Sequence record: PP449093.1
Reading direction: 5' to 3' (one strand)
Source of the DNA: Escherichia coli phage phiS
DNA length: 64,000 bases
The translations under genes and the position numbers were made by a program. The notes below the pieces were generated by a model. It was not told the origin of the DNA. It worked only from the letters and a program-made list of their open reading frames with translations, and did no database searches. Shown here in pieces: positions 1 through 64,000 of this stretch (positions are counted from its first letter, which is position 1; each line of letters opens with the position of its first letter).

Positions 1-426
1 ATAAAAACGACGATAAAACTATAAACGATGCATCTAACCTTGAGTGGGGAACTAACAGCGAAAACACGAAAGAAGGTTACGAAAACGGATGTTACAAGTT
101 CAAACGTCGATCATATAAGGTTACTGTTATCCATAAGGAAACCGGACAGGAACAGACATTTAAAAGCGTGAGAAGCCTTTCTGAAACATTGGGCTTACAT
201 CGTAAAAATGTATCTGCAATTCTTGATGGTCGGAAAACCAATACTTATGAATACGAGTTCCGCTATGAAATGCCTAACGACTAGCCGTGATGAATGTAGC
301 GGCGTAGGGTCAAGCGATCCGAAATGGTAGACTATCGAAAGATAGAAGATATAGTCTGATCTGCATGGCGACATGCAGCAGCCGAAAGGCGGGGGTAGAG
401 TAGCGACCTACCCTGAACAAATAATG
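1..426 (+). mobile_element. Group I intron, 3' portion, carrying a homing-endonuclease ORF and interrupting nrdD; 5' end lies outside the window
   Basis: After the ORF stop at 284 come GNRA-loop hairpins (ctatcGAAAgatag, ctgcatgGCGAcatgcag) and an S-element-like AAGATATAGTCT paired with upstream GACTAT (P7-like). The region ends in G just before the nrdD reading frame resumes. T4 nrdD is known to contain a group I intron. Confidence 0.55.
3..284 (+). CDS. Intron-encoded homing endonuclease, C-terminal fragment (start upstream of window)
   Basis: Open frame from the window edge to TAG at 282-284. The translation ...FKSVRSLSETLGLHRKNVSAILDGRKTNTYEYEF resembles the helix-turn-helix DNA-binding tail of GIY-YIG/HNH homing endonucleases. 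Confidence 0.45.
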   Translation, partial: KNDDKTINDASNLEWGTNSENTKEGYENGCYKFKRRSYKVTVIHKETGQEQTFKSVRSLSETLGLHRKNVSAILDGRKTNTYEYEFRYEMPND

Positions 427-1419
427 TGTAGAAGTTTCTTAGGTGTGTGGCATAATGAGAAAGGCGAGGAAGTATTAGACGGACGTAATAACTTAGGTGT
501 TGTGACTCTGAATCTTCCGCGTATTGCCCTTATTGCCGCTCGTCGTGCTGGTAAAGCGTCTGTAATGCGCAGAATTGAGCTATTCGAACAAGAGCTAGCT
601 AATCGTATGCCTATTTGCTTTGATGCTCTCATGAGTCGCGTAGACGCTTTAAAAGGCGCTAAAGCCAATGTTGCTCCGGTGCTGTATACAGAAGGTGCAT
701 TTTTCCGTATTCATCAAAACGATGAAATTTTGGAAGTGTTGAAAGATGGTCGCGCTAGTATCTCTCTTGGATATATTGGTTTACATGAGGTATTGAGCGT
801 CCTGTTTGGTGTTCATCCGTTTGATTCGGAAGATGCGCAGCGATACGGTAAACATATTCTTAAGATCTTGCGTCATTATACTGAAAAATGGAAGGATGAA
901 ACCGGACTTGGGTTTAGTCTTTACGGTACGCCAGCCGAGAGCCTTTGCTATCGATTTAATCGACTGGACCGAGAGCAATTTGGTATTGTTAAGGGTGCTA
1001 CCGATAAAGACTGGTACACCAACTCATTCCACCTTGACGTAGACCGGAAAGTCACACCATTTGAGAAAATCGACTTTGAGAAAGATTATCACTGGCTGGC
1101 GTCCGGTGGCATGATCTCTTATGTTGAGTTCCCAGACATGAAAAACAACCTGAAAGGGCTTGAAACTGTAGTAGACTATGCAATGGATAAATTGCACTAC
1201 TTCGGTGTTAATACTCCTTCTGATGTATGTCATGTATGCGGATCTACTAAGGAAATGAGAGCGACCGAGTCTGGCTTTGTTTGTCCTGATTGCGGCAATG
1301 ACAATCTGGAAAAGATGAATGTTATCCGTCGCGTTAGTGGATATCTTGGATCTGTTGATCTGCGTCCATTTAACCACGGGAAACACTCCGAGATGGTAAA
1401 CCGCGTTAAGCATATGTAA
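427..1419 (+). CDS. nrdD: Anaerobic ribonucleoside-triphosphate reductase NrdD, exon 2 (C-terminal part)
   Basis: Glycine-radical motif RVSGYLG near the C-terminus and a Zn-ribbon CHVCGSTKEM...CPDCG. Position is upstream of nrdG as in T4. The 5' boundary is an inferred splice site; the track ORF 373..1419 begins inside the intron. Confidence 0.85.
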   Translation, partial: CRSFLGVWHNEKGEEVLDGRNNLGVVTLNLPRIALIAARRAGKASVMRRIELFEQELANRMPICFDALMSRVDALKGAKANVAPVLYTEGAFFRIHQNDEILEVLKDGRASISLGYIGLHEVLSVLFGVHPFDSEDAQRYGKHILKILRHYTEKWKDETGLGFSLYGTPAESLCYRFNRLDREQFGIVKGATDKDWYTNSFHLDVDRKVTPFEKIDFEKDYHWLASGGMISYVEFPDMKNNLKGLETVVDYAMDKLHYFGVNTPSDVCHVCGSTKEMRATESGFVCPDCGNDNLEKMNVIRRVSGYLGSVDLRPFNHGKHSEMVNRVKHM

Positions 1420-1424
1420 TTTTC

Positions 1425-1451
1425 AGCCGATCCGAAAGGGTCGGCTTTTTC
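1425..1451 (+). terminator. Intrinsic terminator after nrdD
   Basis: Hairpin agccga-tccgaaaggg-tcggct followed by TTTTT. Confidence 0.6.
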
Positions 1452-1462
1452 GTTTTGGGGTG

Positions 1463-1490
1463 TTGACAACATGATTAGCTAATGTATAAT
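1463..1490 (+). promoter_or_regulatory. Sigma70-like early promoter (TTGACA, 16-nt spacer, TATAAT), followed by a conserved CATCGAAAACAA leader
   Basis: TTGACA at 1463-1468 and TATAAT at 1485-1490. The leader acatcgaaaacaacgagagga recurs at three other sites. Confidence 0.55.
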
Positions 1491-1519
1491 GCTCACATCG
1501 AAAACAACGAGAGGACAAC

Positions 1520-1705
1520 ATGATGATGTTTTGTGTACTGAACAAAGAAGTTAAACTTCGTAAACTGGAAATTGGCGATGGTGTTGTTGTTAAAATGCAC
1601 GCTAGCACATTGACTAGTTTTAATTTAAAGGAAAGTTTTTTATTAGAGGAACGGTGGTTAATATCTGCTGGAGTAAAGGCGAAGGAATCCGTAGCTTTTG
1701 CGTAA
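1520..1705 (+). CDS. Hypothetical protein (61 aa)
   Basis: ORF with RBS GAGAGG just downstream of the promoter. It overlaps the next ORF in another frame. Confidence 0.3.
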   Translation: MMMFCVLNKEVKLRKLEIGDGVVVKMHASTLTSFNLKESFLLEERWLISAGVKAKESVAFA

Positions 1706-2058
1706 TTGACGATGATAATAACCTGTATGTGATTCGCTATCATAATAATTCTGTATTGGTCTATACCGACAATTCACGAGAATTATATACTCTTGAATTT
1801 GTTAAGCGTACTGATTGCGACCGATTTGTTCGTGCTTATGAAGAAGATGGCTGTTTTGCGACTGAAACAGAAACAAATGAATATGTTCCTATGGAAGTAG
1901 GGGCAGAAATTAAACACAAGATCACGGATCGTATTTTTAAGGTTGTGGCGGTTGCTCATACTCAATTTGTAGCGCAAGCGCCGGATGAAGAATTTATTAT
2001 CTACAATATTGGTAATGCAAGTTCTCATTTTCATAATGTACTATATCGCGACCTTTGA
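1654..2058 (+). CDS. Hypothetical protein (134 aa)
   Basis: ORF from the track. Its start is unclear (non-ATG at 1654), so it may be joined to 1520..1705 by a frameshift. Confidence 0.4.
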   Translation: MVNICWSKGEGIRSFCVIDDDNNLYVIRYHNNSVLVYTDNSRELYTLEFVKRTDCDRFVRAYEEDGCFATETETNEYVPMEVGAEIKHKITDRIFKVVAVAHTQFVAQAPDEEFIIYNIGNASSHFHNVLYRDL

Positions 2059-2075
2059 TAATGTGTGAGGTGAAT

Positions 2076-2603
2076 ATGAAATCATTAAACCGTAAGCGTA
2101 AAGCACAACGACACAAAGAACGAGCTAAAAAGATTGCTATTGAACTGGTTGAGCGTGAGGATAGCTATTTGTCTACGGGTCGTTTGTATACATTCCATGC
2201 ATTGATTGATGGTAAGCCAGTGTTGCATAATCATGATTGTTTGGCACTCTTTCACGAAATCAAACCAATTCATCGTGAATGGGATGACAACAAAGCAAAA
2301 GGTCAATATTTCCTTACTTGTTCGTGTGGTCATGCTGGATGTGCTGGATATTGGGAACCTGTTACTATCCGTGAGAAAAATGATACCATTCAATGGGTCG
2401 CCCGTACCCGCGATGGTTATGATAAAGGTGCTGATGGTACTGGAGATAACGTAGTTTACTTTAATCGTGATTGGTATTATATGGCGCGATGTATGATCCT
2501 GTTTTATCTTGACTCGATGCCGTATGAATATTTCAGTTTCCAGAATGGGACCGAACTGACAGGGAAGGAATGGTCTGACTACATTCGAAAAAATTTAAAA
2601 TAA
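2076..2603 (+). CDS. Hypothetical Cys/His-rich protein (175 aa)
   Basis: ATG at 2076 preceded by GAGGTG. Contains CSCGHAGCAG and a basic N-terminus. Confidence 0.55.
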   Translation: MKSLNRKRKAQRHKERAKKIAIELVEREDSYLSTGRLYTFHALIDGKPVLHNHDCLALFHEIKPIHREWDDNKAKGQYFLTCSCGHAGCAGYWEPVTIREKNDTIQWVARTRDGYDKGADGTGDNVVYFNRDWYYMARCMILFYLDSMPYEYFSFQNGTELTGKEWSDYIRKNLK

Positions 2604-2607
2604 ATGC

Positions 2608-2636
2608 TTGACGGGGATCGCGAGATCCCCTATACT
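2608..2636 (+). promoter_or_regulatory. Early promoter with stem-loop in the spacer (TTGACG ... TATACT)
   Basis: TTGACG, then the 17-nt spacer ggggatcgcgagatcccc forming a hairpin, then TATACT. Confidence 0.5.
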
Positions 2637-2678
2637 ATATTCATCAAGACGAGATACAACTTTACAGGAGAATCAAAT

Positions 2679-2831
2679 ATGTGGACTTTACTGATTTGGG
2701 AAACTGAAAACGCACAAGTAGAAATCCGTGAATACGAATACCTAAGCCCAGCTTATCTATTAGCATCTCGCGGTGGTTACTATAAAGCGCAGATTGTAAA
2801 CGAGTTCGGGGTAATTGAATATGAGTTCTGA
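2679..2831 (+). CDS. Hypothetical small protein (50 aa)
   Basis: ATG at 2679 after RBS AGGAG. It overlaps the nrdG start. Confidence 0.35.
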   Translation: MWTLLIWETENAQVEIREYEYLSPAYLLASRGGYYKAQIVNEFGVIEYEF

Positions 2832-3324
2832 TACATACGGCAAACTACGCTATGCCGATATTAAAGATTGTGATATGGTTAACGGTGAGGGAGTGAGAGT
2901 CTCCCTTTACGTTACCGGATGTTCACACGCATGTGATGGTTGCTTTAATGCTAGCCTACTCAATCCTAAGAACGGGGAACCATTCACCGATGATACAATG
3001 GGATTGATTCTGGATCTGCTTAGACCTGATTTTATTCAGGGGCTAACATTCTTAGGTGGCGATCCACTGTATAAACGCAATTTAAAGGGTGTACAGCGGA
3101 TCATCGATGAAGTAAAATCATGGATGCCAAATAAAGATATTTGGCTATGGTCTGGTTATACCCTTGACCAATTGAATGATGAGCAAAGAAAAATTGTAGA
3201 ATCAGTTGACATGTTCATCGATGGGCGTTATATTAAAGATATGCCAACGAAGAAGCCGTGGCGGGGGTCTGACAATCAAGTACAATACAAGATTGTTAAT
3301 AGTATTCCAGTGAAAATTATTTGA
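2815..3324 (+). CDS. nrdG: Anaerobic ribonucleotide reductase activating protein NrdG (radical SAM)
   Basis: CxxxCxxC cluster GCSHACDGC, then KDIWLWSGY and IDGRYIKDMPTKKPWRGSDNQ, matching T4 NrdG as I recall it. Adjacent to nrdD. Confidence 0.85.
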   Translation: MNMSSDTYGKLRYADIKDCDMVNGEGVRVSLYVTGCSHACDGCFNASLLNPKNGEPFTDDTMGLILDLLRPDFIQGLTFLGGDPLYKRNLKGVQRIIDEVKSWMPNKDIWLWSGYTLDQLNDEQRKIVESVDMFIDGRYIKDMPTKKPWRGSDNQVQYKIVNSIPVKII

Positions 3325-3334
3325 GGTGATTATT

Positions 3335-3859
3335 ATGGAATGGGAAGTTGGTAAAACTTACAAGATTGAATGCGAAGCGTCGAAAGCCGAACTGACTAAA
3401 TTTTCGTCGTCTATTAACAGATGTATTGTTGACTTGTTGGCTGGTCGCCCGTTTAGGGTAGAAGACCTTGACGATGATGGTGATGTTAGAGAAATTACTA
3501 TTATTGGTAGTAATTTCGACTCTATGACGTTAAAAGAATCCCCTATTGGCTGTTCCGGTGTGTGGTTTTGGTCGGGTGAGCGTCGTTTCTTTACCGAAGT
3601 TACTATTGAACCTAAGATTCCAGATTCGGAAGAAAAAGAAGACCTAACTTTAGAACGCCTGGGTCTGCTTATGGAAGCCTACGACATTCAGTTGATCGAT
3701 AAGATGGGGTTACATAATAGCATTGCCAAAATTACTACCCTAGAAGGTATTAAGAGCGTACTGGATGGTATGCCTAGCCGGATCGGTGCTATCCGAGAAT
3801 ACAAACAAACGCGCGACCGTATGATCCAATTAGAATCACGTATCAAAAATGAGAGATGA
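3335..3859 (+). CDS. Paralog family member 1 (WExGKTY ... RRFFxEV domain), function unknown
   Basis: Starts MEWEVGKTYKIE and contains WFWSGERRFFTEV. RBS GAGGTGA. Shares its domain with the next three genes. Confidence 0.65.
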   Translation: MEWEVGKTYKIECEASKAELTKFSSSINRCIVDLLAGRPFRVEDLDDDGDVREITIIGSNFDSMTLKESPIGCSGVWFWSGERRFFTEVTIEPKIPDSEEKEDLTLERLGLLMEAYDIQLIDKMGLHNSIAKITTLEGIKSVLDGMPSRIGAIREYKQTRDRMIQLESRIKNER

Positions 3860-3863
3860 TATT

Positions 3864-4328
3864 ATGAAATGGGAAGCTGGTAAGACCTATGCGTGGAAAG
3901 ATGTAAAAGATGCAAACCAATTTTTTAAATGGTATGATGTTGATTATTTGAAATATCTGCGATTACCGTTTAAAGTTGCGTCGGTTGATGCGAAAAAAGG
4001 ATACGTGCGGTCTGTTTATCTTCATGATGGAACTTATATGAGTTCAACCGATGTAGGTCTATCTTGTTGGTTTCTGGATCATGACCGTAGCAGATTTGAA
4101 GAAATTATTATTCCAGAAGAATCTAAATTAATTGATCTTCTCAAGTTGGCGATGGATAATTATAAAATCCGCTTTGAATGCAAATCACATGCGGCTATCG
4201 GTGCTAACGCCTTGCGTCATATCTCCAGTTTTGAAGAGTTGAAAGATTTTCTTGACAAAATGCCGGAAAGGGTGCAAGCTATACAGGAAGCAGAGAAAGC
4301 ATTAAACGAACTTGATAAAATCGGTTAA
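3864..4328 (+). CDS. Paralog family member 2
   Basis: Starts MKWEAGKTYAWKD and contains CWFLDHDRSRFEEI. C-terminal helical tail FLDKMPERVQ. Confidence 0.65.
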   Translation: MKWEAGKTYAWKDVKDANQFFKWYDVDYLKYLRLPFKVASVDAKKGYVRSVYLHDGTYMSSTDVGLSCWFLDHDRSRFEEIIIPEESKLIDLLKLAMDNYKIRFECKSHAAIGANALRHISSFEELKDFLDKMPERVQAIQEAEKALNELDKIG

Positions 4329-4340
4329 GGGGAATATATT

Positions 4341-5165
4341 ATGAAATGGGAAATTGGTAAAACTTACACCTGGAAAGACGAAAACGCTAAAACTGAGTTT
4401 ATTACTAACGGAGAAGGTGTTCTTTCTCCACTTAACAGCGATATTAGTGCAGCTATTGGTGACACGCCATTTACCATCATCGAGATCGATGGCAACGGTT
4501 GGATTAATGCAATAGAGCTAGACGGTGTTTATCATACGGCGAAAACTGCTACAGGAAAAGACATTTGGACTGCAACATATTTCTTTAGTCCATTCGATAG
4601 AAAATTCTTTCGTGAAGTTGAAGAAGTTCCCCAGAAATGGGAAGTTGGTAAAACTTATACTTGGAAAGATGCGAATGCTATGACCGACTTCTGTCATTAT
4701 GCTGAAAACGTATCTAATCTTAATTATGTTATTGCACGAGCAATAAATTATAGACCTTTTACTGTTAAAAATGTTAGTCCATGTGGGCAAATTGATGTAA
4801 TTGAAATTGATGGTAAAGACCATACTCTAATGAGCGCAACCGAAGATAGAGACCATAAAGGAACTAGCTGGTTTATTGATTCTGATAGAAAATTCTTTCG
4901 TGAAGTAGAAGAATTGGAAGTTATAACCACTGATTCTAAAATCGTTGGACAGTTGAAACGTCTGTTTAGTAGTCGTTACGGCCTGACAATGGTTAAATTT
5001 GGCGAAGCAAATGAAGGTAAAACCTTTGAACGTTTCGATGACTTCATTACAGCACTTGACAAGATGGATGAAATCATGCAAGATCGCCAGAAGATTAAAG
5101 ACCTTCAAGAAGACATTAAACGTCGTGAAGTTGAATTTTTGATTGGTAAAGAGCGAGGTTGGTAA
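4341..5165 (+). CDS. Paralog family member 3, carrying two tandem copies of the domain
   Basis: MKWEIGKTYTWKD...FDRKFFREVEEV, then a second copy KWEVGKTYTWKD...SDRKFFREVEEL. Confidence 0.7.
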   Translation: MKWEIGKTYTWKDENAKTEFITNGEGVLSPLNSDISAAIGDTPFTIIEIDGNGWINAIELDGVYHTAKTATGKDIWTATYFFSPFDRKFFREVEEVPQKWEVGKTYTWKDANAMTDFCHYAENVSNLNYVIARAINYRPFTVKNVSPCGQIDVIEIDGKDHTLMSATEDRDHKGTSWFIDSDRKFFREVEELEVITTDSKIVGQLKRLFSSRYGLTMVKFGEANEGKTFERFDDFITALDKMDEIMQDRQKIKDLQEDIKRREVEFLIGKERGW

Positions 5166-5166
5166 T

Positions 5167-5664
5167 ATGTTTGTTGATGGTAATATGTTTGTTGTTGGTA
5201 TGACCTATCAGTGGAAAAACGAGCGAGCGCGGAAAGCCTTTGCAACCAGTGTTGCAAATGATGCAATAGCAGACTTTATCGGTGACCGTACATTTAAAGT
5301 TATCGCTTTTGAAAAAATTGCGTCAGATATCGAATATGTTTCTGCGATTGAAATTGATGGAAAAACATACACCTGTCGAGATGTTGATGATGTACGGGAA
5401 TACGCGCACAACTGGTTTTTGCAATCCGAAGAACGTTATTTTAAAGTGGTGTCGTCAGAACTGACTACTGATGCAATGTTGGAACAATTTTTCAACAACT
5501 ACGAAGTTTCTGTACGTCGCTATGGCGAAGAAGAAGTGTTTAAAATCGATGATTACAATCAGTTTAAACGAGTATTCGCCACTAAGTTACAGCGTGATTT
5601 TGAACGCGAGAATCGAATCAAGGAACTGGAAGAAGAACTAGAAAGATTAAAGGCTGAGAAATGA
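5167..5664 (+). CDS. Paralog family member 4 (divergent)
   Basis: MFVDGNMFVVGMTYQWKNE...NWFLQSEERYFKVV with a coiled-coil tail. The gene starts with an 18-nt near-tandem duplication. Confidence 0.6.
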   Translation: MFVDGNMFVVGMTYQWKNERARKAFATSVANDAIADFIGDRTFKVIAFEKIASDIEYVSAIEIDGKTYTCRDVDDVREYAHNWFLQSEERYFKVVSSELTTDAMLEQFFNNYEVSVRRYGEEEVFKIDDYNQFKRVFATKLQRDFERENRIKELEEELERLKAEK

Positions 5665-5930
5665 TCGAGATATACGGCATACCGAAAGAGGCTTATCATT
5701 GTTATGGTTGTATTAGTGCAATGAAGCTACTGGATGATCTGGGTATTCCGTATACACTTAAACCAGTATTCAAGCAGGTCGGGGTTGACATTATTCCCGA
5801 CCGTGATATGATTGAAGAACTGGCGGGGAGGCTGAACTCAAAGAGCCTCCGGTTTGTATACCCCCAGATATTCATTGACAACGAGCACATTGGAGGCTAT
5901 AAAGAACTGAGGGCGATTTATGATTATTGA
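5661..5930 (+). CDS. nrdC: Glutaredoxin/thioredoxin-like protein NrdC
   Basis: 89 aa with CYGC redox motif and glutaredoxin-like C-terminus ...IGGYKEL. T4-like position near the nrd genes. Confidence 0.75.
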   Translation: MIEIYGIPKEAYHCYGCISAMKLLDDLGIPYTLKPVFKQVGVDIIPDRDMIEELAGRLNSKSLRFVYPQIFIDNEHIGGYKELRAIYDY

Positions 5931-6078
5931 GAATTTAGTTTCGGTATTCATTATTGCTTTATTTGCTATAATGGCTTTACCGTTGAAGAAGTGTAAACAC
6001 TGTAACGGAACAGGATTGCGTGGTGATGGGTGTTGCGCTCATTGTCATGGATCTGGTAAAGTAAGTATCATTAAGTAA
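5920..6078 (+). CDS. Small membrane-anchored protein with DnaJ-type CxxCxGxG zinc-finger repeats (52 aa)
   Basis: My own translation, not in the track: hydrophobic N-terminus VSVFIIALFAIMALP, then CKHCNGTGLRGDGCCAHCHGSGK. Start overlaps the nrdC stop. Confidence 0.4.
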   Translation: MIIENLVSVFIIALFAIMALPLKKCKHCNGTGLRGDGCCAHCHGSGKVSIIK

Positions 6079-6099
6079 TTCTTGAGTGAGGAATATATT

Positions 6100-6387
6100 A
6101 TGTTAGTACACAATGCAATCGCACACATGGTTTATTCTCGATTTGGGCGCAGGGAAGAAATCAATATTACCGACGCAGATTTAGATCTGATGCAAGTCGA
6201 AGGCCAGACATATCTGAAAAATAACGGCGTGAATATCGGTAAAGCGCGTGTGCGTGAATTGTTGGTTGAATATATTCTCTCTGAATTTGGCATTAGTGCT
6301 TTCGGTGTGAAAGAGCTTGCACCTAAGCGCGAAATTTCTGATAAAATGATCAAGAAATGCCAGAAAGCACGACGTAAGGGTTTCTAA
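6100..6387 (+). CDS. Hypothetical protein (95 aa)
   Basis: ATG at 6100 after GAGGAA. Confidence 0.5.
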   Translation: MLVHNAIAHMVYSRFGRREEINITDADLDLMQVEGQTYLKNNGVNIGKARVRELLVEYILSEFGISAFGVKELAPKREISDKMIKKCQKARRKGF

Positions 6388-7856
6388 TGAAGATTGAAAC
6401 ATTAATCGCATTGCCAGCGGCGGGGAAAACTGATGCTATACTTTCCCACGTCCTAGAGACAAAAGAAAAAGCGGTTATTGCTTCGCCATCTCGTGTTTTA
6501 AGTGAACAATCTTACAATAAGTTTAAAAGAATGGGCGGTCGTGCTGTCTTGATCGATAGCACAAGACTAAGAAGCCTTAAGACAGTGCAAGCGTCGATAA
6601 TGCAATCAGTTAAAGACGGTGCTGATGTGATATTCATTACACATACAGCGTTATCTAATATGGAACGTTCAAAAATGTTTGGTGAATATGCTCTTTACAT
6701 TGATGAAGTTCCTCAACTGGTTGAATTTAATGAGTATCCGTTTAAGTCTAATCTTGAACTTATCACGAAGCATTGCGAACCAATCGCCGACGAATCGGAA
6801 TGCCTACAGAACTTAGTTCTAAAAGACTCTGAGAAGGCCGCTATCAAAGAAAAGATAGAAAGTGCAAAGGATGGTACTGATATGATCGATTCTTCTCTTA
6901 GAGGGCTTTATGAGGCGTTATTAGAGAAGAAAATCAACGTTATGGTAAAACATAACGAAGGACACCGGAAGAATGGGTCGAAAATTGTTTTCTTGAACGA
7001 TAACAAACACGGTACGTGGGGAGACTTTAAAAAGGTTACGATAGCATGTGCAAATCTCTTTGATACATATAGTGGGAAGTATCTACGATACTATGCAAAT
7101 TGCGATTTTGTTCCGAGTGCGCTAGAATCCAGACTATATTTCAAAGAGTATAAAAATACAGATAGAGTTAATATCATCCTTATGACGGACTCCGAACGAT
7201 GGTCGCGTCACCAGTCAGAAACAAACAATACCTTTGAACGTCTTGTTGATATGGTTAAAAATGAATGTGGTGATGACTTCATTTATACCGTTAATCGGGA
7301 CCGTGAAGCGTGTACAAATGGTATTGGTGAGCGGATACCTTACGGATCTTATGGTCTTAACTCTTACATTCATCATAAAAATGTTGCTGTGATGTTCAGC
7401 TTTAACCCTCAACGATGGGAGATTGATATTTTAAAAGGTCTTGCTAATAGTTGTGATCTCCCGACAAATGAGTTTTTGAAAGCGCGTCATGTGTCTGATT
7501 ATCTGGAACCAGCATTTCAATTATGTTTGCGTTGTAACCTGAGAGACAACGAGAGCAAGGAGAATGTTAATCTATATGTTCCTGATTGGGCGTTGGTGGA
7601 TTATCTAAAAACGTTTCTACCTAATGCCAATGTAATAACAGACCGAATGATTCCGCTAGAATGTGGTGAGCGTAAAGGGCGAAAATCATTTAAAAAGATG
7701 TTCGACTTTAACGAGCAAGAGAATGCAAGATTTAACGGATTTAAGTACCGCATGAAGAAAAAAGGAAAAACTCTTGATCCGTCTGACGGTGAATCAGTAG
7801 AGATGGTTAGAGTGTGGATAACTAAGCAAAGAAAGTATAATGGCAATGGGGAATAG
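6387..7856 (+). CDS. P-loop NTPase of unknown function (489 aa)
   Basis: Walker A-like LPAAGKT near the N-terminus and Walker B-like ALYIDEV. No assignable family. Confidence 0.65.
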   Translation: MKIETLIALPAAGKTDAILSHVLETKEKAVIASPSRVLSEQSYNKFKRMGGRAVLIDSTRLRSLKTVQASIMQSVKDGADVIFITHTALSNMERSKMFGEYALYIDEVPQLVEFNEYPFKSNLELITKHCEPIADESECLQNLVLKDSEKAAIKEKIESAKDGTDMIDSSLRGLYEALLEKKINVMVKHNEGHRKNGSKIVFLNDNKHGTWGDFKKVTIACANLFDTYSGKYLRYYANCDFVPSALESRLYFKEYKNTDRVNIILMTDSERWSRHQSETNNTFERLVDMVKNECGDDFIYTVNRDREACTNGIGERIPYGSYGLNSYIHHKNVAVMFSFNPQRWEIDILKGLANSCDLPTNEFLKARHVSDYLEPAFQLCLRCNLRDNESKENVNLYVPDWALVDYLKTFLPNANVITDRMIPLECGERKGRKSFKKMFDFNEQENARFNGFKYRMKKKGKTLDPSDGESVEMVRVWITKQRKYNGNGE

Positions 7857-7896
7857 CCCGAAAGGGTTATTTCCTAAATAATAGCGAGGGTGCGAA

Positions 7897-8430
7897 GTGT
7901 CTGATTATGTAAACAATAAAGAGCTTTACGAAGAAATTTGCCGTTGGAAACAACGAATTGCAGCCGAAGGTCGGCAAGTGCCAATGAGCGATCAAATTGG
8001 CCTAGCAATTATGCAAATCTCTAAAAATCTATCACGTCGTTTTAACTTTTCTGGTTATAGTCAAACATGGCGCGAAGAAATGATCGACGACGGAATCGAA
8101 GCGGCGGTCAAGGGTTTGATTAATTTTGACGAGACAAAGTATAAAAATCCTCATGCTTACATCACGCAAGCGTGCTTTAATGCTTTTGTACAGCGCATTA
8201 AAAAAGAGAGAACAGCGACAGCCGCAAAATACAAATATTTTGTGCATCATGTATATGACGAACGCGACGCTGATATGTGCCAGATTGCTGATGAGGCATT
8301 CATACAGGACATTTACGATAAAATCAACAACTACGAGGAATCGGTCAATAAACCGAAAGCGCCAAAGGTTGAAGATGTATTGACTGAGGAATTGCCTAGC
8401 CTGGACCAATTTTATGAGATTGAAAATTAA
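7897..8430 (+). CDS. 55: Late-transcription sigma factor gp55
   Basis: [29 protein letters not shown] and YVNNKEL match T4 gp55 as I recall it. GTG start after RBS GCGAGGG. Confidence 0.85.
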
Positions 8431-8647
8431 CATTTCCCGTTTGCTGGAAGAAGCAGAGTTTGAAACTGACCTCGTGCCGTATTTCGCCAAATTATTTTTG
8501 AGAGATTGCGGCGTTCCGGTGATTATCGATCCGTGCAATATCAAATCACCGGATCTTGAGGTCTTGACGGGTACAATCTCACATAGCTATAATGTATCAG
8601 AAGATGAATTTTCTTTAATAATTGATTATATCCCAGAGGTAAAATAA
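8414..8647 (+). CDS. Hypothetical protein (77 aa)
   Basis: ORF from the track, overlapping the end of gene 55. Confidence 0.45.
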
Positions 8648-8648
8648 C

Positions 8649-8936
8649 ATGACTTACGATGAACAGCATGACAAGATTGCAGTGAATGAAGTAGACAAAG
8701 TACAAGCAGAACTAGAGGCTAAAGCCGCTAAGAAAGCGGAAAAGATCTTGCGTAAGAACTCGCGAGAGATTGCACGCCTTAAGCGGTGGGCTGAACAAGC
8801 TATCATCGATGATAACCGTGATGCGTATATCTACGCTATCGGAAAGTTACGTGATATCTACAAACAGCCACACACGCCAGAACTGCTTTCTGCTATGTGG
8901 ATTAGTACACGGCAAACGGTATTAAGTATGCTGTAA
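8649..8936 (+). CDS. Hypothetical protein (95 aa)
   Basis: ORF from the track; charged, helical N-terminus. Confidence 0.5.
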   Translation: MTYDEQHDKIAVNEVDKVQAELEAKAAKKAEKILRKNSREIARLKRWAEQAIIDDNRDAYIYAIGKLRDIYKQPHTPELLSAMWISTRQTVLSML

Positions 8937-8945
8937 TGGCTTTAT

Positions 8946-8980
8946 AAGGGAGACTCCGAAAGGGGTTTCCCTTTTTATTT
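8946..8980 (+). terminator. Intrinsic terminator
   Basis: Hairpin aagggagactcc-GAAA-ggggtttccctt followed by TTTTTATTTTT. Confidence 0.55.
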
Positions 8981-9026
8981 TTCTATGATATAGTGAGAGC
9001 ATCGAAAACGAAGAGAGGAAGAGACT

Positions 9027-9581
9027 ATGACAAAATTTAAGTATTGGGATGAAGAACTACAGAGTGAAATAAGGGATCATTTTGCCCATGACGAGAACGG
9101 CATACTCTATCACAAAACTCATAGTATTCATAAGGGTAAATTTGCACCTGGCGATATTGTCAAAACTCATGTAGGGTCACAAAGAGGACATTTATCTATT
9201 TGGTTATATCTAGGAAATGGTGTAAAATATAAATTGTATGTGCATAGGGTTGTTTGGTTTCTTGAGCATGGGTATCAGGTTGCTATAATCGACCATATAG
9301 ACCAAAATGTATTAAACAATGCACCAAGAAATTTAAGAGAAGCCACTAACCAAGAAAATAAAAGAAATCAGGGAAAGATCAAGAATGTAGGCGGAAGATA
9401 TAAGGGCGCATATCGTGCAAGTTCAGCTATGAAGTCTAAACCGTGGATATGTAAAGTCAGAATAGATGGGAAAACAAAACATTTTGGATATTTCGCGACA
9501 GAAGAAGAAGCGGCAAGAAAATATGATGAGGTGGCTAAGACTCTGTATGGAGAGTTTGCCGTTTTAAATTTTCCAGAATAA
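9027..9581 (+). CDS. HNH homing endonuclease with C-terminal AP2 DNA-binding domain (copy A)
   Basis: HNH core HRVVWFLEHGY...IDHIDQN...NLREAT..EN, then AP2-like GKTKHFGYFATEEEAARKYDEVAKTLYGEFAVLNF. It sits where T4 has alpha-gt. Confidence 0.8.
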   Translation: MTKFKYWDEELQSEIRDHFAHDENGILYHKTHSIHKGKFAPGDIVKTHVGSQRGHLSIWLYLGNGVKYKLYVHRVVWFLEHGYQVAIIDHIDQNVLNNAPRNLREATNQENKRNQGKIKNVGGRYKGAYRASSAMKSKPWICKVRIDGKTKHFGYFATEEEAARKYDEVAKTLYGEFAVLNFPE

Positions 9582-9600
9582 CTTTTAAGAGGATAATATT

Positions 9601-10626
9601 ATGAAAATTTTGATGTTGGGTGATTTGCACACTGGTATTGGTAATGATGATCCGTGGGTACATGACTATATTCTTGATACCATTAAAAAAGCACTAGATT
9701 ATTCTAAAAAACACAATATTAAGGTATGGATTCAGACAGGGGATTGGTTTGATTGCCGTAAAGCTATTACTCATGCGACGATGAGTTTTAACCGTACTAA
9801 GGTCATCCCGTTACTGGAAGAAGCTGGAATCACCTGTTATGTGACCGTAGGGAACCACGATCTATTCAAACGTCATAAGATCCAGCCTAACGCGCCGCGT
9901 GAAGTGTTAAGCCAGTATGATTGCATTAAGGTTATCGATAAACCAGAAACAGTTACCTTTGATGGGGTATCATTCGACCTGTTCCCGTGGTTTTGTGATG
10001 ACAATAAATCCGAGGTTTTAGAGTTTATTCAAAATTCATTCAGCGAATATTGTGTAGGCCATTGGGAATTGTCCGGCTACTATTTCTATAAAGGGTTAAA
10101 ATCCGAAGGTTATAGCGCGGACTTCCTCAAGAAATACCGTGAAGTGTTTTCCGGTCACTTTCATACTATCAGTGATGGCGGTAACGTAACGTATATTGGC
10201 ACACCATACACACTAACGGCTGGCGACGAAAATGATCCGCGTGGTTTTTGGGTATTCGATACAGATACACACAAAAAGGAGTTTATCCAGAATGACAAAA
10301 CTTATCATGTGCGTATCACTTACCCGTCAGATGATAAAATCGATGTAGAACGCTTTAAAGGGCTTAGTGTGCGCCTAATTGCAACGGTCGCTGATAATGG
10401 GTTAACTAAGTTAGAAAGCGCGTTAGAGGCCGTTGTACACAAGCTAAAAGTGGTCCATAAGCTGGAGAGTAGCGCATCACAGGAAACAGGTGTTATTGAA
10501 GTTAAAAGCACTATTCAGATGGTCTATGAATATCTGGAAGAACAAAACCTAGAACCGGAAGAACTTGCGGCAGTTAAGCGTATCTCCGATGAGCTTTTAG
10601 CCGAAGTAAATAGCGCAAAAAGTTAG
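9601..10626 (+). CDS. 47: Recombination endonuclease subunit gp47 (Mre11-like)
   Basis: MKILMLGDLHTG... and GNHD phosphoesterase motifs; upstream of gene 46 as in T4. Confidence 0.9.
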   Translation: MKILMLGDLHTGIGNDDPWVHDYILDTIKKALDYSKKHNIKVWIQTGDWFDCRKAITHATMSFNRTKVIPLLEEAGITCYVTVGNHDLFKRHKIQPNAPREVLSQYDCIKVIDKPETVTFDGVSFDLFPWFCDDNKSEVLEFIQNSFSEYCVGHWELSGYYFYKGLKSEGYSADFLKKYREVFSGHFHTISDGGNVTYIGTPYTLTAGDENDPRGFWVFDTDTHKKEFIQNDKTYHVRITYPSDDKIDVERFKGLSVRLIATVADNGLTKLESALEAVVHKLKVVHKLESSASQETGVIEVKSTIQMVYEYLEEQNLEPEELAAVKRISDELLAEVNSAKS

Positions 10627-10655
10627 TTGACGCGGGGAGAAATCCCCGTTATACT
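10627..10655 (+). promoter_or_regulatory. Early promoter with stem-loop in the spacer (TTGACG ... TATACT)
   Basis: TTGACG, the hairpin cggggagaaatccccg in a 17-nt spacer, then TATACT. Confidence 0.5.
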
Positions 10656-10681
10656 CTCTAAAAAATTGATGGGAGGTTATT

Positions 10682-10933
10682 ATGATTACTGACACACTGA
10701 AAGAATTTAACGCAAGTTTAGAGAAGTTTACTAAGATCCGAGTTTTTGAGGTTGTTCGGAATGGTCAACATATGCTATCCTTCCGTTCTAATTACGGGAT
10801 GTGGACACATGATGAAATTCCTTTCGACCGAGACAATATCACTAGACTGGAACTAGCAACCATCGTATCCCGTAAGGTTGCTGATATTACCCAGAATGTT
10901 ATTGCTCGTGGGTCTATGGAGTCTGTACGATGA
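10682..10933 (+). CDS. Hypothetical protein (83 aa)
   Basis: RBS GGGAGG; the N-terminus LKEFNASLEKF resembles that of the next ORF. Confidence 0.5.
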   Translation: MITDTLKEFNASLEKFTKIRVFEVVRNGQHMLSFRSNYGMWTHDEIPFDRDNITRLELATIVSRKVADITQNVIARGSMESVR

Positions 10934-11247
10934 AAACACTTGCACAAAAAGTAATGGAATTTAATGCAGCGTTGCCTATGTTTGCTCGCCGTAAGGGGAT
11001 CTCCGTTGATGTATGGTATTCCAAAGAGCATGAAGAAGTTCGGATGATGCTCGAAAAGCGACTCACTGACACTACCGTTAAGTGTAAGTTTCGCTCTATT
11101 CCTCGCGATGAAATAGAATTTGATGAAAGCTATTACTTTACGCTGCGTCATGTGCTGAAACAAGCAATGGATGAACTTTTAGAAGACCTGAAACAATATG
11201 AGATTGAATGGGGAACATATTATGAATACGACTATGGTCGCGGCTGA
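10930..11247 (+). CDS. Hypothetical protein (105 aa), weak paralog of the previous ORF
   Basis: N-terminus VMEFNAALPMF. Confidence 0.5.
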   Translation: MKTLAQKVMEFNAALPMFARRKGISVDVWYSKEHEEVRMMLEKRLTDTTVKCKFRSIPRDEIEFDESYYFTLRHVLKQAMDELLEDLKQYEIEWGTYYEYDYGRG

Positions 11248-11794
11248 TCCAGATAAATTGGTAATGCAACATTTTATTACGCTGTTGCATAACTACACGA
11301 TAAAACAATCACATTACAAGAATCCGATTTATGGTTATCTGAAAGCGAATATTTCATCTACGTGGGGTCAGCCAGTGGTTAAGCTGTATTATGATGATGG
11401 TTATCATCGTTATCTTAAAGTGATACATCCACAAGAATTGATGATCAATATGGATATGGGCGTATTTGTAAAAGACAAAGTAGAAGCTATTATTAAGAGT
11501 GTGGTTGGTGAATATAATCCGATTGTATATGGTGCTTTCGTCCAGTGGAAACAATCCAGCAAATATTATTTTCCGAATACTCCATTGACTCTAACAGGTT
11601 GGATCTCTGTCATGCATAGCGGGGTATTCCTGGAAGCGTCAGAGACAATGTACAAGGGGTATATTCTCCCGCATAGACTGGTGAAATGTGATCACCGCTT
11701 GACTGTAGGTGAATTTCGCGATATTCTGGAACAGCAAGCGGAAGACCTGCAAGGTGAAATTGAAGAATTTTTAGAGGAACATAAACTAAAATGA
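11222..11794 (+). CDS. Hypothetical protein (191 aa)
   Basis: ORF from the track; start moved to the internal ATG at 11222. Confidence 0.5.
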   Translation: MNTTMVAADPDKLVMQHFITLLHNYTIKQSHYKNPIYGYLKANISSTWGQPVVKLYYDDGYHRYLKVIHPQELMINMDMGVFVKDKVEAIIKSVVGEYNPIVYGAFVQWKQSSKYYFPNTPLTLTGWISVMHSGVFLEASETMYKGYILPHRLVKCDHRLTVGEFRDILEQQAEDLQGEIEEFLEEHKLK

Positions 11795-12054
11795 TTCTAT
11801 CGATGACCTACCTTAGACACAGGGTTATAGAAGGTCTTCGCGAATATCTGGCATTGAATAAAGGGATTTATGTTGATCCCTTTATGACATATGATCCTGC
11901 GACACTGGATTATGTGATCATGTTGCCAGATCGCAGAGACACATTAGTTAAAGTGAAGGCGGCAAGTGTTTACAACATTGATGAAGATGTGTTAGCATTT
12001 AATATTATGGAATGTGTGATTGCGGAGTGGTTTAATGGCAAAGTTAAATTTTAA
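11791..12054 (+). CDS. Hypothetical protein (87 aa)
   Basis: ORF from the track; overlaps the gene 46 start. Confidence 0.45.
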   Translation: MILSMTYLRHRVIEGLREYLALNKGIYVDPFMTYDPATLDYVIMLPDRRDTLVKVKAASVYNIDEDVLAFNIMECVIAEWFNGKVKF

Positions 12055-13717
12055 AACCTTGCGCTATCAAAATATAATGAGCGTGGGTGCTGAACCTGTT
12101 GAGATTCAGCTAGACGGATTCAAAAAGACACTGATCACTGGTGTTAACGGTGCTGGTAAATCAACAATGATCGAGGCGCTTTGCTTTGTATTGTTTGGTA
12201 AACCGTTTCGTAGTATCAAGAAAGGCCAATTGATTAACAGCGTCAACAAAAAGAAACTGTTAGTCGAAGTCTGGTTTGAACTGGACGGGAAAGAGTTTTA
12301 TATCAAACGTGGTCAAAAGCCGGAAGTATTCGAAGTGCATCGCGACGGTCAAAAGATCGACGAGAGCGCAAGCACCAAAGACTTTCAGGAATATTTTGAA
12401 GGTATCATAGGAATGAACCTAGCCAGCTTTAAACAGATCGTTGTTTTAGGCACTGCTGGTTATGTTCCGTTTATGAGTCTTCCGGCAGCGGGTCGCCGTA
12501 AACTGGTCGAGGATTTGCTTGATATTGCTACGCTAGGCGAAATGGATAAACTGAATAAAGCGTATGTGCGCGAGATTACCCAGAATATCCAAATGCAGGA
12601 AATGAAAGCTAATCACGTTCAGCAACAAATCAACACTCATAAAAAGTACATAGAGGACGCGAGCAAGGCGAGTGCCGAGAATCTCCAGCGTTTACAGAAT
12701 ATGTATGATAAAGAGGTGGAATCGGCTAAAGCATTTAAAGCCGAAGAAACGCGCTTGACCGATGAGCTATTGGCTGTTGTTATGCCGGAAGATCCTAGCG
12801 CGGCATTGGCTAAAATTAATACGGCAATCGCACAGATTGGTGCGCAGATCCAGAACTTTGACCGTGTTATCCATATGCACGAGAAAGGCGGGATCTGTCC
12901 TACGTGCACACAACCGATCATTCAGGGTAATGATCAGGCTGTACGCGAACAAAAAGCACAAGCAGAACATAAACTGTCTCTTATTGACGAGAAACGCGTA
13001 GAATACGCAGAGAAAGCCAATTCTTTCCAGACAGCACAAACTAAGGTCTTGGAAATTAAACGCGCTATAGAGTCACAGAGAGCGAATTTAACGGCATCTG
13101 TAGGTCGTGCTAAACAGATCCAGAAAGCAATGCAGGAATTGCAAAAAGAAAGGGTTGACAATTCCGAAGAACTTGCTAAACTGGAACACGAACTGGTAGA
13201 GATTACTAATGAAAAATCAAAACTAGTTCTTGAAAAATATCACCGTGGATTTGTAACAGAAATGTTGAAGGATTCCGGTGTTAAGGCGTCTATCGTCAAG
13301 AAATATATTCCATATTTCAATGATCGGATTGCATATTATCTTGATATCATGGAAGCGGATTATATCTTTACGCTAGATGAAGAGTTTAACGAAACAATCA
13401 AATCACGGGGGCGTGAATCGTTTTCGTATACATCATTCAGTCAAGGCGAAAAAGCACGTATTGACCTTGCGATGCTCTTTACATGGCGTGATGTTGCTGG
13501 TAAAGTATCTGGTACTAATATTTCTTTGTTGGTACTCGACGAAATTTATGATGGGGCTACGGACGTTCAAGGCGTAAAAGCACTTGATTCCATCATTGAC
13601 AAGTTAGATGATAACGTGTATATTATCAGCCATCGTGACCATAACCCTGATGATTTTAGCCGTCATCTCAAGATGGTTAAACGTGGGCGATTCACTGAAA
13701 TGAATGTTAACATTTGA
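12035..13717 (+). CDS. 46: Recombination endonuclease subunit gp46 (Rad50/SbcC-like ATPase)
   Basis: Walker A GVNGAGKST, central coiled coil with CPTC zinc hook, C-terminal LLVLDEIYDG. N-terminus matches T4 gp46 as I recall it. Confidence 0.9.
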   Translation: MAKLNFKTLRYQNIMSVGAEPVEIQLDGFKKTLITGVNGAGKSTMIEALCFVLFGKPFRSIKKGQLINSVNKKKLLVEVWFELDGKEFYIKRGQKPEVFEVHRDGQKIDESASTKDFQEYFEGIIGMNLASFKQIVVLGTAGYVPFMSLPAAGRRKLVEDLLDIATLGEMDKLNKAYVREITQNIQMQEMKANHVQQQINTHKKYIEDASKASAENLQRLQNMYDKEVESAKAFKAEETRLTDELLAVVMPEDPSAALAKINTAIAQIGAQIQNFDRVIHMHEKGGICPTCTQPIIQGNDQAVREQKAQAEHKLSLIDEKRVEYAEKANSFQTAQTKVLEIKRAIESQRANLTASVGRAKQIQKAMQELQKERVDNSEELAKLEHELVEITNEKSKLVLEKYHRGFVTEMLKDSGVKASIVKKYIPYFNDRIAYYLDIMEADYIFTLDEEFNETIKSRGRESFSYTSFSQGEKARIDLAMLFTWRDVAGKVSGTNISLLVLDEIYDGATDVQGVKALDSIIDKLDDNVYIISHRDHNPDDFSRHLKMVKRGRFTEMNVNI

Positions 13718-13934
13718 CAGAGTAACGCAGCCGGAGTTAGAATTGTATACATTAATCAATCTATATTCCGGTGAAGAATATGTAGTTAGTATGGGGGATA
13801 TGAAAAACAGCATATACAGCGATGAAGACATAACAAAAATGTTGTCTTGTCGTCATCATGGGTTTATGCTGGTCCCCAAATTTGATAAACTTGATTACCC
13901 TGATGCTGGGGTTGCAACAAACTTTAGAACGTGA
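13704..13934 (+). CDS. Hypothetical protein (76 aa)
   Basis: ORF from the track. Confidence 0.45.
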   Translation: MLTFDRVTQPELELYTLINLYSGEEYVVSMGDMKNSIYSDEDITKMLSCRHHGFMLVPKFDKLDYPDAGVATNFRT

Positions 13935-13964
13935 TATACTGATTTTATTTTGGAGATTAATATT

Positions 13965-14342
13965 ATGACTACTTCCGCAAACCTGGCTAAAATTACTGTA
14001 GCAGACATTCAGAACAAGAAAACCAGTCTCGAATTTGACCGAGCAATGAACAAGATCCGTAAAGCGTGGGTACTACAAATGCCAGAAAGCGAGAAAGCTA
14101 AAATGAAGGTTATCCCGCAGCAAGCACGCTTTGAACTGTACGCGCATATTGATGATATGGTGCAAAAAGAATGGATCGCTGCAATGCGCAAGTATTACGA
14201 TGATTCAATTGCTAAAGGCGCTAAAACTATTCGAGGTAAAGATATTCTCGAAAAGGGTTATCAGATTGACACTGATGAACTGCTGATTGAAGCCGCTAGC
14301 GTAGTAGTAACTCGTCTGATCGCAATTGCTGATGGGAAGTGA
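13965..14342 (+). CDS. Hypothetical protein (125 aa)
   Basis: ATG at 13965 after GGAGA. Lies in the 45.2/rpbA region by synteny. Confidence 0.5.
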   Translation: MTTSANLAKITVADIQNKKTSLEFDRAMNKIRKAWVLQMPESEKAKMKVIPQQARFELYAHIDDMVQKEWIAAMRKYYDDSIAKGAKTIRGKDILEKGYQIDTDELLIEAASVVVTRLIAIADGK

Positions 14343-14346
14343 TAGA

Positions 14347-14724
14347 ATGAAACGTATGAGCTTAAAAGAACAATTAATGTTTATCGAACTTGACTATAAA
14401 CTATTTCCGATACCGTTTGATTATGTCAAACGAGGATGTGTGGTTAATTTTGATATTGGAACCGATAGCAACATTTGGCATTTTGTTGTTGATGAGTTTG
14501 TTGATAATGTGATTCGTCGTAAACTTGCGTTTGATGTTCGTGGTGATCTGATATATCTCGAAGGCAAGAAGACCGCAAAGAATCCTGTTACTGTCTATGC
14601 TCTGCAACAATACTTGACAGCATACATTGGATTTAAGTATACTCATGCTATTGATGAGCAAGCTGCGGAAAACTTCCAAAACAAAATGCTCAAGATTCGT
14701 AACGAACACGCAGTAAACCCATAA
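14347..14724 (+). CDS. Hypothetical protein (125 aa); possible rpbA counterpart by position only
   Basis: ORF immediately upstream of gene 45; no sequence-level identification. Confidence 0.4.
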   Translation: MKRMSLKEQLMFIELDYKLFPIPFDYVKRGCVVNFDIGTDSNIWHFVVDEFVDNVIRRKLAFDVRGDLIYLEGKKTAKNPVTVYALQQYLTAYIGFKYTHAIDEQAAENFQNKMLKIRNEHAVNP

Positions 14725-14754
14725 TTAATTGATTAACATGATAAAGGTGATTTG

Positions 14755-15441
14755 ATGAAACTGACTAAAGAAACCATTGCTACCCTGAAAAACTTTTCCG
14801 CTATTAACCCAGGTATCATCCTGAAAAAAGGAAACGTCCTAATCACCAAAAACATGACAAACGTTGTATATGGTGAAGCGACTCTGAATCAAGAACTGGA
14901 ACACGAAATCGGGATCTATGATCTTAACTCTTTCCTGGGCATTCTGAATCTGGTGGGCGATGAAGCAGATATTACGGTTGATAACCGAACCGGAAACATT
15001 CGTGTGTCTAATGATCGTCTGAAAATTAATTATCCTGGTGCTAGTGCTGCCGCTATCGTATCACCGAAAGGCCGAGTTACTCCACCTGCAAGCGATGTAG
15101 ATTACGAACTGAGCAACGACGATCTGAAACAGCTTATGAAAATGAGCAATCAGCTTAAAGTGGATCGCCTTGAATTTCTTCCGATTGATGGTCGTCTGAT
15201 GATCAAAGGTTGGGAAGAGATTGACAAAAATAATCCTAATGAGATGTTTTGTCTTGACATGGGCGAATATGCCGGAACCGCCGACTTCCATTTCTTTATT
15301 CGTAAAGATAACATGAAACTGGTTGCTACTGACTTCGGCGATTATAAATTGAGCTTCACTCGCCGCAAGGCTGTATGGTTGGCAAGTGAAACCGTGTCTT
15401 ACATGATCGCGTGTGACCTTGACTCCAGCTACACCGACTAA
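14755..15441 (+). CDS. 45: Sliding clamp gp45
   Basis: MKLTKETIATLKNFSAINPGI..., close to the T4 gp45 N-terminus, and about 228 aa. Confidence 0.9.
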   Translation: MKLTKETIATLKNFSAINPGIILKKGNVLITKNMTNVVYGEATLNQELEHEIGIYDLNSFLGILNLVGDEADITVDNRTGNIRVSNDRLKINYPGASAAAIVSPKGRVTPPASDVDYELSNDDLKQLMKMSNQLKVDRLEFLPIDGRLMIKGWEEIDKNNPNEMFCLDMGEYAGTADFHFFIRKDNMKLVATDFGDYKLSFTRRKAVWLASETVSYMIACDLDSSYTD

Positions 15442-15505
15442 TATAATGATTATGGGGAGTATAAAACTCCCCTTTTTAATGATGTAACTTGTGAGAGGTG
15501 ATTAT

Positions 15506-16480
15506 ATGCTGAGTGTTAATGAAAATGAGTTTCAGTGGGAACAGAAATACCGTCCTAAATCAATTTCTGAATGTATTCTGCCGGAAGCAGATAAAAAGAT
15601 CTTCGCGCAGATCGTGAAACAAGGCCGAATCCCTTCAATGATTCTGCATAGCCCATCGCCGGGTACTGGTAAAACAACCGTTGCTAAGGCGCTTTGTGAA
15701 GATGTGGGTGTTGATTATCTGTTTGTTAACGGCGCAGATTGTAAGATTGATTTTATCCGCGATGAGATTACACGCTTTGCGCAGAGTGTATCACTCGATG
15801 AAGAAAAACGAGAAAAAGGCAAAGTTGTTATTATCGATGAGTATGACCGAGCGGGGCTGGCTGATGCTCAAAGACACTTGCGTAGTTTCTCTGAGGCATA
15901 CTCAAACAATGTGACCTTCATTATCACAGCAAACGATCTAGAAGGTATTATCCCAGCGTTGAGATCTCGATTTGATCCAATCACGTTTGGATCTCCGACT
16001 AAAGATGATCAGCTTCGCATGATGAAAGAAATGATCGTCCGGTGTAAAGCAATTCTTGATAAAGAAGGTGTACCGGTAGAAGAAATGCGCGTATTGGCGG
16101 AACTGGTTAAGCAGAACTTCCCAGATTTCCGGCGCGTAATGAAACTTTTGGACCGTTACGCAAAACACGGTAAAATTGATGCTGGCGTATTGAGTATGGT
16201 TATCGAAAGTAGCAATACCGAAGTAACCGATGTAGTGGAAGCACTTAAAACTAAACAGTTTGCTAATGTGCGTAAACTTGCGCCACGATATACCAATACA
16301 TACGCTCAATTTGTCAAGAAACTTTATAATGAGTTGTATACTCAAGTTAAGCCAGCTTCTATTATTCGTCTCACTGAGATTATCGGTGAAAATAATCAGA
16401 TGTTTGCGCACGCGGCTGATAAAGAGATTCACATTGTCTTTTTGTTAATGCAATTAATGGTTGAATTGGAGTTCGTATAA
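15506..16480 (+). CDS. 44: Clamp loader large subunit gp44 (AAA+)
   Basis: EQKYRP...HSPSPGTGKTTVAKALC...VIIDEYDR...NFPDFR match T4 gp44 as I recall it. Confidence 0.9.
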   Translation: MLSVNENEFQWEQKYRPKSISECILPEADKKIFAQIVKQGRIPSMILHSPSPGTGKTTVAKALCEDVGVDYLFVNGADCKIDFIRDEITRFAQSVSLDEEKREKGKVVIIDEYDRAGLADAQRHLRSFSEAYSNNVTFIITANDLEGIIPALRSRFDPITFGSPTKDDQLRMMKEMIVRCKAILDKEGVPVEEMRVLAELVKQNFPDFRRVMKLLDRYAKHGKIDAGVLSMVIESSNTEVTDVVEALKTKQFANVRKLAPRYTNTYAQFVKKLYNELYTQVKPASIIRLTEIIGENNQMFAHAADKEIHIVFLLMQLMVELEFV

Positions 16481-17058
16481 TGTTAGGTCAATTTTTCGGT
16501 GAAGATGATACACAATTAAACGAGCATGAAATTGCATGGCGTTCTCGTGATTGGGAAAAGGTGTCTGAATTAGCGGATACATTCACCGAGAAAACCGACA
16601 ATGCATTATTTGCTCTGATGGATCATATCACCTTAGATAAACAGCGCGTTAATGTGGGAAACAATTCTGCATATAACCAGAGATGGATTAACACCGCTCT
16701 TTCCCAGCACGCAGATTGCCTATATAGCGCGTATGTGATGAATTTAATCGGTCATGGCCTCCCAGATCAAATGCATTTTGATTATCTCTTACAGAGTATT
16801 TCTAAGGGGAAACGATACGGTAAATGGGCTAAACTAACAGAAGAATTGGACCAAAAATTGGTTTTAACGGCAGTGGCGAAAGCATATTGTGTAAATATGG
16901 ATGACGCCCGGTTTTATCTCGATTTGGCTAATGAAAAGGGATATATGGACAAGTTATTGAAGCACATTAAACCGTATGCGACCGATGAACTTTTGGCGGG
17001 TGTTACTAAGAATAAGACAGAAAGGAAACGACTTAAAAAGATTATAGAAAGGTGGTAA
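16480..17058 (+). CDS. 62: Clamp loader small subunit gp62
   Basis: LNEHEIAWRSRDW and KRYGKWAKL resemble T4 gp62; position between 44 and regA. Confidence 0.8.
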   Translation: MLGQFFGEDDTQLNEHEIAWRSRDWEKVSELADTFTEKTDNALFALMDHITLDKQRVNVGNNSAYNQRWINTALSQHADCLYSAYVMNLIGHGLPDQMHFDYLLQSISKGKRYGKWAKLTEELDQKLVLTAVAKAYCVNMDDARFYLDLANEKGYMDKLLKHIKPYATDELLAGVTKNKTERKRLKKIIERW

Positions 17059-17059
17059 A

Positions 17060-17422
17060 ATGATTGAAATTAATTTGATTAGTCCTGAAAACTTCCTTAA
17101 AATTAAGGAGACTTTAACCCGCTGCGGCATTGCCAACAATCGAGACAAGACACTGTATCAGTCTTGTCATATTCTCCAGAAGAAAGGGCGCTATTACATC
17201 GTTCATTTCAAGGAGTTGTTGAAATTAGATGGTCGTAGTGTTAAAATGACGTGGGAAGATGAATTACGCCGCAATAACATTGCAAAACTTCTGGCGCAGT
17301 GGAATCTGTGTACCCTGATTGATAGTGATTTTGAAACTACCGAAGTTAATAATTTCCGTGTACTGTCTTTTAAACAGAAAGAAGAGTGGACGCTGATCGA
17401 GAAATATCAGATCGGACGCTAA
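17060..17422 (+). CDS. regA: Translational repressor RegA
   Basis: LYQSCHILQKKGRYYIVHFKE...NNFRVLSFKQKEEW is near-identical to T4 RegA as I recall it. Confidence 0.9.
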   Translation: MIEINLISPENFLKIKETLTRCGIANNRDKTLYQSCHILQKKGRYYIVHFKELLKLDGRSVKMTWEDELRRNNIAKLLAQWNLCTLIDSDFETTEVNNFRVLSFKQKEEWTLIEKYQIGR

Positions 17423-17443
17423 GATACTGATGGGATAGGGGTA

Positions 17444-17472
17444 TTGACAAACTAGGTCGATTCCCCTATAAT
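17444..17472 (+). promoter_or_regulatory. Sigma70-like promoter upstream of gene 43 (TTGACA, 17 nt, TATAAT)
   Basis: TTGACA and TATAAT in the regA-43 intergenic region. Confidence 0.5.
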
Positions 17473-17504
17473 GAGTGTCTTTCGTAAGTGAAGGAGTTTA
17501 TATT

Positions 17505-20183
17505 ATGTATTTTCTGTCATGTGAGCGAGTAGGTGATAAGATCTACGAGCGTTATATTGATGATGCTGGACAAGAGCAAGAGCGTTACGTTGAATATACG
17601 CCAACTTTATTTCATCATGCCGCGCCTGGTATGGTTACGAATTATAAAGATATCTATGGCAAGCCTTGCATTGCTAAAAAATTCCCATCTATGAACGAGG
17701 CCAACAAATGGCGTAAAAAGATGGGGGAGATGGGGCAAGAGGCACTAGGGATGGATGATTTTATCATCTCCTATCTGTCCGATACGTATAAAGGAGAGAT
17801 TCGATATGACCGAAATAAAATCCGTGTAGCATGGGTTGATATTGAGGTCACTGCACCTGAATTTCCTAAACCAGAAGAAGCGAAATATCCTATCGATGCA
17901 ATTACGCATTATGATTCCGTACATGATCGTTTCTTTGTATTTGATTTGAAAGGAAAGAACGGTGAAATCTGGGAAGCAAGCAAATCTATTCTTCGACCTG
18001 ATATTGTAGAGCGCGTTGTTTATAACGTCTATGATACAGAAGATGAATTGCTATTAGAATACATCCGATTCTTTGAGGAAAACCGACCAGTTGGCTTCAC
18101 TGGCTGGAACACAGAAACATTCGATATTCCATATATCATTAAGCGTATCAGTAATAAGTTTGGAAGTCGAACGGCAAACCGATTAAGCCCGTGCGGTAAG
18201 ATTAAATCCCGAATCTCACAGGATGATTTTGGCAACGAGCGTGAAGCATTTACGATCATGGGGATCGAAAGCCTTGATTATATTGACCTGTACAAGAAAT
18301 TTAGCTTTACGACTCAACCAACATATGCATTAGATTATGTTGCTGAATATGAGACAGGAATCGGTAAGGTTGATTATGATGGTCCATTAAAGAAATTGCG
18401 TGATGACAACCATCAACTTTACATCGATTATAACATCGGCGACGTTGACCGTGTGCTGGCGATTGATAAAAAGCGTGGTTTTATTGATCTGGTGTATAGC
18501 CTATGTTTCTATGCAAAGATTAAATTTAACCATGTTTATAATCCGATGAAAGTATGGGATGCTATTATCTTCGGATCTCTGAAAGCAGAGGGTAAAGTAG
18601 TACCGGAAAATAAGATACAGCCTAAGCAGACGTATCCAGGCGCATTTGTAAAAGAACCTGTGCCGAATGCTTACCGTTGGATGATGAGCTTCGATCTCAC
18701 GAGTTTGTATCCTTCAATAATTAGGCAGGTAAATATTTCACCCGAAACTATCGCTGGGTCTTTTGATGCTGCACCGATGCACGAGTATATCAATAAAACT
18801 GCACCACGTCCGAGTGATGAGTATTCTTGCTCGCCTAACGGATGGATGTATAGAAAAGATATTCATGGTATCGTACCGATTGAGATTAAAAAGGTATTCG
18901 ATCAGCGTAAGCAGTACAAAAACATGATGTTGGCATGTGATCGCAATGCTGAACTATGTAAAGCGATTCTACACGATGAAAATCATGTTTATGGGGGAAC
19001 CATTAGCTATAGCGTTGAAGTGCGTCACGACTTCGATGAAGCGTTTAAATCGATGCTTTCTGAATTAAGCAAAGATACCTTAGAGAAATTGCTGGAAGAA
19101 TGTAAAGACGAGTCGATCTTGTGCAATACAAACCAGCTTTCTCGAAAAGTTTTGATCAACTCCCTTTATGGTGCGTTGGGGAATCCTAAATTCCGTTTTT
19201 ATGATCTCCGTAACGCTAGTGCGATCACCTTGTTCGGTCAGCTTGCAATTCAGTGGATTGAGCGTAAGATTAACGAATACTTAAACGAGCTTTGCGGAAC
19301 AACCGATTTTGCATATGTTCGTTATTGTGATACTGACTCCGTTTATGTGCTGGTTAACAATGTTGTTGATAAGGTTGGCGGGGAAGATCGTTTCGACGAT
19401 ACCGAAAAACTTGTTGACTTCCTTGATAATTTCGGTAAACATCGGATGGAACCTATTATCGACAAGGGATATCGCGAGTTATGCGAGTACATGAATAACT
19501 ATGAGCACTTGATGTTTATGGACCGCGAGGCAATTGCTGGTCCTCCGTTGAAATCTGCGGGTATCGGTGGATTCTGGACTGGTAAAAAGCGTTATGCTCT
19601 TAATGTTTGGGATATGGAAGGAACGCGCTTTGCTGAACCTAAGCTAAAAATCATGGGCTTGGAAACGCAACGTAGCTCCACCCCGAAAGCATGTCAGAAA
19701 TCACTGAAAGAATGTATTCGCCGTATGTTGCAGGAAGGTGAAGAGTCATTGCAGGAATACTACGGTATTTTTGAGCAAGAATTTAGAAAACTTGACTATC
19801 TTGATGTTGCTGCGGTATCATCTGCAAACAACCTACAGAAATACAGCGATTCAAACGGGTATCCGATTAAGGGTTGTCCGTATGCGGTTAAGAGTGTATT
19901 GTGTTATAATCGTAATGCTCGAAAATTCGGACTAGATCCGATTCGTGAAGGCGAGAAGGTTATGATTGTACCGCTTAAAGATCGAAATCCGTTTGGAGAA
20001 ATCTGTTTTGGTTGGTTGTCCGGTACTCGTATTCCTCCAGAAATTGAATCAGAGGTGTTAAAGTGGTTAGACTGGCCTTTGTTGTTTAATAAGACTTTCG
20101 TCAAACCACTGGAGAACATTACAACGGCTGCAAAGCTGCAATATGAAAAAGTGGCATCTCTTACAGACCTGTTTGACATTTAA
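17505..20183 (+). CDS. 43: DNA polymerase gp43 (family B)
   Basis: ERYIDD...VEY.PT.F, exonuclease motifs and the YCDTDS polymerase motif. Start moved to ATG 17505 after RBS AAGGAG. Confidence 0.95.
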   Translation: MYFLSCERVGDKIYERYIDDAGQEQERYVEYTPTLFHHAAPGMVTNYKDIYGKPCIAKKFPSMNEANKWRKKMGEMGQEALGMDDFIISYLSDTYKGEIRYDRNKIRVAWVDIEVTAPEFPKPEEAKYPIDAITHYDSVHDRFFVFDLKGKNGEIWEASKSILRPDIVERVVYNVYDTEDELLLEYIRFFEENRPVGFTGWNTETFDIPYIIKRISNKFGSRTANRLSPCGKIKSRISQDDFGNEREAFTIMGIESLDYIDLYKKFSFTTQPTYALDYVAEYETGIGKVDYDGPLKKLRDDNHQLYIDYNIGDVDRVLAIDKKRGFIDLVYSLCFYAKIKFNHVYNPMKVWDAIIFGSLKAEGKVVPENKIQPKQTYPGAFVKEPVPNAYRWMMSFDLTSLYPSIIRQVNISPETIAGSFDAAPMHEYINKTAPRPSDEYSCSPNGWMYRKDIHGIVPIEIKKVFDQRKQYKNMMLACDRNAELCKAILHDENHVYGGTISYSVEVRHDFDEAFKSMLSELSKDTLEKLLEECKDESILCNTNQLSRKVLINSLYGALGNPKFRFYDLRNASAITLFGQLAIQWIERKINEYLNELCGTTDFAYVRYCDTDSVYVLVNNVVDKVGGEDRFDDTEKLVDFLDNFGKHRMEPIIDKGYRELCEYMNNYEHLMFMDREAIAGPPLKSAGIGGFWTGKKRYALNVWDMEGTRFAEPKLKIMGLETQRSSTPKACQKSLKECIRRMLQEGEESLQEYYGIFEQEFRKLDYLDVAAVSSANNLQKYSDSNGYPIKGCPYAVKSVLCYNRNARKFGLDPIREGEKVMIVPLKDRNPFGEICFGWLSGTRIPPEIESEVLKWLDWPLLFNKTFVKPLENITTAAKLQYEKVASLTDLFDI

Positions 20184-20244
20184 GATAAAGTGTGTATAAT
20201 GGCGGGTGTTGGGTGACGATACCCGCCAATGTGAGAAATATATT

Positions 20245-20433
20245 ATGAGAGACATTGAAAAGATTAAACGTGAACGTGAGGAAGGCATAGAGTATTTCAA
20301 GAAAGTTCACGGAAATCACAGCAACGAAGTATTTGTGACGATCAATGTTGATGCGATGAAAAAGTTAATTCAAGAGCACTACAAAGATCGAATAACAATG
20401 AAGCAATTAAAGTATTACGGATTAACTGAATAG
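20245..20433 (+). CDS. Hypothetical protein (62 aa)
   Basis: The only ORF between 43 and uvsX. It is not membrane-like, so it is not an Imm homolog. Confidence 0.4.
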   Translation: MRDIEKIKREREEGIEYFKKVHGNHSNEVFVTINVDAMKKLIQEHYKDRITMKQLKYYGLTE

Positions 20434-20444
20434 AGGTATTAATA

Positions 20445-21515
20445 ATGTCTGTACTGGAAAAACTGAAAAAGAACTCTACCCTGAAAACTACTGCGGTACT
20501 GTCTAAATCCAGCTTCTTTAACGAAAAAACAAATACTCGCACTAAGATCCCGATGCTGAATATTGCGTTTTCAGGTGATCTTAAAAAGGGCTTTCAATCT
20601 GGTCTGATTTTCTTTGCTGGTCCGTCTAAGCACTTTAAATCAAACATGGGATTAACTTGTGTTAGTGCATACATGAAACAGAATCCTGATGCGGCGTGTT
20701 TGTTCTTTGATTCTGAGTTCGGTATTACACCAGCTTATCTGGAATCTATGGGCGTAGATCCTGATCGCGTAGTGCATGTTCCAATCAAGAACATCGAAGA
20801 ACTTAAATTTGAAATCATGAACCAGCTTGAGCAAATTACCCGTGAAGATAAAGTGATCATCTTTATTGACTCAATTGGTAACTTAGCAAGTAAAAAAGAA
20901 GTTGAAGACGCGATTAATGAGAAATCCGCACAGGATATGACGCGAGCGAAAGCACTTAAAGGCTTGTTCCGTATGGTTACGCCGTATCTGACTATGAATG
21001 ATATCCCGTGCATCGCTATTAACCACACTTACGAAACGCAAGAAATGTTTAGTAAGACCGTTATGTCCGGCGGTACGGGCGCGATGTACAGCGCGAATGA
21101 AGTTTTTATTATCGGTCGTCGCCAGCAGAAAGAAGGTACAGAGTTGACTGGTTATGAGTTTATATTGAAGGCCGATAAGTCACGAACTGTTAAAGAAGGG
21201 TCGAAGTTCCCGATTGATGTAACGTTTAGCGGTGGTATTAACCCATATTCCGGTTTACTGGATCTCGCAATCGAGCTTGGGTGGGTCGTCAGCCCGTCGA
21301 AAGGTTGGTATTCTCGTTCCATTCTGAATACTGAAACAGGAGAAATGGAAACAGAAGAACGCAAGTTCCGTGCTAAAGAAACTAATAGTGTTGATTTTTG
21401 GAGACCGCTTCTGACTAATGATAAGTTTAACGAAGCGATTAACGAACACTATCAGCTGGGTCAAGTTATAAGCGATGAGGCAGTTGACAAAGAAGTCGAA
21501 GATATGTTAGCATAA
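20445..21515 (+). CDS. uvsX: Recombinase UvsX (RecA-like)
   Basis: KIPMLNIAFSGD...AGPSKHFKSN...CLFFDSEFGITPAY...INHTYETQEMFSKTVM match T4 UvsX as I recall it. Confidence 0.95.
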   Translation: MSVLEKLKKNSTLKTTAVLSKSSFFNEKTNTRTKIPMLNIAFSGDLKKGFQSGLIFFAGPSKHFKSNMGLTCVSAYMKQNPDAACLFFDSEFGITPAYLESMGVDPDRVVHVPIKNIEELKFEIMNQLEQITREDKVIIFIDSIGNLASKKEVEDAINEKSAQDMTRAKALKGLFRMVTPYLTMNDIPCIAINHTYETQEMFSKTVMSGGTGAMYSANEVFIIGRRQQKEGTELTGYEFILKADKSRTVKEGSKFPIDVTFSGGINPYSGLLDLAIELGWVVSPSKGWYSRSILNTETGEMETEERKFRAKETNSVDFWRPLLTNDKFNEAINEHYQLGQVISDEAVDKEVEDMLA

Positions 21516-21570
21516 CAATGGTAGTAAAGGGGCTACGTGCCCCTTTTTCATATCTAGAGAGGATTATATT

Positions 21571-21888
21571 ATGGATAAGAAACCAACAAGTTTAGAAGAA
21601 GCACACAGCTTGATTCAAGAAGCAATGAAGACAGTTATCCAGGAACTGATAATTGTTGATGAAGAGGGAGAACATCATATTGTCTATATTCATAATGTTG
21701 AATACGATCCAGACACTAAAGGTATTGTGGTCGACTACTCCACGCCGTCAGATCGTGATGTGGTATATCCACACGTCATTAAGGCGTTAACCGCGCAGAT
21801 CAAAGAAGCAGAAGAAAAGTTGAAAAAAGAAACTTTCTGGTATAAACTCAAGACCTTTGTTATGCGTGTAGTTGGGGGCTATGTATGA
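21571..21888 (+). CDS. Hypothetical protein in the gene-40 position
   Basis: 105-aa ORF between uvsX and 41, identified by synteny only. Confidence 0.4.
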   Translation: MDKKPTSLEEAHSLIQEAMKTVIQELIIVDEEGEHHIVYIHNVEYDPDTKGIVVDYSTPSDRDVVYPHVIKALTAQIKEAEEKLKKETFWYKLKTFVMRVVGGYV

Positions 21889-23297
21889 TTAAAACTATCT
21901 TTTCACAGTTGATTTACAATGGCGCATTCTTTACGAATGTATGGCCTCACCTTAAAGCGGACTACTTCACCGAAGACGAAGAAAAACTGATTTATAAGCT
22001 GATTAAAAAGCACGTAGACGAATATTCCAATATTCCTACGCCAACTGCATTACAGATTGCTTTAGACAAGGAGAGAGGCAATCAGAAAACATATGAAGGG
22101 GCTAAAACTCTTCTTGATTCGCTTGAGAATACACCGGAAGACCTTGATTGGTTAATGAAGGAAACCGAAAAATTTATTCGTGACCGTGCCATGTATAATG
22201 CAATGTCACGGGCGCTAGAGATTCAGGCGAACGCACAACTACCAAAAGAGAAACAGAATAAGAAATTGCCGAGTGAGGGAGCTATTCCTGAGATCATGCA
22301 GGAAGCACTATCCATTACGTTTGATTCTGATGTAGGTCATGACTGGTTTAATGACTTTGAAAAACGATTCCTGTTATATCAGACTAAGGCGAATAAGATC
22401 CCATTTAAGCTGCCGATGTTGAATAAAATCACGAAAGGAGGGGCGGAAAGAAAAACGCTAAATGTGTTGCTTGCTGGTGTAAACGTTGGCAAATCGCTTG
22501 GACTGTGTTCTCTTGCTGCGGATTATATGGAATGTGGTTATGATGTATTGTATATCTCAATGGAGATGGCAGAGCATGTAGTAGCAAAACGTATCGACGC
22601 AAACTTGCTTGACATTACATTAGATGAATTGGATAATGGTAATGTTTCTTTTGCGGAATATTCCGCACGCATGAAGCGTGTTAAGAATAAGAAGATCGGA
22701 GATCGTCCGGTTGGAAAATTGATGATCAAGCAGTATCCGACTGGTGGCGCGAACTCCAATCACTTTGAGGCGCTAATGAATGAATTGCGCCTCAAGAAAC
22801 AGTTTAAACCTGATGTTGTGATTGTTGACTATCTGGGGATTTGCGCATCGTCTCGCTTGCGTGTATACTCTGAGAATAGCTATACTCTAGTTAAAGCGAT
22901 TGCGGAAGAACTGCGAGGATTTTTTGTTAAGTGGGATGTTGTTGGTTGGACTGCGGCACAGACTACCCGCGCGGGTTGGGACGCTTCCGACCTTAACATG
23001 AGTGATACCGCTGAATCAGCAGGTCTTCCGGCTACTGCCGACTTTATGTTGGGTGTTATCGAAACCGAAGACCTGGCTAAAATGGGCGTCCAACTCATGA
23101 AGCAGATCAAGTCTCGTTACGGTGATAAGAACTATTATTCACGGTTTAACGTTGGTGTGAAGAAAGGCAATCAGCGTTGGTATGAAGTACCAAACCAGAT
23201 CGCAGATCAGGAGAATGCACAAGTTAAACCACAAAGCGCACAGCAAGCCGAGAAACGAGAAAAACTCGACGAGCTAGCAAATAACATGACTTTCTAA
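21885..23297 (+). CDS. 41: Replicative DNA helicase gp41 (DnaB-like)
   Basis: The N-terminus resembles T4 gp41; Walker A GVNVGKS; RecA-like C-terminal domain. Confidence 0.9.
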   Translation: MIKTIFSQLIYNGAFFTNVWPHLKADYFTEDEEKLIYKLIKKHVDEYSNIPTPTALQIALDKERGNQKTYEGAKTLLDSLENTPEDLDWLMKETEKFIRDRAMYNAMSRALEIQANAQLPKEKQNKKLPSEGAIPEIMQEALSITFDSDVGHDWFNDFEKRFLLYQTKANKIPFKLPMLNKITKGGAERKTLNVLLAGVNVGKSLGLCSLAADYMECGYDVLYISMEMAEHVVAKRIDANLLDITLDELDNGNVSFAEYSARMKRVKNKKIGDRPVGKLMIKQYPTGGANSNHFEALMNELRLKKQFKPDVVIVDYLGICASSRLRVYSENSYTLVKAIAEELRGFFVKWDVVGWTAAQTTRAGWDASDLNMSDTAESAGLPATADFMLGVIETEDLAKMGVQLMKQIKSRYGDKNYYSRFNVGVKKGNQRWYEVPNQIADQENAQVKPQSAQQAEKREKLDELANNMTF

Positions 23298-23347
23298 TAA
23301 AATGCGCCCTGCGGGGCGCTGGTGAATGATTTGATAGGAGATATAAC

Positions 23348-23983
23348 ATGATCGCTAATGCTTTACCGCCAAAATGGATCGTAAGTCGCTTTTATACTCT
23401 CAAGGAAGGTAACGCACCTGATGGTCGTCCGATCCGAGATCTGTTTCTGGAGATGACTACAGCCGAAGCACAGTTTTATAATGATCTGACAGACGATAAG
23501 CCATTTCTCGTAAATTCGGTGGACCTTGATGGGAATGTCACATCAATTATCACGCATGATGGAACACTGAAAAATATTACTTCTCTGCGTGATCACGGTT
23601 GGGAAATTGCTTGTGTATTTCCTGCGGATGTACGCGGATTCTTTGATGAGGTATCTGACATTAAAGTAAATGCACTGGAACCATATGACGAGATCCCACC
23701 ACTGAAAGAAGAAAAAGAGTTGACACCGGAAGATGTAGATAGTACACTACACCCCGACCAATTTAAGAAGATTAGCGGTTTATGGACTGTTACCTTGTAT
23801 CCAACCGCATTAGGTCTAGAATTGGGTATGTCAACTTATTCTGATATTGATAACTGGAATAAGAGTATTGATAAAGATGTTGAAAAACAGCGAAATAATG
23901 CTAAAATGCAACTTAAAGAGAAACGCAAAGATCTTGAACGACAACTGAAAGAAACAAAACATTTGCTTTCTACATTCGCTTGA
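23348..23983 (+). CDS. Hypothetical protein (211 aa)
   Basis: ORF from the track, preceded by a GC hairpin gcgccctgcggggcgc. Confidence 0.55.
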   Translation: MIANALPPKWIVSRFYTLKEGNAPDGRPIRDLFLEMTTAEAQFYNDLTDDKPFLVNSVDLDGNVTSIITHDGTLKNITSLRDHGWEIACVFPADVRGFFDEVSDIKVNALEPYDEIPPLKEEKELTPEDVDSTLHPDQFKKISGLWTVTLYPTALGLELGMSTYSDIDNWNKSIDKDVEKQRNNAKMQLKEKRKDLERQLKETKHLLSTFA

Positions 23984-24013
23984 TCTATAATGAAACTCTA
24001 AGGAGACTATATT

Positions 24014-24391
24014 ATGAAAAATATGATTACGCCGGAAGATGTAGCATTCAAAACCGCATTCAACGGAGATATTCTTATTTTTATCGACGGTAAACACGCC
24101 GGAATGATTGAACCGGAAGGTCGCTGGGGTGTTGCTGAACTATATAACGTGGCGGGTGTAGAAGGTCATAAAACAGCACTTGTTTTCTTGTCAGATAAAG
24201 ATCAAATGCGTCGAAAAATTGCTGCGCTCTATAATGAAGCAGTATATTTCTACGAACCGTTTCATCGTATTAAAACGATCTCCCGCGTGACTCGAAAAGA
24301 TGTTAATGCTTGTGTTATCAAGATTGTAGAGAATCAGGATAAACTGACGAAAGACCAGATTGTTGACTTACTGAAAGAGATTATTCTATGA
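24014..24391 (+). CDS. Hypothetical protein (125 aa)
   Basis: RBS AAGGAG. Confidence 0.55.
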   Translation: MKNMITPEDVAFKTAFNGDILIFIDGKHAGMIEPEGRWGVAELYNVAGVEGHKTALVFLSDKDQMRRKIAALYNEAVYFYEPFHRIKTISRVTRKDVNACVIKIVENQDKLTKDQIVDLLKEIIL

Positions 24392-24564
24392 TTGGATTTA
24401 AACAGTTTGTTGAAGAAAATAAACTCAAAGAAGATATGACCGCTGGCGATGCTGGCGGCAATCCTGAGAAGATCGCAGCAGGTGAAACGAGCGGATCTAT
24501 TACCAATCGTGGACCTAGTGTAGCGGGTAAAGAAAAACGCAAAAAGGAGAAAGACGGTGCTTAG
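24388..24564 (+). CDS. Hypothetical small protein (58 aa)
   Basis: My own translation; start overlaps the upstream stop (ATGA). Confidence 0.3.
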   Translation: MIGFKQFVEENKLKEDMTAGDAGGNPEKIAAGETSGSITNRGPSVAGKEKRKKEKDGA

Positions 24565-24715
24565 TATCATCATGTTTATCGTTGGCTTGCTGTCCGCTAT
24601 TATCGGTGTTGTTGTTTTCGGATTATCTGGACACAAAACAAAAACAGAAAAGTTATCCGAGATCACAATGTATGTTGGTGTAGTTCTCATTCTGTTGTCG
24701 GTGGCGCTTAAATGA
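24557..24715 (+). CDS. Small two-helix membrane protein (52 aa)
   Basis: GTG after AAGGAGA. Two hydrophobic segments, IIMFIVGLLSAIIGVVVFGL and MYVGVVLILLSVAL. Confidence 0.35.
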   Translation: MLSIIMFIVGLLSAIIGVVVFGLSGHKTKTEKLSEITMYVGVVLILLSVALK

Positions 24716-24915
24716 TTACGATGAAATGTCTTAAAAGCACATATGCACTTTTTGAAGCCGGAAAAGAATATGAATTTACAGAACTTGATTCGGTAGGCCG
24801 TTTTCGTGTATTCTCTTACACATCGCCAGATGGTAGTGTCTACAAATTTGGCTTAGATGAAAACGGAGAGAATGCAAATGAAAGTGTGGGAACTTTCATG
24901 AAATTTGAGCTATAA
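24712..24915 (+). CDS. Hypothetical protein (67 aa)
   Basis: ORF from the track. Confidence 0.45.
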   Translation: MITMKCLKSTYALFEAGKEYEFTELDSVGRFRVFSYTSPDGSVYKFGLDENGENANESVGTFMKFEL

Positions 24916-24924
24916 GAGGTTATT

Positions 24925-25953
24925 ATGATTTACTACGCAGATTATGAAATAGCGGAAAAAGCCATATATGGCGAACGAAATTTTAAACGGTTGCATACTA
25001 GCTCATTTACGCTGGTCTGTAGTTGTCCGATCTGCGGTGACTCAAAGAAAAATCATACTCAAGCGCGATTCCGTATCTATACCTATAAGGATAGTTTGCG
25101 AGCCGGATGTTTCAACTGTAACTACAATCAGCCGTTAGGTGAATTTCTTAAACAATATAAGCCGGACCTATTCAGGGAATGGCTTATGGAACGACGGAAG
25201 GAACAAGGAGATCACAAGAACACTACGTTCAAGCCACTGAAAAAGGTAGAAAAGCCGGAGATTAAGAAAGTGCAAACATTGCCTTTCTGCGAGAGGTTAG
25301 ATACTCTTCCGGCTAATCATCCTATAATAAAGTATGTCAGTGATCGTTGCATCCCTCACGATAAATGGGATCTTCTGTATTTCACGAGAGAATGGCAAAA
25401 GGTAGCAAATCACATTAAGGCTGATACTTTCAAGAATCCACAACCTGAACCGCGTTTAGTGATTCCTATCTTTAACCGCGAGAACAAGATAGAATCCATT
25501 CAGGGGCGAGCATTGAGAAAGGATTACGGAAAGACCAAATATATGACGATTAAAACTCACGAGTTAGCGAGTAAGGTCTATGGTCTTGAACGCGCCGATC
25601 CGAGTAAACCAGTGTATTTCTTAGAAGGTCCGATCGATTCATTGTTTATTGATAACGGGTGTGCAATTACTGGCGGTACGTTGGGATTAGATGAAATCCC
25701 TTTCCCAGACCAGCGAGTGTTTGTACTTGATGCGGAACCACGGTCTGCCGATACAATGCACCGACTGGAAAAGTTTATCAATGCAGGGGAAAAGATTGTA
25801 TTGTGGGACCGTTGCCCGTGGCATTCTAAAGACGTTAACGCCATGATTCAGGACGAGGGCGCTACACGCGACCAGATCATGGAATACATCAAAGAGAACA
25901 CCGTACAAGGTCTGATGGCTAAAATGCGGTTTATGAAATATTGTAAATTTTAA
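24925..25953 (+). CDS. 61: DNA primase gp61
   Basis: Zn-ribbon CSCPICGDSKKN...CFNCNYN and toprim-like C-terminus; ...EGATRDQIMEYIKENTVQGLMAKMR matches T4 gp61 as I recall it. Confidence 0.9.
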   Translation: MIYYADYEIAEKAIYGERNFKRLHTSSFTLVCSCPICGDSKKNHTQARFRIYTYKDSLRAGCFNCNYNQPLGEFLKQYKPDLFREWLMERRKEQGDHKNTTFKPLKKVEKPEIKKVQTLPFCERLDTLPANHPIIKYVSDRCIPHDKWDLLYFTREWQKVANHIKADTFKNPQPEPRLVIPIFNRENKIESIQGRALRKDYGKTKYMTIKTHELASKVYGLERADPSKPVYFLEGPIDSLFIDNGCAITGGTLGLDEIPFPDQRVFVLDAEPRSADTMHRLEKFINAGEKIVLWDRCPWHSKDVNAMIQDEGATRDQIMEYIKENTVQGLMAKMRFMKYCKF

Positions 25954-25970
25954 TTAATGAGGGTTGTATT

Positions 25971-26534
25971 GTGAGGGTAAGGAAAGCCAAAGAATGGAGA
26001 GATGAATTAAAGGATGAAATACGTCGAAGATATAGACACGAAAGGGGTATATTGATTCATAAAACAAACAGCAAAGCAAGCCGAACGACGAAAGAAGGCC
26101 AGTTTTATAAGGTTGGTGATATAGTAAAGGTATCTAAAGTCACAGCCGGACACCTAAAAGTCTCATTTTCTTTTGAAGGAAAACAATATTTTGAGCTTGT
26201 GCATAGAATAGTATTCTTCTTAGAGCATGGGTATTGCCCACCTGTCATTGACCATATTGACGGGAATCCAGAAAACAACGATCCTCCAAACTTAAGAGAG
26301 GCGACACAAAAACAGAATACCCAAAATATGAGAAGAAATAACCAAACTAAAACTAGCAATTTTAAAGGAGTGCATTATAATAGTCGTTCGGGTAAATGGG
26401 TCGCCCAGATAAGGGACAATGAAGGAAATAAAGTCTATATAGGACAATTTGACCTAGAAATAGACGCCGCAATAGTATATAATGACTATGCGTATAAGTA
26501 TCACGGTGAATTTGCAGTGTTTAATGTTATTTGA
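25971..26534 (+). CDS. HNH homing endonuclease with AP2 domain (copy B)
   Basis: VHRIVFFLEHGY...IDHIDGNPENN...NLREAT, then AP2-like KGVHYN...GKWVAQI...YIGQFDLEIDAAIVYNDYAYKYHGEFA. GTG start. Confidence 0.8.
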   Translation: MRVRKAKEWRDELKDEIRRRYRHERGILIHKTNSKASRTTKEGQFYKVGDIVKVSKVTAGHLKVSFSFEGKQYFELVHRIVFFLEHGYCPPVIDHIDGNPENNDPPNLREATQKQNTQNMRRNNQTKTSNFKGVHYNSRSGKWVAQIRDNEGNKVYIGQFDLEIDAAIVYNDYAYKYHGEFAVFNVI

Positions 26535-26544
26535 GAGGTTTATT

Positions 26545-27063
26545 ATGAGTGAATTTAATTCTTGTGCTGGTCTTGTTAATGATGAAACTATGTCTAAAGC
26601 TGGTATTGCGTATTCCGAGGCAATCACTAGCGGTAAAGATCCGCTGCAAGTAATGTTAGATATGCAAAAAGGATTGCAGGTCGCACTAGCTGATAAATTT
26701 GAGTGGGTAATGCATCCTGATAAGCTGGAAACTTGCGGGGAGATCCTTGACTGGATGAAGTTGTGGGATGACGCAATCGACGACGAGACACGAGAACTTT
26801 ATGTTGCCCTGGGTGGCATGTCAAATGGCAAAGATGCAAGCGCAATTACTAAAGTGTGGAAGAAGAACCACGGCGAAGCACGAGCGCGTAAATTTGCTGA
26901 TCTGTCAGATGACGATAAAACCGAAATTGCGATGGAATTGATCGATATCTGGCATTTTGTGCTGATTAAAATGCTGGGCTTAGGTTTAACCGCTAAGGAT
27001 ATCTTCAAGCTGTACTATCTGAAAAATGCTGAAAACTTCGCCCGTCAAGAACGCGGCTACTAA
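26545..27063 (+). CDS. 56: MazG-like nucleotide pyrophosphohydrolase, probable gp56 dCTPase homolog
   Basis: PLQVMLDMQ...HPDKLET...FKLYYLKNAENFARQERGY fits my recollection of T4 gp56. Position between 61 and dda. Confidence 0.6.
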   Translation: MSEFNSCAGLVNDETMSKAGIAYSEAITSGKDPLQVMLDMQKGLQVALADKFEWVMHPDKLETCGEILDWMKLWDDAIDDETRELYVALGGMSNGKDASAITKVWKKNHGEARARKFADLSDDDKTEIAMELIDIWHFVLIKMLGLGLTAKDIFKLYYLKNAENFARQERGY

Positions 27064-27070
27064 AAATTAG

Positions 27071-27099
27071 TTGACACTACTCTATAATGGTTTTATTAT
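27071..27099 (+). promoter_or_regulatory. Early promoter (TTGACA, 17 nt, TATTAT) followed by a leader hairpin that includes the RBS
   Basis: TTGACA ... TATTAT. Downstream hairpin gcctcc-cgtcgaaagatt-ggaggc plus a T-run sits 8 nt before ATG 27133. Confidence 0.4.
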
Positions 27100-27132
27100 G
27101 CCTCCCGTCGAAAGATTGGAGGCTTTTTTATT

Positions 27133-27636
27133 ATGCAATTTACACCAGAAGAACTTAACATCATTGATCAGGTGATGAACTCTAAAGAAAATATCGATAT
27201 GTCGATCCTTAATGGATTGATTGAAAAGACTGAGCGGTTAGTGCATCATGAAGCCTTGTATCGCGGTGTGAGCAAAAGAGAAGGTCGTAAGCTGGATACC
27301 TTAATTGTAGGCGATTCTTTCGTTGTAGAGCGTCCTATGAGCTTTACGCCACTGCAATCAACAGCAGAGGACTTTGCAACCGATGTTTATGCAACGGGAA
27401 AGATTATTGCAATAAAACCTACCAAGCCTTGCATGAATTATTACGAACATGCTATTGACCGAGTGGTGTCTAAAGAGTATGACAATCCGACTACTCGACT
27501 GTCTTTGTATGCTATGTTGGCAGATGAGCGCGAGTGCATATACAAGACAGGGACGACCATGATCCTTGATGAGATCGAGGAAGTTTACGCGTGTAATGGC
27601 GATCTGATAGAGATTTACAAATTTTCTTTAATTTAA
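27133..27636 (+). CDS. Hypothetical protein (167 aa); possible ModA/ModB-like ADP-ribosyltransferase
   Basis: Ordered YRG ... SFT/QST ... EIEEV motifs resemble the R-S-ExE ART triad. It occupies the T4 modA/modB neighbourhood. The function call is weak. Confidence 0.45.
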   Translation: MQFTPEELNIIDQVMNSKENIDMSILNGLIEKTERLVHHEALYRGVSKREGRKLDTLIVGDSFVVERPMSFTPLQSTAEDFATDVYATGKIIAIKPTKPCMNYYEHAIDRVVSKEYDNPTTRLSLYAMLADERECIYKTGTTMILDEIEEVYACNGDLIEIYKFSLI

Positions 27637-27697
27637 GTGTTGACAGCACAAACCAGATAGACAATAATACACACATACCAACTAAGGAGAATCAATT

Positions 27698-28453
27698 ATG
27701 AAACTGTTTGCTTTTAAATCTAACGAAGAATTGGCGCTGGTTGTTTTCCGGCTGAACTCTATCATGGCTGGTGCTTCACGTCGCAACAAAGACTTCTCTA
27801 TGAGCTTAGTCACTGTGCGTAACATTTACCGACAGACTCATTGCGCCTATTCCGGTGAGGCTTTCGGTGAAGGTGATGATGGACTCTCCTTAGAGCGCAT
27901 TGATTGCAATCTGGGATATGTTGATGGCAATGTAATTCCGGTTAAACTGAAATACAATTCTTTCCGTGGCAATCACACTATCGAATCTCTTAAAGAGATC
28001 CAGGAACTAGGAACTAACGGTAAACTTTCTGATGATGAAATTGCCCTACGTGCGAAGTACATCGAGTGGATCGAACTTAACGAGAATCGCATCAAAAATC
28101 AGGAAATGGCAATCGAAGAAAAGAAATTAGCAATCGAGCGCCACAAAAAGCACAACGAACCGGAGAAAGCAGAGGCAGCCGAGCGAGCGATTAAAAATAC
28201 TCTCTTCCGTATGGAAGAACGTTATCAGAAAATTGCCGATCTCAAGCAAGCCCTTAGCGAAATCAACAAGAAAGAAGAAAAACTTAAGGCTATTGCAAAC
28301 AATACCGAAATCGTGCTAAAATATACCAGCGTTTTGATTGAATCTCTTTCTAAGTATGAGAACTTAACGCCAGCACAAAAAGAACGCGTGAAATACGGGA
28401 TTCCGATTGATGCGTCGTGGATTGAATTGATGAAAGCGAAGGTAGGTTTATAA
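27698..28453 (+). CDS. HNH-motif protein with C-terminal coiled coil (251 aa)
   Basis: CAYSGEAF...LSLERID...GYVDGNVIPV...NSFRGN (HNH-like); the C-terminal half is K/E-rich and helical. Confidence 0.55.
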   Translation: MKLFAFKSNEELALVVFRLNSIMAGASRRNKDFSMSLVTVRNIYRQTHCAYSGEAFGEGDDGLSLERIDCNLGYVDGNVIPVKLKYNSFRGNHTIESLKEIQELGTNGKLSDDEIALRAKYIEWIELNENRIKNQEMAIEEKKLAIERHKKHNEPEKAEAAERAIKNTLFRMEERYQKIADLKQALSEINKKEEKLKAIANNTEIVLKYTSVLIESLSKYENLTPAQKERVKYGIPIDASWIELMKAKVGL

Positions 28454-28767
28454 TGCATGTATTTGCTGTATGTTATCGTGATAAAGACGGATTCTTTCAA
28501 TACTCAGTGGACGCGAAAGGTCGAGTCCTAACTTGCGAAACACATGATGCTGCGTTAGCGTCAATGTGTGATCAGATAGATTATTGTGAGAGTCTATTGG
28601 CAGGTGAACCGAAATACAAGGTTGTACCTAAACGAAAATTTGGCATAATCCGGTCTTCTGAAATTGTTCGGGATGGTATCGAATATAAAATTCCTGAATA
28701 TGAAAAAGAACGGGTACGGCGAGAACTCAATACTATCTGTGTTCGCAAGGTGAGGATTTTAGGATAA
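28453..28767 (+). CDS. Hypothetical protein (104 aa)
   Basis: ORF from the track; start overlaps the upstream stop. Confidence 0.5.
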   Translation: MHVFAVCYRDKDGFFQYSVDAKGRVLTCETHDAALASMCDQIDYCESLLAGEPKYKVVPKRKFGIIRSSEIVRDGIEYKIPEYEKERVRRELNTICVRKVRILG

Positions 28768-30158
28768 TGAGCAGAGTATTAACTTTCGATATGTTAACAG
28801 ACGGGCAAAAACATGCTTTTGATGTTCTAATGAAACGCATTGAACAAAAGAAGCATACAACTGTCCGGGGTGCGGCGGGTACTGGTAAAACCGCAATGAT
28901 GAAATTCATTGTTCAGGAAATGGTCCGCCGTGGTGTAACTGGTGTGGTTTTGGCAACGCCTACCCACCAGGCTAAAAAAGTTTTGAGTAAAGCGGTAGGT
29001 CGTCAAGCATTTACTTTACATGCTTTATTGCGTCTTAATCCGACCAACTATGAAGATACTCAAGTATTTGAACAAAAAGATACTCCTAAGCTAGATGATG
29101 TTCAGATCATCATTGTTGATGAAGCGAGTATGGTCGATAAGAAGTTATTTGATATTCTCATGAAGAGTATCAACGGTCGAATTGTTGTTATTGCAGTTGG
29201 CGATCCTCACCAGTTACGACCAGTTGATCCGAGCGGTGCAACGTCAATTTCTCCTTTCTTCACGGATGAAAATTTTCAAAACGTGGAGTTGACAGAAATT
29301 AAACGATCTAATGCACCGATCATTGATGTGGCGACCGCTGTCCGTAACGGTAAATGGGTATTCGAAAAGCAGTGCGGTAACGAGGGTGTATTCCATAGCT
29401 CAACTCTGCCGGAGTTTATGAAGCATTATTTCGAAACCGTTAAAACGCCGGAAGACCTTCTAGAAAACCGTATTCTGGCTTACACTAACAAGAGCGTCGA
29501 AAAACTCAATGAAATTGTGCGTAAGCGCGTTTATAACACCGATGAACCCGTGATTGTAGATGAAATTCTTGTTACTCAGGAACCGTTGATCGAATATCTG
29601 CGAGATGAACGCGGGAAGAAAATTCCCAATGTTATTTTTAACAATGGTGAGATGATCCGGGTTAAAGAGGTTATACCGCGTGAATTTACATTACGTTGCA
29701 CGGGGGTAGATCCGCAACCAGTTTTAGGCTATACTCTGAAAGTGGAAAGCGTCGATGATGACGAAGACAAAGAAATCCTAAATCAGAAAGTCGGTTTAGA
29801 TGCAGTCGGAATCACTACAGATAAACCGGATTTGGTAGAAATCAACATTCTGACAGAACAACGTCAGAAGAACATTTTCTCTATCTATCTGAATACGGTC
29901 GCCGGACAATATCGCGAAATGAAGAAAGAGAATCCAAAATTTAAACCAGATTGGGATTCCTTCTGGACGATGAAGCGTATGTTCTTGAATGTAAAAGCAT
30001 TACCAGCTTGCACCATTCATAAGTCACAAGGGATCAGCGTAGACCGCGTGTTCCTGTATACTCCTTGTATGTGTACAGACAATGTTGACTTTGAATTGGC
30101 AATGCAGTTATTATATGTGGGTGTTACCCGTGCGAGGTATCGAGTAGACTATATTTGA
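28767..30158 (+). CDS. dda: DNA helicase Dda (SF1)
   Basis: GAAGTGKT, VDEASMV, TEIKRSNAPIIDVATAVRNGKW and LYVGVTRARY match T4 Dda as I recall it. Confidence 0.9.
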   Translation: MSRVLTFDMLTDGQKHAFDVLMKRIEQKKHTTVRGAAGTGKTAMMKFIVQEMVRRGVTGVVLATPTHQAKKVLSKAVGRQAFTLHALLRLNPTNYEDTQVFEQKDTPKLDDVQIIIVDEASMVDKKLFDILMKSINGRIVVIAVGDPHQLRPVDPSGATSISPFFTDENFQNVELTEIKRSNAPIIDVATAVRNGKWVFEKQCGNEGVFHSSTLPEFMKHYFETVKTPEDLLENRILAYTNKSVEKLNEIVRKRVYNTDEPVIVDEILVTQEPLIEYLRDERGKKIPNVIFNNGEMIRVKEVIPREFTLRCTGVDPQPVLGYTLKVESVDDDEDKEILNQKVGLDAVGITTDKPDLVEINILTEQRQKNIFSIYLNTVAGQYREMKKENPKFKPDWDSFWTMKRMFLNVKALPACTIHKSQGISVDRVFLYTPCMCTDNVDFELAMQLLYVGVTRARYRVDYI

Positions 30159-30168
30159 GGAAATTATT

Positions 30169-30336
30169 ATGATTATGCGAAGTATCCCAGAATTTAATGA
30201 TGTGACGGTAAGCCGTCACAATGGAACTGTTACCATGTGCTTTAGATGGGGTCTATACGGCTGGAACGTGTCCGGCGATAGTGAAGCTGCATGTATCAAT
30301 AAAATGATCGAGCATTTCACTAAGCGAGGTTTTTGA
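30169..30336 (+). CDS. Hypothetical small protein (55 aa)
   Basis: My own translation; ATG after GAGGAA. Confidence 0.35.
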   Translation: MIMRSIPEFNDVTVSRHNGTVTMCFRWGLYGWNVSGDSEAACINKMIEHFTKRGF

Positions 30337-30337
30337 T

Positions 30338-30580
30338 ATGGTTGTTATTAATGATATGGCTAATGTAATACATCTACAATCAATTGTCGCGTGGAACCGT
30401 CAAAAGATTCATTGTGACTATGCACAACATGTAATGAATTTTAACAACAAAGTACGCGCATACATGGCAACGGACCGACTGTTAACCGATAATTACGGTA
30501 ACGGGATTATTGATTGTAGCGGTTTCATTCTGGATAAAAACGATCTGGATTTGTTCCGGCATATCGCGGAGGATATTTAA
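30338..30580 (+). CDS. Hypothetical protein (80 aa)
   Basis: ORF from the track. Confidence 0.5.
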   Translation: MVVINDMANVIHLQSIVAWNRQKIHCDYAQHVMNFNNKVRAYMATDRLLTDNYGNGIIDCSGFILDKNDLDLFRHIAEDI

Positions 30581-30581
30581 A

Positions 30582-31250
30582 ATGCTTCCAGTGGATTTAA
30601 TGATTGACTTTGAAAGTTTAGGTTATCCGCCTGATGGGGCGGTGATCAATATGGCGGCAATCGGATTTAAAGAAGATCCGCACAATCCACCTACATTTAA
30701 AGAACTGGTTGACAATTCCTTTCTGGTAAAATTTGATATTCCTTCCCAGAAAGGTGTAAGGGTGTTTGATCATGGTGTGGTTGAATGGTGGAAGAATACC
30801 GCCTCAGAAGGCATGAGAAAGCAATTAATCACAAATGGTACGGAAGTATCAACTAAAGAAGGTTTAGCGCGTTTTAACGCATTCTGTGAAGCCGTAGGAG
30901 TAGATCCGGTTAAATCCGTAATGTGGTCACGCGGTAATGCGTTTGATATTCCGTTACTAGTTGATATGATCCGCCGTGCACACAATACACGAGATACGTT
31001 CAGCCTTGAACCTGTGCGATTCTGGAATATCCGAGATGTTCGCACCGCCATTGAGCGTACATTGATGCATCGCGGGATGTGTGAGTGTCCGTTACCAATG
31101 GGTACGCTAGATGGTTTTATCGCACATGATGCGATTCATGATTGCGCTCGCGATATTCTTATGCTAATCTATGCACAACGTTATGCTATGGGTCTGGAAG
31201 ACCTACCAGAAAATCCAGATCCAAATTCAGTTAAGAAACAAAGGGGATAA
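30582..31250 (+). CDS. dexA: Exonuclease A DexA (DnaQ-like 3'-5' exonuclease)
   Basis: DFE..G, WWKN, FWNIRDVRT and CPLPMGTLDGFIAHDAIHDCARDILM match T4 DexA as I recall it. Start moved to ATG 30582. Confidence 0.85.
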   Translation: MLPVDLMIDFESLGYPPDGAVINMAAIGFKEDPHNPPTFKELVDNSFLVKFDIPSQKGVRVFDHGVVEWWKNTASEGMRKQLITNGTEVSTKEGLARFNAFCEAVGVDPVKSVMWSRGNAFDIPLLVDMIRRAHNTRDTFSLEPVRFWNIRDVRTAIERTLMHRGMCECPLPMGTLDGFIAHDAIHDCARDILMLIYAQRYAMGLEDLPENPDPNSVKKQRG

Positions 31251-31251
31251 T

Positions 31252-31425
31252 ATGCCATTATACGATTATTCTTGTGAAGAACACGGTCAATTTCAGAAAA
31301 TCCGCAAAATTTCCGAGCGTGAAAAGGCAGAATGCCCTGAATGCGGTAAAGAATGCAAACAGGGATTGACTGCCCCGCGCGGGATTAATGGCGGGTACTA
31401 TGATAAAAATGTGCGCGTGTCATGA
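31252..31425 (+). CDS. Zinc-ribbon protein (57 aa)
   Basis: CEEHG ... CPECGKEC, two CxxC pairs (FmdB-like). Confidence 0.5.
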   Translation: MPLYDYSCEEHGQFQKIRKISEREKAECPECGKECKQGLTAPRGINGGYYDKNVRVS

Positions 31426-31531
31426 GTCATATACTTGACAATCACTCAATTTTTAATATGATTGTTGCAGCCGTCTTTGTGGCGGTTGCAGTAAGTTATG
31501 GTTATGTTATGAGCAAAATTAAGGTTTAGCT

Positions 31532-32071
31532 ATGGGCGATTTGGAATTATATGAATATCTCCACGAAAGATACTACTACGAAAACGGTAGGCTATTTTTC
31601 AAAAAGGATTTAAAGAATCAGATTAAAGCTGGCGATGAAGCCGGAAACCAATTGACAAAATATGCCGAGGATGGCAGTATCATGTGGAGTCGATGGGTCA
31701 TGAAGGTCAACCGAAAACATTTTTATCGGGCGACCGTTATATGGGTGATGTTTAACAAACAATTACCGCCTAAAGGTTTTGAGGTCGACCATATTGACAG
31801 AAACTCATTAAATGATAAAATAGAAAACCTTCGATTGGTGACTCGAACCAACAACGTAAGAAACCGAGGGAAGATGAGAAAGAATCCTTCGTCAAAATAT
31901 ATTGGCGTTTGTTGGAACAAGTCACATAAGAAATGGGTTGCTAGGATAGGTGGTTATAAGCGCGTATACTTAGGATCATTTAAAGACGAAAAAGAGGCTG
32001 CATTGGCCTATGATAAAGCCGTTAAAGAACTTCATGGAGAATTTGCGGTTTTAAATTTCCCAAATGACTGA
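31532..32071 (+). CDS. HNH homing endonuclease with AP2 domain (copy C)
   Basis: VDHIDRNSLNDKIENLRLVTRTNN, then AP2-like YIGVCWNKSHKKWVARIGG...YLGSFKDEKEAALAYDKAVKELHGEFAVLNF. Confidence 0.8.
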   Translation: MGDLELYEYLHERYYYENGRLFFKKDLKNQIKAGDEAGNQLTKYAEDGSIMWSRWVMKVNRKHFYRATVIWVMFNKQLPPKGFEVDHIDRNSLNDKIENLRLVTRTNNVRNRGKMRKNPSSKYIGVCWNKSHKKWVARIGGYKRVYLGSFKDEKEAALAYDKAVKELHGEFAVLNFPND

Positions 32072-32088
32072 TAAATGAGGAAAATATT

Positions 32089-33912
32089 ATGACAGATTTT
32101 TTGATCCTTTCAGATAGGGAACATGTGATTCGCAGACCTCATATGTACGTGGGGAGCACAACGTATGAGGCTCAAAAACGCTTTTTGTTTGGTAAATGGC
32201 AGTCTGTATCATACGTTCCCGGACTAGTTAAAATCATTGATGAGATCATCGACAACTCTGTAGACGAGGCGATTCGCACTAATTTTGAATTTGCCAATGT
32301 GATTAGCGTCGATATCCAAAACAATATTGTTACGGTAACAGACAACGGTCGCGGTATTCCTCAACATATGGTTACTACACCAGAGGGCACGCAGATTCCG
32401 CAACCTGTAGCCGCATGGACACGAACAAAAGCAGGGTCTAACTTTGATGATACCAATCGATTAACGCAAGGGATGAACGGTGTTGGGTCGTCGTTGTCAA
32501 ATTTCTTTAGCGATTGGTTTACTGGTGTGACCTGTGACGGTGAAACAGAAATGACCGTTCAATGCACAAACGGTGCTGAAAATATCACATGGTCATCAAA
32601 ACCATCAAAATTGAAGGGAACGAAGGTTACATTTTGTCCAGACTTCGACCACTTCGAAGGTTATATGATGGACAACTCTGTTTTAGATATTGTTCATGAT
32701 CGTCTGCAATCATTGAGCGTAATCTTTCCTAAGATCACGTTTAAGTTTAATGGTAAACGTATTGTTAGTAAGTTCAAGGATTATGCTAAACTATACAATG
32801 ATGATCCGTTTGTCATTGAAGATAAAAACTTCTCACTTGCCCTAGTTCCTGCGGTCGAGGGAGAAGGTTTTAAATCAGTATCCTTTGCTAATGGTCTGTT
32901 TACCAAAAACGGGGGAACACACGTAGACTACGTGACAGATGATCTTTGTGAAGAGATTGTAAAACGAATCAAGAAAGAATATAAGGTTGATGTTACTAAA
33001 GCTGCGGTTAAGTCTGGATTGACCTGTATTCTTATTGTTCGTGAATTGCCAAACCTCCGTTTTGATTCACAGACAAAAGAACGATTGACTAATCCAACTG
33101 GTGATATCAAGCGTCATATTGATCTTGATTTTAAAAAGCTGGCTAAAGTCATTGCGAAGAAAGAAAACATTATCATGCCTATTATTGCTGTAGTCCTGGC
33201 ACGCAAAGAGGCAGCAGATAAAGCGGCAGCGACTAAGGCAGCAAAGGCAGCAAAACGGGCTAAGGTAGCAAAACACGTTAAAGCTAACCTTATTGGAACT
33301 GACGCAGAAACTACCCTGTTTTTGACGGAAGGTGATTCCGCGATCAACTATCTGATCTCTGTACGTGATCAAGATTTACATGGAGGTTTCCCGTTGCGAG
33401 GCAAAACTCTTACAACGTGGGAACAACCGGAGGCAAAGATCGTTAAGAACGCCGAAATTTTTAACATCATGGCGATCACTGGCTTGCAATTTGGTGTTGA
33501 TGCATTGGAAGTTATGCAATACAAAAATATTGCGATTATGACCGACGCTGATACTGACGGGATCGGGTCTATTAAACCTAGTCTGATCTCTTTCTTTGCA
33601 CGTTGGCCTGAATTGTTCGAAGATGGACGAATCCGGTTTATCAAAACACCTATTATCATTGCTGAACCAAAGAAAGGTGATGATGTTCGATGGTATTATG
33701 ACCTAGAAGAGTTCGAGAACGACCGAGATAATATCAAAGGTTACAACATTCGATATATCAAAGGTTTAGCATCGCTCACAGAATCAGACTATCATCGCGT
33801 GATCAACGATCCTGTCATGGAGATCATCACGTTACCGGAAAACTATAAAGAGCTATTCGATTTGCTCTATAGTGAAGATGCAGATCAGCGCAAAATTTGG
33901 ATGCAATCATAA
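32089..33912 (+). CDS. 39: DNA topoisomerase II large subunit (GyrB-like), 39 and 60 fused in one ORF
   Basis: GHKL ATPase motifs (IDNSVDE, DNGRGIP, GMNGVGSS) and a C-terminal toprim region (TEGDSA, IMTDADTDG) in one 607-aa frame. Confidence 0.9.
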   Translation: MTDFLILSDREHVIRRPHMYVGSTTYEAQKRFLFGKWQSVSYVPGLVKIIDEIIDNSVDEAIRTNFEFANVISVDIQNNIVTVTDNGRGIPQHMVTTPEGTQIPQPVAAWTRTKAGSNFDDTNRLTQGMNGVGSSLSNFFSDWFTGVTCDGETEMTVQCTNGAENITWSSKPSKLKGTKVTFCPDFDHFEGYMMDNSVLDIVHDRLQSLSVIFPKITFKFNGKRIVSKFKDYAKLYNDDPFVIEDKNFSLALVPAVEGEGFKSVSFANGLFTKNGGTHVDYVTDDLCEEIVKRIKKEYKVDVTKAAVKSGLTCILIVRELPNLRFDSQTKERLTNPTGDIKRHIDLDFKKLAKVIAKKENIIMPIIAVVLARKEAADKAAATKAAKAAKRAKVAKHVKANLIGTDAETTLFLTEGDSAINYLISVRDQDLHGGFPLRGKTLTTWEQPEAKIVKNAEIFNIMAITGLQFGVDALEVMQYKNIAIMTDADTDGIGSIKPSLISFFARWPELFEDGRIRFIKTPIIIAEPKKGDDVRWYYDLEEFENDRDNIKGYNIRYIKGLASLTESDYHRVINDPVMEIITLPENYKELFDLLYSEDADQRKIWMQS

Positions 33913-33915
33913 CAC

Positions 33916-33963
33916 TTGACATACAAGGGAGATTCTCTATAATGGGAGTCTCCCTTTTCTTTT
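33916..33963 (+). promoter_or_regulatory. Promoter-stem-loop cassette: TTGACA, TATAAT inside a hairpin loop, then a T-run (terminator-like)
   Basis: cttgacatacaa-gggagattc-tctataatgg-gagtctccc-ttttctttt; the 9-bp stem encloses the -10. Confidence 0.5.
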
Positions 33964-33977
33964 ATGAGGATTTAATA

Positions 33978-34277
33978 ATGAGCAAAAAGAATAACATGAT
34001 GATGAGTATGGCAAAGTTCATGGAAGCAGACCTGATCAAAAATACAGTACAGCATGAACGCCAGCGCGAAGCCGCAGTGATTGCAGAACAAGGTTTTCAG
34101 GTTATCCGCAATCCACCTAAAGACACGGTTAAATCGAAATACAGAGACGATCTGAAAGACCATGAAGTACGGGAACTGGTTAATGATCTGCGTGACATTG
34201 CCATCAAATATCATGGTTATCAGTGCTTACGAGAACTGATCGCAGAGCGAGTAATGGACGCACTGAAAAAAGATTAA
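33978..34277 (+). CDS. Hypothetical protein (99 aa)
   Basis: ATG after GAGGA. Confidence 0.5.
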   Translation: MSKKNNMMMSMAKFMEADLIKNTVQHERQREAAVIAEQGFQVIRNPPKDTVKSKYRDDLKDHEVRELVNDLRDIAIKYHGYQCLRELIAERVMDALKKD

Positions 34278-34284
34278 AAATCTG

Positions 34285-34313
34285 TTGACACTGGATCGGG
34301 GATATATCATAAT
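34285..34313 (+). promoter_or_regulatory. Early promoter with hairpin spanning the -10 (TTGACA ... CATAAT)
   Basis: ttgaca-ctggatc-ggggatatatcataatgtcccc. Confidence 0.45.
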
Positions 34314-34343
34314 GTCCCCATCAAAAACAAAAGGTTGACTTAT

Positions 34344-34538
34344 ATGAAACCGTTTAAGAATGAAGAAACTCAAAAATTTTGTGAAAAAATTGCAGAAATC
34401 TACTTGACAGGGGATAAGGAAAAAGCTAATATTATGTTCAAAGAGTCGGTTTCCATGATGAAAGTAGCACGCTGGGAACTGATCGCAATGCAAGACCAAA
34501 TTCGTTATCTAGTAACAAAGGAGAATCAAAATGCGTAA
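34344..34538 (+). CDS. Hypothetical protein (64 aa)
   Basis: ORF from the track; its 3' end overlaps the start of the interrupted ORF. Confidence 0.4.
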   Translation: MKPFKNEETQKFCEKIAEIYLTGDKEKANIMFKESVSMMKVARWELIAMQDQIRYLVTKENQNA

Positions 34539-34725
34539 CCATTACATCTAACTGGCAAGCCGTAAAGTTTCAGACCTGAAAGGCGTAATTGCTTACTATG
34601 AAGAAGTCCTGAAAAACAAAATTGCTGATTGGGAACGTAAAGAATACAGCAAGTGCTTAGAGAAAAGCCGCGCTGAACTGGTTGACGCAGAAGCCCATCT
34701 GCAATGGGTGATTGAAAATGTATAA
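34531..34725 (+). pseudogene. ORF with strong RBS interrupted by an in-frame TAA at codon 7 (pseudogene or recoding candidate)
   Basis: AAGGAGA, then ATG CGT AAC CAT TAC ATC TAA, then 57 open codons (LASRKVSDLKGVIAYYEEV...QWVIENV) ending just before the next gene's RBS. Confidence 0.3.
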
Positions 34726-34735
34726 GGAGTAGAAA

Positions 34736-34993
34736 ATGAATAGAAGTTTTGATTTTATGTTCGCCAAGTATCATCGAGACAAGAAATCGATGGACCTGTT
34801 TATGAAATGTCTGAGGTATGAATATGCGCACCTTCGTAAACACAAAATTGACCCGCAAGTTTCCTACGAAAACATCAAGAAATATGCGAAAGAAGTGATT
34901 GACAACGATTGCACCGTGACATATAATGCGTTTATTGATTTATGGGCGTGGGATGTAATCTACGCAGAGATGGACAAAGAAGATTTTAATTAA
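34736..34993 (+). CDS. Hypothetical protein (85 aa)
   Basis: RBS AAGGAG. Confidence 0.5.
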   Translation: MNRSFDFMFAKYHRDKKSMDLFMKCLRYEYAHLRKHKIDPQVSYENIKKYAKEVIDNDCTVTYNAFIDLWAWDVIYAEMDKEDFN

Positions 34994-35007
34994 GTGAGGA
35001 TTATATT

Positions 35008-37116
35008 ATGAAAATGCATATTGATAATGAAGAAGTATTTGGTAGTGACCTGAGCGGTGCGGTTGATTTTTCACTGAAAGCAAGTAGCAAGGCTTTTATG
35101 GTGCTTTCTAAGAATACCTATCAATATTGTGAGCGTGCTTGCGTCCGTGAATATTCATGTAATGCTACCGACACTCACAAAGAAGCCGGAACCTTAGACC
35201 GTCCGTTTGATATTCATTTACCGACTGCAATCGAACCGTATTTTTCTGTGCGTGATTATGGTACTGGTATTCCGTCTAAGAAAGAATTAGAACAACTGTT
35301 TACGGTTTACTTTGAATCAACAAAAGACCAGACTAATGACTATATCGGATCTTTTGGTTTAGGTGCGAAGTCTGCGTATAGCTATACCGACACCTTTACA
35401 ATCGTAAACTATTACAATGGTCGCGCTTATGGCTTTACAGCATTTGTGCAAAACTCTATGCCGAAAATGGTGCAGATTTTCGACGAACCGACCTATGAAG
35501 ACAATGGTCTGAAAATCACTATTCCGGTGAAAGAAAAAGACATTCAGACATGGCATCGAGAAGCGCAATTTGTACTGCGTCATTTTGGGGAACACAAACC
35601 TAATATCAATGCAATCGAAATTAATTATTTCCCTAGCTTTGATAATTATTATGTGTGTAATGGGCGTGATAACGATTCCTATGTAGTATATGCAATCATG
35701 GGTAAGATTCAGTATCCGATCCCGTATGAATATGTTCGCGGAACATGGTTAGAAGCTGTAAACCGCCAGCACCAGACCATTTACATTAATTTTGAGTTGG
35801 GTGATCTGGACCTGATGCCATCGCGTGAAGAAGTTCACTTGTCAATTGAGACTAAAGCGAACATCGAAAAACGTATTGCAGAAATCAATGAAATGATGTT
35901 GGAAAAGGTCAAAGAGAAGATCGCCAACATTAAAACAGAGCGTAAACTTGCGCAATTTATGAGCGAGTATTCATCGACTCAACGCAATATTATTAGCAAG
36001 ATGGGTAAGATCGGACAATGGGATGATCCGGTAGCAATCTATAATAAGTTTGTGAATGCGGGTAAAGATTCGCCTAATGACGTAGAAGGTCAGGTGTATA
36101 CTCTGTATCGTACTCGTCACACAATCAGTAAATTGCGCCCTGCTTTCGTTAGAAGTCAATACAACATTACGCATTTTGTATGGATGCATAAAGAAGATAT
36201 TCTGTGTGTAATTGATGATACCGATAAACCGAAACTGCGTGCACTGACTCTTAACGGCATGGTCCAGGAATACGGAATCAATAAAAAGGTACTTGTGTTC
36301 CGTCAGCGCAACGAAAAACATATGGAGACTTTCGAGTACATCAAACAGTATTATGATGATTCTGAAATGACCGTGATTAAAGTGTCTGAGGCCGATGATC
36401 TGCGTGCTAAAGCAGTTAAACCGGAGAAGACCGAGCGTACACAACATGAAGCGACTCCTAAGCTGCCTAACGTGTATATCATGGAAAAGATTGGTGACAG
36501 TTGGCATAAAACCAGCCATCACATGAAAGCGGCAGAGATTCGCGAGTTATCAGGCTTGCACATGTTCCGCGTAGGTGATGCATTCGAAAGCCGTAGTCGT
36601 AAATCGATCCATAGTGAAAATACATTACACACGGCGCTTGACTACTTCGGGGTAACAAAGTATATTATTACCCGTAACGAGACACAAAAATATCTCGTTG
36701 ACGAACAATTGGAATGTGCGCTAGAATTTGTTCGCGGTAAGCTGGCTGGTCTGGCTAAGAAGGTTAAGACCAATCATCTGGGGTATGGCGAATATCTGGG
36801 TGTGATCACTATGTTGTTTCATGACGATGAACTAGAACGCTGTGTTCCAGAATTTATTGACAGACTGTACGGTCGTCATTATAATAAAGAGGTTTCCAAG
36901 TTACTCCTTCGCACCCGTTGGATTATGGACGAAGAAACTAAAAAGATTTGTGATGAAAAATTCACGGCAGCAAACGAACGAATTAAAGCAGTTTGTGCGA
37001 AGTTTAAAGAGAATAGCCCGTTACTGTATGATATTGTAGATAACTGGTATCGTATTCTGCATAACGACAAACGCGCACAAGACTTTATGAAACTGGTTAA
37101 GAATGTTAAATTTTAA
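35008..37116 (+). CDS. rIIA: rIIA protein (GHKL-ATPase-like)
   Basis: 702 aa with DYGTGIP and GSFGLGAKS motifs; sits between 39 and rIIB as in T4. Confidence 0.85.
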   Translation: MKMHIDNEEVFGSDLSGAVDFSLKASSKAFMVLSKNTYQYCERACVREYSCNATDTHKEAGTLDRPFDIHLPTAIEPYFSVRDYGTGIPSKKELEQLFTVYFESTKDQTNDYIGSFGLGAKSAYSYTDTFTIVNYYNGRAYGFTAFVQNSMPKMVQIFDEPTYEDNGLKITIPVKEKDIQTWHREAQFVLRHFGEHKPNINAIEINYFPSFDNYYVCNGRDNDSYVVYAIMGKIQYPIPYEYVRGTWLEAVNRQHQTIYINFELGDLDLMPSREEVHLSIETKANIEKRIAEINEMMLEKVKEKIANIKTERKLAQFMSEYSSTQRNIISKMGKIGQWDDPVAIYNKFVNAGKDSPNDVEGQVYTLYRTRHTISKLRPAFVRSQYNITHFVWMHKEDILCVIDDTDKPKLRALTLNGMVQEYGINKKVLVFRQRNEKHMETFEYIKQYYDDSEMTVIKVSEADDLRAKAVKPEKTERTQHEATPKLPNVYIMEKIGDSWHKTSHHMKAAEIRELSGLHMFRVGDAFESRSRKSIHSENTLHTALDYFGVTKYIITRNETQKYLVDEQLECALEFVRGKLAGLAKKVKTNHLGYGEYLGVITMLFHDDELERCVPEFIDRLYGRHYNKEVSKLLLRTRWIMDEETKKICDEKFTAANERIKAVCAKFKENSPLLYDIVDNWYRILHNDKRAQDFMKLVKNVKF

Positions 37117-37127
37117 GAGGTGATATT

Positions 37128-37259
37128 ATGACTAAACTGACCGCTATCCAGAAAGAAACCATCCGTAAACAATACGCTCGCGGCTTGACTAAAGGCGAAC
37201 TGGCACGAATCTATAATGTATCAGACCGCACAATCCGCAAGGTTGTAGAAGCAAAATAA
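37128..37259 (+). CDS. Small helix-turn-helix protein (43 aa)
   Basis: My own translation; RBS GAGGTGA. GLTKGELARIYNVSDRTIRKVV is a classic HTH. Confidence 0.4.
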   Translation: MTKLTAIQKETIRKQYARGLTKGELARIYNVSDRTIRKVVEAK

Positions 37260-37321
37260 TTCTGGTATAATGATGTGAATCGGGCGGCGATAGTCGCCCA
37301 ACTAATAGAGGAATGAATACT

Positions 37322-38314
37322 ATGACTAAAGCAAAAATCACCGTCTCTGACCGTAACGTTCAATGCCTGGATTCTGCGAAACAAATCAAACTGGCTAAAC
37401 AGTGGGGCGAAGGTAAGTTTACTACCCGCGAAGCACTTGCGGCAGCATTTGGTGTATCTCGTCGTACTGCTTCCCGTGTATTACTGATTCAGAAAGACGC
37501 AGTAGCGGAAGGTCGCAAGGCACTAGAAAAACGTAAAGCACGCCGTAAAACAAGTAAAGGAAAAGGCGGTGAACGCGCAAAAAAGCCCGTGACTACTACC
37601 TCAAAAATCGTAGCCATAGCCTCAACTAAGTTTATTACTATTACATGCGGTGACATTGTTTATATTGCTGATCCATCACATGTTAACTTTAAGGAAGCAC
37701 TGGAAGCAGTTAAGCAGAATGATTTTATTAAAGCAATTACGCTGATTGACATTAAGAAAGCGGTTGAAGTATATTATCACGGCGCTTTCCGTATCGAAAA
37801 TGGTATTGTGTATTATCATAATATTGTTCTTGATAATAATCTGACTCGTCGAGTTGTTGAGTCTATTAAAGAGAATAAGCCATATACGCACTATCTGAAC
37901 TTCTTTGAGAAGTGCAAGAAAAACCCTAGCCGTAAGGCGGTAGATCGTCTGTTTGACTTCTTAGAACACAACGACATTGAGATCGGGGAAGATGGTTGTT
38001 TCTATGCATGGAAACGTGTTGATGTTGATTATAAAGATTTCTTTACGCATACGTTTGATAATAGCCCAGGGCGCACGGTTAAAATGAAGCGTAAAGACGT
38101 TGGCCCAGATGATGATCGCACTTGCTCTAATGGCCTCCACGTTGCAGCGAAACACTATATTCCACACTATGGCGGTGGACGAGGCCGAATCATTAAATGT
38201 AAAGTTGATCCGCGTCACGTTGTAAGTATCCCGAAAGATTATGCGAATGCCAAAATGCGCTGTCATCGTTACTATGTGGTTGAAGATGTAACCGAAGGTT
38301 TTAGCCATTACTAA
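37322..38314 (+). CDS. rIIB: rIIB protein
   Basis: SRKAVDRLFDFLEHNDIEIGEDGCFYAWK...TCSNGLHVAAKHYIPHYG...DPRHVVSIPKDYANAKMRCHRYYVVEDVTE matches the T4 rIIB C-terminal region as I recall it. Confidence 0.85.
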   Translation: MTKAKITVSDRNVQCLDSAKQIKLAKQWGEGKFTTREALAAAFGVSRRTASRVLLIQKDAVAEGRKALEKRKARRKTSKGKGGERAKKPVTTTSKIVAIASTKFITITCGDIVYIADPSHVNFKEALEAVKQNDFIKAITLIDIKKAVEVYYHGAFRIENGIVYYHNIVLDNNLTRRVVESIKENKPYTHYLNFFEKCKKNPSRKAVDRLFDFLEHNDIEIGEDGCFYAWKRVDVDYKDFFTHTFDNSPGRTVKMKRKDVGPDDDRTCSNGLHVAAKHYIPHYGGGRGRIIKCKVDPRHVVSIPKDYANAKMRCHRYYVVEDVTEGFSHY

Positions 38315-38328
38315 CAGAGGAATTAATT

Positions 38329-38655
38329 ATGGTTGATATGAAAGTTACTTGCGAAAGTGCACATGTTGAAGTTGAAAGTAGCCAATATTCATTGCGTCCG
38401 TCCGGTCGCGTTACTGTGACTATGGATGATGTTGATTTGGTTAATAATGTTAGTGTTGAAGATATCGTTAATGAGTATGATCATAGCGAACTGCTAGACG
38501 CAATTCCTGAACATGTTGTGATCCAGCACGTAGTAAGCAATAATGATCCATCGACTTTCATTAAAGAATATGGCGCTGATGAAATGCTCGATGAAATTGG
38601 CGAAAAGATTGTTATTGCATGGCTTGAAAACAACGGCTATACTGTAGAACAATAA
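38329..38655 (+). CDS. Hypothetical highly acidic protein (108 aa)
   Basis: About 25 percent Asp/Glu and no Cys clusters; candidate DNA-mimic-type protein. Confidence 0.5.
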   Translation: MVDMKVTCESAHVEVESSQYSLRPSGRVTVTMDDVDLVNNVSVEDIVNEYDHSELLDAIPEHVVIQHVVSNNDPSTFIKEYGADEMLDEIGEKIVIAWLENNGYTVEQ

Positions 38656-38700
38656 TCAACATAGGCCGCTTTGCGCGGCCTTTCTTAGAGGGAATACATT

Positions 38701-38994
38701 ATGACGGTCACGGTTATTACCAAATACGACGACGAAAATGTGATTTACGGTGACGTGGTTGTTGTTCACGGTCGTAGCATGAAAGTTACTGGTAATTGTA
38801 AAGATGGTGCTATTATTTGCGGTGAATTGGTGAGAACAGTCAATCCTATCACCGACGAACAAAAGCGAGTTATTATCAGAAAACTTAAAGACAGTGGATA
38901 TTGTAACGTCGTGGTGATTCAAGAAAAAATTGAAGTAGGCCAGTTATACACAAACCAGAAAACAATTCCAGTATCAATGATAAAAGGCGGTTAA
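38701..38994 (+). CDS. Hypothetical protein (97 aa)
   Basis: ORF from the track; its 3' end lies inside a 30-bp tandem duplication. Confidence 0.5.
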   Translation: MTVTVITKYDDENVIYGDVVVVHGRSMKVTGNCKDGAIICGELVRTVNPITDEQKRVIIRKLKDSGYCNVVVIQEKIEVGQLYTNQKTIPVSMIKGG

Positions 38995-39025
38995 TTTCCA
39001 GTATCAATGATAAAAGGCGGTTAAT
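38966..39025. repeat. Perfect 30-bp tandem direct duplication (two copies)
   Basis: ttccagtatcaatgataaaaggcggttaat occurs twice back to back, spanning the stop codon of the 38701 ORF. Confidence 0.85.
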
Positions 39026-39026
39026 A

Positions 39027-39389
39027 ATGCTAGGTCATTCTAAAATAGAAGATTGCTCATTCAGAGCAATGAAAGATGATTTTTCAGTCCTGTACGCGTC
39101 TATCCGAGAGTTGTTTGTAGATTTTAAGCAATTCAGAGAATACAAAGGCGTTAAGATGCGGGAGTGGGTATTCTGGCCTTTCTATATCATTACTCTGTTT
39201 TCTATGGTATTTTGTTTTGTCGGGATCACGATCGCTAGCTTTGTTACTTGCGCTTTCCTGATTATCCGGTGTATCATGTTTGCTTTGATTGCTGCCCCGT
39301 TTATTGTTTCAATCCTTCCGTTAAAATGGCTATTGGATTGGGCTGATAAATCTGATAAAGTAAAGAATGTGATTTGTAAGCGTGTATGA
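39027..39389 (+). CDS. Integral membrane protein (120 aa); possible ac counterpart by position
   Basis: Two or three hydrophobic helices (FYIITLFSMVFCFVGITIASFVTCAFLII, ALIAAPFIVSILPL); directly upstream of gene 52. Confidence 0.5.
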   Translation: MLGHSKIEDCSFRAMKDDFSVLYASIRELFVDFKQFREYKGVKMREWVFWPFYIITLFSMVFCFVGITIASFVTCAFLIIRCIMFALIAAPFIVSILPLKWLLDWADKSDKVKNVICKRV

Positions 39390-39396
39390 GGTGAAG

Positions 39397-40743
39397 ATGA
39401 ATAAATCAGTTACTTACCGTAGCCTTGAAAGCATTGTACATAATGAAGCTAAGGAATATGCGATCTATTCTGCCGAGGAACGCGGGATTCCTCAATTAGT
39501 TGATGGTCTTAAACCAGTGCAACGCTTTGTTATGGAATGTGCTTTGCAAAAGAGTAAAGGCGACCGTAAGAAATTCCGTAAGATGGCAGATATTGGATCT
39601 GGTGTTGCTGAGTTGGGTTATCACCACGGGGAAACTAATGCCGTAGAAGCCGGATCACTCATGGCGAATACATGGAGCAATAATACTCCACTGCTTGATG
39701 GTCAAGGTAACTTCGGATCGCGTTTAGTCCAGAAAGCAGGTGCGGCACGTTATATCTTTGCTCGTGTGCATGAAAACTTCTTTAAAATCTATAAAGATAT
39801 GAATTGCGCACCTAAGCACGAAGATCTGGAACACATCCCGCCAGCGTTCTACTTGCCAGTTGTTCCAATGGTATTGGCTAACGGTATTAGTGGTATTGCT
39901 ACAGGGTATAAAACTGACATTTTACCGCATTCACTGGAAAGCCTTATTGAATGCACAGAGCTAGCACTTGCCGGAAAACTGGATAAAGAACCTAGTGTTC
40001 AATTCCCGAAATTCACGGGTAAAGTTATCCCACGAGATGATCGCGATGGTGTGATTCTTGAGGGTACATATGAACTAAACGGCAAGACTAAACTGACAAT
40101 ATCAGAAGTTCCTTATAAGTTCGACCGTGAAGAATATGTAGCGGTACTGGATGCACTGGAAGAAAAAGATCTGATTGTCTCATATAATGACCGTTGCTCT
40201 AAGGACGGATTCAGATTTGAAGTAACACTGAAACGCGATTATTTCAAAAGCGAAGATGAATCCGCTCGACATGAGCAGATCATGAAGGATTTTAAACTAA
40301 CGCAGTTAGTAGCACAGAATATCGTAGTGGTTAATGAACGTGGTTTAGTCGAAGTATTCGAGAAAGCGAGCGATCTGATCCGTCGATTCGTCGAAATCCG
40401 CTTAGGCTATATAGACAAACGCATTGAATTGATGCAAGCGGAAACGCTAGAAGCATACAATTATGCAATGGCTAAAGCCGAATTTATCGACCGCGTAATT
40501 AAGGGCGAAATCGAGCTACAGGGCAAGAAAAAGGCCGAGGTAATGCAATCCATCAATGGACATGAAAAACTGCGTCCATACGCCGATAAGCTAGTTTCTA
40601 TGCCATTGTATAGCGTTACTCAAGAAGAGTATGAACGACTGGTCAAAGATGCCGATAAACATCATAGTGAATATGAGTATTGGACAAAGACGACCGCAAT
40701 GAAGGAATATAAGAAAGATCTTAAAGAACTTAAGAAGGGTTGA
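39397..40743 (+). CDS. 52: DNA topoisomerase II medium subunit gp52 (GyrA-like)
   Basis: DGLKPVQRF, GYHHGE, LLDGQGNFGSR and RYIFARV match T4 gp52 as I recall it. Confidence 0.9.
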   Translation: MNKSVTYRSLESIVHNEAKEYAIYSAEERGIPQLVDGLKPVQRFVMECALQKSKGDRKKFRKMADIGSGVAELGYHHGETNAVEAGSLMANTWSNNTPLLDGQGNFGSRLVQKAGAARYIFARVHENFFKIYKDMNCAPKHEDLEHIPPAFYLPVVPMVLANGISGIATGYKTDILPHSLESLIECTELALAGKLDKEPSVQFPKFTGKVIPRDDRDGVILEGTYELNGKTKLTISEVPYKFDREEYVAVLDALEEKDLIVSYNDRCSKDGFRFEVTLKRDYFKSEDESARHEQIMKDFKLTQLVAQNIVVVNERGLVEVFEKASDLIRRFVEIRLGYIDKRIELMQAETLEAYNYAMAKAEFIDRVIKGEIELQGKKKAEVMQSINGHEKLRPYADKLVSMPLYSVTQEEYERLVKDADKHHSEYEYWTKTTAMKEYKKDLKELKKG

Positions 40744-40949
40744 TTATGAAAGAATATCCAGAAGGCGGTTATATTGCATTTGTGTACAACAATAAAAAGA
40801 TTGTGCCAATGGTCGTTGAGACTATGGAAGAAGCCAACCGGATCACTATTGAATCTCTGAATAAGTTAGCAGAGATAACAAACACACCAGAACACAGAGC
40901 AACGATAGACTATTTGATGAAAGAATTTTTGGAGGGAAAGTATGACTGA
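40740..40949 (+). CDS. Hypothetical protein (69 aa)
   Basis: ORF from the track. Confidence 0.5.
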   Translation: MIMKEYPEGGYIAFVYNNKKIVPMVVETMEEANRITIESLNKLAEITNTPEHRATIDYLMKEFLEGKYD

Positions 40950-41337
40950 ACGACGCATTACTTCAAGTAATTTAGGCAATCATCATGCATGGATGGTTGA
41001 TCCAGACAAAAATCCTTATAAACTGTACGACACAACAATTCAACCGTGGGATACTGGCGTATGGAAAACATCACCGACAACAGCACCTATTATGACCGAT
41101 CCGAAACCGATTAGCCCGATGGCGGAACCAGTACAGATTAAGCCGTTACCATACCAGATAACGACGAATAGCATCGCCAACAAGCAAGAAAATGATATTG
41201 ATATGATCTACGAGATGATCAAACTTTGGCGTGATGTTTATCTTGGTGTTCTTTGCAACACAGATAAAAGTGCACATGCGGCAGCGGTACTTGCATCTCA
41301 TGCGGTAGACGAAGCCAAAAAGAAATTTAGTAAGTAA
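40942..41337 (+). CDS. Hypothetical protein (131 aa)
   Basis: ORF from the track. Confidence 0.5.
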   Translation: MTERRITSSNLGNHHAWMVDPDKNPYKLYDTTIQPWDTGVWKTSPTTAPIMTDPKPISPMAEPVQIKPLPYQITTNSIANKQENDIDMIYEMIKLWRDVYLGVLCNTDKSAHAAAVLASHAVDEAKKKFSK

Positions 41338-41346
41338 CTGATTATT

Positions 41347-41378
41347 AAGCCGATCCTTGTGGTCGGCTTTTTTATTTT
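41347..41378 (+). terminator. Intrinsic terminator
   Basis: aagccgatcc-ttgt-ggtcggctt followed by TTTTATTTT. Confidence 0.65.
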
Positions 41379-41387
41379 AAAAAGTTG

Positions 41388-41416
41388 TTGACTTACAGAA
41401 TCCAACATCGCATAAT
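41388..41416 (+). promoter_or_regulatory. Early promoter (TTGACT, 17 nt, CATAAT) with conserved CCCATACCAAACAAAAGGAGAATCA leader
   Basis: Leader shared with promoters at about 27639, 41921 and 42234. Confidence 0.5.
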
Positions 41417-41447
41417 ACACCCATACCAAACAAAAGGAGAATCAAAG

Positions 41448-41720
41448 ATGTGCAACGAAAACAGCAAAGTGTTGGCAATTGCAGATAAAGTAGGTTACTG
41501 GAAATGCTGGGATGATATGGAGAAATTAGGCGGTCGCTATCTCGATAACTTAGAGTTGCATTATTGCCAAGCGCGTAATGCAGAAGTTGCGGGAGTAGCA
41601 ATCGAAGATATTCCGTCTAAAGTCTTCGGATTCTCTAAAGATGATACTCTAGAGTATGTTTTTAAGGCTGTAATGGATCAAGCATGGGAAGACGCAGAGA
41701 CACGCGCTCTTGATTGGTGA
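41448..41720 (+). CDS. Hypothetical protein (90 aa)
   Basis: ATG after AAGGAGAA. Confidence 0.5.
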   Translation: MCNENSKVLAIADKVGYWKCWDDMEKLGGRYLDNLELHYCQARNAEVAGVAIEDIPSKVFGFSKDDTLEYVFKAVMDQAWEDAETRALDW

Positions 41721-41724
41721 TAAT

Positions 41725-41943
41725 ATGAACTGGTATAAAATTTGGAAAAATCAGGTGGAGGCTTATCTAGGGTATAAGCCCACCGACGAAGAATTACTCG
41801 ATGCAATGTACGAAGACGGACTAAATCCGAAAGTAGCCGCGCAAGAATACGCGGAATGGATGAAGGTCGAAAAGAACCTAGAGGCAACGAAAAATTTTCA
41901 CGAAAATAATAAAAAAGCAGTTGACGCCAAAGGTCATCGGTAG
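41725..41943 (+). CDS. Hypothetical protein (72 aa)
   Basis: ORF from the track with adjusted start. Confidence 0.45.
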   Translation: MNWYKIWKNQVEAYLGYKPTDEELLDAMYEDGLNPKVAAQEYAEWMKVEKNLEATKNFHENNKKAVDAKGHR

Positions 41944-41949
41944 TATTAT
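41921..41949 (+). promoter_or_regulatory. Early promoter (TTGACG, 17 nt, TATTAT) with CCCATACCGAAACGAA leader
   Basis: Lies inside the 3' end of the upstream ORF. Confidence 0.4.
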
Positions 41950-41983
41950 ACCCCCATACCGAAACGAAGTGGAGGAAATAAAA

Positions 41984-42226
41984 ATGGTTAAAGTTAATGT
42001 TATCGAAGTTGCACTGTACGACGCTGGAATCTTCCTGAATGAAAAAGAAGCTGCCGTCCTCGACGAACTGAAAACTGTTTTTGTTCCTGTAGTAGAAGAC
42101 GTAGAAGCAATCAAAATCGCTTCTCGTAAACTGTCCCGTGAAGCATTTGACATGATTGATCCGGTTTTCAAAGTTATGCACGAATGCGCGGTTATGATGA
42201 CCGAAGAAGAAGCGAAAAATTTCTAA
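41984..42226 (+). CDS. Hypothetical acidic protein (80 aa)
   Basis: ATG after GTGGAGGAA. Confidence 0.5.
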   Translation: MVKVNVIEVALYDAGIFLNEKEAAVLDELKTVFVPVVEDVEAIKIASRKLSREAFDMIDPVFKVMHECAVMMTEEEAKNF

Positions 42227-42233
42227 AAACCAG

Positions 42234-42262
42234 TTGACGTAAAGAAACGGGAGTAGTAAGAT
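42234..42262 (+). promoter_or_regulatory. Early promoter (TTGACG ... TAAGAT) containing hairpin gggagtagtaagatactccc
   Basis: The same 20-nt palindromic element recurs in the promoter at 42512. Confidence 0.4.
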
Positions 42263-42291
42263 ACTCCCATACCAAACGAAAGGAGAATCAC

Positions 42292-42504
42292 ATGAAATCT
42301 ATCGAGCAAGTAGTAACAGAGTTTATGAGCTACGAAGGAAACCGCATCTTTGGACGTTCTCAAGTTCGCGAGATCGTGGAAGAGGTCTCTGGAGAGTTTG
42401 CGGAATCTGGTCACGTTACCACGCAAGAACGTAAAGAAGAAGCAGTAAACCAGATCATGGCTATGCAGAAAATGCGTATTAATGCACGAGCGGGTAAAAA
42501 TTAA
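42292..42504 (+). CDS. Hypothetical protein (70 aa)
   Basis: ATG after AAGGAGAA. Confidence 0.5.
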   Translation: MKSIEQVVTEFMSYEGNRIFGRSQVREIVEEVSGEFAESGHVTTQERKEEAVNQIMAMQKMRINARAGKN

Positions 42505-42511
42505 AAAGTAG

Positions 42512-42540
42512 TTGACACCGGATTAAGGGAGTAGTAAGAT
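42512..42540 (+). promoter_or_regulatory. Early promoter (TTGACA ... TAAGAT) containing hairpin gggagtagtaagatactccc
   Basis: Duplicate of the element at 42249. Confidence 0.4.
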
Positions 42541-42573
42541 ACTCCCATCAAGAAAAACATTGAGGAATATATT

Positions 42574-43332
42574 ATGAAAAACATTATCGCTGCTATCGTT
42601 CTTTCTGCTACTGCTTTCGGTGCTAACGCTGCGTCCTTTGATTGCGCTAAAGCGACTACCAAATCAGAGAAGTTTATTTGTGCTAACGAGTCTATCTCCG
42701 CGCTGGATTCGAAACTTCATGAAGTATATGTTAAGGCTGTTAAGATTGATCCGTCTCTTAAACAAGAGCAACGCAACTGGAATAAAACTGTTCGTGATAC
42801 AATGATCAATATCGGGCAGATTCAGCCACTGGAGGCTGTATACAACGCTCAAATCCAAAACTTGATGAATGCATTACCTAAAGAAGAAACCGCGTCAGAA
42901 AGCGATTCAGAGACTTCTGTGAAGGTTGACGAAGAACAACCGAAACAGGAAGAAAAAGTGGTGGAAGAACCGAAGGTCGAAACTTTTACCTATCAATGCA
43001 CCGTTCGTTATGAGTGGAGTATGAAAGATGGAATTTCCACAAAAATTAAAGAAGCGCCACTGTATGCCAAATATGGAAATCAACCAGGAGATCTTAAAGT
43101 AACCATTAAAAATGGGAAGATGGTTGATTTTGTATACATTGATGAATACAACGTACACAAAGCAAACGTACAAGAAACCGTTATGACTAAAGGCGGGTTT
43201 TATAAGAATGTTGGCAAGAAAGATCTATATGAATACTCCGTTTTCGAACCAAACGACGGAACTATTCGATTTGAAAAACGTCATCCTACATTCGGTGGCG
43301 CAATTGATGTAGATCAATACGTTTGCAAGTAA
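42574..43332 (+). CDS. Secreted protein with DUF1311/LprI-like (lysozyme-inhibitor-type) N-terminal domain (252 aa)
   Basis: Signal peptide MKNIIAAIVLSATAFGANA, then SFDCAKATTKSEKFICANESISALDSKLHEVY, the DUF1311 signature as I recall it. Acidic linker and a C-terminal domain follow. Confidence 0.65.
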   Translation: MKNIIAAIVLSATAFGANAASFDCAKATTKSEKFICANESISALDSKLHEVYVKAVKIDPSLKQEQRNWNKTVRDTMINIGQIQPLEAVYNAQIQNLMNALPKEETASESDSETSVKVDEEQPKQEEKVVEEPKVETFTYQCTVRYEWSMKDGISTKIKEAPLYAKYGNQPGDLKVTIKNGKMVDFVYIDEYNVHKANVQETVMTKGGFYKNVGKKDLYEYSVFEPNDGTIRFEKRHPTFGGAIDVDQYVCK

Positions 43333-43343
43333 GAGGTTAAATT

Positions 43344-43631
43344 ATGCAATTCAATAACATGAAGATTACAAAAGATTGGTGGAAGGCGATGCAAGATACT
43401 CCAGAAACCAAATTAAGCGAGACAACAACCACGATACAAGTTGATTACGAAGATCCGAAAGACATATACAGGGAAATTTTAATCAGAGAGCTTATAAAAG
43501 CTGGTAATTATCAAACACCGGACGGTCTTATTGACATGATGGTTAAAGGTCTGTATAGTGGTAAAAATCCAGATGTTTTACCGTGGTACGAGGGATATTT
43601 TAAAACATATCGTGACCACAACCGAAAATAA
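43344..43631 (+). CDS. Hypothetical protein (95 aa)
   Basis: ORF from the track. Confidence 0.5.
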   Translation: MQFNNMKITKDWWKAMQDTPETKLSETTTTIQVDYEDPKDIYREILIRELIKAGNYQTPDGLIDMMVKGLYSGKNPDVLPWYEGYFKTYRDHNRK

Positions 43632-43654
43632 GTTGTTGACGTGAGGATTATATT

Positions 43655-43846
43655 ATGGTAATTTTTAATCGCGATGGTATCATAGTTCGGCAACATCCAT
43701 TCCTTGAATACTATCAGGTTGAACAATGGGGATATGGGGATTGCTCGCGATCATACGGTCAAAGCTGGGGATACCGTACAGTTTTTGAATCAACTAATAT
43801 TGACAAAGTACGACAGAAAGTTTTAGAACTTCTTAACGATAAGTGA
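43655..43846 (+). CDS. Hypothetical protein (63 aa)
   Basis: Preceded by TTGACG and a GAGGA RBS. Confidence 0.45.
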   Translation: MVIFNRDGIIVRQHPFLEYYQVEQWGYGDCSRSYGQSWGYRTVFESTNIDKVRQKVLELLNDK

Positions 43847-43856
43847 GGATTACATC

Positions 43857-44225
43857 ATGGAAATTCAAAACAATTACGAAAAATGTGTTATTATCAATGA
43901 TTTGCAACGTCAATTGCATCATTACGAAACCGATTATAAAACATCAACAAAAACCGGAAAGTTGAAAGTGTGGGAAGTCTGGTATAACCGAAACTATCTG
44001 GGAAGCATCCACAAACTTGATCGCAGTGATGTTTATACAATGCATGTGGGCGCTTGTGGTGAATCGGATGTAGCATTTAATTTCATGGAAGCACTTGCAT
44101 TCTATGTAGAATATCTGGTAGACTATATCGAGTTGGAAGAGGAAGTGGTAGAATTGCTTCCTCCACCGGAAGAAGCGCCGGAAGCAACGATCCTGAAAGC
44201 ATTAAAGAAAATCTTTGTTAAGTGA
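43857..44225 (+). CDS. Hypothetical protein (122 aa)
   Basis: ORF from the track; acidic C-terminus. Confidence 0.5.
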   Translation: MEIQNNYEKCVIINDLQRQLHHYETDYKTSTKTGKLKVWEVWYNRNYLGSIHKLDRSDVYTMHVGACGESDVAFNFMEALAFYVEYLVDYIELEEEVVELLPPPEEAPEATILKALKKIFVK

Positions 44226-44233
44226 GGTGAACT

Positions 44234-44566
44234 ATGAAAAATGTACTGATTGTGTGGGAACTGATTCCAGAAACTACTGAATTATACATGGTACAGGTTG
44301 ACAATAAAGAATTTGAAATTCTGAAACGCGTCAACTGCAAATATATTAACATTGATGACATGACCCCAGAAATGGACTATGTAAACTATGCTCTCATGCA
44401 GCCTAGTTGGATTATGGATGAAACTAAAGCAGACGCCGAATCACTGGGTGTACCGGAAGAAGTATTAGCGAAATGGCATCAATTCAAAGTTGAAATAAAA
44501 GAGGGTGAACCGTTTATTCCTAGCGGTATGATCGATGCGGTGATTGTAACAGGTTTTCATCTGTAA
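44234..44566 (+). CDS. Hypothetical protein (110 aa)
   Basis: ORF from the track. Confidence 0.5.
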   Translation: MKNVLIVWELIPETTELYMVQVDNKEFEILKRVNCKYINIDDMTPEMDYVNYALMQPSWIMDETKADAESLGVPEEVLAKWHQFKVEIKEGEPFIPSGMIDAVIVTGFHL

Positions 44567-44578
44567 GGACATTATACA

Positions 44579-44911
44579 ATGTTTAATTATGACAAATATG
44601 AATCATGGAAAGCAACCGAATTGAAAGAGGCAGCGCGGTTAATCACACCGCGTCTTTATCCGGTGTTGTTTAGCGCCGATAAAGTAACAAGGGAAGTAAA
44701 CGAGGCGCTATCGGTTTTAGGCTATCTGATCGATAAAGTAGAGAAAACATCGGTATTCACAAATAGCGTAGAATATACCAGATATCGAGTGTTTTTAGAT
44801 TCCTTGCTCGTTGTCATTAAGGCACTAAATGATCATAACTACACCATGAACATGACGAAAATAATCGACGAAGCAAGAATTATGACAGAGAATATTTTCG
44901 GTAAATTTTGA
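44579..44911 (+). CDS. Hypothetical protein (110 aa), paralog of 45026..45349
   Basis: C-terminus IDEARIMTENIFGKF is paralogous to VKDARKLAENVYGKF. Confidence 0.5.
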   Translation: MFNYDKYESWKATELKEAARLITPRLYPVLFSADKVTREVNEALSVLGYLIDKVEKTSVFTNSVEYTRYRVFLDSLLVVIKALNDHNYTMNMTKIIDEARIMTENIFGKF

Positions 44912-45025
44912 TTATGAAAGATGATGAATCATTGAAAATTGCACTGGTTATGCTATTACAAGGTATAGAATTAGCAAACCACGAAAAAATGTTGAAACAA
45001 CAGCGTGAAATTATGAGAGGTGATT

Positions 45026-45349
45026 ATGATCGAGTTTGAAATTGACAACTTTCACGAAAAAGCAGAAGACCTAACCAAAATTTTGATTAGTCGAGGTGCA
45101 TATAATACGAAAGATATTATAAAAGAAGTTAATGTAGCGATGGACGCGATCCGAAAGGAATTTAAACACATTTCAGCGATTGGAGAAAATGGTCATCTTG
45201 AAGATGTTGAGCTGGTAGCACTGCGACGCTATTACTTCTTTGTTGATTGTATCATTGATCTAGCTAAAAATTATAGTCATTACATGAAAGATATTGTAAA
45301 AGATGCACGTAAGCTGGCAGAGAATGTTTACGGGAAGTTTCCAGAATGA
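45026..45349 (+). CDS. Hypothetical protein (107 aa), paralog of 44579..44911
   Basis: As above; RBS GAGAGGTGA. Confidence 0.5.
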   Translation: MIEFEIDNFHEKAEDLTKILISRGAYNTKDIIKEVNVAMDAIRKEFKHISAIGENGHLEDVELVALRRYYFFVDCIIDLAKNYSHYMKDIVKDARKLAENVYGKFPE

Positions 45350-45594
45350 AATTAGAGCAAGCGATTGTATACTTTGAGATGGGCTATGATATTGCTCGTG
45401 TAGAGTGGGAAGATGGTGATTTTGTCCGATTGATTGATCTTCCAGAAACAGCTATTGCACTGGTCAAAGTAGAAAACGGCATACAACGAAATTACGCGTT
45501 CTCTGACGAAGACAAACAAGCAGATGACTGGTACGCTACATGTTTTCATCATACAGCGTCAAAATGTGATTCAGGGGCTTCTATGCGCCAATAA
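45346..45594 (+). CDS. Hypothetical protein (82 aa)
   Basis: ORF from the track. Confidence 0.5.
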   Translation: MKLEQAIVYFEMGYDIARVEWEDGDFVRLIDLPETAIALVKVENGIQRNYAFSDEDKQADDWYATCFHHTASKCDSGASMRQ

Positions 45595-45596
45595 AA

Positions 45597-45630
45597 AGAA
45601 GGGGAGGCCGAAAGGCTTCCCCTTTAAGTT
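45597..45630. terminator. Bidirectional terminator between convergent early (+) and late (-) transcription units
   Basis: aagggga-ggccgaaaggc-ttcccctt hairpin with flanking A/T runs. Confidence 0.55.
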
Positions 45631-46285
45631 ATCTAATCCTTCCGAGGATTCTGGCAGATTGATTGCAAAGAGTATCTAAATTCTCAATGTCAATATCCGG
45701 TTTATTCTTCCATGCAATGGAGATACTACCAGAATAGACATTATCGAGATTGAATATAGGACAAGAATACATAACCCCTATATCGATACTCTCTAATTTC
45801 TTTTCTCTTGATGGAATATACTGGAAATCTTTATCGGTAAAATAGGATTTACCTAAAAGATGTCTACGATATTCTTCACTCGTTTTATTGATAGGGAATC
45901 CGCCTAAATTTTTTTCATCGATTGTATGCGGTAGCTTTCCTTCATATGCCACCAAATCAACAAAATAGTTTAGGTTTTTCGGACGAAAACTAAAAACAGC
46001 AGAAAAATCGGCATCAGCCGACACATGAACTATCTGTAACTGCTCCTGTGCTGCATTATCAAAATTGCGGTCTTTCTCTACCTGGAGAACGTGAGCATAA
46101 GTCTCATAACGAGTCTCTTTATAAAGCGCAAATAACTCGTTTTTACTATAAACGACAAATGCTAATATAGACAACACGACGGCAGCAAAAACACGAAGTA
46201 CGAGCAACTCCGTGCTTTTAGTTGTGAAAATAGCGCGCAGGACATTTGAGATAGCAAAGTCTTTCCCTTTTTCAGAAACTTGCAT
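45629..46285 (-). CDS. t: Holin T
   Basis: 218 aa; LQIVHVSADADFSAVFSFRPKNLNYFVDLVAYEGKLP and CNQSARILGR match T4 holin T as I recall it. Confidence 0.9.
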   Translation of the reverse strand: MQVSEKGKDFAISNVLRAIFTTKSTELLVLRVFAAVVLSILAFVVYSKNELFALYKETRYETYAHVLQVEKDRNFDNAAQEQLQIVHVSADADFSAVFSFRPKNLNYFVDLVAYEGKLPHTIDEKNLGGFPINKTSEEYRRHLLGKSYFTDKDFQYIPSREKKLESIDIGVMYSCPIFNLDNVYSGSISIAWKNKPDIDIENLDTLCNQSARILGRIR

Positions 46286-46318
46286 ATAATGCCCTAAGAT
46301 AACTATGACAGTGTACTC

Positions 46319-46558
46319 TTATTTAGGTAGTTGACTATCACTAGGTTTATCTTGCTCGTTGCTATCTTCTGACTGATCTTTATTAAACTCCTTATAAAGT
46401 TCTTCCACAAAACGATCATCAATTGGCGTATTGGTATAAGCCGCAAGACGACGAGCGCAATAGAAGAAAATTTTAGTGAGCATTTTTTCACTAATTAACT
46501 TTGACAATAATTTCATTCCGAAATTAGACAAAGCACCAATGACGATATTATAGACCAT
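46319..46558 (-). CDS. Hypothetical protein (79 aa) inserted between gene 38 and t
   Basis: Strong RBS AAGGAGAA; hydrophobic N-terminal stretch IVIGALSNFGMKLL and acidic C-terminus. Confidence 0.5.
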   Translation of the reverse strand: MVYNIVIGALSNFGMKLLSKLISEKMLTKIFFYCARRLAAYTNTPIDDRFVEELYKEFNKDQSEDSNEQDKPSDSQLPK

Positions 46559-46622
46559 AGCCGTTTCTCCTTAGTAGTTTCCCTTCCGTGGGAGTTTTCC
46601 TTAATTCTTTTTATAATTAAGT

Positions 46623-47405
46623 CTAAACAGCCGGTCCGTAAATGGCTCCGCGATTTTGCCACGTTGGGGCAGACCCTATAACAGCATAACCGGCATCGCC
46701 GCCATTGTATTCATATCCTTGACCACGAATATTACATCTACCTCCTGCGGCGCCTACCTCACCACCGCTTCCGCCATTATAGACATCGTTCATGGACCCC
46801 GAACCAGGCGCATAAAGAGTACCAGCAGTTGCGCCTGATTGCATGTTGGCAGATCCACCAGCAGCACCAAACGGACGACCGCCGCCACCACCAAAAGTTA
46901 ATTTCATTGGTTTCGTAGGAGAATAATACCCACCACCTCCACCGCCACCGCCGCCAGCGATAGCACCGCCATTATTAATTCTTAGCCTCCCACCAATATC
47001 ATTTTGAATACAATGACCCCCAGCTGATCCAGGACTATTGCTACCGCCATTCCCTCCACGACCATACATCGTTACGCCATGTATATTCAACTGAACATAT
47101 TCATTCGGTGTATCTCCATACATAAAGAATAAAGGAACATCTTTAGAATATGATACTAAATCTCCAGTGATATTAAACACTATAGGTGTACTACCTGCCT
47201 CAAAGCATCTATCACGGAACCACTGACCATTGAAGTTATGGTCTGCTCCAAGTGTATGAATAATTTCTCGCGAGCGACCTGCAAATTGACTCATCCAGCA
47301 AGGAACACCCAATCTTAATTGACCAGCCGCTTGACTCATCCATCGTTGTCCTGTTTCATTTACGGATGAACTACCAATCCAACCAGGAACACCAACTACT
47401 GCCAT
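46623..47405 (-). CDS. 38: Receptor-recognising adhesin gp38 (T2-type, glycine-rich motifs)
   Basis: Poly-Gly segments [12 protein letters not shown] and [15 protein letters not shown] typical of T2-like gp38; follows gene 37. Confidence 0.8.
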
Positions 47406-47441
47406 AATTTATACTCCAAAGGGGGCATTGCCCCCTTGTTG

Positions 47442-50342
47442 TTAGAATTTAAAATATTTACTAATTTTGCGAGCAATTTTAGTGAAGAAAGGAGTTTTCA
47501 ATTCTTTAATTTCTTCACTCATTTCCTGAATAGCCTTAATTAAAAGAGCATTCACAGCAGAGTTAGAAATTGTCAGAACATCGTCTGGATTATCAAGATT
47601 GCCAACCTTTGAAGATTTTACAGCTTCCGGTAATATTTCTTGTAAATCCTGTGCGATAATGCCGATCTCGTGACCGATAATTTCACGGTCTTTAAGAGAT
47701 TTAACTTTATCGTAAGTTTTCACTTTCAGTTTGCCAATTAAACTTAACGCATTTCCTGTATAATCTTCTATATTGTCTTTAAGGCGACGATCTGAACGAA
47801 TATACACATCGTTAAAGCTACCGTTTCCGGTTGCGTTAAATTCACCGCTTGCGTGGAATTGGAACTCCCCAGCTTGAACATGAAGAACAGCGGCTGCGGT
47901 ATTATTACCATCACCGGGACAATGAACGTCCATAGCAGCGATATATTGACGCCCCCAATCAACCGCTTTCCAAACAGCATGAGCACTGTCAATACTTTTC
48001 TGGCAGTCAACCAACAAACCAGCAGGGCGGTCTCTCCATGAAACATATGCACCACCATCAACTTCACCACGGATAAGTCCTTGATCTGCGGCATAAGGAA
48101 CACGCCCTTCCAGTTGAATCATTGCGCCCTTAAAGTGATGACTAAATGGTCCACCGTGGTTATTGCGAATATGTAAAATACCCTCATCGGTCGCCCAAAT
48201 AACAGCCTTTTCTGTTTCGCTAGCATCTCTAAACCAGATATGGCGTGCACCAGTTGAGTTTTTGATGGTTATTCCATTAGGTCCACGCACGGTCAAAGCA
48301 CCGGATACATCAAATAAAACGGTGTCATCTGTTCTACGTTCCGTATAGAAGTGATAACCTTTGGAATCACCGATTTCCATTACTGCCGCGCGTCCAACTT
48401 CTGAATTTCCCCAATTGTTGATAGAGAATCGTTCAGAGCTATTATTCATCTGATTTAGGTATAATGTACCGTCAGTGAAGGTTTCGCCAAAGAATCTGGT
48501 TTTAACGCCGTTAGTACCCCCCACGCGTTCAAATTCAGCCAAGAAACCTTTGGAATCTCGCATACTCAAAACGTTATTGCGTCCTGTATTACTGTTACCC
48601 CAATGGATTAATTCAATATAGTCCATTGACTGACGAGACCCTGATCTAAACACCATATTATCTTCGATGCGGGTGCTACCATCAATTCCCAGATGTAAAC
48701 AGCGTGCGGTAGCTGTGCCACCTAGATCTAATCCACCTTCGGCGAAATCATAGCTGAATGGTCTACGAGTATTCCAATTTCCAAAAGAATCTTTTAAATC
48801 GGTAGTCAGTATATGGAAACTAGTACCATCATTTCTAAAAATTAAGCCATAATTGCCACCTTTAACAGCCAAACGAGCATTTTCAGATAATGCAACTTCG
48901 CTATTCATTACAATTTTCTGGCCTTTACCGCCAGTAATATGCAATTCACCGTTTTCGATCAAGTTTATTGAGTTTTGACCGTTATCGTTCCACCAAATAA
49001 AATCTTTGGTCGTCAAATCACCAAAACCAAACCAGCCATTACGAACATCTTGACCAGTGCGATAATCCATAAAATTAAAATGGCTTGCTTCGTTTGGTCC
49101 TCGACGAATATCAATACCAGCATTAGAACCGGAACCTAAGCCACCATCGATGGTCAATCTACGAATATGCAAACCGGTTACAGCCGAAAGCAATAATTGT
49201 TGGGTTACATCGGTATATCCAGTAGCAAGACGATAATTTTGGTCATCAACACTTTCGTGCCAGATAGTGGCAGGACCAGAGCTTCTAAACCGACGTAACA
49301 TCTTTTTAGCATTTGTCGGTTGTTCGTTCATATGCTCAATGTCATATTGTCCTTGATGGTTGCCAGCAAAATTTAATGTTCCACGGTTACTGAAACTGTT
49401 AAAAGAGCGTATTGTATATGCATCATAGATATGATCAGCTACAGGTTTTTCGCCTACATATTCAGGTCGATCAAGTACAGTTAAATTAACATCGCTGGAC
49501 GCTTGATATTCAGCCATTACCATATTAGTAAATTCGAAGTAACATGCATAGATATCATAAGTGTCATCACCTGTATTAATGGCACAAAATTGATTTTCGT
49601 AACCGGAAACATGATGATACGCAACAAAGTTAATTCCTTTAGGCGAACCGTTGCTAGTCCTTATAACAAGTTCAATAATATTACATTGTCCAGTTCGTCC
49701 TACGTTCCACCCATTTCCACCAATCAATCTAATTTTCAAGCCACGTCCGTCATTTTGCGGAATAAAGGCGGTAGCAATTTTAAACCATCCACTTTCTACA
49801 CCAAAGTTGATGGTCTTCTGGAACATCCGATCTACTTCTTGCTTGCTGTATACATTCAATTCCGACGGACTAGGCTTATCTCCTTCGTGATACATGCGAT
49901 ATGAATATGCTAATACACCATCGGCATTATAACCATAGGTTTTTACAGTAGGGACAATGCTAGAACCATAAGTAAAATCAAACCCACGAGCATGATTGAT
50001 ACCGCTAGGATGGGGAATATGCAAAGCAAGTGCTAGATGACCATCCATATCATTAGTGCGAAATGCCCCGAATTTGTCAAGATTTCGTGCGGTCGGATCA
50101 TCGAAATAGTTTGCGGTATTACTCCACACAAGGTCACCCACAACCACGCGACCGTTTACATTAAAGCCTTTGTCATAAACAGGAGGGCAGCTTAAATTAA
50201 CAATTTGCCCATCATCATTTTTTGTAAGCAGATATTGGTCTGCTAAGTTAATTGCCAACTCTCCCGGATTCATCGTACCAGCATCCGGTTTACGTCCGGC
50301 TGCGCTAGTGCGTTTAAACTGGATTCTGTTTAAATCTGCCAT
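47442..50342 (-). CDS. 37: Long tail fibre distal subunit gp37
   Basis: MADLNRIQFKRTSAAGRKP...GELAINL resembles the T4 gp37 N-terminus. The C-terminal ~120 aa look like an intramolecular chaperone domain. Confidence 0.9.
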   Translation of the reverse strand: MADLNRIQFKRTSAAGRKPDAGTMNPGELAINLADQYLLTKNDDGQIVNLSCPPVYDKGFNVNGRVVVGDLVWSNTANYFDDPTARNLDKFGAFRTNDMDGHLALALHIPHPSGINHARGFDFTYGSSIVPTVKTYGYNADGVLAYSYRMYHEGDKPSPSELNVYSKQEVDRMFQKTINFGVESGWFKIATAFIPQNDGRGLKIRLIGGNGWNVGRTGQCNIIELVIRTSNGSPKGINFVAYHHVSGYENQFCAINTGDDTYDIYACYFEFTNMVMAEYQASSDVNLTVLDRPEYVGEKPVADHIYDAYTIRSFNSFSNRGTLNFAGNHQGQYDIEHMNEQPTNAKKMLRRFRSSGPATIWHESVDDQNYRLATGYTDVTQQLLLSAVTGLHIRRLTIDGGLGSGSNAGIDIRRGPNEASHFNFMDYRTGQDVRNGWFGFGDLTTKDFIWWNDNGQNSINLIENGELHITGGKGQKIVMNSEVALSENARLAVKGGNYGLIFRNDGTSFHILTTDLKDSFGNWNTRRPFSYDFAEGGLDLGGTATARCLHLGIDGSTRIEDNMVFRSGSRQSMDYIELIHWGNSNTGRNNVLSMRDSKGFLAEFERVGGTNGVKTRFFGETFTDGTLYLNQMNNSSERFSINNWGNSEVGRAAVMEIGDSKGYHFYTERRTDDTVLFDVSGALTVRGPNGITIKNSTGARHIWFRDASETEKAVIWATDEGILHIRNNHGGPFSHHFKGAMIQLEGRVPYAADQGLIRGEVDGGAYVSWRDRPAGLLVDCQKSIDSAHAVWKAVDWGRQYIAAMDVHCPGDGNNTAAAVLHVQAGEFQFHASGEFNATGNGSFNDVYIRSDRRLKDNIEDYTGNALSLIGKLKVKTYDKVKSLKDREIIGHEIGIIAQDLQEILPEAVKSSKVGNLDNPDDVLTISNSAVNALLIKAIQEMSEEIKELKTPFFTKIARKISKYFKF

Positions 50343-50410
50343 TTTATAAAATCCTTAAACGGTTATTAGAATAATATTATTTAGAAAAGCGGGGATTCTC
50401 CCCGCTAGAA

Positions 50411-51901
50411 TTAGAAAGTACCAAAATCAATTACCGCATTGAGCGGAACAGCGCCAACCTCATCAGGAGTTGGTTTATGTCCTTCGTGGTATAATTCAAA
50501 GGTATCGGTGTCCTGAGTATTGCCACGAGATTTAACGAAAATAATTTTAGAATCATGTGTGATTCCTAGTTTCTCGTGCGCTTTAATATCGCTAACACGA
50601 TGAATCATTGCTGTACCATTTAAGCTATTAAGTCCAGCGTAGCAATTATCACCATTATAGTTAGCTTCGGCTGTATGAACGCCGTTTGCAGCAGGAACCG
50701 TCAACGCACCTGTCATGGTATCGCCAGTCACATTAACATAGCGAGCATCAGCCAATTTACGGTGATCTACATAGTTCCATGCGGTCCACGAGTTACCGGA
50801 ACAAGAACGCCAGCAAACAGGATGATTAATTGATTCAGGGTAATAGACCTGAACAACTCGAACAGTACCAACCGCATCTTCCGGTCGATATACCATCAAA
50901 ACACCGTTATAATAGCTATCAGATGGTTTATTTTGTCCGGCTTCGGCATTCTCCACCCTGAACATACCGCGATTAATAAGGGTATTCCAATCAACATTTC
51001 CAATGATAGTTGGACTAGCTACCATTGCTTTTTTCTCAAAGTAGCTCAATCTAACCAGATCATTAGGTCCAGATGGATCGGTTGTCACAAGCATTTTGGG
51101 CGCTTGCAAATTACCTTCCATAATGTCACCAGCACGCTTAACTTGCGCGTCATTGGTGACATTACCCAATCCTACGTCGGCTTTAGTAGGCTTGTTGTTG
51201 GTATGATAAAAATTACCTTCACTACCGTTAACAAAAATTTTAGGCTCGTTCTTGCTACGAAATACTAAAGTATCAAGAACGTTTCCATAATAAATGTTTT
51301 CAGCATCGAAAGTAATAAAATCCCGATCCCTCGCAACCAGCTTAGAATCAACCGACAATTTAAAATTAACCGTGTTTAAATTATAAGTTCCGGTGATTGT
51401 ATCGCCTTGTCTGGAAACCAAATCCAAATCATTGTTTGTTGGCTTATTAACAGGACTATAGACGCGTTGACCAGTGTCTTTAATGGTTGTCCCTTCGATG
51501 GTCCCTTTAGTTTTAAAATCACCTGTGGTAGTGTCAATATAAGCCATGATAACATCATCACGAGCATTAACAAAACCAATAGATTTCCACGAATGCAGAC
51601 CCCAACTTACGCCATCAAAGTTAGCCGCATCACTATTTCCTTTAAAGATCCCGTTCTTTTTGGTTTCTCCACCGGATGCGCTACCTACGCTTAAACCTTC
51701 CTCAAAATGGACCTGCTTTTGAAATGTGCCACCGTCTTTAGCACTAACAGCATCAAAATCGGCAGCCGAAGGTTTATCAAAAGCGGTATAGATTTTATGA
51801 CCTTTGTAGAAAAGCTGATCCCCCGCTGGCTGGATCGTCAAGTTTCCTTGCGTCCAAATGGGAGATCCGCCTACAGTAGATCCATGTTTCAAATCTGCCA
51901 T
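50411..51901 (-). CDS. 36: Long tail fibre subunit gp36 (enlarged, 496 aa)
   Basis: MADLKHGSTVGGSPIWTQGN resembles the T4 gp36 N-terminus; position between 35 and 37. Confidence 0.8.
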   Translation of the reverse strand: MADLKHGSTVGGSPIWTQGNLTIQPAGDQLFYKGHKIYTAFDKPSAADFDAVSAKDGGTFQKQVHFEEGLSVGSASGGETKKNGIFKGNSDAANFDGVSWGLHSWKSIGFVNARDDVIMAYIDTTTGDFKTKGTIEGTTIKDTGQRVYSPVNKPTNNDLDLVSRQGDTITGTYNLNTVNFKLSVDSKLVARDRDFITFDAENIYYGNVLDTLVFRSKNEPKIFVNGSEGNFYHTNNKPTKADVGLGNVTNDAQVKRAGDIMEGNLQAPKMLVTTDPSGPNDLVRLSYFEKKAMVASPTIIGNVDWNTLINRGMFRVENAEAGQNKPSDSYYNGVLMVYRPEDAVGTVRVVQVYYPESINHPVCWRSCSGNSWTAWNYVDHRKLADARYVNVTGDTMTGALTVPAANGVHTAEANYNGDNCYAGLNSLNGTAMIHRVSDIKAHEKLGITHDSKIIFVKSRGNTQDTDTFELYHEGHKPTPDEVGAVPLNAVIDFGTF

Positions 51902-51934
51902 AAAGTAACCTCAAAAATTAGTTATAGTTCCGAG

Positions 51935-51942
51935 TATTTATA
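51935..51942 (-). promoter_or_regulatory. T4-type late promoter TATAAATA upstream of gene 36
   Basis: Minus-strand TATAAATA about 35 nt upstream of the gene 36 start. Confidence 0.5.
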
Positions 51943-52057
51943 GAATGTTAACAAAATATCGCTTCGCGACGTGCCGTAGGCACTGACTATTTTTTAACCG
52001 AAACAAATTTTCTATTATTCTAAAGATCTTTCTTCGTTTTGGTTATGTTTTAACCAA

Positions 52058-52093
52058 CTGTATAAAAATAAAGCCGACCACGAGGATCGGCTT
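52058..52093 (-). terminator. Intrinsic terminator after gene 35
   Basis: Minus strand reads aagccgatcc-tcgt-ggtcggctt followed by a T-rich run. Same hairpin family as at 41347. Confidence 0.5.
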
Positions 52094-52103
52094 GTTAAAA
52101 ATG

Positions 52104-53243
52104 TTAATCAACATCGAACTCTTTAAAGTTGTTGGATGTGATGTGTTTATTATCTCTAGGCAGTTTAAGAAGACTCATTACAGGGTTAGTAAAATCACCG
52201 TTATCCTGAATGTGAGTTGTTCTAACACCATTAACACCAAATGAAGTAGGACCAGTAGTTTTGACTACTCCACTGATCGGCGTTATTAGTATGTTTCTAA
52301 TTTTAACAATACCTTCATTTGAGTTGGTTGGATATCTGATACAACCAGTGGCAACACTATCAACTCCTTCAGGTACGGTATAGACGGCTTCAAACTTTTC
52401 CCATTGATCTTTCTGGCTGGCATTATAACGAACGCCAGTTTGATATTGTCCATCAGTGAAGTAGTTGTGATAGAAACGCGCTGTTACGTTGGCTGCGGCT
52501 GCGGCACTATCACGGAACAATTCAAAGGATATTGATAGTTTGTCACCTGCCTTTATGTTAAAATATTCAAGTGGTGCGCTGATCTCATCATGAGGCCATT
52601 GTATTAGCTCGAAATGTTCGGCATCTTCGCTAACATATTCAACCGGATTATCTAAAAATCGTTGTGGTGTTCCTGTTATTGCAAGATCGTCTATAGTATC
52701 ATAAACTTTCTCGATCTGTATAGACGAATCTTGACCTTCCCCGTTCGTTGCTTGCATCCCTTCGCACACAATTTTGCCCATTTTAGTAGAATAAATTGCT
52801 GCATAGGATACACGAGGCATTTGCTGTAACAAAATGTGATTCGGGAATGATACAGATCCCAGCTTAGAAAATATATCATCACTTATCGGATCTGCAAACA
52901 ATTCTCCATGCGTTGCCATCGCAATGATATAGTCACCTTTCAGCAAATAAAGATAATCACGCATTGCCAATACAGCACCACGACCATAGAATACCTTTTC
53001 TTCGTGCAATTGTCCAGTTGGAGTAAGAACTTTAAAGTTTAGGCCAGTCTCATAGCCAGCGCCAACGATCTCCACTCCATTAAATCTAATTCTTGCTGGT
53101 TTGGTAGAATCCGCATTAGATCCGCGCACTTCCAGCTTATACATCACAGAGTTGTTTTCTGAAATGCTTGTAAATGTCGCGGAGTCTTCGTCGAAATGCG
53201 CAAACTTAATTCCAGTATTGCGTAATTCTATCTCTTGTGTCAT
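52104..53243 (-). CDS. 35: Long tail fibre hinge connector gp35
   Basis: 379 aa, immediately downstream of gene 34; FGVNGVR and RFYHNYF resemble my recollection of T4 gp35. Confidence 0.75.
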   Translation of the reverse strand: MTQEIELRNTGIKFAHFDEDSATFTSISENNSVMYKLEVRGSNADSTKPARIRFNGVEIVGAGYETGLNFKVLTPTGQLHEEKVFYGRGAVLAMRDYLYLLKGDYIIAMATHGELFADPISDDIFSKLGSVSFPNHILLQQMPRVSYAAIYSTKMGKIVCEGMQATNGEGQDSSIQIEKVYDTIDDLAITGTPQRFLDNPVEYVSEDAEHFELIQWPHDEISAPLEYFNIKAGDKLSISFELFRDSAAAAANVTARFYHNYFTDGQYQTGVRYNASQKDQWEKFEAVYTVPEGVDSVATGCIRYPTNSNEGIVKIRNILITPISGVVKTTGPTSFGVNGVRTTHIQDNGDFTNPVMSLLKLPRDNKHITSNNFKEFDVD

Positions 53244-53276
53244 AATAACCCCATAGGGGGCTTTCGCCCCCTTTAA

Positions 53277-56200
53277 TTAGTCTTCCCAGATAAAATCTAC
53301 GGTACGAGTCAGATTATTGGCAATAATTTTAACATTACCAACCTTGATCCAGTCACGAACCGTCATAGAGTTCATTAAACCACCTTCGGCAACCACTGCC
53401 CCGATTTCCTGAGCGGTAGGCTTGTTCTGTTTGGTGTAAATTTCGCCCCATGCGGTCCATTGACCATCTGTACCGGAACGGATATAATGCTTATGAGTAC
53501 CATCAGGCGACCAGATTTGGGTAAGGCCGTTTTCATCAGTACCCCATTGCATCAATGTACCATTTTTCTTTTCTGGGTAGGTTTCTTTGATGTTCTGGGT
53601 AGTAACTCGCATATTCCAGAAACCGATGTTACCGATTGCAGGAGCGGTTGCCGCGCTAGCTTCATGCTTAACAGAAACAATAGGCGCATTATCCATAGTC
53701 AGCTTACCGACCATTGTATCGCCAGCATTCTTAACAAACTGACGGTTAAGAACTTCGTCGGCGTTTCCTGCGTGTACGATCTGATATTTCTGTCCGGCGA
53801 TCTCTGTAGTTAACGTTTGATAACCTGCCTTGATGTTAACACTTCCACCGTGACCGATATTCAACATACCGTCTGGAGAGCGAGTCATTGCCGGATTGGA
53901 GTGGTCTACAATATATAAACCGCCTTGCTTCGCATACAGGTTACGACCTGCTATGAAGTCTCTATATGCTAACGCATCGCCGTCACGTTCCATAGCAAAG
54001 GCATAATGTTCAACAGATCCAGAATCGTCAATCTTACAGAAAGCGATAGCATCACTATTAACTGCTTGCGCCGTTCCAGTGCCACCAACGATAATAGACC
54101 ATGAGTTTTCCATACCTTCTGACAAGGTTGTGCCATGCAGAGTAATTCCGGTGTGACCGTCAACTCCACGCTCACCCAATACCAGATGACCATTACTCGG
54201 ATCGTCAGTCGAGTTCTTAGTCACAAACAGAGTTTCAAAGGAACCGGATTTTAAGCACTCTAAATCGCCCTTCACGTTAACGTTTTTATTAAACGTGTAA
54301 TTGCTCTCAATGGTCTGGTCAATGTCTCTACGCGCCCATTTAGCGGCCTCTACGTTACCCAATTTCAAACTATTCTGAGCGGTTGCCATTTTAGGTAAGA
54401 AATTAGCAAGTGCGTAGTTTAATCCTTTCGGAGTTACCGCAATCCCATCATGCTGATATTCATCAAGCTCTTGAGTAGAACCTTGCAGATTATCACCAAC
54501 AAAACAGTTTTCCTGAGTAGCAACTTTCAAGAATCCACGACGCGCTTCGGTTGCTTTCCATGTATCCTCTGTATGGACAACATATTTGAAATTCTTCGGA
54601 GAAATTGCTACATTGTCCAGTGCACCAGCGACGGTTTCGGCTTGAGTACCAACTCTGATAATACCTTCTTTACCTTCGGTGGCCTTTTTGCCTTGCAGCT
54701 TTTTAGGAGTAATGATCGTGGCGTCATCTTCTCCCACATCGGTAAGCTGACTAGTAGCAACTTTCGCGACACCTTTTGTATCTTCGGTTGCATCAAGACC
54801 GCTGATCGTGATACCTTGCCATAAATCACCCGTAAGGTTAAGCCCCTGATTCGGATCTACTCTCAAACGCTGTGCTTTCTCAAAGAAGGTTTTAATCTTC
54901 AATGGAGTAGAAATGCGAGCATCGTCACGACCTGCGTCAAATTCCGGCTGAGTTGCAATTTCTGCTAAACCATGTAAAGTTTCAGTTGCGCGGCGAGTAT
55001 GCAGCTTTTTAGGCGTGATGATATGGTTATCACTCTGGCCTAAGTTAGTTTCTTCCTGCGTAGCAATTTCAGCGATACCAGTACGCGATTCGGTAGCAGT
55101 ACGCTTGGTTAACGTGCGAGTAGTGATCAGCATTGCATCTTGCGGGGTTGCTTCTGTAGCCCCTTGCACTTCCGCGTCAGTTGCCAGATAACCAACACCA
55201 CGGGAAGTTTCGGTCGCCTTAACTTCGTTGATGTTTTGTGGTGTAACGATTTTAGCATGGTCATTGATGTTATAGACCCCTGTACCAGCTTCGCCACGTC
55301 GAGCGGCAGCACTACCACCCATCTGAACAATTTCAGCGATACCAGCAAGGTCTTCCGACGCGCGACGTTCCTCTAATTTCTTAGGGGTGATTGCGCGTGT
55401 ATCGTCTAAACCTACGTTGGTTTCTTCCTGAGTTGCAATCTCCAACACGCCTCGATGTTCTTCGGAAGCAACACACGCATTTAGTTTTTTAGGAGTTACG
55501 ATCACATCATCAAGAAAATTTGCCCCTGTATGTTGGTGCGTTTCTTCTTGAGTAGCGATTCTAGCAATACCTCGACGCGTTTCGTTTGCAGTCTTATTGG
55601 CAAGCATTTTTGGCGTTACTGCAACTTCGTCGCTAGGATTATCTTCATGGTTTTTGTTGGTTTCGTCCTGTGTTGCAAGCGCAATAACACCAACACGCTC
55701 TTTACGAGTCGGATCTACTCGTTCTACGATCGGGTGAGCATGTGCTACCAACCAGTGTTTCTTACCATCATCACCTTCTGAATAAGAGAACTCCAGATAA
55801 GGTACATAATCATTTGCAGCGTTGAAAGACAATTCAGACACTTCCTTCCATGTATCGGTCCCATTGAACGGGTACTCGCTACGCTTAGGAAACTGAACCA
55901 TGTTTTTCTGCATAAGGATTTTTGTATCCTCTTCTGCGGTAACGATTCGGCAATTCTGGTTTCCGTGCATATACTGCATAGAAATTTGGATACGATCACC
56001 ATGCTCGACGCTGGTCGGTAAAGTCAAGGTAACATCACGATCACCAAATACTGCAACATAGCTATTGGGGGACAAGCGAGTATCACTAATGATAGGATTC
56101 AAGCGAACAGACTGATCACCATCCCACAAACGCCATAAGTTTTCCGGTTTGTCAAATATGAATACACCATGACCGCTACGCTTACCAACAATTTCTTTTA

Positions 56201-57017
56201 CCCCGAAAGTACCGATCGATTGTTCTTGCGCACCTTCATGCACTTTTACCGTAACATGGTTGGTTGCAGTCAATCCGTCAAGATCGGTAGTCTGGATCAT
56301 ATCACCGTTATTAGCAAACTTAGGAAGCATCAAAACAATGTTACCCAAAGAACTACGGCGGAATACCTGATCACCGTTTTGCATCTGGATCGGGTCGATA
56401 GATGGTTGTGCATATACCCCGCGTGGCTCCGTTCCCGTCTGGTAAACGTGCCAGCGATTGCGAACAAAAATGAAGTAGTTCATTGCATAAGGGGTAGTAC
56501 AGTACCATTTGCGGTTGTTTACCACACCATTATGATAGAACTCATGACCAACCGAAAGGAACGATAACTCATTAACACCGCACTTGCCACCGATATCTTT
56601 TACTGTTATAGTGTCGCCCTCTACCGGATTTGTAGGCATTGAGAATGTCAAGTTTGCAAACTGACAGTCCGCTGCGATATAATCACCGGACTTTAAAGGA
56701 GTATCGCCGGAAGTTGCTGCAACATAATCCCAACGTGGGTCCGTGCGCAGTGCTTGCCATTTAGTCGGGTCAAAATCACCTGCTGGTTTTGTGATATCTT
56801 CTTTTGCATAATACGGACGGTTTTGATAGATTGTAGTGCCGTATTGATCATAACCGCGAGTTGCGTCATACTGAGTAATACCATTATGGTAATTGAAAAA
56901 TTCAACGTTGACCGCATCGGTGTTGACATTCTTATCAGCCAATGCTACATTGACGACCTTTTCATTACCAGCGTCAAAGCCAAATGTGGCCTTGAAATGT
57001 TGAGAAAAATCTGCCAT
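53277..57017 (-). CDS. 34: Long tail fibre proximal subunit gp34
   Basis: 1246 aa; N-terminus resembles T4 gp34; repeated ...GIAEIATQEETN... motifs. Confidence 0.9.
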   Translation of the reverse strand: MADFSQHFKATFGFDAGNEKVVNVALADKNVNTDAVNVEFFNYHNGITQYDATRGYDQYGTTIYQNRPYYAKEDITKPAGDFDPTKWQALRTDPRWDYVAATSGDTPLKSGDYIAADCQFANLTFSMPTNPVEGDTITVKDIGGKCGVNELSFLSVGHEFYHNGVVNNRKWYCTTPYAMNYFIFVRNRWHVYQTGTEPRGVYAQPSIDPIQMQNGDQVFRRSSLGNIVLMLPKFANNGDMIQTTDLDGLTATNHVTVKVHEGAQEQSIGTFGVKEIVGKRSGHGVFIFDKPENLWRLWDGDQSVRLNPIISDTRLSPNSYVAVFGDRDVTLTLPTSVEHGDRIQISMQYMHGNQNCRIVTAEEDTKILMQKNMVQFPKRSEYPFNGTDTWKEVSELSFNAANDYVPYLEFSYSEGDDGKKHWLVAHAHPIVERVDPTRKERVGVIALATQDETNKNHEDNPSDEVAVTPKMLANKTANETRRGIARIATQEETHQHTGANFLDDVIVTPKKLNACVASEEHRGVLEIATQEETNVGLDDTRAITPKKLEERRASEDLAGIAEIVQMGGSAAARRGEAGTGVYNINDHAKIVTPQNINEVKATETSRGVGYLATDAEVQGATEATPQDAMLITTRTLTKRTATESRTGIAEIATQEETNLGQSDNHIITPKKLHTRRATETLHGLAEIATQPEFDAGRDDARISTPLKIKTFFEKAQRLRVDPNQGLNLTGDLWQGITISGLDATEDTKGVAKVATSQLTDVGEDDATIITPKKLQGKKATEGKEGIIRVGTQAETVAGALDNVAISPKNFKYVVHTEDTWKATEARRGFLKVATQENCFVGDNLQGSTQELDEYQHDGIAVTPKGLNYALANFLPKMATAQNSLKLGNVEAAKWARRDIDQTIESNYTFNKNVNVKGDLECLKSGSFETLFVTKNSTDDPSNGHLVLGERGVDGHTGITLHGTTLSEGMENSWSIIVGGTGTAQAVNSDAIAFCKIDDSGSVEHYAFAMERDGDALAYRDFIAGRNLYAKQGGLYIVDHSNPAMTRSPDGMLNIGHGGSVNIKAGYQTLTTEIAGQKYQIVHAGNADEVLNRQFVKNAGDTMVGKLTMDNAPIVSVKHEASAATAPAIGNIGFWNMRVTTQNIKETYPEKKNGTLMQWGTDENGLTQIWSPDGTHKHYIRSGTDGQWTAWGEIYTKQNKPTAQEIGAVVAEGGLMNSMTVRDWIKVGNVKIIANNLTRTVDFIWED

Positions 57018-57045
57018 TATTGGGTCTCCTTTTATAGTATGTTCA

Positions 57046-57053
57046 TATTTATA
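57046..57053 (-). promoter_or_regulatory. T4-type late promoter TATAAATA upstream of gene 34
   Basis: Minus-strand TATAAATA about 30 nt upstream of the gene 34 ATG. Confidence 0.5.
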
Positions 57054-57091
57054 AAATAAGGCTTGATAGAAACAAAAGAGGATGATATATT

Positions 57092-57277
57092 ATGGTTAAA
57101 TTTGATTTGTCAGATGGTGCAAAATGGGTAGTTGACAGAATCCCTGATAAGGATTACAATTATTTCCGTGCCGAATTAAACAATGCAATTCTGCGAGTTA
57201 TGGAGAAATACGGGTATGATCGTGAAGTATCTAACTCGTTTGGCGAATATGTTGTTGTGAGAGTGGAGAGAACTTAA
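57092..57277 (+). CDS. Hypothetical protein (61 aa)
   Basis: RBS AAGAGGA; divergent from gene 34. Confidence 0.4.
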   Translation: MVKFDLSDGAKWVVDRIPDKDYNYFRAELNNAILRVMEKYGYDREVSNSFGEYVVVRVERT

Positions 57278-57279
57278 TT

Positions 57280-58227
57280 ATGACGTATAACCCGTTTACA
57301 AAAACTACCGCTACACTTAATGATTTCTTCGATGATCCAGAAGATAAACTACCGGAAGGTGTGCATTTGATTGATATGTCACAGCTTATGATTGCTACTA
57401 TCTCTCATACATTTAAACCGGAAGATCCTATTAATGAAGGCATGATCCGTCATCTTATTCTTGACACCATGCGTTATAATATGACAAAATTCAAAGAGCA
57501 ATACCCAATAACGGTACTTGCATTCGATTCAAGCAAAGGTTACTGGCGACGTGATATCGCCCCTTACTATAAACGCAACCGTAAGGAAAAACGAGACGCA
57601 GATCCGCGTGATTGGGAGATGATCTTTGCTGCGATCAATAAGATCACCGAAGAGTTTAAAGAGAACATGCCTTATCACGTTATTAAGGTTGACAAAGTTG
57701 AGGCAGATGATATAATCGCTGTGTTAACTAAAAAGTTTTCTGTAGAAGGTCGTCAGGTGCTAATCAACTCCGGCGATGGTGACTACACACAGTTACACAA
57801 ATACAAAAATGTGAAACAGTGGGCGCCAGTACAGAAAGCATGGAAGAAATGCAAATATGGTAGCCCTTACAAAGACCTTATGGTAAAATGTGTTAAGGGT
57901 GACGCAAAAGACGGTGTGGCTTCTGTCAAGTGTCGTAGTGATTTCATTATCTCTCGACTGGAAGGGGAACGAGCTAAACCAATTGCAACCAAATGGTTAG
58001 AGCAAATTTTCGATGCCGAAGATCCAAAGTCTTTGATGACAGAGGAAGAAGCACGACGTTTTGACGAAAACCGCGAACTTATTGATTTCGATTACATCCC
58101 AGACAATATTCAGAATCAGATTCTGGAGTCATGGGAAAAATCTAAACCAGCACCACGCGGTAAAATTTATAACTATTTTGTAACAAATGCGTTAGTTAAA
58201 ATGTTGCAGAAAATTGGTGAGTTCTAA
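57280..58227 (+). CDS. rnh: RNase H (5'-3' exonuclease / flap endonuclease)
   Basis: GYWRRD, YYKRNR, EADDIIAVL, ERAKPIATK and FDYIPDNI match T4 RNase H as I recall it. Confidence 0.9.
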   Translation: MTYNPFTKTTATLNDFFDDPEDKLPEGVHLIDMSQLMIATISHTFKPEDPINEGMIRHLILDTMRYNMTKFKEQYPITVLAFDSSKGYWRRDIAPYYKRNRKEKRDADPRDWEMIFAAINKITEEFKENMPYHVIKVDKVEADDIIAVLTKKFSVEGRQVLINSGDGDYTQLHKYKNVKQWAPVQKAWKKCKYGSPYKDLMVKCVKGDAKDGVASVKCRSDFIISRLEGERAKPIATKWLEQIFDAEDPKSLMTEEEARRFDENRELIDFDYIPDNIQNQILESWEKSKPAPRGKIYNYFVTNALVKMLQKIGEF

Positions 58228-58237
58228 GGGTTGACAT

Positions 58238-58834
58238 ATGAAAGAACTTGAATTAAAATACTATGCACACTCACAAATTGGCGTCGAAACCATCTGTGAT
58301 TTGTGGGTAGCAATGTATGACGGGTACAATCTCGTAGACCGAGATAACATTCTAAAACACGAATTTTATTATGATACCGAAGATCATGCACTGCGTCGAA
58401 AAGGAATTTATGCTCGACTTGACGTTAATAGATCATTGATCATGGTCAAAATAGGTGATGGTGAATCTGGACCATTCAACCGAGAAGAAATTACTTTTTC
58501 AACAATGGATGATTTCTATCATTATGTTGATAGTCTGGGTGTTAACTCCGACCTTATCGTTCCTTTACTGCAAGTAAAGACATATCGCAAGTCATTGACA
58601 CTTGACCTTGAGGGTGCTATAGTGGAAATGTGCAAAGACACTTTCTATTATTGCATAGTCGGCGAAAGAATGGGAGAGGCTCACTATGAACTTGAGTTCG
58701 AGTTAAAATCAGGTGATGAAAAAGCACTTGGCATTATCCGAGAAATGATGCTAGAATATGTGGGTGACGATTTAAGTCCTAGCGAAATCTCAAAAGCTGA
58801 ACGTGGTTTTCAATTAATGACGAAAGAGGGTTAA
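58238..58834 (+). CDS. CYTH-like (triphosphate tunnel metalloenzyme / class IV adenylyl cyclase-like) protein, 198 aa
   Basis: N-terminal ExExK (MKELELKY), paired Arg (ALRRKG), C-terminal acidic strand HYELEFELK; about 200 aa. An insertion relative to the T4 rnh-dsbA junction as I recall it. Confidence 0.5.
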   Translation: MKELELKYYAHSQIGVETICDLWVAMYDGYNLVDRDNILKHEFYYDTEDHALRRKGIYARLDVNRSLIMVKIGDGESGPFNREEITFSTMDDFYHYVDSLGVNSDLIVPLLQVKTYRKSLTLDLEGAIVEMCKDTFYYCIVGERMGEAHYELEFELKSGDEKALGIIREMMLEYVGDDLSPSEISKAERGFQLMTKEG

Positions 58835-58839
58835 ATATT

Positions 58840-59115
58840 ATGACTGAACAGAAAAAAGAAAAAGTAGTATTCGATGAAAATGTACACGGAAATACCCTGG
58901 CACAACTGATTAAAGAAGCCAGCGATCAGAAAACCATTCAAGAAGCATATGGCGATAAGATCAAAGAGATCAAACAGCGTGCTAAAGAAGAATTAGGCGT
59001 AGATGGTAAAATGTGGGGCATTCTGTTTAAACTGTATCACCAGCAACAGCGCGAAACCTTCGAAGCAGAACGCGATGAAGCAGTAGAACTCTATGATCGG
59101 GTGTTCAATGCTTAA
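58840..59115 (+). CDS. dsbA: Small protein in the dsbA position (91 aa)
   Basis: Right size and position between rnh and 33; sequence assignment is tentative. Confidence 0.45.
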   Translation: MTEQKKEKVVFDENVHGNTLAQLIKEASDQKTIQEAYGDKIKEIKQRAKEELGVDGKMWGILFKLYHQQQRETFEAERDEAVELYDRVFNA

Positions 59116-59362
59116 TGAACATGCGGTAAAAGCCGCGAACAAAACAGCAAACGGTCTTGCAATCGAAAAACTGGTTGTTGAAGAGGGATTGACTTATCTT
59201 GAAGCGACCACTCAGTTTGTAGAGGAAAACTCTATAGAATATGGTCACTATCAGAAGTATATTCCGGTGTCCATTATTGACAAGATCACACAAGAATGTA
59301 TAGTAAATAGAACACTCAGGAAGGGAGTGATCGACGAACCGACCAACACTCTCGATATTTAA
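59108..59362 (+). CDS. 33: Late transcription co-activator gp33
   Basis: EKLVVEEGLTYLEATTQFVEENSIEYG...KYIPVSIIDKI...NTLDI matches T4 gp33 as I recall it. The start could instead be 59093. Confidence 0.75.
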   Translation: MLNEHAVKAANKTANGLAIEKLVVEEGLTYLEATTQFVEENSIEYGHYQKYIPVSIIDKITQECIVNRTLRKGVIDEPTNTLDI

Positions 59363-59371
59363 GGGGTATGT

Positions 59372-60052
59372 ATGATCAGAAACCGTCTTCCTCCAGATCC
59401 AGATATGCGAATTAATGCTAAATCTGTGTATATGTTATATTGCATGATGAAAGCTCATATGAACGGGCGTTATGATTGCGTAAAATATAATTGGAGGATG
59501 CGGTTATCTGATGCCGCATTCAATAAACGCAGAGATAAGTATTATTTCGCGAAATTAGCGGAAAAATACAATCTAAGAGAATTATACTTTCTATTCCTAA
59601 GCAATCTGGTAGCCAATACCGATGCATGGGTAGGTGAAATCACTGATGTTGACGCATACGGCTTTTATATGGAATACATAGGAAAGATAACCGATGCAGC
59701 AACACGATTTGACGATGACATTAAAAGTCTGGTATACTTCTCCGAGAAACGCGGGGTTACTCTTAAAGAGCTAATTACATACAATCCCGCAACCGAAACT
59801 AGCGGTATCTTTAAACTACTGCAAAATCGGATTATATCGTTTGAGTCGTTTATGTTGTTAGATAGCTTTCTAAATATAATCGACGAACACGACAAGGTAG
59901 CCAAAGACTTGATTTGGCAAACTTATAGTGTTAAAATGAAGGCGTACAAGAAACTACTTGTTATTGACGCCGCAAAAGCAAGAGCATTATTTGTTAAAGT
60001 AGTTAAAGAGTGTAAAGAAATATCTCAATTAAAAGCCGAAACAAATAGTTGA
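59372..60052 (+). CDS. 59: Helicase loader gp59
   Basis: KSVYMLYCMMKAHMNGRYDCVKYNW, FLSNLVANTDAW and ISFESFMLLDSFLNIIDEHD match T4 gp59 as I recall it. Confidence 0.9.
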   Translation: MIRNRLPPDPDMRINAKSVYMLYCMMKAHMNGRYDCVKYNWRMRLSDAAFNKRRDKYYFAKLAEKYNLRELYFLFLSNLVANTDAWVGEITDVDAYGFYMEYIGKITDAATRFDDDIKSLVYFSEKRGVTLKELITYNPATETSGIFKLLQNRIISFESFMLLDSFLNIIDEHDKVAKDLIWQTYSVKMKAYKKLLVIDAAKARALFVKVVKECKEISQLKAETNS

Positions 60053-60076
60053 CAAGTAAACTTAAATCTGTATAAT
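60049..60076 (+). promoter_or_regulatory. Promoter upstream of gene 32 (TTGACA, 16 nt, TATAAT)
   Basis: Overlaps the gene 59 stop; an AT-rich unstructured leader follows. Confidence 0.45.
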
Positions 60077-60118
60077 AGTCTAGCAAATTAATAGTTAATG
60101 TATAAAAGAGGTATAATT

Positions 60119-61066
60119 ATGAACATTTTTCGTCGTCAAGATTCTTCCAAACTGCAAGCTCAACTGGCAGCACTGAAAGGTAGCAACGGCTTCTCCAAAG
60201 AAGATCCGAAAGAGTGGAAGATTAAGACTGATGCAGCAGGTAACGGTGAAGCCCTGATTCGCTTCCTGCCGTCTAAGACAGAAGACGGTCTGCCGATTGT
60301 GAAACTGGTAAACCATTCCTTCAAAGTTAATGGCAAATGGTATTGGGAAAACTGCTCCAGCACCCACGGTGATTTTGATTCTTGCCCTGTGTGCAAATAT
60401 ATTAACGAAAAAGATCTGTACAATACCGATAAAACAGAATGGCAACTGATTAAGCGTAAAGCCTCTTACTACGCAAATATTCTGGTACTGAAAGATCCTC
60501 AAGCACCAGAAAATGAAGGTAATGTATTCAAATTCCGCTTCGGTCAGAAAATTTATGATAAGATCGTTGCAATGGTGAACGTGAATACCGACATGGGCGA
60601 AGTTCCGGTAGATGTAACTTGTGTGTTCTCCGGTGCTAACTTCCTCCTGAAAGCTAAGAAGGTTGATAAACACCAGAACTATGATGATTCTCGTTTCATG
60701 CAGCAATCACAGCTTCCGAAAATTGAAGACGAAGCATATCAGAAATATCTGATGGAAAACATGGTTGACCTGAGTGAGATTGTAGCGCCTAGCCAGTTTA
60801 AACCGTTCGATGAACTGGAAACCAAATTTAAGAAAACTATGGGCGTTTCTATGGTAGCTGGTGCTGCGGCTTCCAGTGCTGCGGCAGCGATTAACAGCCA
60901 GCTTGACGATTTTGACGCACAGATGAATGCATTCGATTCTGGTATAACCGCAGCTAGCACGGCGTTAGATTCTTCCGCTGATGACCTGATGGCATCTCTG
61001 GACCTGGGTGGCGGTACTTCCTCCGCTTCTGATCTGGATGATCTTGACGCTCTGTTAGGGATGTAA
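60119..61066 (+). CDS. 32: Single-stranded DNA-binding protein gp32
   Basis: IRFLPSK, KWYWENCSSTHGDFDSCPVCKYI, NILVLKDPQAPENEGNVFKFRFG and acidic C-terminus DLDDLDALL match T4 gp32 as I recall it. Confidence 0.95.
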   Translation: MNIFRRQDSSKLQAQLAALKGSNGFSKEDPKEWKIKTDAAGNGEALIRFLPSKTEDGLPIVKLVNHSFKVNGKWYWENCSSTHGDFDSCPVCKYINEKDLYNTDKTEWQLIKRKASYYANILVLKDPQAPENEGNVFKFRFGQKIYDKIVAMVNVNTDMGEVPVDVTCVFSGANFLLKAKKVDKHQNYDDSRFMQQSQLPKIEDEAYQKYLMENMVDLSEIVAPSQFKPFDELETKFKKTMGVSMVAGAAASSAAAAINSQLDDFDAQMNAFDSGITAASTALDSSADDLMASLDLGGGTSSASDLDDLDALLGM

Positions 61067-61076
61067 TGAATTTTAA

Positions 61077-61104
61077 AGCCTTCCTTCGGGGAGGCTTTTT
61101 TATT
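61077..61104 (+). terminator. Intrinsic terminator after gene 32
   Basis: agccttcc-TTCG-gggaggct hairpin (UUCG loop) followed by TTTTTATT. Confidence 0.65.
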
Positions 61105-61128
61105 GCCTAAAATTTTATGAAAAAGGTG

Positions 61129-61156
61129 TTGACATGCTGATGTTAGGATGTATAAT
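61129..61156 (+). promoter_or_regulatory. Early promoter (TTGACA, 16 nt, TATAAT) with CATCGAAACAAAGGAGGA leader
   Basis: Near-identical cassette to the one at 62420. Confidence 0.5.
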
Positions 61157-61186
61157 ACAAACATCGAAACAAAGGAGGATAAAAAT

Positions 61187-62431
61187 ATGAAAACTTACTT
61201 TGCAAAAGATGTTTGTTATATTATCAAAAATAAATCCGTCTCAAAAACACCAGAACATTACGAGAATCTCTCAATAAGTTATGCATTGTCTCATGGTTTC
61301 GTTTATTTGGGGTTTATTGGAGAATATTCTGGATGCCAAACCCTGTCAAATTTTGAATGTAAAAGACATGGAACGTTTGCGGTCAGAGTAAAAAATCTAA
61401 ATCATGCTAAACATGGTTGCCCAAACTGTGCCCTTGAGAATAGGGCAGAAAAAAGAAAATTGAGTATAGAAAAGATTTATAACGACATAAATCGAATCTG
61501 TGATGAGAACGGAACCATAGAATTAACAGAAATTAAAGGTGGGTATAAAACAACAAAAACACGAAATTTATTTTTTAAATGTAAATTGTGTAATGGCATG
61601 TTTAATACATCACATGATCATTTAAAACGAGGTCAAGCATGTCCAAAATGTCGGTATAAAAAAATTTCTGTGTGTAATACTAGAAACCAACTTGATATTG
61701 AACTTGACATAAAAATAGAATGTAAAAAAAGAAAAACCGTTGAATTTGTAGAATTTGAAAATGGATATTGCAGATACAAGTCAAAAAATTTAATAATGAG
61801 ATGTTTGCGTGGACACGGAAATTACACAACAACAGCAAACGACTTTTTTAAGGGATGTGGTTGTCCTACATGCGGAGGAACGAAAAGACTAACAGAAAAA
61901 CAAGCATCTGAACAAATGATAAAAGAGTGTGAAATTAGAGGTTATGATTTTTTGGGATTTTTTAATGGGTATAAAAAGTCGGCAGAACCTAATGCAAAAT
62001 TAAAATGTAAACGCAGCGGGGTAAGTTTTTATACATCACACAACAATTTTATGAAAGGACAAAACTGTAAGTGTTGCTCTGAATTTGGATATAGAACAAC
62101 GAAATCTGGTGTTTTCTATGTACAGAAACTGTTAGAAAATAATATTTTTTGTGGTGTTAAATTTGGTGTAACCAATAGAACAACAAAAGAACGAATTGGA
62201 GGTCAATCTCGCCTTTCCAAATTCGACCACGAGATCTTTTATGAACTTACTTTACAAGACGGTCAAAAGATCTTAGACTTAGAGAACAAGATCAAGGAAG
62301 CGATGAAAGGTAAAACTTCCTATATCTCAAAAGAAGATATGCCGGATGGCTACACAGAGACAGTAGCACCGTCCGAATTGAGCACTATCATGTATATCGT
62401 AAAATCTTTTGAAAAAGAGTTGACAAAGTAA
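61187..62431 (+). CDS. Zinc-finger-repeat protein with C-terminal GIY-YIG / T5orf172-like motif; putative free-standing homing endonuclease
   Basis: Repeated CxxC modules (GCPNCA, CKLCNG, ACPKC, GCPTCGG) and C-terminal GVFYVQKLLENNIFCGVKFGVTNRTTKER. Inserted between 32 and frd. Confidence 0.55.
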   Translation: MKTYFAKDVCYIIKNKSVSKTPEHYENLSISYALSHGFVYLGFIGEYSGCQTLSNFECKRHGTFAVRVKNLNHAKHGCPNCALENRAEKRKLSIEKIYNDINRICDENGTIELTEIKGGYKTTKTRNLFFKCKLCNGMFNTSHDHLKRGQACPKCRYKKISVCNTRNQLDIELDIKIECKKRKTVEFVEFENGYCRYKSKNLIMRCLRGHGNYTTTANDFFKGCGCPTCGGTKRLTEKQASEQMIKECEIRGYDFLGFFNGYKKSAEPNAKLKCKRSGVSFYTSHNNFMKGQNCKCCSEFGYRTTKSGVFYVQKLLENNIFCGVKFGVTNRTTKERIGGQSRLSKFDHEIFYELTLQDGQKILDLENKIKEAMKGKTSYISKEDMPDGYTETVAPSELSTIMYIVKSFEKELTK

Positions 62432-62447
62432 CATAGTATTGTATAAT
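62420..62447 (+). promoter_or_regulatory. Early promoter (TTGACA, 16 nt, TATAAT) with CATCGAAACAAAGTGAGGA leader
   Basis: Lies within the 3' end of the preceding gene; paralogous to 61129. Confidence 0.5.
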
Positions 62448-62478
62448 ACGAACATCGAAACAAAGTGAGGATTACATT

Positions 62479-62808
62479 ATGTGGACTGTAGAACAAGAAG
62501 TTAACGGATCAATCGAAATTCTGTCTTGTGGTACTATTGAGGAATGTCTTAATACAGCCAACCGCAATTGTATTACAATTTATGAGTCTCGTCGCGGTGA
62601 TGGTAGTTTAATTCAAAGTGATTATCGTTACACTGCCGATAAAATTATCTTTCGTTTCTGGGAAAATGGTGTTAACGTTGGTGTCAGCCTACTGAAAAAG
62701 TATCGTGACTATTCAGAACGCTATTATGTTTGCCCTGATGATGGCACAGTGTTTAAAACAGAGATTAACGAAGAAAACGTTAACGAAAACTACCTTAAAA
62801 TGGTCTGA
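62479..62808 (+). CDS. Hypothetical protein (109 aa)
   Basis: ORF from the track. Confidence 0.5.
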   Translation: MWTVEQEVNGSIEILSCGTIEECLNTANRNCITIYESRRGDGSLIQSDYRYTADKIIFRFWENGVNVGVSLLKKYRDYSERYYVCPDDGTVFKTEINEENVNENYLKMV

Positions 62809-62821
62809 TAGGAGATATATT

Positions 62822-63403
62822 ATGATTCAATGTGTATTTGCGATTGGTGACACTAAAATGTCGGATGAAAATTGGGCGTTTGGTTTTAAAGGCGGCTTAC
62901 CGTGGGGTCGTCCAATCAAAAAGGATATGGAAAACTTTAAAATGCGCACTATGGGAGATGTTGATCTTGCGGCGGTGGTAATGGGACGTAATACCTTTGA
63001 AAGTCTCCCTAAAGCACTGGAAGGTCGTGTGAATGTGGTTGTTAGCACCGATACCAGTAAGCCAGCACCGAAAGCAAAAAACGGCGACCAACCAGATGTG
63101 TATACCGCGATTACTAATGATGGTGGATTGAAGGAATTATTAGAAGTCATAGAGAAATTGCAAGGTTTGGTAAGCGTTATTGGTGGACCTTCCCTGATTG
63201 AAAAAGCAGTTGACTTTGCGGACCGTATTGTGTTAACGTATGTTCAACGTTCAGGGATCAACGATCCATTTGAATATGATGTTGGTATATCTAAGGAAAT
63301 GATTCAGGAATTGTATTTTGACTTTGTAACCAAAGAAGAACATAATTACTTCCTTGATAATTACCTGATCAGCGAACAAATTTTAGAACGTAAGAAGGCG
63401 TAA
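62822..63403 (+). CDS. frd: Dihydrofolate reductase
   Basis: AFGFKGGLPWGRPIKKDMENFKMRT, VVMGRNTFESLP and VIGGPSL are DHFR hallmarks. Start moved to ATG 62822. Confidence 0.85.
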   Translation: MIQCVFAIGDTKMSDENWAFGFKGGLPWGRPIKKDMENFKMRTMGDVDLAAVVMGRNTFESLPKALEGRVNVVVSTDTSKPAPKAKNGDQPDVYTAITNDGGLKELLEVIEKLQGLVSVIGGPSLIEKAVDFADRIVLTYVQRSGINDPFEYDVGISKEMIQELYFDFVTKEEHNYFLDNYLISEQILERKKA

Positions 63404-63404
63404 C

Positions 63405-63497
63405 ATGAAAATTCTGACAGATTATGAGTGCAAACATTGTGGTGAATCTTTGATGTTTGCTGGTAGTCGGTGCTTACATTGCGGACGGGAGCAATAA
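63405..63497 (+). CDS. Small zinc-ribbon peptide (30 aa)
   Basis: My own translation: MKILTDYECKHCGESLMFAGSRCLHCGREQ. Confidence 0.3.
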   Translation: MKILTDYECKHCGESLMFAGSRCLHCGREQ

Positions 63498-63766
63498 TGA
63501 AAGTCGGTATTATTCAATTATGGACGGCTACCAGTGAAAACTACGCAGTAGCCGTAGATTATTACGGGTTACAATATCTCTATGATGAAGCTAAAGCGTC
63601 ATGGCTTCCAGTACAGGAAAATAGCGACATTTCAAGACCTGTTACTGTATTCGATCCTGGAGTTGTCTTTATCGATATTGACGAGACAGTAGCAAAACTG
63701 CGTAAGAAAGCAATCAACAAGAAAAAGGTGATGTGGGATGAAAGAATATTTGAAACTGTTGCGTGA
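63497..63766 (+). CDS. Hypothetical protein (89 aa)
   Basis: ATGA overlap with the upstream stop; start moved from the track's 63470. Confidence 0.45.
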   Translation: MKVGIIQLWTATSENYAVAVDYYGLQYLYDEAKASWLPVQENSDISRPVTVFDPGVVFIDIDETVAKLRKKAINKKKVMWDERIFETVA

Positions 63767-64000
63767 TGTTCTTGATAATGGCTGGCCTCGTGAAGACCGA
63801 ACTGGGGTAGGTACGCTCTCTAAATTCGGCGCAGAGATGCGAATTGATTTAAGCAAGGGTTTCCCATTACTGACCACTAAAAAGATGGCTACAGCCTCTG
63901 TAATTGGCGAATTGCTATGGTTTATGGAGGGATCACTTGACCGCCGTCGCTTACAGGAAATTACACGCGGCAAGTTTGACGAAGAAGCCTTCGACATTTG
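63738..64000 (+). CDS. td: Thymidylate synthase, N-terminal fragment (continues beyond window)
   Basis: MKEYLKLLRDVLDNGWPREDRTGVGTLSKFGAEMRIDLSKGFPLLTTKKM is a ThyA N-terminus; follows frd as in T4. Confidence 0.85.
   Translation, partial: MKEYLKLLRDVLDNGWPREDRTGVGTLSKFGAEMRIDLSKGFPLLTTKKMATASVIGELLWFMEGSLDRRRLQEITRGKFDEEAFDI

Follow-up and report, generated by a model that had tools for sequence, protein, structure and literature searches.

The 52-aa peptide encoded at 5920..6078 on the plus strand of the window (the whole 64,000-nucleotide stretch of Escherichia coli phage phiS, PP449093.1, that we analysed) is best explained, taken as a whole, as a membrane-tethered zinc-knuckle protein-binding module, a reading to which we give a probability of about 0.5. 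The peptide is already on record as a hypothetical protein, and its domain can be recognised; its gene is real, and it is not a DnaJ chaperone. According to the explanation that we favour, it would be a bitopic inner-membrane protein from a region that is transcribed early in T4-type phages, and would presumably be expressed early itself. A 4-residue acidic N-tail without K/R would face the periplasm, a single transmembrane helix (about residues 5-22) would act only as an anchor, and C25/C28 together with C39/C42 would hold one Zn2+ in a 30-residue cytoplasmic domain. This domain is predicted to fold as a beta-hairpin, a zinc knuckle of the type known from the cysteine-rich domain of DnaJ and from anti-TRAP, which would offer a protein-protein interaction surface at the cytoplasmic face of the membrane and bind a partner during infection, thereby inhibiting, sequestering or recruiting it.

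A small gene overlapping a glutaredoxin gene

The complete coding sequence (5920..6078, plus strand; stop codon TAA at 6076-6078) translates to MIIENLVSVFIIALFAIMALPLKKCKHCNGTGLRGDGCCAHCHGSGKVSIIK and is orthologous to RB49ORF046c / UniProt Q7Y3T0 / phrog_3931. The first-pass annotation, made from the letters alone, had called the peptide unannotated, which was true only of its own track of open reading frames and wrong for public data, where the gene has been annotated since the RB49 genome: it is the 'hypothetical protein' RB49ORF046c / AAQ15321.1 in GenBank, it is labelled 'putative membrane protein' in phage Ec_Makalu_002, and it was already listed by Nolan et al. 2006 (PMC1524935). A profile match (E=4.3e-10, peptide residues 7-48 against profile positions 15-56 of 59) indicates that it belongs to phrog_3931, a phage protein family without assigned function. 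The searchable literature holds no functional, experimental or expression study of this gene, nor of any phage protein that combines a transmembrane helix with CxxCxGxG motifs.

As the first-pass annotation had noted, the start overlaps the stop of the upstream glutaredoxin (nrdC) gene: the ATG at 5920 lies inside 5661..5930 (plus strand), giving an 11-nt overlap (5920..5930, plus strand), and a Shine-Dalgarno-like GAGGG (5908..5912, plus strand) is found 7 nt 5′ of it. GAGGG is retained in five lineages, and locus L045 carries AAGGAGAG in its place. Overlaps of 8-11 nt are present at the five divergent syntenic loci that have an overlapping glutaredoxin call (L039, L040, L042, L045 and L046); at a further locus, L041 (allele P0003), the two genes are separated by a 9-nt gap. 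The upstream product is an NrdH/NrdC-type glutaredoxin of 89 aa with a CYGC active site, which we treat as context that does not imply a functional partnership with the peptide. Its naming differs among records: RB49 has nrdH (glutaredoxin), and phage Makalu has 'NrdC thioredoxin'. Downstream, and again as context only, lies a gp55.2 homologue (DUF7570; 6100..6387, plus strand). T4 has no counterpart of the peptide gene between nrdH and 55.2, and when T4 genes 55.1-55.8 and rIIA.1 were translated the motifs were found in none of them. Judging from its sequence, a sigma-70-type promoter-like site inside the glutaredoxin gene (5785..5812, plus strand; TTGACA-16-TATGAT with TG), 108-135 nt 5′ of the ATG, might serve the peptide gene as an early promoter.

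The open reading frame is intact in 58 of 58 Krischvirus records at an amino-acid identity of at least 95%, and a megablast-level search returned Krischvirus records only. Metagenomes contributed five divergent alleles (38-85% identity), which sit between the glutaredoxin gene and 55.2 wherever downstream sequence is present and whose length differences are all in frame. The zinc-finger half is under purifying selection, with pN/pS of 0.07-0.41 among four closely related alleles (window, P0003, P0013 and P0018) and of 0.07-0.78 over all pairs; dN/dS of the whole gene is 0.16-0.58 among the same four alleles and 0.16-0.88 over all computable pairs. The helix diverges faster than any other part of the gene, retaining its hydrophobicity and not its sequence; its ungapped pN/pS (about 1) cannot be relied on, since indels put the alignment out of register, and we use it only to describe an anchor without sequence constraint. 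Given the intact frames in Krischvirus records, the exclusively in-frame indels and the constrained finger, the earlier proposal of a genuine small protein-coding gene holds, and we regard it as a genuine accessory gene of Krischvirus (RB49-like, T4-type) phages. Peptide identity falls to 50-85% between phages whose glutaredoxin and 55.2 flanks are 94-98% identical, and the variation is located in the helix, the inter-knuckle loop and exposed knuckle residues. This local divergence could come from regional mosaicism, other variable patches being present, rather than from an arms race.

A predicted zinc-knuckle domain behind a hydrophobic helix

The peptide begins with the K/R-free tail MIIE (residues 1-4; 5920..5931, plus strand), in which an acidic residue is conserved and which, by the positive-inside rule, should lie in the periplasm. 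It continues into the predicted transmembrane helix NLVSVFIIALFAIMALPL (residues 5-22; 5932..5985, plus strand). The single hydrophobic helix of the first-pass annotation is supported both by hydropathy, the Kyte-Doolittle mean being 2.4-2.5 for the best 18-19-residue windows within residues 2-22, and by the AF2 model, in which residues 2-19 are helical. The two CxxCxGxG repeats that it reported, beginning at 5992 and 6034, are perfectly conserved. The first knuckle, CKHCNGTG (5992..6015, plus strand), contains C25, C28, G30 and G32, and the second, CAHCHGSG (6034..6057, plus strand), contains C39, C42, G44 and G46; these eight are the only invariant columns in an alignment of 17 family members. 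Conservation of the Cys pattern in relatives, which the first-pass annotation had itself named among the points on which its claim would stand or fall, is thus found for all four cysteines. An extra cysteine, C38, which forms a 'CC' doublet, is frequent in the family and not invariant. The six-residue loop between the knuckles, LRGDGC (6016..6033, plus strand), varies among alleles and has the same length as in anti-TRAP and between DnaJ motifs 3 and 4. Only six residues follow the second knuckle, the C-terminal tail KVSIIK (6058..6075, plus strand), which is a beta-strand in the model; the pattern GK(V/I/R)(S/T)(I/M) occurs in all six Krischvirus-type alleles, three of which have GKVSI. When all six frames of the 64-kb window were scanned, CKHCNGTG and CAHCHGSG were the only intact matches to C..C.G.G, the third match being interrupted by a stop codon. 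Chance does not account for a pair of such motifs, set 14 residues apart, in a single short open reading frame and none elsewhere in 64 kb.

The AF2 model consists of the helix and a hairpin, with a pLDDT of 76 overall and of 80-86 in the finger. Its best Foldseek matches in the PDB were anti-TRAP structures (3LD0, 3LCZ and 2BX9; rmsd 0.8-1.0 Å over 29-30 residues, probability 0.85-1.0), with E-values that are weak (best 0.08) because the domain is tiny. Compared with solved structures, the family profile matched the DnaJ cysteine-rich domain 1EXK (E=1.7e-11), 6JZB (4e-7), 2CTT (1e-6) and anti-TRAP 3LCZ (E=1.3e-6). The cysteine spacing of the peptide is C-x2-C-x10-C-x2-C, which we take to be that of anti-TRAP as well; in the profile alignment to DnaJ, motifs 3-4 aligned without gaps, with the same Cys spacing, and motifs 1-2 with a 3-residue gap. 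These comparisons point to a DnaJ-type cysteine-rich zinc-knuckle motif, in the sense of a domain class and not of a protein family. With two repeats instead of four, one zinc centre is expected instead of two, and we infer a single Zn2+ chelated by C25/C28 and C39/C42.

The term 'DnaJ-type' in the first-pass annotation therefore stands for the motif, given the profile match to 1EXK, and fails as a family assignment: the peptide has neither a J domain nor a G/F region, carries two repeats and not four, and scores below the cut-off of PF00684 (14.6 bits against 32.7), with sub-threshold matches in 15 of the 17 members. The NCBIfam DnaJ model TIGR02349 also stayed below threshold (18.8 bits against 377), and the Pfam DnaJ model of the J domain gave no match to the 52-aa peptide at E<=1, residues 1-22 being taken up by the hydrophobic helix. 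The RtpA model NF058604 was likewise below its cut-off (12.8 bits against 65), and PF15777 (anti-TRAP) matched five of the 17 members (best E=0.0075). The C-terminal domain of GRXCR1/2, PF23733, reached 17.6 bits against a threshold of 26 (E=0.0036) with the window peptide, in a match limited to a single knuckle (residues 22-33), and matched one of the 17 members. A weak match to Pfam Gad1 (E=0.16 with the window peptide and, at best, E=0.0064 in a single one of the 17 members) and the lambda Q matches were judged to reflect the motif or the hydrophobic stretch and were set aside.

On the model, anti-TRAP is the nearest solved fold and a closer structural relative than DnaJ (best match 0.8 Å over 30 residues). 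Anti-TRAP (RtpA/AT) of Bacillus is a zinc protein of 53 aa whose action is purely one of protein binding, TRAP being inhibited in this way. The phage peptide resembles it in size and in having a single Zn(Cys)4 site, predicted in the peptide, that is built from two adjacent DnaJ-like knuckles. Anti-TRAP is soluble and has an N-terminal finger followed by a helix for trimer and dodecamer assembly, whereas the phage peptide has an N-terminal membrane helix and lacks the C-terminal oligomerisation helix. To our knowledge, TRAP is absent from E. coli. DnaJ/Hsp40 type I proteins (PF00684; 1EXK) share the identical form of the CxxCxGxG motif, but contain four motifs, two zinc centres with non-adjacent pairing, and J, G/F and C-terminal domains; in 1EXK, motifs 1+4 and 2+3 are paired. 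Arabidopsis FIP (FtsH5-interacting protein, At5g02160) has a mature form of 9 kDa in which a membrane anchor precedes a C4 finger that carries two CxxCxGxG repeats at the C-terminal end; lacking a J domain, it exposes the N-terminus to the lumen and the finger to the stroma, and it binds FtsH5 (PMC5915565). The phage peptide is like FIP, which we know from that paper's description, in architecture only (one anchor, a C-terminal two-repeat finger and no J domain), and the luminal N-terminus and stromal finger are the equivalent of an N-periplasmic, C-cytoplasmic arrangement. FIP differs in being a plant thylakoid protein confined to land plants, and architecture alone cannot transfer its FtsH binding to the phage peptide.

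Relatives in other phages

When the window peptide and those of the Felix and Erwinia types served as queries, word-indexed protein searches gave 3, 7 and 1 matches, all of them close relatives, so that distant relatives were reached only by an exhaustive profile search. The latter returned 348 matches, including about 15 small proteins with a transmembrane helix and two motifs, and distant relatives of the same architecture were found in Ounavirinae phages. Small proteins of Felixounavirus and Kolesnikvirus (wV8 gp138; 'dnaJ' of Erwinia phage Panisse) are true homologues, of the same length class and architecture and with the same invariant residues; they are 27-45% identical to the window peptide and are encoded 5′ of rIIA, not 3′ of a glutaredoxin gene. 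The label 'chaperone protein DnaJ' on the Erwinia phage copies is an over-annotation. Wherever an Ounavirinae-type locus includes downstream sequence (some 20 IMG/VR loci together with Panisse, L048 and L050), rIIA starts 18-75 nt past the peptide stop, with one exception, in which an HNH endonuclease is inserted between the two genes. The Ounavirinae homologue is flanked by variable genes and rIIA, and not by glutaredoxin; since the neighbours differ by lineage, gene context singles out no one partner.

Several candidates were rejected as members or counterparts of the family. The protein of IMG/VR locus L007 (43% identity over residues 2-46) is a soluble 102-aa protein in another context, with three CxxC motifs of which two match CxxCxGxG, and L012, L016, L017 and L029 encode large acidic marine-phage proteins with only a C-terminal motif pair. 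The outlier P0099, which has an MRRR N-terminus, is probably not an orthologue. Further small phage proteins that lack a J domain and have a pair of CxxCxGxG-type motifs are RB43 ORF179c and ORF191c, gp45 of Acinetobacter phage Loki and a protein of Bacillus phage Riggi, the last two compared by the papers' descriptions only. ORF179c and ORF191c, the DnaJ-zinc-finger ORFs of the literature, are soluble, with no transmembrane helix and a different inter-motif spacing, and we do not consider them counterparts. In a scan of bacterial genomes, the best 80 of 85 relatives came mostly from Bacteroidales MAGs; nearly all span residues 22-52 only, a few extending back to residue 13 or 18, and the narrow search pattern found no full-length homologue with both helix and finger among these best 80. 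By these searches, the distribution of the protein with both parts appears to be phage-restricted. PADLOC and Rfam gave no match.

Possible partners and competing readings

Anti-TRAP and BSD2, both among the structural matches, act through binding other proteins, and FIP, alike in architecture and in the topology predicted for the peptide, binds the membrane protease FtsH; by analogy a binding or inhibitor role may be inferred for the knuckle. The remark of the first-pass annotation that such peptides are often regulatory is, for this one, a guess. Any order of candidate targets is a guess as well; ours would place the membrane-proximal proteostasis proteins FtsH and DnaK/DnaJ of the host first, the phage rII proteins second and the adjacent glutaredoxin third. 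The T4-like phage RB43 manipulates the DnaK/sigma32/FtsH axis, and the authors of that study suggested a part in this for its small DnaJ-zinc-finger ORFs (PMC3486835). Small membrane proteins of phages have been little studied, and they often act in host takeover or against exclusion; the peptide, with 52 residues, one anchor and one predicted zinc knuckle, is a compact, well-defined and very tractable case. Its family is conserved in two groups of enterobacterial myoviruses that are not related to each other, and phage-therapy collections make use of several of these phages. Identifying the partner would assign a function to phrog_3931 and to many 'DnaJ-like' phage mini-proteins, and would also correct the 'chaperone DnaJ' annotations now spreading in databases. 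A bolder form of the binding-module explanation, that the peptide is the founding member of a class of phage-specific, membrane-tethered, anti-TRAP-like inhibitors that capture a host protein at the inner membrane, is improbable in our estimation. If it were true, the targets might be FtsH, DnaK/DnaJ or a membrane-associated defence or abortive-infection effector, the allelic hypervariability between near-identical flanks would reflect an arms race with the target, and the linkage to rIIA in Ounavirinae would point to a shared anti-exclusion module.

The rival that survives best, itself unlikely, is that the peptide is a redox partner of the adjacent glutaredoxin, its Cys4-zinc centre at the membrane working as a thiol switch or in thiol-disulfide oxidoreduction, with the co-translated NrdH-type glutaredoxin reducing or regulating it. 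Such a function has been reported for the DnaJ cysteine-rich domain and for plant LQY1, CYO1 and ZnJ6. The overlap with the glutaredoxin stop, which is kept in the window and five divergent loci despite glutaredoxin identities down to 55-66%, would fit such a pairing, but stop/start overlaps are usual in this tightly packed region (e.g. 5143..5664 with 5661..5930) and are therefore no sign of partnership; moreover, the Ounavirinae homologue is not beside a glutaredoxin gene. Eukaryotic GRXCR1/2, in which a glutaredoxin-like domain is fused to a DnaJ-like cysteine-rich domain (PMC6114524), offer a precedent for the combination, echoed by the match of the peptide to their C-terminal domain (E=0.0036), yet this match covers one knuckle in one of the 17 members and is below the cut-off. 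ZnJ6 is reported to be a thylakoid-membrane DnaJ-like protein with oxidising activity (PMC7865324). The extra cysteine C38, common in the family, would also fit this reading, but it is not invariant.

Similarly improbable is that the peptide belongs to the rII system, as a component or as its membrane anchor, and would work with the membrane-associated RIIA/RIIB proteins in protecting membrane integrity, timing lysis or escaping prophage exclusion. The close spacing to rIIA (18-75 nt, with the single HNH insertion) extends across subfamilies that are only about 30-45% identical to one another, and both products are expected at the inner membrane, as is generally known for rII. However, the adjacency may come only from both genes lying in an early operon where the genome conventionally begins. 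In the window, rIIA lies 29 kb off, at 35008..37116, preceded by an unrelated 85-aa open reading frame, and T4 has rII without such a peptide, its rIIA.1 protein being unrelated.

Lower again we place the possibility that the finger copies the zinc centre of DnaJ and engages or jams the host DnaK/DnaJ cycle at the membrane, which is the reading behind both 'DnaJ-type' and the 'dnaJ chaperone protein' annotation in Erwinia phages. The family profile does find bona fide DnaJ proteins (340-380 aa, two stretches in each) at E-values of 1e-9 to 1e-5, in line with its match to 1EXK (1.7e-11) and the sub-threshold PF00684 matches in 15 of 17 members, and RB43 provides a precedent together with its authors' hypothesis (PMC3486835). 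Against this, the absence of a J domain makes stimulation of the DnaK ATPase impossible, the one predicted zinc centre would be formed by adjacent motifs as opposed to the 1+4 and 2+3 pairing of DnaJ, only metal-ligand and turn residues are conserved with no DnaJ surface residues shared, and the RB43 ORFs cited in support are soluble and differently spaced.

The binding-module explanation places the knuckle in the cytoplasm, and its sequence features make N-out/C-in in the inner membrane the most likely topology. In 16 of the 17 members there is no K/R before the helix and there are at least two after it, usually with an acidic residue before it, and in the window protein KK follows the helix immediately. 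Several Felix-type members have net acidic C-domains, which leaves the K/R-free N-tail as the main basis of the positive-inside argument. For a Zn(Cys)4 site, the reducing cytoplasm is required. We consider very unlikely the opposite topology, in which the hydrophobic stretch is a signal-anchor and the Cys-rich C-domain is exported and disulfide-bonded in the periplasm, as in a superinfection-exclusion or envelope-targeting peptide. Thirty residues with five to six cysteines would suit a disulfide-knotted periplasmic domain, and many small T4-type membrane proteins are generally known to act in the envelope; however, both the invariant glycines and the spacing correspond to zinc knuckles, and the distribution of K/R on the two sides of the helix speaks for the finger being inside. 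The MRRR N-terminus of P0099 is typical of an N-in protein, but comes from a probable non-orthologue.

Lastly, a spurious open reading frame, or a sequence kept because it contains something other than a gene of its own (an RNA element, a promoter or the glutaredoxin 3′ end), might be suggested by its shortness and its overlap with promoter-like matches, but is effectively refuted already by the lack of an Rfam match, by two motifs that are unique in the window, by a protein motif kept across phage families that have no DNA match at megablast level, and by indels that are in frame only and a finger pN/pS below 1.

A catalogued small gene between the glutaredoxin gene and 55.2

The peptide is encoded at 5920..6078 on the + strand (translation MIIENLVSVFIIALFAIMALPLKKCKHCNGTGLRGDGCCAHCHGSGKVSIIK), where local genes are tightly packed and all lie on that strand. 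Its ATG falls inside the upstream 89-aa glutaredoxin ORF (5661..5930), close to the 3′ terminus, giving an overlap of 11 nt, and a Shine-Dalgarno-type GAGGG lies 7 nt 5′ of this ATG on the same strand. The hydropathy peak covers residues 2-22 (mean Kyte-Doolittle about 2.4-2.5), and a C..C.G.G scan placed the motif CKHCNGTG at 5992 (+) and CAHCHGSG at 6034 (+), so that the ORF, its start inside the glutaredoxin 3′ end, the hydrophobic helix, and the two CxxCxGxG repeats are all as the first-pass annotation had described them. In six-frame translation of the whole 64 kb these are the only intact matches to the pattern, which excludes chance as an explanation of the pair. No Rfam family matched the region on either strand, and the strand opposite the gene carries only ORFs of 27-37 codons.

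The peptide had also been called unannotated, whereas it is already catalogued publicly. DNA identity to window positions 5400-6600 is 95-99% in 58 phage records of GenBank, which we place in the RB49-like genus Krischvirus (Straboviridae) from the organism names seen and two records opened. The gene order in RB49 is nrdG, four hypothetical ORFs, nrdH (glutaredoxin), RB49ORF046c, 55.2, RB49ORF044c (DEAD-like), and 55, and the orthologue RB49ORF046c is deposited as a 'hypothetical protein' (AAQ15321.1). The peptide also has a UniProt entry (Q7Y3T0, with a BFVD model), matches phrog_3931 (E=4e-10), and is labelled 'putative membrane protein', with a predicted RBS, in Ec_Makalu_002; Nolan et al. 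2006 list the gene with only a weak N-methylation-motif match (PMC1524935). It is a known, catalogued hypothetical gene with a recognisable domain class, and its interest is modest: it offers a neat target for experiments and corrects an annotation, but is no surprise.

Several lines of evidence indicate that the gene is very probably real and has the helix-plus-finger architecture, a spurious ORF being effectively excluded. First, tblastn recovered the protein at ≥95% identity in 58 records, the same number as the DNA matches. Second, exhaustive HMMER profile searching of 1.84 billion representative proteins turned up five divergent alleles (P0003, P0013, P0018, P0063, and P0078; 38-85% identity mutually and to the window peptide). 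Wherever downstream sequence is available, they lie in the same position, with the glutaredoxin gene before them and 55.2 (DUF7570) after. These five retain the Shine-Dalgarno sequence, and the glutaredoxin stop overlaps the peptide start by 8-11 nt in the five loci compared; a short second contig with P0003 (L041) has a 9-nt gap instead. Allele lengths range from 52 to 59 aa, with every difference in frame. Third, dN/dS for the whole gene is 0.16-0.88 across every computable pair and 0.16-0.58 among the four closely related Krischvirus-type alleles; pN/pS in the 27-codon zinc-finger part is 0.07-0.41 among the same four and reaches 0.78 in pairs with P0063. Lastly, the same architecture occurs outside the genus, in Felixounavirus wV8 gp138 (58 aa), Kolesnikvirus Erwinia phage Panisse (54 aa), and other Ounavirinae-type phages. 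Across the 17-sequence alignment (27-87% identity to the window peptide), invariance is confined to C25, C28, G30, G32, C39, C42, G44, and G46; the cysteine pattern, whose conservation in relatives had been proposed as a test of the feature, is thus clearly conserved in all 17 sequences.

Several deposited versions of the Felixounavirus-type proteins (P0006, P0007, P0008, P0009, and P0010) are frameshifted within or before the finger, yielding 63-aa products that end ...VVALCVVVLVKCLISNLTVN, through either homopolymer sequencing errors or real finger loss in some isolates.

A probable single zinc knuckle on a membrane anchor

AlphaFold2 with the family alignment modelled a helix (residues 2-19) and, after it, a small domain with a beta-hairpin (mean pLDDT 76 overall, 80-86 in the finger). 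When the family profile was searched against PDB sequences, the matches included the E. coli DnaJ cysteine-rich domain (1EXK, E=1.7e-11, over two stretches, motifs 1-2 and 3-4), DnaJ 6JZB (E=4e-7), 2CTT (E=1e-6), anti-TRAP 3LCZ (E=1.3e-6) and 2BX9 (E=7e-4), and several lambda Q entries (E about 3e-4). The structures closest to the model were anti-TRAP 3LD0, 3LCZ, and 2BX9 (rmsd 0.8-1.0 Å over 29-30 residues), followed by DnaJA2, BSD2, and lambda Q, with weak structural E-values, as expected for a domain of only 30 residues. The cysteine spacing C-x2-C-x10-C-x2-C aligns without gaps to DnaJ motifs 3-4, and anti-TRAP has the same spacing, its two adjacent knuckles sharing one zinc. Together, the spacing, sequence, and structure matches suggest that the soluble part is best described, on this model, as a single-zinc half of the DnaJ cysteine-rich domain, or an anti-TRAP-like knuckle.

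The earlier designation 'DnaJ-type' stands for the motif class, given the 1EXK match, and fails for family membership. The peptide lacks a J domain and a G/F region and carries two repeats where DnaJ has four. Its score falls short of the curated PF00684 threshold (14.6 vs 32.7 bits), as do the matches of 15 of the 17 family members, and it also misses the NCBIfam thresholds for DnaJ (about 18 vs 338-619 bits) and RtpA, the anti-TRAP model (12.8 vs 65 bits). A narrower label, 'single anti-TRAP/DnaJ-CR-type zinc knuckle on a membrane anchor', should replace it. The 54-aa Panisse homologue (L004 2471-2635) is labelled 'dnaJ: chaperone protein DnaJ', an over-annotation given the absent J domain and one that is spreading in Erwinia phage records.

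The segment before the helix contains no Lys or Arg in 16 of 17 members and usually has one acidic residue, every C-terminal domain has at least two K/R, and KK directly follows the helix in the window peptide. By the positive-inside rule this charge pattern predicts an N-out/C-in topology, with which a Cys4 zinc site in the reducing cytoplasm is also consistent, and the finger is probably a single cytoplasmic zinc knuckle. In its short acidic N-tail the peptide resembles small proteins whose N-tail is translocated on membrane insertion, Pf3 coat being an example.

Candidate functions and genomic context

We found no functional study in the literature of this gene or of any phage protein combining a TM helix with CxxCxGxG motifs. 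Anti-TRAP (53 aa), whose fold the peptide shares, acts only by binding another protein and so blocking it. The same architecture and predicted topology, with one anchor, a stromal finger of two CxxCxGxG repeats, and no J domain, are found in Arabidopsis FIP, a protein isolated through its interaction with the membrane protease FtsH5 (PMC5915565). In the T4-like phage RB43, the J-domain protein Rki recruits DnaK and stabilises sigma32 against FtsH, and small DnaJ-zinc-finger ORFs, soluble unlike the window peptide, were proposed by the authors to take part (PMC3486835). On these precedents we favour a membrane-tethered, zinc-stabilised protein-binding module. Early in infection it would work from the cytoplasmic side of the inner membrane, and its target would most plausibly be found among the host proteostasis factors. 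By analogy, we put such a binding or inhibitor role at roughly 0.4-0.5, and any particular named target would be improbable.

One rival is a redox partnership with the overlapping glutaredoxin, for which the conserved overlap, the eukaryotic GRXCR1/2 fusions of Grx with a DnaJ-like cysteine-rich domain (PMC6114524), and a sub-threshold PF23733 match can be cited; however, overlapping stop and start codons are routine in this region, and the Ounavirinae lack the glutaredoxin neighbour, their upstream genes varying among NAMPT/NAPRTase, ProQ, and small unknowns, with nrdG in one lineage. Downstream, rIIA starts 18-75 nt after the peptide stop in every Ounavirinae-type locus extending downstream (about 20 IMG/VR loci, Panisse, L048, and L050), with an HNH endonuclease intervening in one locus. 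This strict adjacency would suit a component of the rII system, a reading contradicted by Krischvirus, where the window rIIA (35008..37116) lies 29 kb from the peptide gene and is preceded by an unrelated ORF, and by T4, where neither the stretch from nrdH to 55.2 nor the one upstream of rIIA carries a homologue. A DnaK-directed DnaJ mimic sits poorly with the missing J domain, and an exported disulfide-rich domain with the predicted C-in topology.

As far as a limited pattern search shows, the TM-plus-finger family appears phage-borne: 185,579 bacterial and archaeal genomes yielded no full-length homologue, and the finger-only matches, mostly in Bacteroidales, almost all cover residues 22-52 among the best 80 of 85, a few reaching back to residue 13. 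A different use of the same two-knuckle module occurs in four marine IMG/VR contigs (L012, L016, L017, and L029), whose very large, strongly acidic proteins (hundreds to about 1000 aa) each carry a single C(D/E)HC(D/N)GxGKHG..DCxxCxGxG pair near the C-terminus.

Expression, mosaicism and neighbouring ORFs

A near-consensus sigma-70-type match (TTGACA-16-TATGAT, extended TG) lies at 5785-5812 (+) inside the glutaredoxin gene, ending 108 nt 5′ of the peptide ATG. The two most divergent loci keep corresponding sites (TTGACT-16-TACAAT in L046 and a perfect TTGACA-17-TATAAT in L045) despite different encoded amino acids, which suggests that an internal early promoter may serve the peptide gene, 55.2, and the DEAD-like gene, as judged from consensus matching.

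Between the window and the phages carrying P0018, P0013, and P0003, protein identity is 94-98% for the flanking glutaredoxin and 55.2 but only 50%, 67%, and 85%, respectively, for the peptide itself, and DNA identity in 5920-6019 is 0.68-0.82, compared with at least 0.92 in the flanks. Synonymous divergence in the peptide gene exceeds that of its neighbours, a pattern that speaks for the swapping of old alleles (mosaicism) no less than for rapid point evolution. Other patches of the region are variable too (4620-4900, 5220-5400, and the DEAD-like gene over its whole length in some phages), so we take the hot spot as no proof of an arms race. The differences between alleles lie in the helix, with hydrophobicity kept, in the inter-knuckle loop (LRGDG, VTYNG, INNTG), and at exposed x positions of the knuckles, and the Krischvirus group keeps a GK(V/I/R)(S/T)(I/M) tail (GKVSI in 3 of 6 alleles).

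Scored against L039, L040, and L042-L044, mosaic patches at 4620-4900, 5220-5400, 5920-6100, and 6520-7600 have 47-82% DNA identity in phages otherwise 92-100% identical. Nearby, a 274-aa ORF (4341-5165, +) carries, as a tandem pair, a domain of about 95 aa (KWE(I/V)GKTYTWKD...DRKFFREVEE), and a 173-aa ORF (5143-5664, +; phrog_5347) contains a third, more divergent copy (GMTYQWKNE...EERYFKVV) and weakly matches the goF mRNA-metabolism modulator phrog (E=0.008). The 489-aa RB49ORF044c protein (6387-7856, +; phrog_2467) matched no NCBIfam family, its sole match being a borderline one to a DEAD/DEAH N-terminal domain (27.4 bits, cut-off 26); it is a putative helicase or ATPase conserved beside gene 55. 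Its gene occurs as two alleles of about 65% nucleotide identity, which assort independently of the peptide alleles.

Follow-up and report, generated by a model that had tools for sequence, protein, structure and literature searches.

The gene that follows 55.2 in an RB49-like phage, immediately upstream of the late sigma factor gene 55, encodes a 489-aa product that is predicted to be an SF2 helicase-like protein, shaped like the DNA helicases of the XPD/DinG type. Our preferred reading, which we hold with moderate confidence, is that this protein is a DNA helicase or translocase with a role in replication or recombination. Phage T4, the standard textbook system for phage DNA replication, has three well-studied helicases. 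About one eighth of the gene 55-bearing phage records, including every RB49-like record and nearly all Aeromonas T4-like records, carry a fourth, predicted helicase gene in a constant position next to gene 55. Knowing the function of this helicase would fill a gap in the replication/recombination toolkit of these phages.

A genuine gene that overlaps 55.2

The window, that is, the whole stretch of 64,000 nucleotides of Escherichia coli phage phiS (PP449093.1) that was analyzed, is that of an RB49-like Krischvirus: the 8 kb around the gene are 96-97% identical to 58 Krischvirus records. A preliminary description of this DNA had placed a 489-aa ORF at 6387-7856, and the ORF listing of the window bore this out: the frame opens with an ATG, closes with a stop codon at 7854-7856, and its product begins with MKIETLIALPAAGKTDAIL. 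RB49ORF044c (AAQ15319.1, 'hypothetical protein') has the same amino acid sequence (100% identity), and PHROG 2467 ('unknown function'; E = 8.8e-175) matches the protein from end to end. The label 'hypothetical' has stayed with the gene ever since the RB49 genome was annotated. The GC content of the gene (0.396) is that of the surrounding genome. The gene and the features upstream of it are:

6042..6071, + strand: sigma-70-like promoter match, TTGTCA-18-TATCAT, just 5' of 55.2; a consensus match only
6100..6387, + strand: gene 55.2 (DUF7570), the stop codon of which overlaps the helicase start (TAATG)
6387..7856, + strand: CDS of the predicted 489-aa SF2 helicase-like protein, equivalent of RB49ORF044c / AAQ15319.1

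Because the 55.2 stop overlaps the helicase ATG, which is preceded by an AAGGG Shine-Dalgarno-like stretch, the two genes are probably translationally coupled. They would probably be co-transcribed as well, and the match at 6042..6071 is a possible early promoter for the pair, judged by its likeness to the consensus. A search for structured RNA around the gene found zero Rfam families. The ORF is a genuine gene and not a chance reading frame, since tblastn found a homologue in 243 phage records (at ≥80% coverage in 237 of them), the PHROG 2467 match is full-length, and the start bears both the 55.2 overlap and the Shine-Dalgarno-like stretch.

Conserved motifs and predicted fold

The preliminary description had called the protein a large P-loop NTPase of unknown family, with a Walker A motif (LPAAGKT), a Walker B motif (ALYIDEV) and no recognizable helicase motifs beyond these. 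Both Walker motifs are present, at aa 9-15 and aa 101-107, with K14, D106 and E107 invariant across 22 aligned homologues (32-74% identity to the query); the family designation was also apt, in that no curated family spans the whole protein. The claim about helicase motifs fails, because the same alignment contains a series of conserved motif blocks. In domain 1 these are PAAGKT (I), IASxSRxLSxQS (Ia), VIFITHxAL (Ib), LYIDEVP (II) and TIAxAN (III-like); in domain 2 they are WSR, FIYTxNxxR, HGLNxY and NVAVxFSxNP (all four IV/V-like), YLEPAFQLCxRxxxR (VI) and LxVPD. The predicted layout of the protein is as follows:

6387..6716, + strand: RecA-like domain 1, first part (aa 1-110), with motifs I, Ia, Ib and II; from Pfam DEAD, the alignment, AF2 secondary structure and PDB profile matches
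6414..6431, + strand: motif I / Walker A, PAAGKT (aa 10-15); P10, G13, K14 and T15 invariant in the alignment
6693..6713, + strand: motif II / Walker B, LYIDEVP (aa 103-109); L103, D106, E107 and P109 invariant
6717..7022, + strand: alpha/beta insertion of ~100 aa (aa 111-212) that separates motif II from the motif III-like strand; from the alignment and the AF2 model
7023..7151, + strand: RecA-like domain 1, remainder (aa 213-255), with the motif III-like TIACAN; T218 invariant, N223 nearly so
7152..7637, + strand: RecA-like domain 2 (aa 256-417), with WSR, FIYTxNxxR, HGLNxY, NVAVxFSxNP, motif VI and LxVPD; from the alignment, the model and fold matches
7518..7544, + strand: motif VI, QLCLRCNLR (aa 378-386); Q378, R382 and R386 invariant in the T4-like clade
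7638..7853, + strand: basic helical C-terminal tail (aa 418-489); E445 and W477 invariant; from the alignment and the model

Motif II reads DEVP (aa 106-109), neither DEAD nor DEAH. The columns of G13, K14, T15, D106 and E107 are also invariant in distant relatives, as expected of SF2 motifs I and II, and those of Q378, R382 and R386 in distant short and long relatives alike (alignments A4 and A5), as expected of SF2 motif VI; the spacing within motif VI, Q+4/+8, is one residue more than the canonical Q+4/+7. The aa 111-212 insertion is conserved and has invariant C130, D165, Y175, L178, D205 and W211. Only two cysteines, C130 and C380, are invariant among the 22 homologues. Only the T4-like clade and its closest kin have the basic C-terminal tail; elsewhere in the family its place is taken by a canonical HTH or by an archaeo-eukaryotic primase (AEP) domain.

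Profile searches also spoke against a protein without helicase features. Pfam DEAD matched aa 11-130 with 27.4 bits, above the gathering cutoff of 26 (E 3.3e-6). Besides DEAD, the Pfam scan of the 489-aa protein listed only AAA_34 and Glu_syn_central, the NCBIfam search gave zero matches, and domain 2, i.e., the second half of the protein, was covered by no model of either collection. A PDB sequence search returned nothing with the single protein and nothing useful with the T4-like profile. Profiles that included more distant relatives matched the motif I-II region (aa ~8-116) of solved SF2 helicases at E ~1e-4, the matches including the reverse gyrase helicase domain, DDX42, PriA, Mfd and RecG. 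At the sequence level, similarity to known SF2 helicases is limited to the first ~110 residues.

A confident AlphaFold2 (AF2) model built from the alignment (mean pLDDT 86.8, pTM 0.75) predicts two RecA-like domains, an alpha/beta insertion at aa 111-212 and a helical tail at aa 418-489. When this model was used in a fold search, the best and longest matches were XPD, DinG and CasDinG, with TM-scores of about 0.42-0.53 and aligned lengths of 313-377 residues, exceeding those with plain SF2 cores. No terminase or packaging ATPase appeared in the Pfam, PHROGs, NCBIfam or PDB sequence searches or among the listed fold matches. The fold comparison, which had been proposed at the outset as a check, thus upheld one part of the initial picture, an ATPase that is neither structural nor involved in packaging, and overturned another, the helicase fold being recognizable and closest to XPD/DinG.

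Other fold matches were HsdR, Mfd, SecA and Snf2-type motors. These would fit a DNA-dependent ATPase that does not unwind, such as a translocase, clamp or remodeler that stabilizes or moves along dsDNA or strips proteins. Such an activity has a precedent in the SF2 domain of IEE, which has all motifs, is a DNA-dependent ATPase devoid of unwinding activity, and stabilizes the enzyme on DNA (PMC9943667). We nevertheless regard this explanation as unlikely for the phage protein: the best and longest fold matches are bona fide helicases, and the conserved aa 111-212 insertion is placed where XPD has its Arch domain, to which it may correspond given the same topological position. A true unwinding activity is what we propose for it.

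A fixed position beside gene 55

The gene order in RB49 is nrdD-nrdG-...-nrdH-ORF046c-55.2-[ORF044c]-55-a-gt.5-a-gt.4-HNH-47-46. The locus had been assigned to the nrdC region in the preliminary description; it is the nrdH/gene 55 region, as the glutaredoxin gene at 5661-5930, two genes upstream of the helicase gene, is annotated nrdH in RB49. Neither does the gene behave as cargo of a hyperplastic, variable region, the setting in which it had been placed. It is carried by every RB49-like record, and it lies directly upstream of gene 55 in six of the seven T4-like loci that were inspected, which come from several genera:

RB49: upstream 55.2, abutting; downstream gene 55
Proteus phage PM2: upstream a 55.2 homologue, abutting; downstream gene 55
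Cronobacter phage S13: upstream a 55.2 homologue, abutting; downstream gene 55
Aeromonas phage avDM6: upstream a 55.2 homologue, abutting; downstream gene 55
Aeromonas phage Aes508: upstream 55.2, with two small ORFs between; downstream gene 55
Erwinia phage Cronus: upstream 55.2, with five small ORFs between; downstream gene 55
RB43: upstream 55.2, abutting; downstream gene 34 (rearranged)

A helicase gene with a product ≥95% identical was found in 58 records, and a ≥95% identical gene 55 likewise in 58; the helicase gene is universal in the genus. When records were grouped by the opening word of the organism name, Aeromonas phages had the helicase in 77 and gene 55 in 78, and 'Escherichia' phages had the helicase in 53 versus gene 55 in 611. 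Overall, the 243 records with the helicase compare with at least 2000 with gene 55, i.e., about one eighth of the T4-related records in the collection searched. By tblastn, set against the gene 55 records, the helicase homologue is absent from T4-type, RB69-type, Acinetobacter and cyanophage relatives. Phage therapy was in view when several of the phages listed among the homologue matches were isolated.

An ORF that overlaps the helicase start in Aes508-type Aeromonas phages carries the RefSeq name 'DprA-like'. Pfam failed to confirm this name, and the ORF has zero homologues in the window or in the other loci and is not a general neighbor. A link between the helicase and unmodified cytosine, RB49 having no hmC, was also considered and rejected. 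Aeromonas phage 25 carries both the helicase and gene 42, the latter being present in Aeromonas phages 44RR, 31 and 25 (PMC2993671), and in Erwinia phage Cronus the helicase gene lies beside an alpha-glucosyltransferase gene.

The helicase gene is embedded in the early replication/recombination block dda-61-41-uvsX-43-62-44-45-46-47-55. Since RB49 encodes its own dda, 41, 61 and uvsX, a replacement of Dda or gp41 was rejected, and the helicase would be an additional one. Its proximity to the late sigma factor gene 55 could suggest an RNA helicase that works on phage transcripts or in late transcription. This we consider very improbable. With DEVP in motif II, TIACAN instead of SAT as motif III and no Helicase_C match, the protein falls outside the DEAD-box RNA helicases; moreover, domain 1 has a large insertion, the top fold matches are DNA helicases, and the family includes fusions to a DNA primase-polymerase (see below).

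On the other side of the helicase gene, 55.2 encodes in T4 an inhibitor of E. coli topoisomerase I (PMC4396842). Its coupling to the helicase gene is suggestive; an inherited order of genes may equally well explain it, given that 55.2 is present in T4, where the helicase gene is missing. A neighbor that modulates a host topoisomerase (PMC4396842), an early region with adjoining variable small ORFs, and the absence of the gene from T4 and most T4-like phages would all suit a host-takeover or anti-defense ATPase, for instance one that removes defense proteins from phage DNA or destroys a signaling nucleic acid. The preliminary description had named the protein as a candidate for such a role. We now find it highly unlikely: a search of the PADLOC defense families gave a weak off-target match only (13.6 bits, E = 0.0088), accessory anti-defense cargo is not typically found at a fixed position and throughout a genus, and the non-phage homologues described next are fused or adjacent to primases in the replication slot of islands.

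Relatives in mobile-element replication modules

Searched with a profile, a set of 1.84 billion representative proteins yielded 1328 family clusters (counted at 50% identity) at E ≤ 1e-3, and 773 at E ≤ 1e-10. The best 150 of the 1328 form two size classes, of about 450-550 aa and about 750-900 aa. The long forms align with residues 1-416 of the RB49 protein (BLASTP E 1e-17 to 1e-26, local sequence set) and are helicase-AEP-PriCT-like fusions. They sit in bacterial chromosomes, mostly those of Alphaproteobacteria in the clade scanned. At the island loci inspected, a P4-type integrase gene and an AlpA/HTH_17 gene are followed by the long form and then by cargo genes; the long forms thus occupy the position that the replication gene has in integrative islands. 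At one locus the long form is split, and a 463-aa helicase is followed by a separate 258-aa AEP ORF and DUF927 genes. A canonical HTH closes at least 9 of the 58 short-form tails from beyond the T4-like clade (HTH_23, best E 1.9e-6); one of these short forms is encoded on a 6.4-kb contig together with resolvase, integrase and TIR genes. A scan of viral contigs with P0053 and a profile word-search with A4 returned little. Since the relatives are fused or adjacent to primases, or bear an HTH, in island and mobile contexts, the helicase core is a module of mobile-element replication proteins, joined to a primase, to an HTH or, in T4-like phages, to a basic tail. Through this large family it could be learned whether small mobile replicons can use an XPD/DinG-shaped SF2 motor as their replicative or initiator helicase.

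The same relatives bring up the idea that the phage protein is an initiator-type helicase resembling herpesvirus UL9, the tail of which would recognize a specific phage site and the motor open the DNA there, at a protein-initiated origin of a kind that T4 does not have. In its favor are the primase-fused relatives in the replication slot of islands, the HTH at the end of some short forms, the match of one of 21 relatives to Pfam Herpes_ori_bp (E 1.4e-3), and the finding by Kazlauskas et al. (2018) that pVOG9714 is most similar to UL9 (PMC5862659). The RB49 tail is, in addition, basic and conserved. The initiator reading is weakened by three results: Pfam finds no HTH in the RB49 tail, hhalign of T4-like tails against the HTH tails gave a probability of 0.5%, and a search for origin-like iterons around the gene yielded just short two-copy repeats compatible with chance. 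By the first two of these, an HTH in the RB49 tail is unsupported. The RB49 protein itself also has no Herpes_ori_bp match at E ≤ 1. T4-type phages start replication from R-loops and D-loops and are not known to use a dedicated initiator, which counts further against this reading, and we consider it rather unlikely. A broader speculation is that RB49-like, RB43-like, Aeromonas and several other T4-related phages kept a mobile-element-derived initiator helicase, akin to the helicase-primase replicases of integrative islands, that would open or remodel a specific site and give them a protein-dependent route of initiation or restart not present in classical T4, with the translational coupling to 55.2 linking local supercoiling or R-loop formation to its loading; that this whole scenario holds seems to us distinctly unlikely.

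Proposed role

We return to the preferred reading, a DNA helicase or translocase in replication or recombination. The protein would be an active, nucleic-acid-dependent ATPase of SF2 with the architecture of an XPD/DinG-type DNA helicase and no Fe-S cluster domain. In RB49-like phages and other non-T-even relatives of T4, it would act as an auxiliary, fourth helicase or translocase beside gp41, Dda and a UvsW-type enzyme; we propose this because the wider family is a mobile-element helicase module, the long members of which are linked to primases in the island replication slot. The predicted helicase would bind ssDNA or branched DNA, hydrolyze ATP, and unwind or remodel intermediates of replication and recombination such as forks, D-loops and R-loops. 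That the bacterial island relatives are fused to a DNA primase makes action on DNA, rather than RNA, in replication or recombination the most likely role in the phage. Since the phage protein has no primase domain, what the island relatives do may not hold for it. A 5'->3' polarity may be suggested, weakly, by analogy with XPD and DinG; the TM-scores are only 0.42-0.53 and the XPD/DinG hallmarks (the Fe-S domain and DEAH) are missing, which is why we do not press the point. Membership in the core replisome is unlikely, because the gene is missing from T4 and from most T4-like phages. Were the protein merely an accessory repair helicase, the finding would be an ordinary one.

Comparison with known helicases

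The closest overall fold to that of the modeled protein is found in XPD/Rad3/DinG, SF2 5'->3' DNA helicases that include the Fe-S-less, CRISPR-associated CasDinG. Several features set the 489-aa protein apart from them. It has no four-cysteine 4Fe-4S domain of the kind inserted between motifs Ia and II, there being only ~40 residues between motifs Ia and Ib, of which residues 59-61 have a pLDDT below 50; its motif II is DEVP instead of DEAH; its insertion is about half the size of the Arch domain; Pfam DEAD_2 and Helicase_C_2 do not match it; no XPD or DinG sequences were among the PDB profile matches; and it has an extra, basic C-terminal tail. CasDinG, which also lacks the Fe-S domain, is a member of the XPD/DinG family. 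Because the phage protein combines the absence of this domain with two invariant cysteines only, DEVP, and no match to DEAD_2 or Helicase_C_2, we treat it as working like an XPD/DinG-type helicase and not as a member of that family.

As for the helicases of T4 itself, the 489-aa protein is orthologous to none of Dda (SF1B), UvsW (SF2, RecG-like) and gp41 (DnaB-like), and its alignment with UvsW spans only one domain. Herpesvirus UL9 (PF02399) consists of an SF2 helicase and a C-terminal origin-binding domain. The likeness to UL9 lies in an SF2 helicase placed N-terminal to a DNA-binding or other replication module in a mobile replicon, and in the one weak match of a relative (1.4e-3); the RB49 protein differs in not matching Herpes_ori_bp, and searches with its tail gave no sequence-specific DNA-binding domain. 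The IS-excision enhancer IEE of E. coli O157 resembles the long relatives, by description, as a fusion of AEP and SF2 domains on a mobile element, and is an example of an SF2 domain of this sort that handles DNA alongside a primase-polymerase. The domain order is the opposite, AEP being N-terminal in IEE, the SF2 domain of which has been compared with RadD.

A bare prediction of 'helicase' is not new. Nolan et al. (2006) obtained a sub-threshold DEAD/DEAH Pfam match for RB49ORF044c (E 0.069; PMC1524935), and Kazlauskas et al. (2018) described pVOG1685/pVOG9714 as 'novel helicases of viruses and plasmids', a predicted new helicase family, noting that uncharacterized, remotely SF2-like proteins of 'some T4-like phages' are homologous to helicase-like domains fused to AEP primases (PMC5862659). 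In the literature, the gene is uncharacterized and its only mentions are that of Nolan et al. and, within the family, that of Kazlauskas et al. The homology between T4-like phage proteins and AEP-fused helicase domains was found here independently, RB49ORF044c being likened to the pVOG proteins by description. In the fusions of that paper, the helicase-like domain follows the primase (Prim+zf-CHC2+helicase) and the hosts are Firmicutes (PMC5862659), whereas in the long relatives described here the order is reversed, helicase-AEP-PriCT-like, and most of those traced to genomes came from Alphaproteobacteria. To the earlier predictions we add the full motif set, a predicted XPD/DinG-like fold without an Fe-S domain, and the fixed synteny and distribution of the gene among T4 relatives, together with the opposite-order fusion in integrative islands and the alternative C-terminal modules that accompany this helicase core.

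Variable and inserted genes around the helicase gene

The genuinely variable stretch of the region lies between nrdG and nrdH. Three ORFs follow one another there (span 3849-5664) and, judged from their sequences, look like paralogues:

3849-4328, + strand, ORF, apparent paralogue
4341-5165, + strand, ORF, apparent paralogue
5143-5664, + strand, ORF, apparent paralogue

A Pfam scan of these three ORFs gave no significant match. All three carry the repeat motif W(E/K)xGKTYxWKD...F in their N-terminal part; in the middle ORF this module is present twice.

Two further ORFs lie closer to the helicase gene and to gene 47, respectively; the second is an insertion separating a-gt.4 from gene 47, with a strong hairpin directly upstream:

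5920-6078, + strand, RB49ORF046c (52 aa), between nrdH and 55.2, bearing two CxxC pairs as well as a hydrophobic helix at the N-terminus
8946-8973, strong terminator-like hairpin
9027-9581, + strand, RB49ORF040c, HNH/AP2-domain endonuclease-like ORF

The CxxC pairs of RB49ORF046c read CKHCNGTG...CAHCHGSG. Pfam returned weak matches to the DnaJ-type CXXCXGXG for this ORF, which may encode a small membrane-anchored zinc-ribbon protein. RB49ORF040c probably encodes a homing endonuclease of the free-standing type.

Short repeat and GC skew

An exact 12-nt repeat, GTGTCTGATTAT, occurs at two positions:

7491-7502, first copy, within the helicase gene
7897-7908, second copy, at the gene 55 start codon

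Since, by our own estimate, about 0.4 exact 12-nt pairs are expected by chance per 3.5 kb, this repeat is probably meaningless. On a larger scale, the GC skew changes sign at about position 46000 of the window and reverts near 56 kb, a switch that presumably corresponds to a gene block on the opposite strand.

Comparison with other phages

In Aeromonas phage Aes508, a further ORF overlaps the start of the helicase:

L003 (the Aes508 locus) 3429-4004, 191-aa ORF

RefSeq names this ORF in Aes508-type phages a "DprA-like DNA recombination-mediator protein", a name to which Pfam lent no support; neither the window nor the other loci yielded a homologue. The long form of the family, in which the helicase core is fused to an AEP primase, has a relative in an Agrobacterium jumbo phage:

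L013 (the Atu_ph07 locus) 4995-7283, 762-aa hypothetical protein

This protein matched 78% of a long family member (E = 4e-26), and Atu_ph07 was the sole cultured-phage record found in which the long-form match runs beyond the helicase core.

Follow-up and report, generated by a model that had tools for sequence, protein, structure and literature searches.

Gene 43 and uvsX, encoding the DNA polymerase and a recombinase, lie only 261 bp apart (20184–20444) in Escherichia coli phage phiS. The window, meaning the whole 64-kb stretch of phiS DNA analysed here, belongs to an RB49-type coliphage of the genus Krischvirus. Its best match is phage PHB13; nucleotide identity to RB49-type phages is 96–98% over a 7-kb segment around the 43–uvsX junction, and the window is collinear with RB49, in blocks of 88–98% identity over most of the 64 kb. 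About 3 kb of the distal tail-fibre region (about 46.6–49.8 kb) is diverged and largely unalignable to RB49. The features at the junction are the following.

17444–17472, + strand: sigma-70 promoter upstream of gene 43 (TTGACA-17-TATAAT, 12/12; a hypothetical early promoter in RB49), the upstream promoter-early stem-loop (PeSL) of a flanking pair
17505–20183, + strand: gene 43, family B DNA polymerase (Pfam DNA_pol_B, PF00136, and DNA_pol_B_exo1, PF03104; 55% identity to T4 gp43, tblastn E=0; RB49 annotation)
20173–20200, + strand: sigma-70 promoter of a PeSL (TTGACA-16-TATAAT, 12/12; annotated in RB49 as a hypothetical early promoter)
20200–20228, + strand: PeSL stem-loop with a 12-bp stem (GGCGGGTGTTGG/..ACCCGCC), G-run/C-run, and a 5-nt loop
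20245–20433, + strand: ORF62, RB49p025 homologue, predicted small hydrophilic early protein (phrog_12120, unknown function, E=2e-40)
20445–21515, + strand: uvsX recombinase (Pfam T4_UVSX_C, PF21134, and RecA, PF00154; 63% identity to T4 UvsX)
21571–23297, + strand: genes 40 (21571–21888) and 41 (21885–23297), in the same order as in T4 (Pfam Phage_head_chap; RB49 annotation)

In T4, the corresponding interval carries imm.1, imm, 42, b-gt and segA in 3635 bp. The earlier note, made from the phiS sequence, had correctly placed imm, 42 and beta-gt there, and its 260-bp interval with one 62-aa ORF is the 261-bp interval described here, which consists of a perfect sigma-70 promoter, a strong hairpin and ORF62. 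The stop codon of gene 43 is TAA (20181–20183), and the -35 hexamer of the promoter falls inside the last codons of that gene. Perfect 12/12 promoter matches occur ten times on the + strand of the window and never on the - strand, with about 0.04 expected. As RNA, the hairpin folds at -24.7 kcal/mol (z=-5.7), and none of 200 shuffled sequences was as stable. It has no U-tract and is not called as an intrinsic terminator, nor was a terminator-like site found in 19800–20800. Known RNA families and tRNAs were searched for across the window and none was detected, the interval giving sub-threshold noise only.

In RB49, a PeSL lies on either side of gene 43; PeSL promoters are active, the stem-loops terminate transcription in reporter assays, and PeSL copies recombine with one another (Arbiol 2010). 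Judged by its sequence, the 261-bp interval of phiS is one of these known cassettes. Its hairpin is likely to be an attenuator or a 3'-end stabiliser of gene 43 transcripts: it may attenuate read-through from gene 43, a terminator role being suggested by other PeSLs and not by a U-tract, or it may shield the 3' end of the mRNA. The promoter at 20173 would restart early transcription into ORF62 and uvsX. Because the ATG of uvsX (20445) is only 11 nt past the stop codon of ORF62 and has a GAGG Shine-Dalgarno sequence, uvsX is probably co-transcribed with ORF62, which would thus be read together with uvsX-40-41.

The 62-aa product of ORF62 has a conserved FKKxHGNHS core. The earlier description of it as soluble is borne out by a GRAVY of -0.96, 39% charged residues and the absence of a hydrophobic segment; its maximum Kyte-Doolittle 15-residue mean is 0.86, versus 2.85 for T4 Imm. 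ORF62 was considered as a stand-in for Imm and rejected, as Imm is a membrane protein while ORF62 is strongly hydrophilic and has no membrane segment. It has no Pfam match, and PHROGs places it in a family of unknown function only. ORF62 occurs in 58 Krischvirus genomes with an identity of at least 90% (95–99% in 57 of the 58), and a search of 5.8 billion proteins returned Krischvirus copies only. An exhaustive HMMER search of 1.84 billion proteins gave seven representatives of the family, all 60–77 aa long and unannotated; the gene context of the homologue in Salmonella phage Akira is uninformative. The AlphaFold model is helical and of low confidence (pLDDT 59).

The short gap between gene 43 and uvsX is the normal layout of the genus and has already been published. 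A 311-bp sequence spanning the junction is found with full coverage and at least 95.8% identity in all 58 Krischvirus database records, among which UvsX identity is at least 80%, falling to about 65% beyond them. A sister lineage placed between Krischvirus and Tevenvirinae, which would polarise gain versus loss of the T4-type cassette, was sought in the phage collection and not found.

When T4 proteins were compared by tblastn with the window and the complete RB49 genome, no homologue was found of imm.1, imm, b-gt, a-gt, segA, alc, denB, arn, ipI or ndd, and the sole match to gp42 (E=0.006) lies in td. Further searches covered every six-frame ORF of the window and of the complete RB49, PHB13 and SAP genomes, with profile HMMs (built from four gp42, two beta-alpha-gt and two beta-gt proteins, and from imm and imm.1) and, for T4 alpha-gt, alc and denB, with single-sequence phmmer. 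Only td was matched, at 28–29 bits, by the gp42 profile. The search for gene 42 and glucosyltransferase homologues that the earlier note had proposed thus turned up none in the window or in these three relatives. A match between a Dhakavirus sugar-isomerase-like protein and RB49p049 (E=0.028, 12 bits) was dismissed as chance, RB49p049 being empty in Pfam. The absences of the RB49 type are tabulated in Petrov 2010 (Table 4), and Krischvirus is scored as 56+, hmC-, denB-, denA+, ndd- and alc- (Viruses 2025, Table 4); denA is indeed present in RB49.

Two further sites in the window bear on the modification genes: the junction of genes 55 and 47, where T4 has alpha-gt, and the junction of genes 61 and 56.

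7897–8430, + strand: gene 55, late sigma factor (61% identity to T4 gp55, E=2e-68)
8414–8936, + strand: homologues of a-gt.5 and a-gt.4, small ORFs preceding alpha-gt in T4 (tblastn E=6e-8 and 1e-12; RB49 annotation)
9027–9581, + strand: free-standing HNH-AP2 homing-type endonuclease gene (Pfam HNH_3, PF13392, E=9e-12, and AP2, PF00847; phrog_99)
9601–10626, + strand: gene 47, recombination nuclease subunit (56% identity to T4 gp47, E=2e-115)
25971–26534, + strand: second HNH-AP2 endonuclease gene, between 61 and 56 (Pfam HNH_3, E=9e-14, and AP2; alignment break relative to RB49; SAP annotation)
26545–27063, + strand: gene 56 homologue, dCTPase/dUTPase family, all-alpha NTP pyrophosphatase (51% identity to T4 gp56, E=9e-54)
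31532–32071: third HNH-AP2 copy (homology by BLASTP)

The HNH endonuclease that had been reported at the alpha-gt position is the HNH_3 and AP2 gene at 9027–9581. It occupies the position of mobB and alpha-gt in T4, and no alpha-gt accompanies it; in T4 itself, mobB, an HNH gene, adjoins alpha-gt. At the 55–47 site an HNH gene is found in the window and in RB49 and is missing in PHB13 and SAP, where the gap measures 90 bp, while at the 61–56 site it is found in the window and in SAP and is missing in RB49 and PHB13. Since the gene is missing from the 55–47 site of PHB13 and SAP, and since its product is only 47% identical to the RB49 allele (RB49p040), its sequence marks it as an optional mobile gene, and no replacement for alpha-gt. 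The ORF at 25971–26534, which follows directly after gene 61, is the second HNH-AP2 endonuclease and not gp56.

The 56-like dCTPase that had been noticed is present as the gp56 homologue at 26545–27063, which scores 197 bits against the gp56 profile and has weak Pfam matches to dUTPase_2 and PRA-PH; among solved structures, none was significantly related to gp56. The td product of RB49 retains the catalytic Cys, and in GLPFNVASY it still has the Asn that corresponds to an Asp in gp42. This Asn is specific for dUMP, so that td is a dUMP enzyme, and the idea of a disguised dCMP hydroxymethylase was rejected. The gp56 homologue may, together with cd, td and frd, feed dUMP/dTMP synthesis and keep dUTP out of DNA instead of excluding dCTP. 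An odd insertion of ~135 aa is carried by the td of RB49.

The chemistry of close relatives and the composition of the window both bear on the state of cytosine. HpaII and NheI both digest RB49 DNA, indicating unmodified cytosine; DNA of the Krischvirus TB34 contains canonical nucleosides only by HPLC-MS, and TB34 is restricted by BREX. The window contains no copy of 23 of the 64 palindromic hexamers, for which a Markov model predicts 170 occurrences in total; of the non-palindromic hexamers, only 0.8% are missing. Palindromes containing G and C have an O/E of 0.56, versus 0.89–0.93 in T4, whereas those of A and T only stand at 0.90; the difference between the window and size-matched T4 DNA is significant (Wilcoxon, p=4.5e-6). 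GGCC, AGCT, CCWGG and CCSGG are depleted in Krischvirus and not in T4, and GATC shows the opposite pattern, being not avoided in Krischvirus (O/E 1.03–1.06) and rare in T4 (0.33). SAP shows the same palindrome avoidance as RB49. A literature search found no report of palindrome avoidance for RB49 or Krischvirus. This depletion is new supporting evidence, and it argues for exposed cytosine.

It is very probable, therefore, that the phiS lineage lacks the hydroxymethylcytosine system of T4 (no 42, alpha-gt, beta-gt, alc, denB, arn or ipI, and no imm) and replicates with ordinary cytosine, the junction being occupied by a PeSL cassette. As there is no hmC system in the lineage, 43 and uvsX are almost adjacent. 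For phiS itself, unmodified cytosine is suggested by the chemistry of RB49 and TB34 in combination with the absent genes and the palindromes, and the genes are predicted from close relatives to be absent also from the about 100 kb outside the window. Escape from type II restriction would come mainly from the loss of GC-containing palindromic sites and not from base modification. What counts against this explanation is the retention of gp56 and denA, whose T4 counterparts are directed against dCTP or cytosine DNA. The earlier note had offered two options, genes located elsewhere or a different strategy of cytosine modification. The first finds no support in RB49, PHB13 or SAP, and the second holds only loosely, in the sense of site avoidance; the best-supported answer, no blanket cytosine modification, was not among them.

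The window covers 64 kb of about 165 kb, gp56 is kept, and gp1, cd and denA are kept in relatives, all of which would suit a simple rearrangement, with 42, imm and the glucosyltransferase genes located beyond the window and T4-like glucosyl-hmC in the DNA. This is close to refuted, and we give it hardly any credence: neither tblastn nor profiles detect a homologue in complete RB49, in SAP or in PHB13, whose UvsX is 100% identical to that of the window. Moreover, the sole thymidylate-synthase-family gene is a td of the dUMP type, alc and denB, expected alongside hmC, are missing, surveys across the genus record no gene 42 for Krischvirus, enzymes sensitive to cytosine modification cut RB49 DNA, and strong palindrome avoidance, which T4 does not show, would be pointless on glucosyl-hmC DNA. 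A different challenge comes from SAP, a Krischvirus whose DNA preparation was reported to contain 5-hmdC and glucosylated or gentiobiosylated derivatives with no known pathway, at about one-third 5-hmdC and two-thirds gentiobiosyl-methyl-dC, and which is sensitive to the modification-dependent enzyme BrxU (AEM 2026). If that DNA preparation was pure, some Krischvirus isolates would make sugar-decorated cytosines of the hmC type without homologues of gp42 or of known glucosyltransferases, and many Krischvirus ORFs without known function are available for such a route; ORF62, the kept gp56 and other unannotated ORFs would then be its candidates. Yet seven Tequatrovirus phages from the collection that includes SAP share its modification profile, and SAP DNA was the least digested by BrxU (AEM 2026). 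RB49 and TB34 are unmodified, and SAP itself lacks gp42 and glucosyltransferase homologues and avoids palindromes as RB49 does. The genomes of SAP and unmodified TB34 are effectively identical: 40 of their 47 indel differences are in homopolymers and would put essential genes out of frame, and each of the 14 SNPs hits the middle base of a CCSGG site. The differences look like artefacts, and so provide no genetic basis for a difference in modification. The SAP data would fit a mixed or mislabelled DNA preparation, and cryptic hypermodification is accordingly very unlikely.

The same table of differences raises another possibility, namely that bulk cytosine is unmodified and particular motifs (e.g. 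CCSGG, or an adenine motif around GGTCTA) are methylated by the phages' own orphan methyltransferases besides Dam. Nanopore errors at Dcm sites (CCWGG) were considered for the SNPs and refuted (0/14, all being at CCSGG). The discrepancies follow motifs strictly, the SNPs being at the CCSGG centre in 14 of 14 cases and the indels outside homopolymers at GTCTA/TAGAC in 7 of 7, which is the error type of unmodelled methylation if TB34 was basecalled from long reads. RB49 encodes Dam (PF02086), the amino-methyltransferase-like RB49p143 (MTS/Eco57I/N6_Mtase) and a third annotated methyltransferase without a Pfam match, and the lack of GATC avoidance in Krischvirus, as against T4, agrees with methylation of this kind. 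On the other hand, the SNPs touch only 14 of 32 CCSGG sites, natural C/T polymorphism exists at several of these positions in PHB13 and RB49, and a true mutational hot spot or a modification-independent basecaller confusion would explain the pattern equally well. CCSGG is also strongly avoided, which speaks against its protection, and the methyltransferase genes all lie outside the window. No C5-cytosine methyltransferase domain was found in the RB49 methyltransferases; the suggestion that the extra ones are C5-cytosine enzymes has no support, their domains being adenine- or amino-methyltransferase-like or absent. Sparse motif methylation of this sort is unlikely, and replication with ordinary cytosine is preferred.

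Much of this was already known for the RB49 type: the absence of 42, alpha-gt, beta-gt, alc and denB, the unmodified cytosine and the PeSLs around gene 43 are in the literature of 2002–2010 and were reconfirmed in 2014, 2025 and 2026. Read again, the SAP/TB34 differences weaken the sole published hint of modification in Krischvirus, which a contaminating T-even phage might explain. Krischvirus phages can be attacked by ordinary restriction, by BREX and by CRISPR targeting, and they can transduce host DNA, which bears on the choice of therapeutic phages. The contrast in palindrome avoidance with T4 could serve as a quick predictor of bulk cytosine modification in T4-like phages that needs only a sequence.

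Avoidance of restriction sites (palindromes) in phages with unmodified DNA is reportedly general, and is said to have been described by Sharp in 1986, Rocha in 2001 and Rusinov in 2018. The window shows the same selective loss of GC-containing palindromes of 4–6 bp, with non-palindromic words unaffected, and the contrast with T4 inside one family is unusually clean.

The closest known genomes are those of RB49, phi1 and JSE (Krischvirus, 'pseudo-T-even'), with the same gene order, the same 43-ORF62-uvsX junction including the annotated early promoter, and the same sets of genes present (56, denA, cd, td, frd, 1, dam) and absent (42, a-gt, b-gt, imm, alc, denB, arn, ndd, motA, asiA). Relative to RB49, the window has two additional HNH-AP2 genes (25971–26534 and 31532–32071), a divergent HNH allele at 9027–9581, and an RB49p240-like protein that differs in repeat number. 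These genes match free-standing HNH-AP2 homing endonuclease genes in their domains and in their presence/absence polymorphism at conserved junctions, homing itself being predicted from sequence. The PeSL cassettes of RB49 and phi1 (Arbiol et al. 2010; Comeau et al. 2014) combine a near-perfect TTGACA-N16/17-TATAAT with an adjacent G-run/C-run hairpin, as here, and are intergenic and directly 5' of a small ORFan that has a Shine-Dalgarno sequence and an ATG of its own, again as here, where ORF62 starts 17 nt past the hairpin. The hairpin of phiS differs in lying just downstream of the -10 box, the commonest reported positions being between the boxes or over the -10. A further criterion for PeSLs is an AT-rich tract 5' of the -35 box; in phiS the 30 nt at this place are gene 43 coding sequence of average AT content (60%, as in the genome).

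The T4-type modification cassette (imm.1-imm-42-b-gt-segA) holds the same position, bounded by the orthologous 43 and uvsX-40-41, and in T4, Jiaodavirus, Karamvirus and Dhakavirus gene 42 and the sugar-transfer genes all sit between 43 and uvsX. Among the Tevenvirinae examined, this interval spans ~2.7–5 kb, with 3,635 bp in T4, as opposed to 261 bp with an unrelated 62-aa ORF in the window. Pseudotevenvirus (RB43-type; Citrobacter phage Maroon) is also without 42, denB and alc, keeps 56 and denA, and has gene 43 adjoining uvsX; in Maroon the gap is 79 bp with no ORF, and its UvsX is only 56% identical to that of the window. The 43–uvsX junction may thus be the landing site of the modification cassette in Tevenvirinae, empty or nearly so where gene 42 is missing.

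The short junction between genes 43 and uvsX in the window is the normal, published organization of RB49-type phages, and is already known. The interval is 261 bp long and holds a single ORF, compared with 3,635 bp in T4, where imm.1, imm, 42, beta-gt and segA are found. The earlier note had set the T4 order against a short interval with one soluble 62-aa ORF, and that description holds. The features at the junction are:

Gene 43 (family B polymerase), ending at 20183; 55% identical to T4 gp43
20173–20200, + strand: perfect promoter (TTGACA-16-TATAAT), with its −35 box within the last codons of gene 43
20200–20228: hairpin with a 12-bp stem (GGCGGG...CCCGCC), −24.7 kcal/mol, z = −5.7
20245–20433, + strand: ORF62, the 62-aa ORF (homologue of RB49p025); GRAVY −0.96, 39% charged residues, no hydrophobic stretch
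uvsX, starting at 20445; 63% identical to T4 UvsX
17444–17472: promoter upstream of gene 43, the partner of that at 20173

The hairpin lies 17 nt before the start of ORF62, and the ORF62 stop is 11 nt from uvsX, which has a GAGG ribosome-binding site; no terminator-like site occurs between the two genes. The RB49 annotation carries the same promoter as that at 20173–20200, and the interval shares its anatomy with the promoter-early stem-loop (PeSL) cassettes of RB49 and phi1; Arbiol et al. (2010) describe a PeSL on either side of gene 43. The hairpin may attenuate or terminate transcripts coming out of gene 43, or shield their 3′ ends, while the promoter would begin early transcription anew into ORF62-uvsX-40-41. 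Perfect consensus promoters (TTGACA-N16-18-TATAAT) number ten on the + (early-transcribed) strand of the window, against about 0.04 expected; the − strand has none. The ten lie at:

1463, 17444, 20173, 33916, 34899, 36857, 57689, 60049, 61129 and 62420, + strand

The consensus promoters and hairpins across the window are the PeSL family of RB49-type phages. G-run/C-run hairpins are seen in or around several of the promoters (e.g. 2608, 10627, 33916, 34285).

ORF62 is kept in 58 Krischvirus genomes with at least 90% identity (95–99% in 57 of them). It falls into phrog_12120 (unknown function); Pfam yields no match. Its family has only 7 representatives among 1.84 billion proteins, all of 60–77 aa and with a common FKKxHGNHS core in which His-Gly is invariant. 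The structure model is helical, at low confidence. Homologues are small hypothetical genes of 45–49-kb Salmonella and Klebsiella phages. A role as an analogue of Imm was considered and rejected, as ORF62 is hydrophilic and lacks a membrane segment and Imm is a membrane protein.

A 7-kb segment around the junction matches 58 phage records (at least 80% of its length, 90–99% identity), 56 of them with at least 95% identity; every one is an RB49-type coliphage (genus Krischvirus). The closest is vB_EcoM_PHB13 (98.0%), with a UvsX 100% identical to that of the window; RB49 follows at 96.6%. Window and RB49 are collinear, beginning within nrdD and running through 43, uvsX, 41, 61, 56, dda, 39, rIIA, rIIB and 52; the tail-fibre genes, rnh, 32, frd and the first part of td follow. 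Its G+C content is about 40%, and it contains no tRNA genes and no Rfam families. The distal tail-fibre/adhesin region (46613–49822, − strand genes) resembles RB49 weakly or not at all at the nucleotide level. A zinc-ribbon-repeat protein (61148–62431, + strand), homologous to the RB49p240 ‘endonuclease’ (45% identity), has fewer repeats (427 vs 485 aa). Between 55.2 and 55 (6387–7856, + strand) lies a conserved 489-aa protein of unknown function (RB49p044 homologue, phrog_2467) with a weak N-terminal DEAD/DEAH helicase match (E = 3e-6); nothing corresponds to it at this place in T4.

Gene absence was assessed in the complete genomes of close relatives, the phage's own genome being seen only within the window. 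When 33 T4 proteins were compared by tblastn with the complete RB49 genome, homologues were found for 43, uvsX, 40, 55, 47, 56, dam, denA, 1, cd, frd, tk, nrdC, a-gt.4 and a-gt.5, and none for imm.1, imm, beta-gt, alpha-gt, segA, mobB, alc, denB, arn, ipI, ndd, motA or asiA. The sole gp42 match (E = 0.006) falls within td. Profile HMMs of gp42, beta-alpha-gt, beta-gt, imm and imm.1 from T4, Jiaodavirus KP179, Karamvirus myPSH1140 and Dhakavirus Bp7, together with single-sequence phmmer queries (T4 alpha-gt, alc, denB), were run against all six-frame ORFs of the window, RB49, PHB13 and SAP, with gp56 as positive control. Only td was matched (28–29 bits), apart from the control and a chance-level match with a Dhakavirus isomerase-like protein (E = 0.028, 12 bits), which was rejected. 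The complete genomes of RB49, PHB13 and SAP thus hold no homologue of gene 42 or the glucosyltransferases at another locus. The guide sequence for the td comparison was E. coli ThyA. RB49 td is a thymidylate synthase and not a hydroxymethylase: its catalytic cysteine is preserved, as is the Asn in GLPFNVASY, which is Asp in gp42. The window holds only the start of this gene:

About 63738–64000, + strand: td, cut by the window end (RB49 counterpart 136870–138102)

The Krischvirus enzyme has 410 aa. Compared with E. coli ThyA and T4 Td, it has about 135 extra aa inserted behind the initial ~115 residues; its catalytic motifs are intact.

Published data bear on both genes and DNA. Petrov et al. 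(2010, Table 4) confine 42, denB and alc to T-even, JS98, RB69, CC31, Acinetobacter and 44RR-type phages, with 56 and denA almost universal, and a 2025 survey scores Krischvirus as positive for 56 and denA and negative for hydroxymethylcytosine (hmC), denB, ndd and alc. RB49 lacks hydroxymethylase and beta-glucosyltransferase, and its DNA is cleaved by HpaII and NheI while that of T4 is not (Yaung et al. 2014). Krischvirus TB34 has no modified nucleosides by HPLC-MS and is subject to BREX restriction. The finding is therefore a rediscovery of a documented genus property. The earlier note had offered genes located elsewhere or a different modification; its reading gains partial support, in that the underlying facts stand but neither favoured alternative includes ‘no modification’. 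A hidden, unconventional way of modifying cytosine in Krischvirus is very improbable.

Word counts, with expectations from a maximal-order Markov model, show that the window lacks 23 of the 64 palindromic hexamers (170 occurrences expected in total), compared with 6 of 64 in 64 kb of T4; of the non-palindromic hexamers, the window lacks only 0.8%. Absent words include AAGCTT (16.1 expected), GAATTC (15.2), GGATCC (12.7), TCCGGA (26.6) and AGCGCT (12.3), and the missing sites include those of EcoRI, HindIII, BamHI, PstI, KpnI, NcoI, XhoI, SacI, SacII, SphI and ScaI. Observed/expected (O/E) ratios of GC-containing palindromes are 0.56 in the window, 0.62 in RB49 and 0.89–0.93 in T4 (window vs size-matched T4, Wilcoxon p = 4.5e-6), while AT-only palindromes are at ~0.9 in both Krischvirus sequences and 0.92–1.0 in T4. 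In Krischvirus, GGCC, AGCT, CCWGG and CCSGG fall 1.4- to 4-fold short of expectation; in T4 they do not. Such selection against type II sites is expected of DNA with exposed cytosines, and would make little sense for glucosyl-hmC DNA. In whole-genome 4-mer counts GATC has an O/E of 1.03–1.06 in Krischvirus and 0.33 (three-fold depleted) in T4, Dam being encoded by both. The avoidance extends over the whole window (1–64000) and is also noted in the RB49, PHB13 and SAP genomes. Restriction-site avoidance is a well-known general phenomenon; a literature search found no report of palindrome avoidance for RB49. Besides Dam, RB49 has two annotated ‘DNA methyltransferases’ outside the window (74465–75304 and 115890–116606), one of MTS/Eco57I/N6_Mtase type and one without a Pfam match.

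The position of alpha-gt between 55 and 47 is occupied by an HNH gene, as had been noted. The window has three such HNH-AP2 genes, which are paralogous (35–47% pairwise identity):

9027–9581, + strand: a-gt.4/47 junction (HNH_3 + AP2)
25971–26534, + strand: 61/56 junction
31532–32071, + strand: upstream of gene 39

The second is the ORF directly 3′ of gene 61, which is thus not gp56; the 56-like gene reported earlier, a gp56 homologue, is present at 26545–27063 (51% identity to T4 gp56, E = 9e-54). In the 55–47 stretch, a-gt.5 and a-gt.4 homologues precede the HNH gene, where T4 has a-gt.3, a-gt.2, mobB, a-gt and 47.1. The window and RB49 alleles at this site are only 47% identical, and PHB13 and SAP have just a 90-bp gap. 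The second and third copies are not in RB49; the 61–56 copy is in SAP. Presence thus varies among Krischvirus isolates, at conserved gene junctions, and Petrov (2010) tabulates homing-type HNH genes for RB49 and JSE. Judged from gene content, they appear to be optional, mobile homing-type genes; replacement of alpha-gt is rejected, the gene being variable between relatives.

A 2026 paper (PMC13390438) reports that DNA of SAP, a Krischvirus isolate 99.96% identical to unmodified TB34, contains 5-hmdC along with gentiobiosylated derivatives; its authors found no pathway. The differences (its Table S5) were placed in the sequence context of the SAP genome (OZ034687, Illumina). Of the 47 indels, 40 change a homopolymer by one base and would frameshift polymerase, UvsX, clamp, gp47, NrdB and topoisomerase, and the other seven are all at GTCTA/TAGAC. 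The 14 SNPs, without exception C>T or G>A, hit the middle base of CCSGG and affect 14 of its 32 sites; RB49 matches SAP at 12 of the 14. These motif-locked differences could be sparse methylation by the orphan methyltransferases that Krischvirus encodes, real hot-spot mutation (PHB13 varies at several of these sites), or basecalling artefacts. The two genomes are effectively identical, so that no genetic difference can encode the modification, and the profile search found no gp42 or glucosyltransferase homologue in SAP. The simplest reading would be a mixed or mislabelled SAP DNA preparation: the modification profile of SAP equals the one seen in seven T-even-type phages from that collection, and BrxU cut SAP DNA least (PMC13390438).

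All four Tevenvirinae genera examined (Tequatrovirus, Jiaodavirus, Karamvirus, Dhakavirus) have gene 42 and lineage-specific sugar-transfer genes at the 43–uvsX junction. The cassette may have been gained in Tevenvirinae or lost in the other lineages; no lineage intermediate between these and Krischvirus was found in the phage collection. Pseudotevenvirus, like Krischvirus, is without gene 42, with 79 bp separating 43 and uvsX, while in KVP40-like phages the neighbours of uvsX differ. In this comparison of genera, the junction thus houses the modification cassette when there is one; otherwise it is empty or nearly so.
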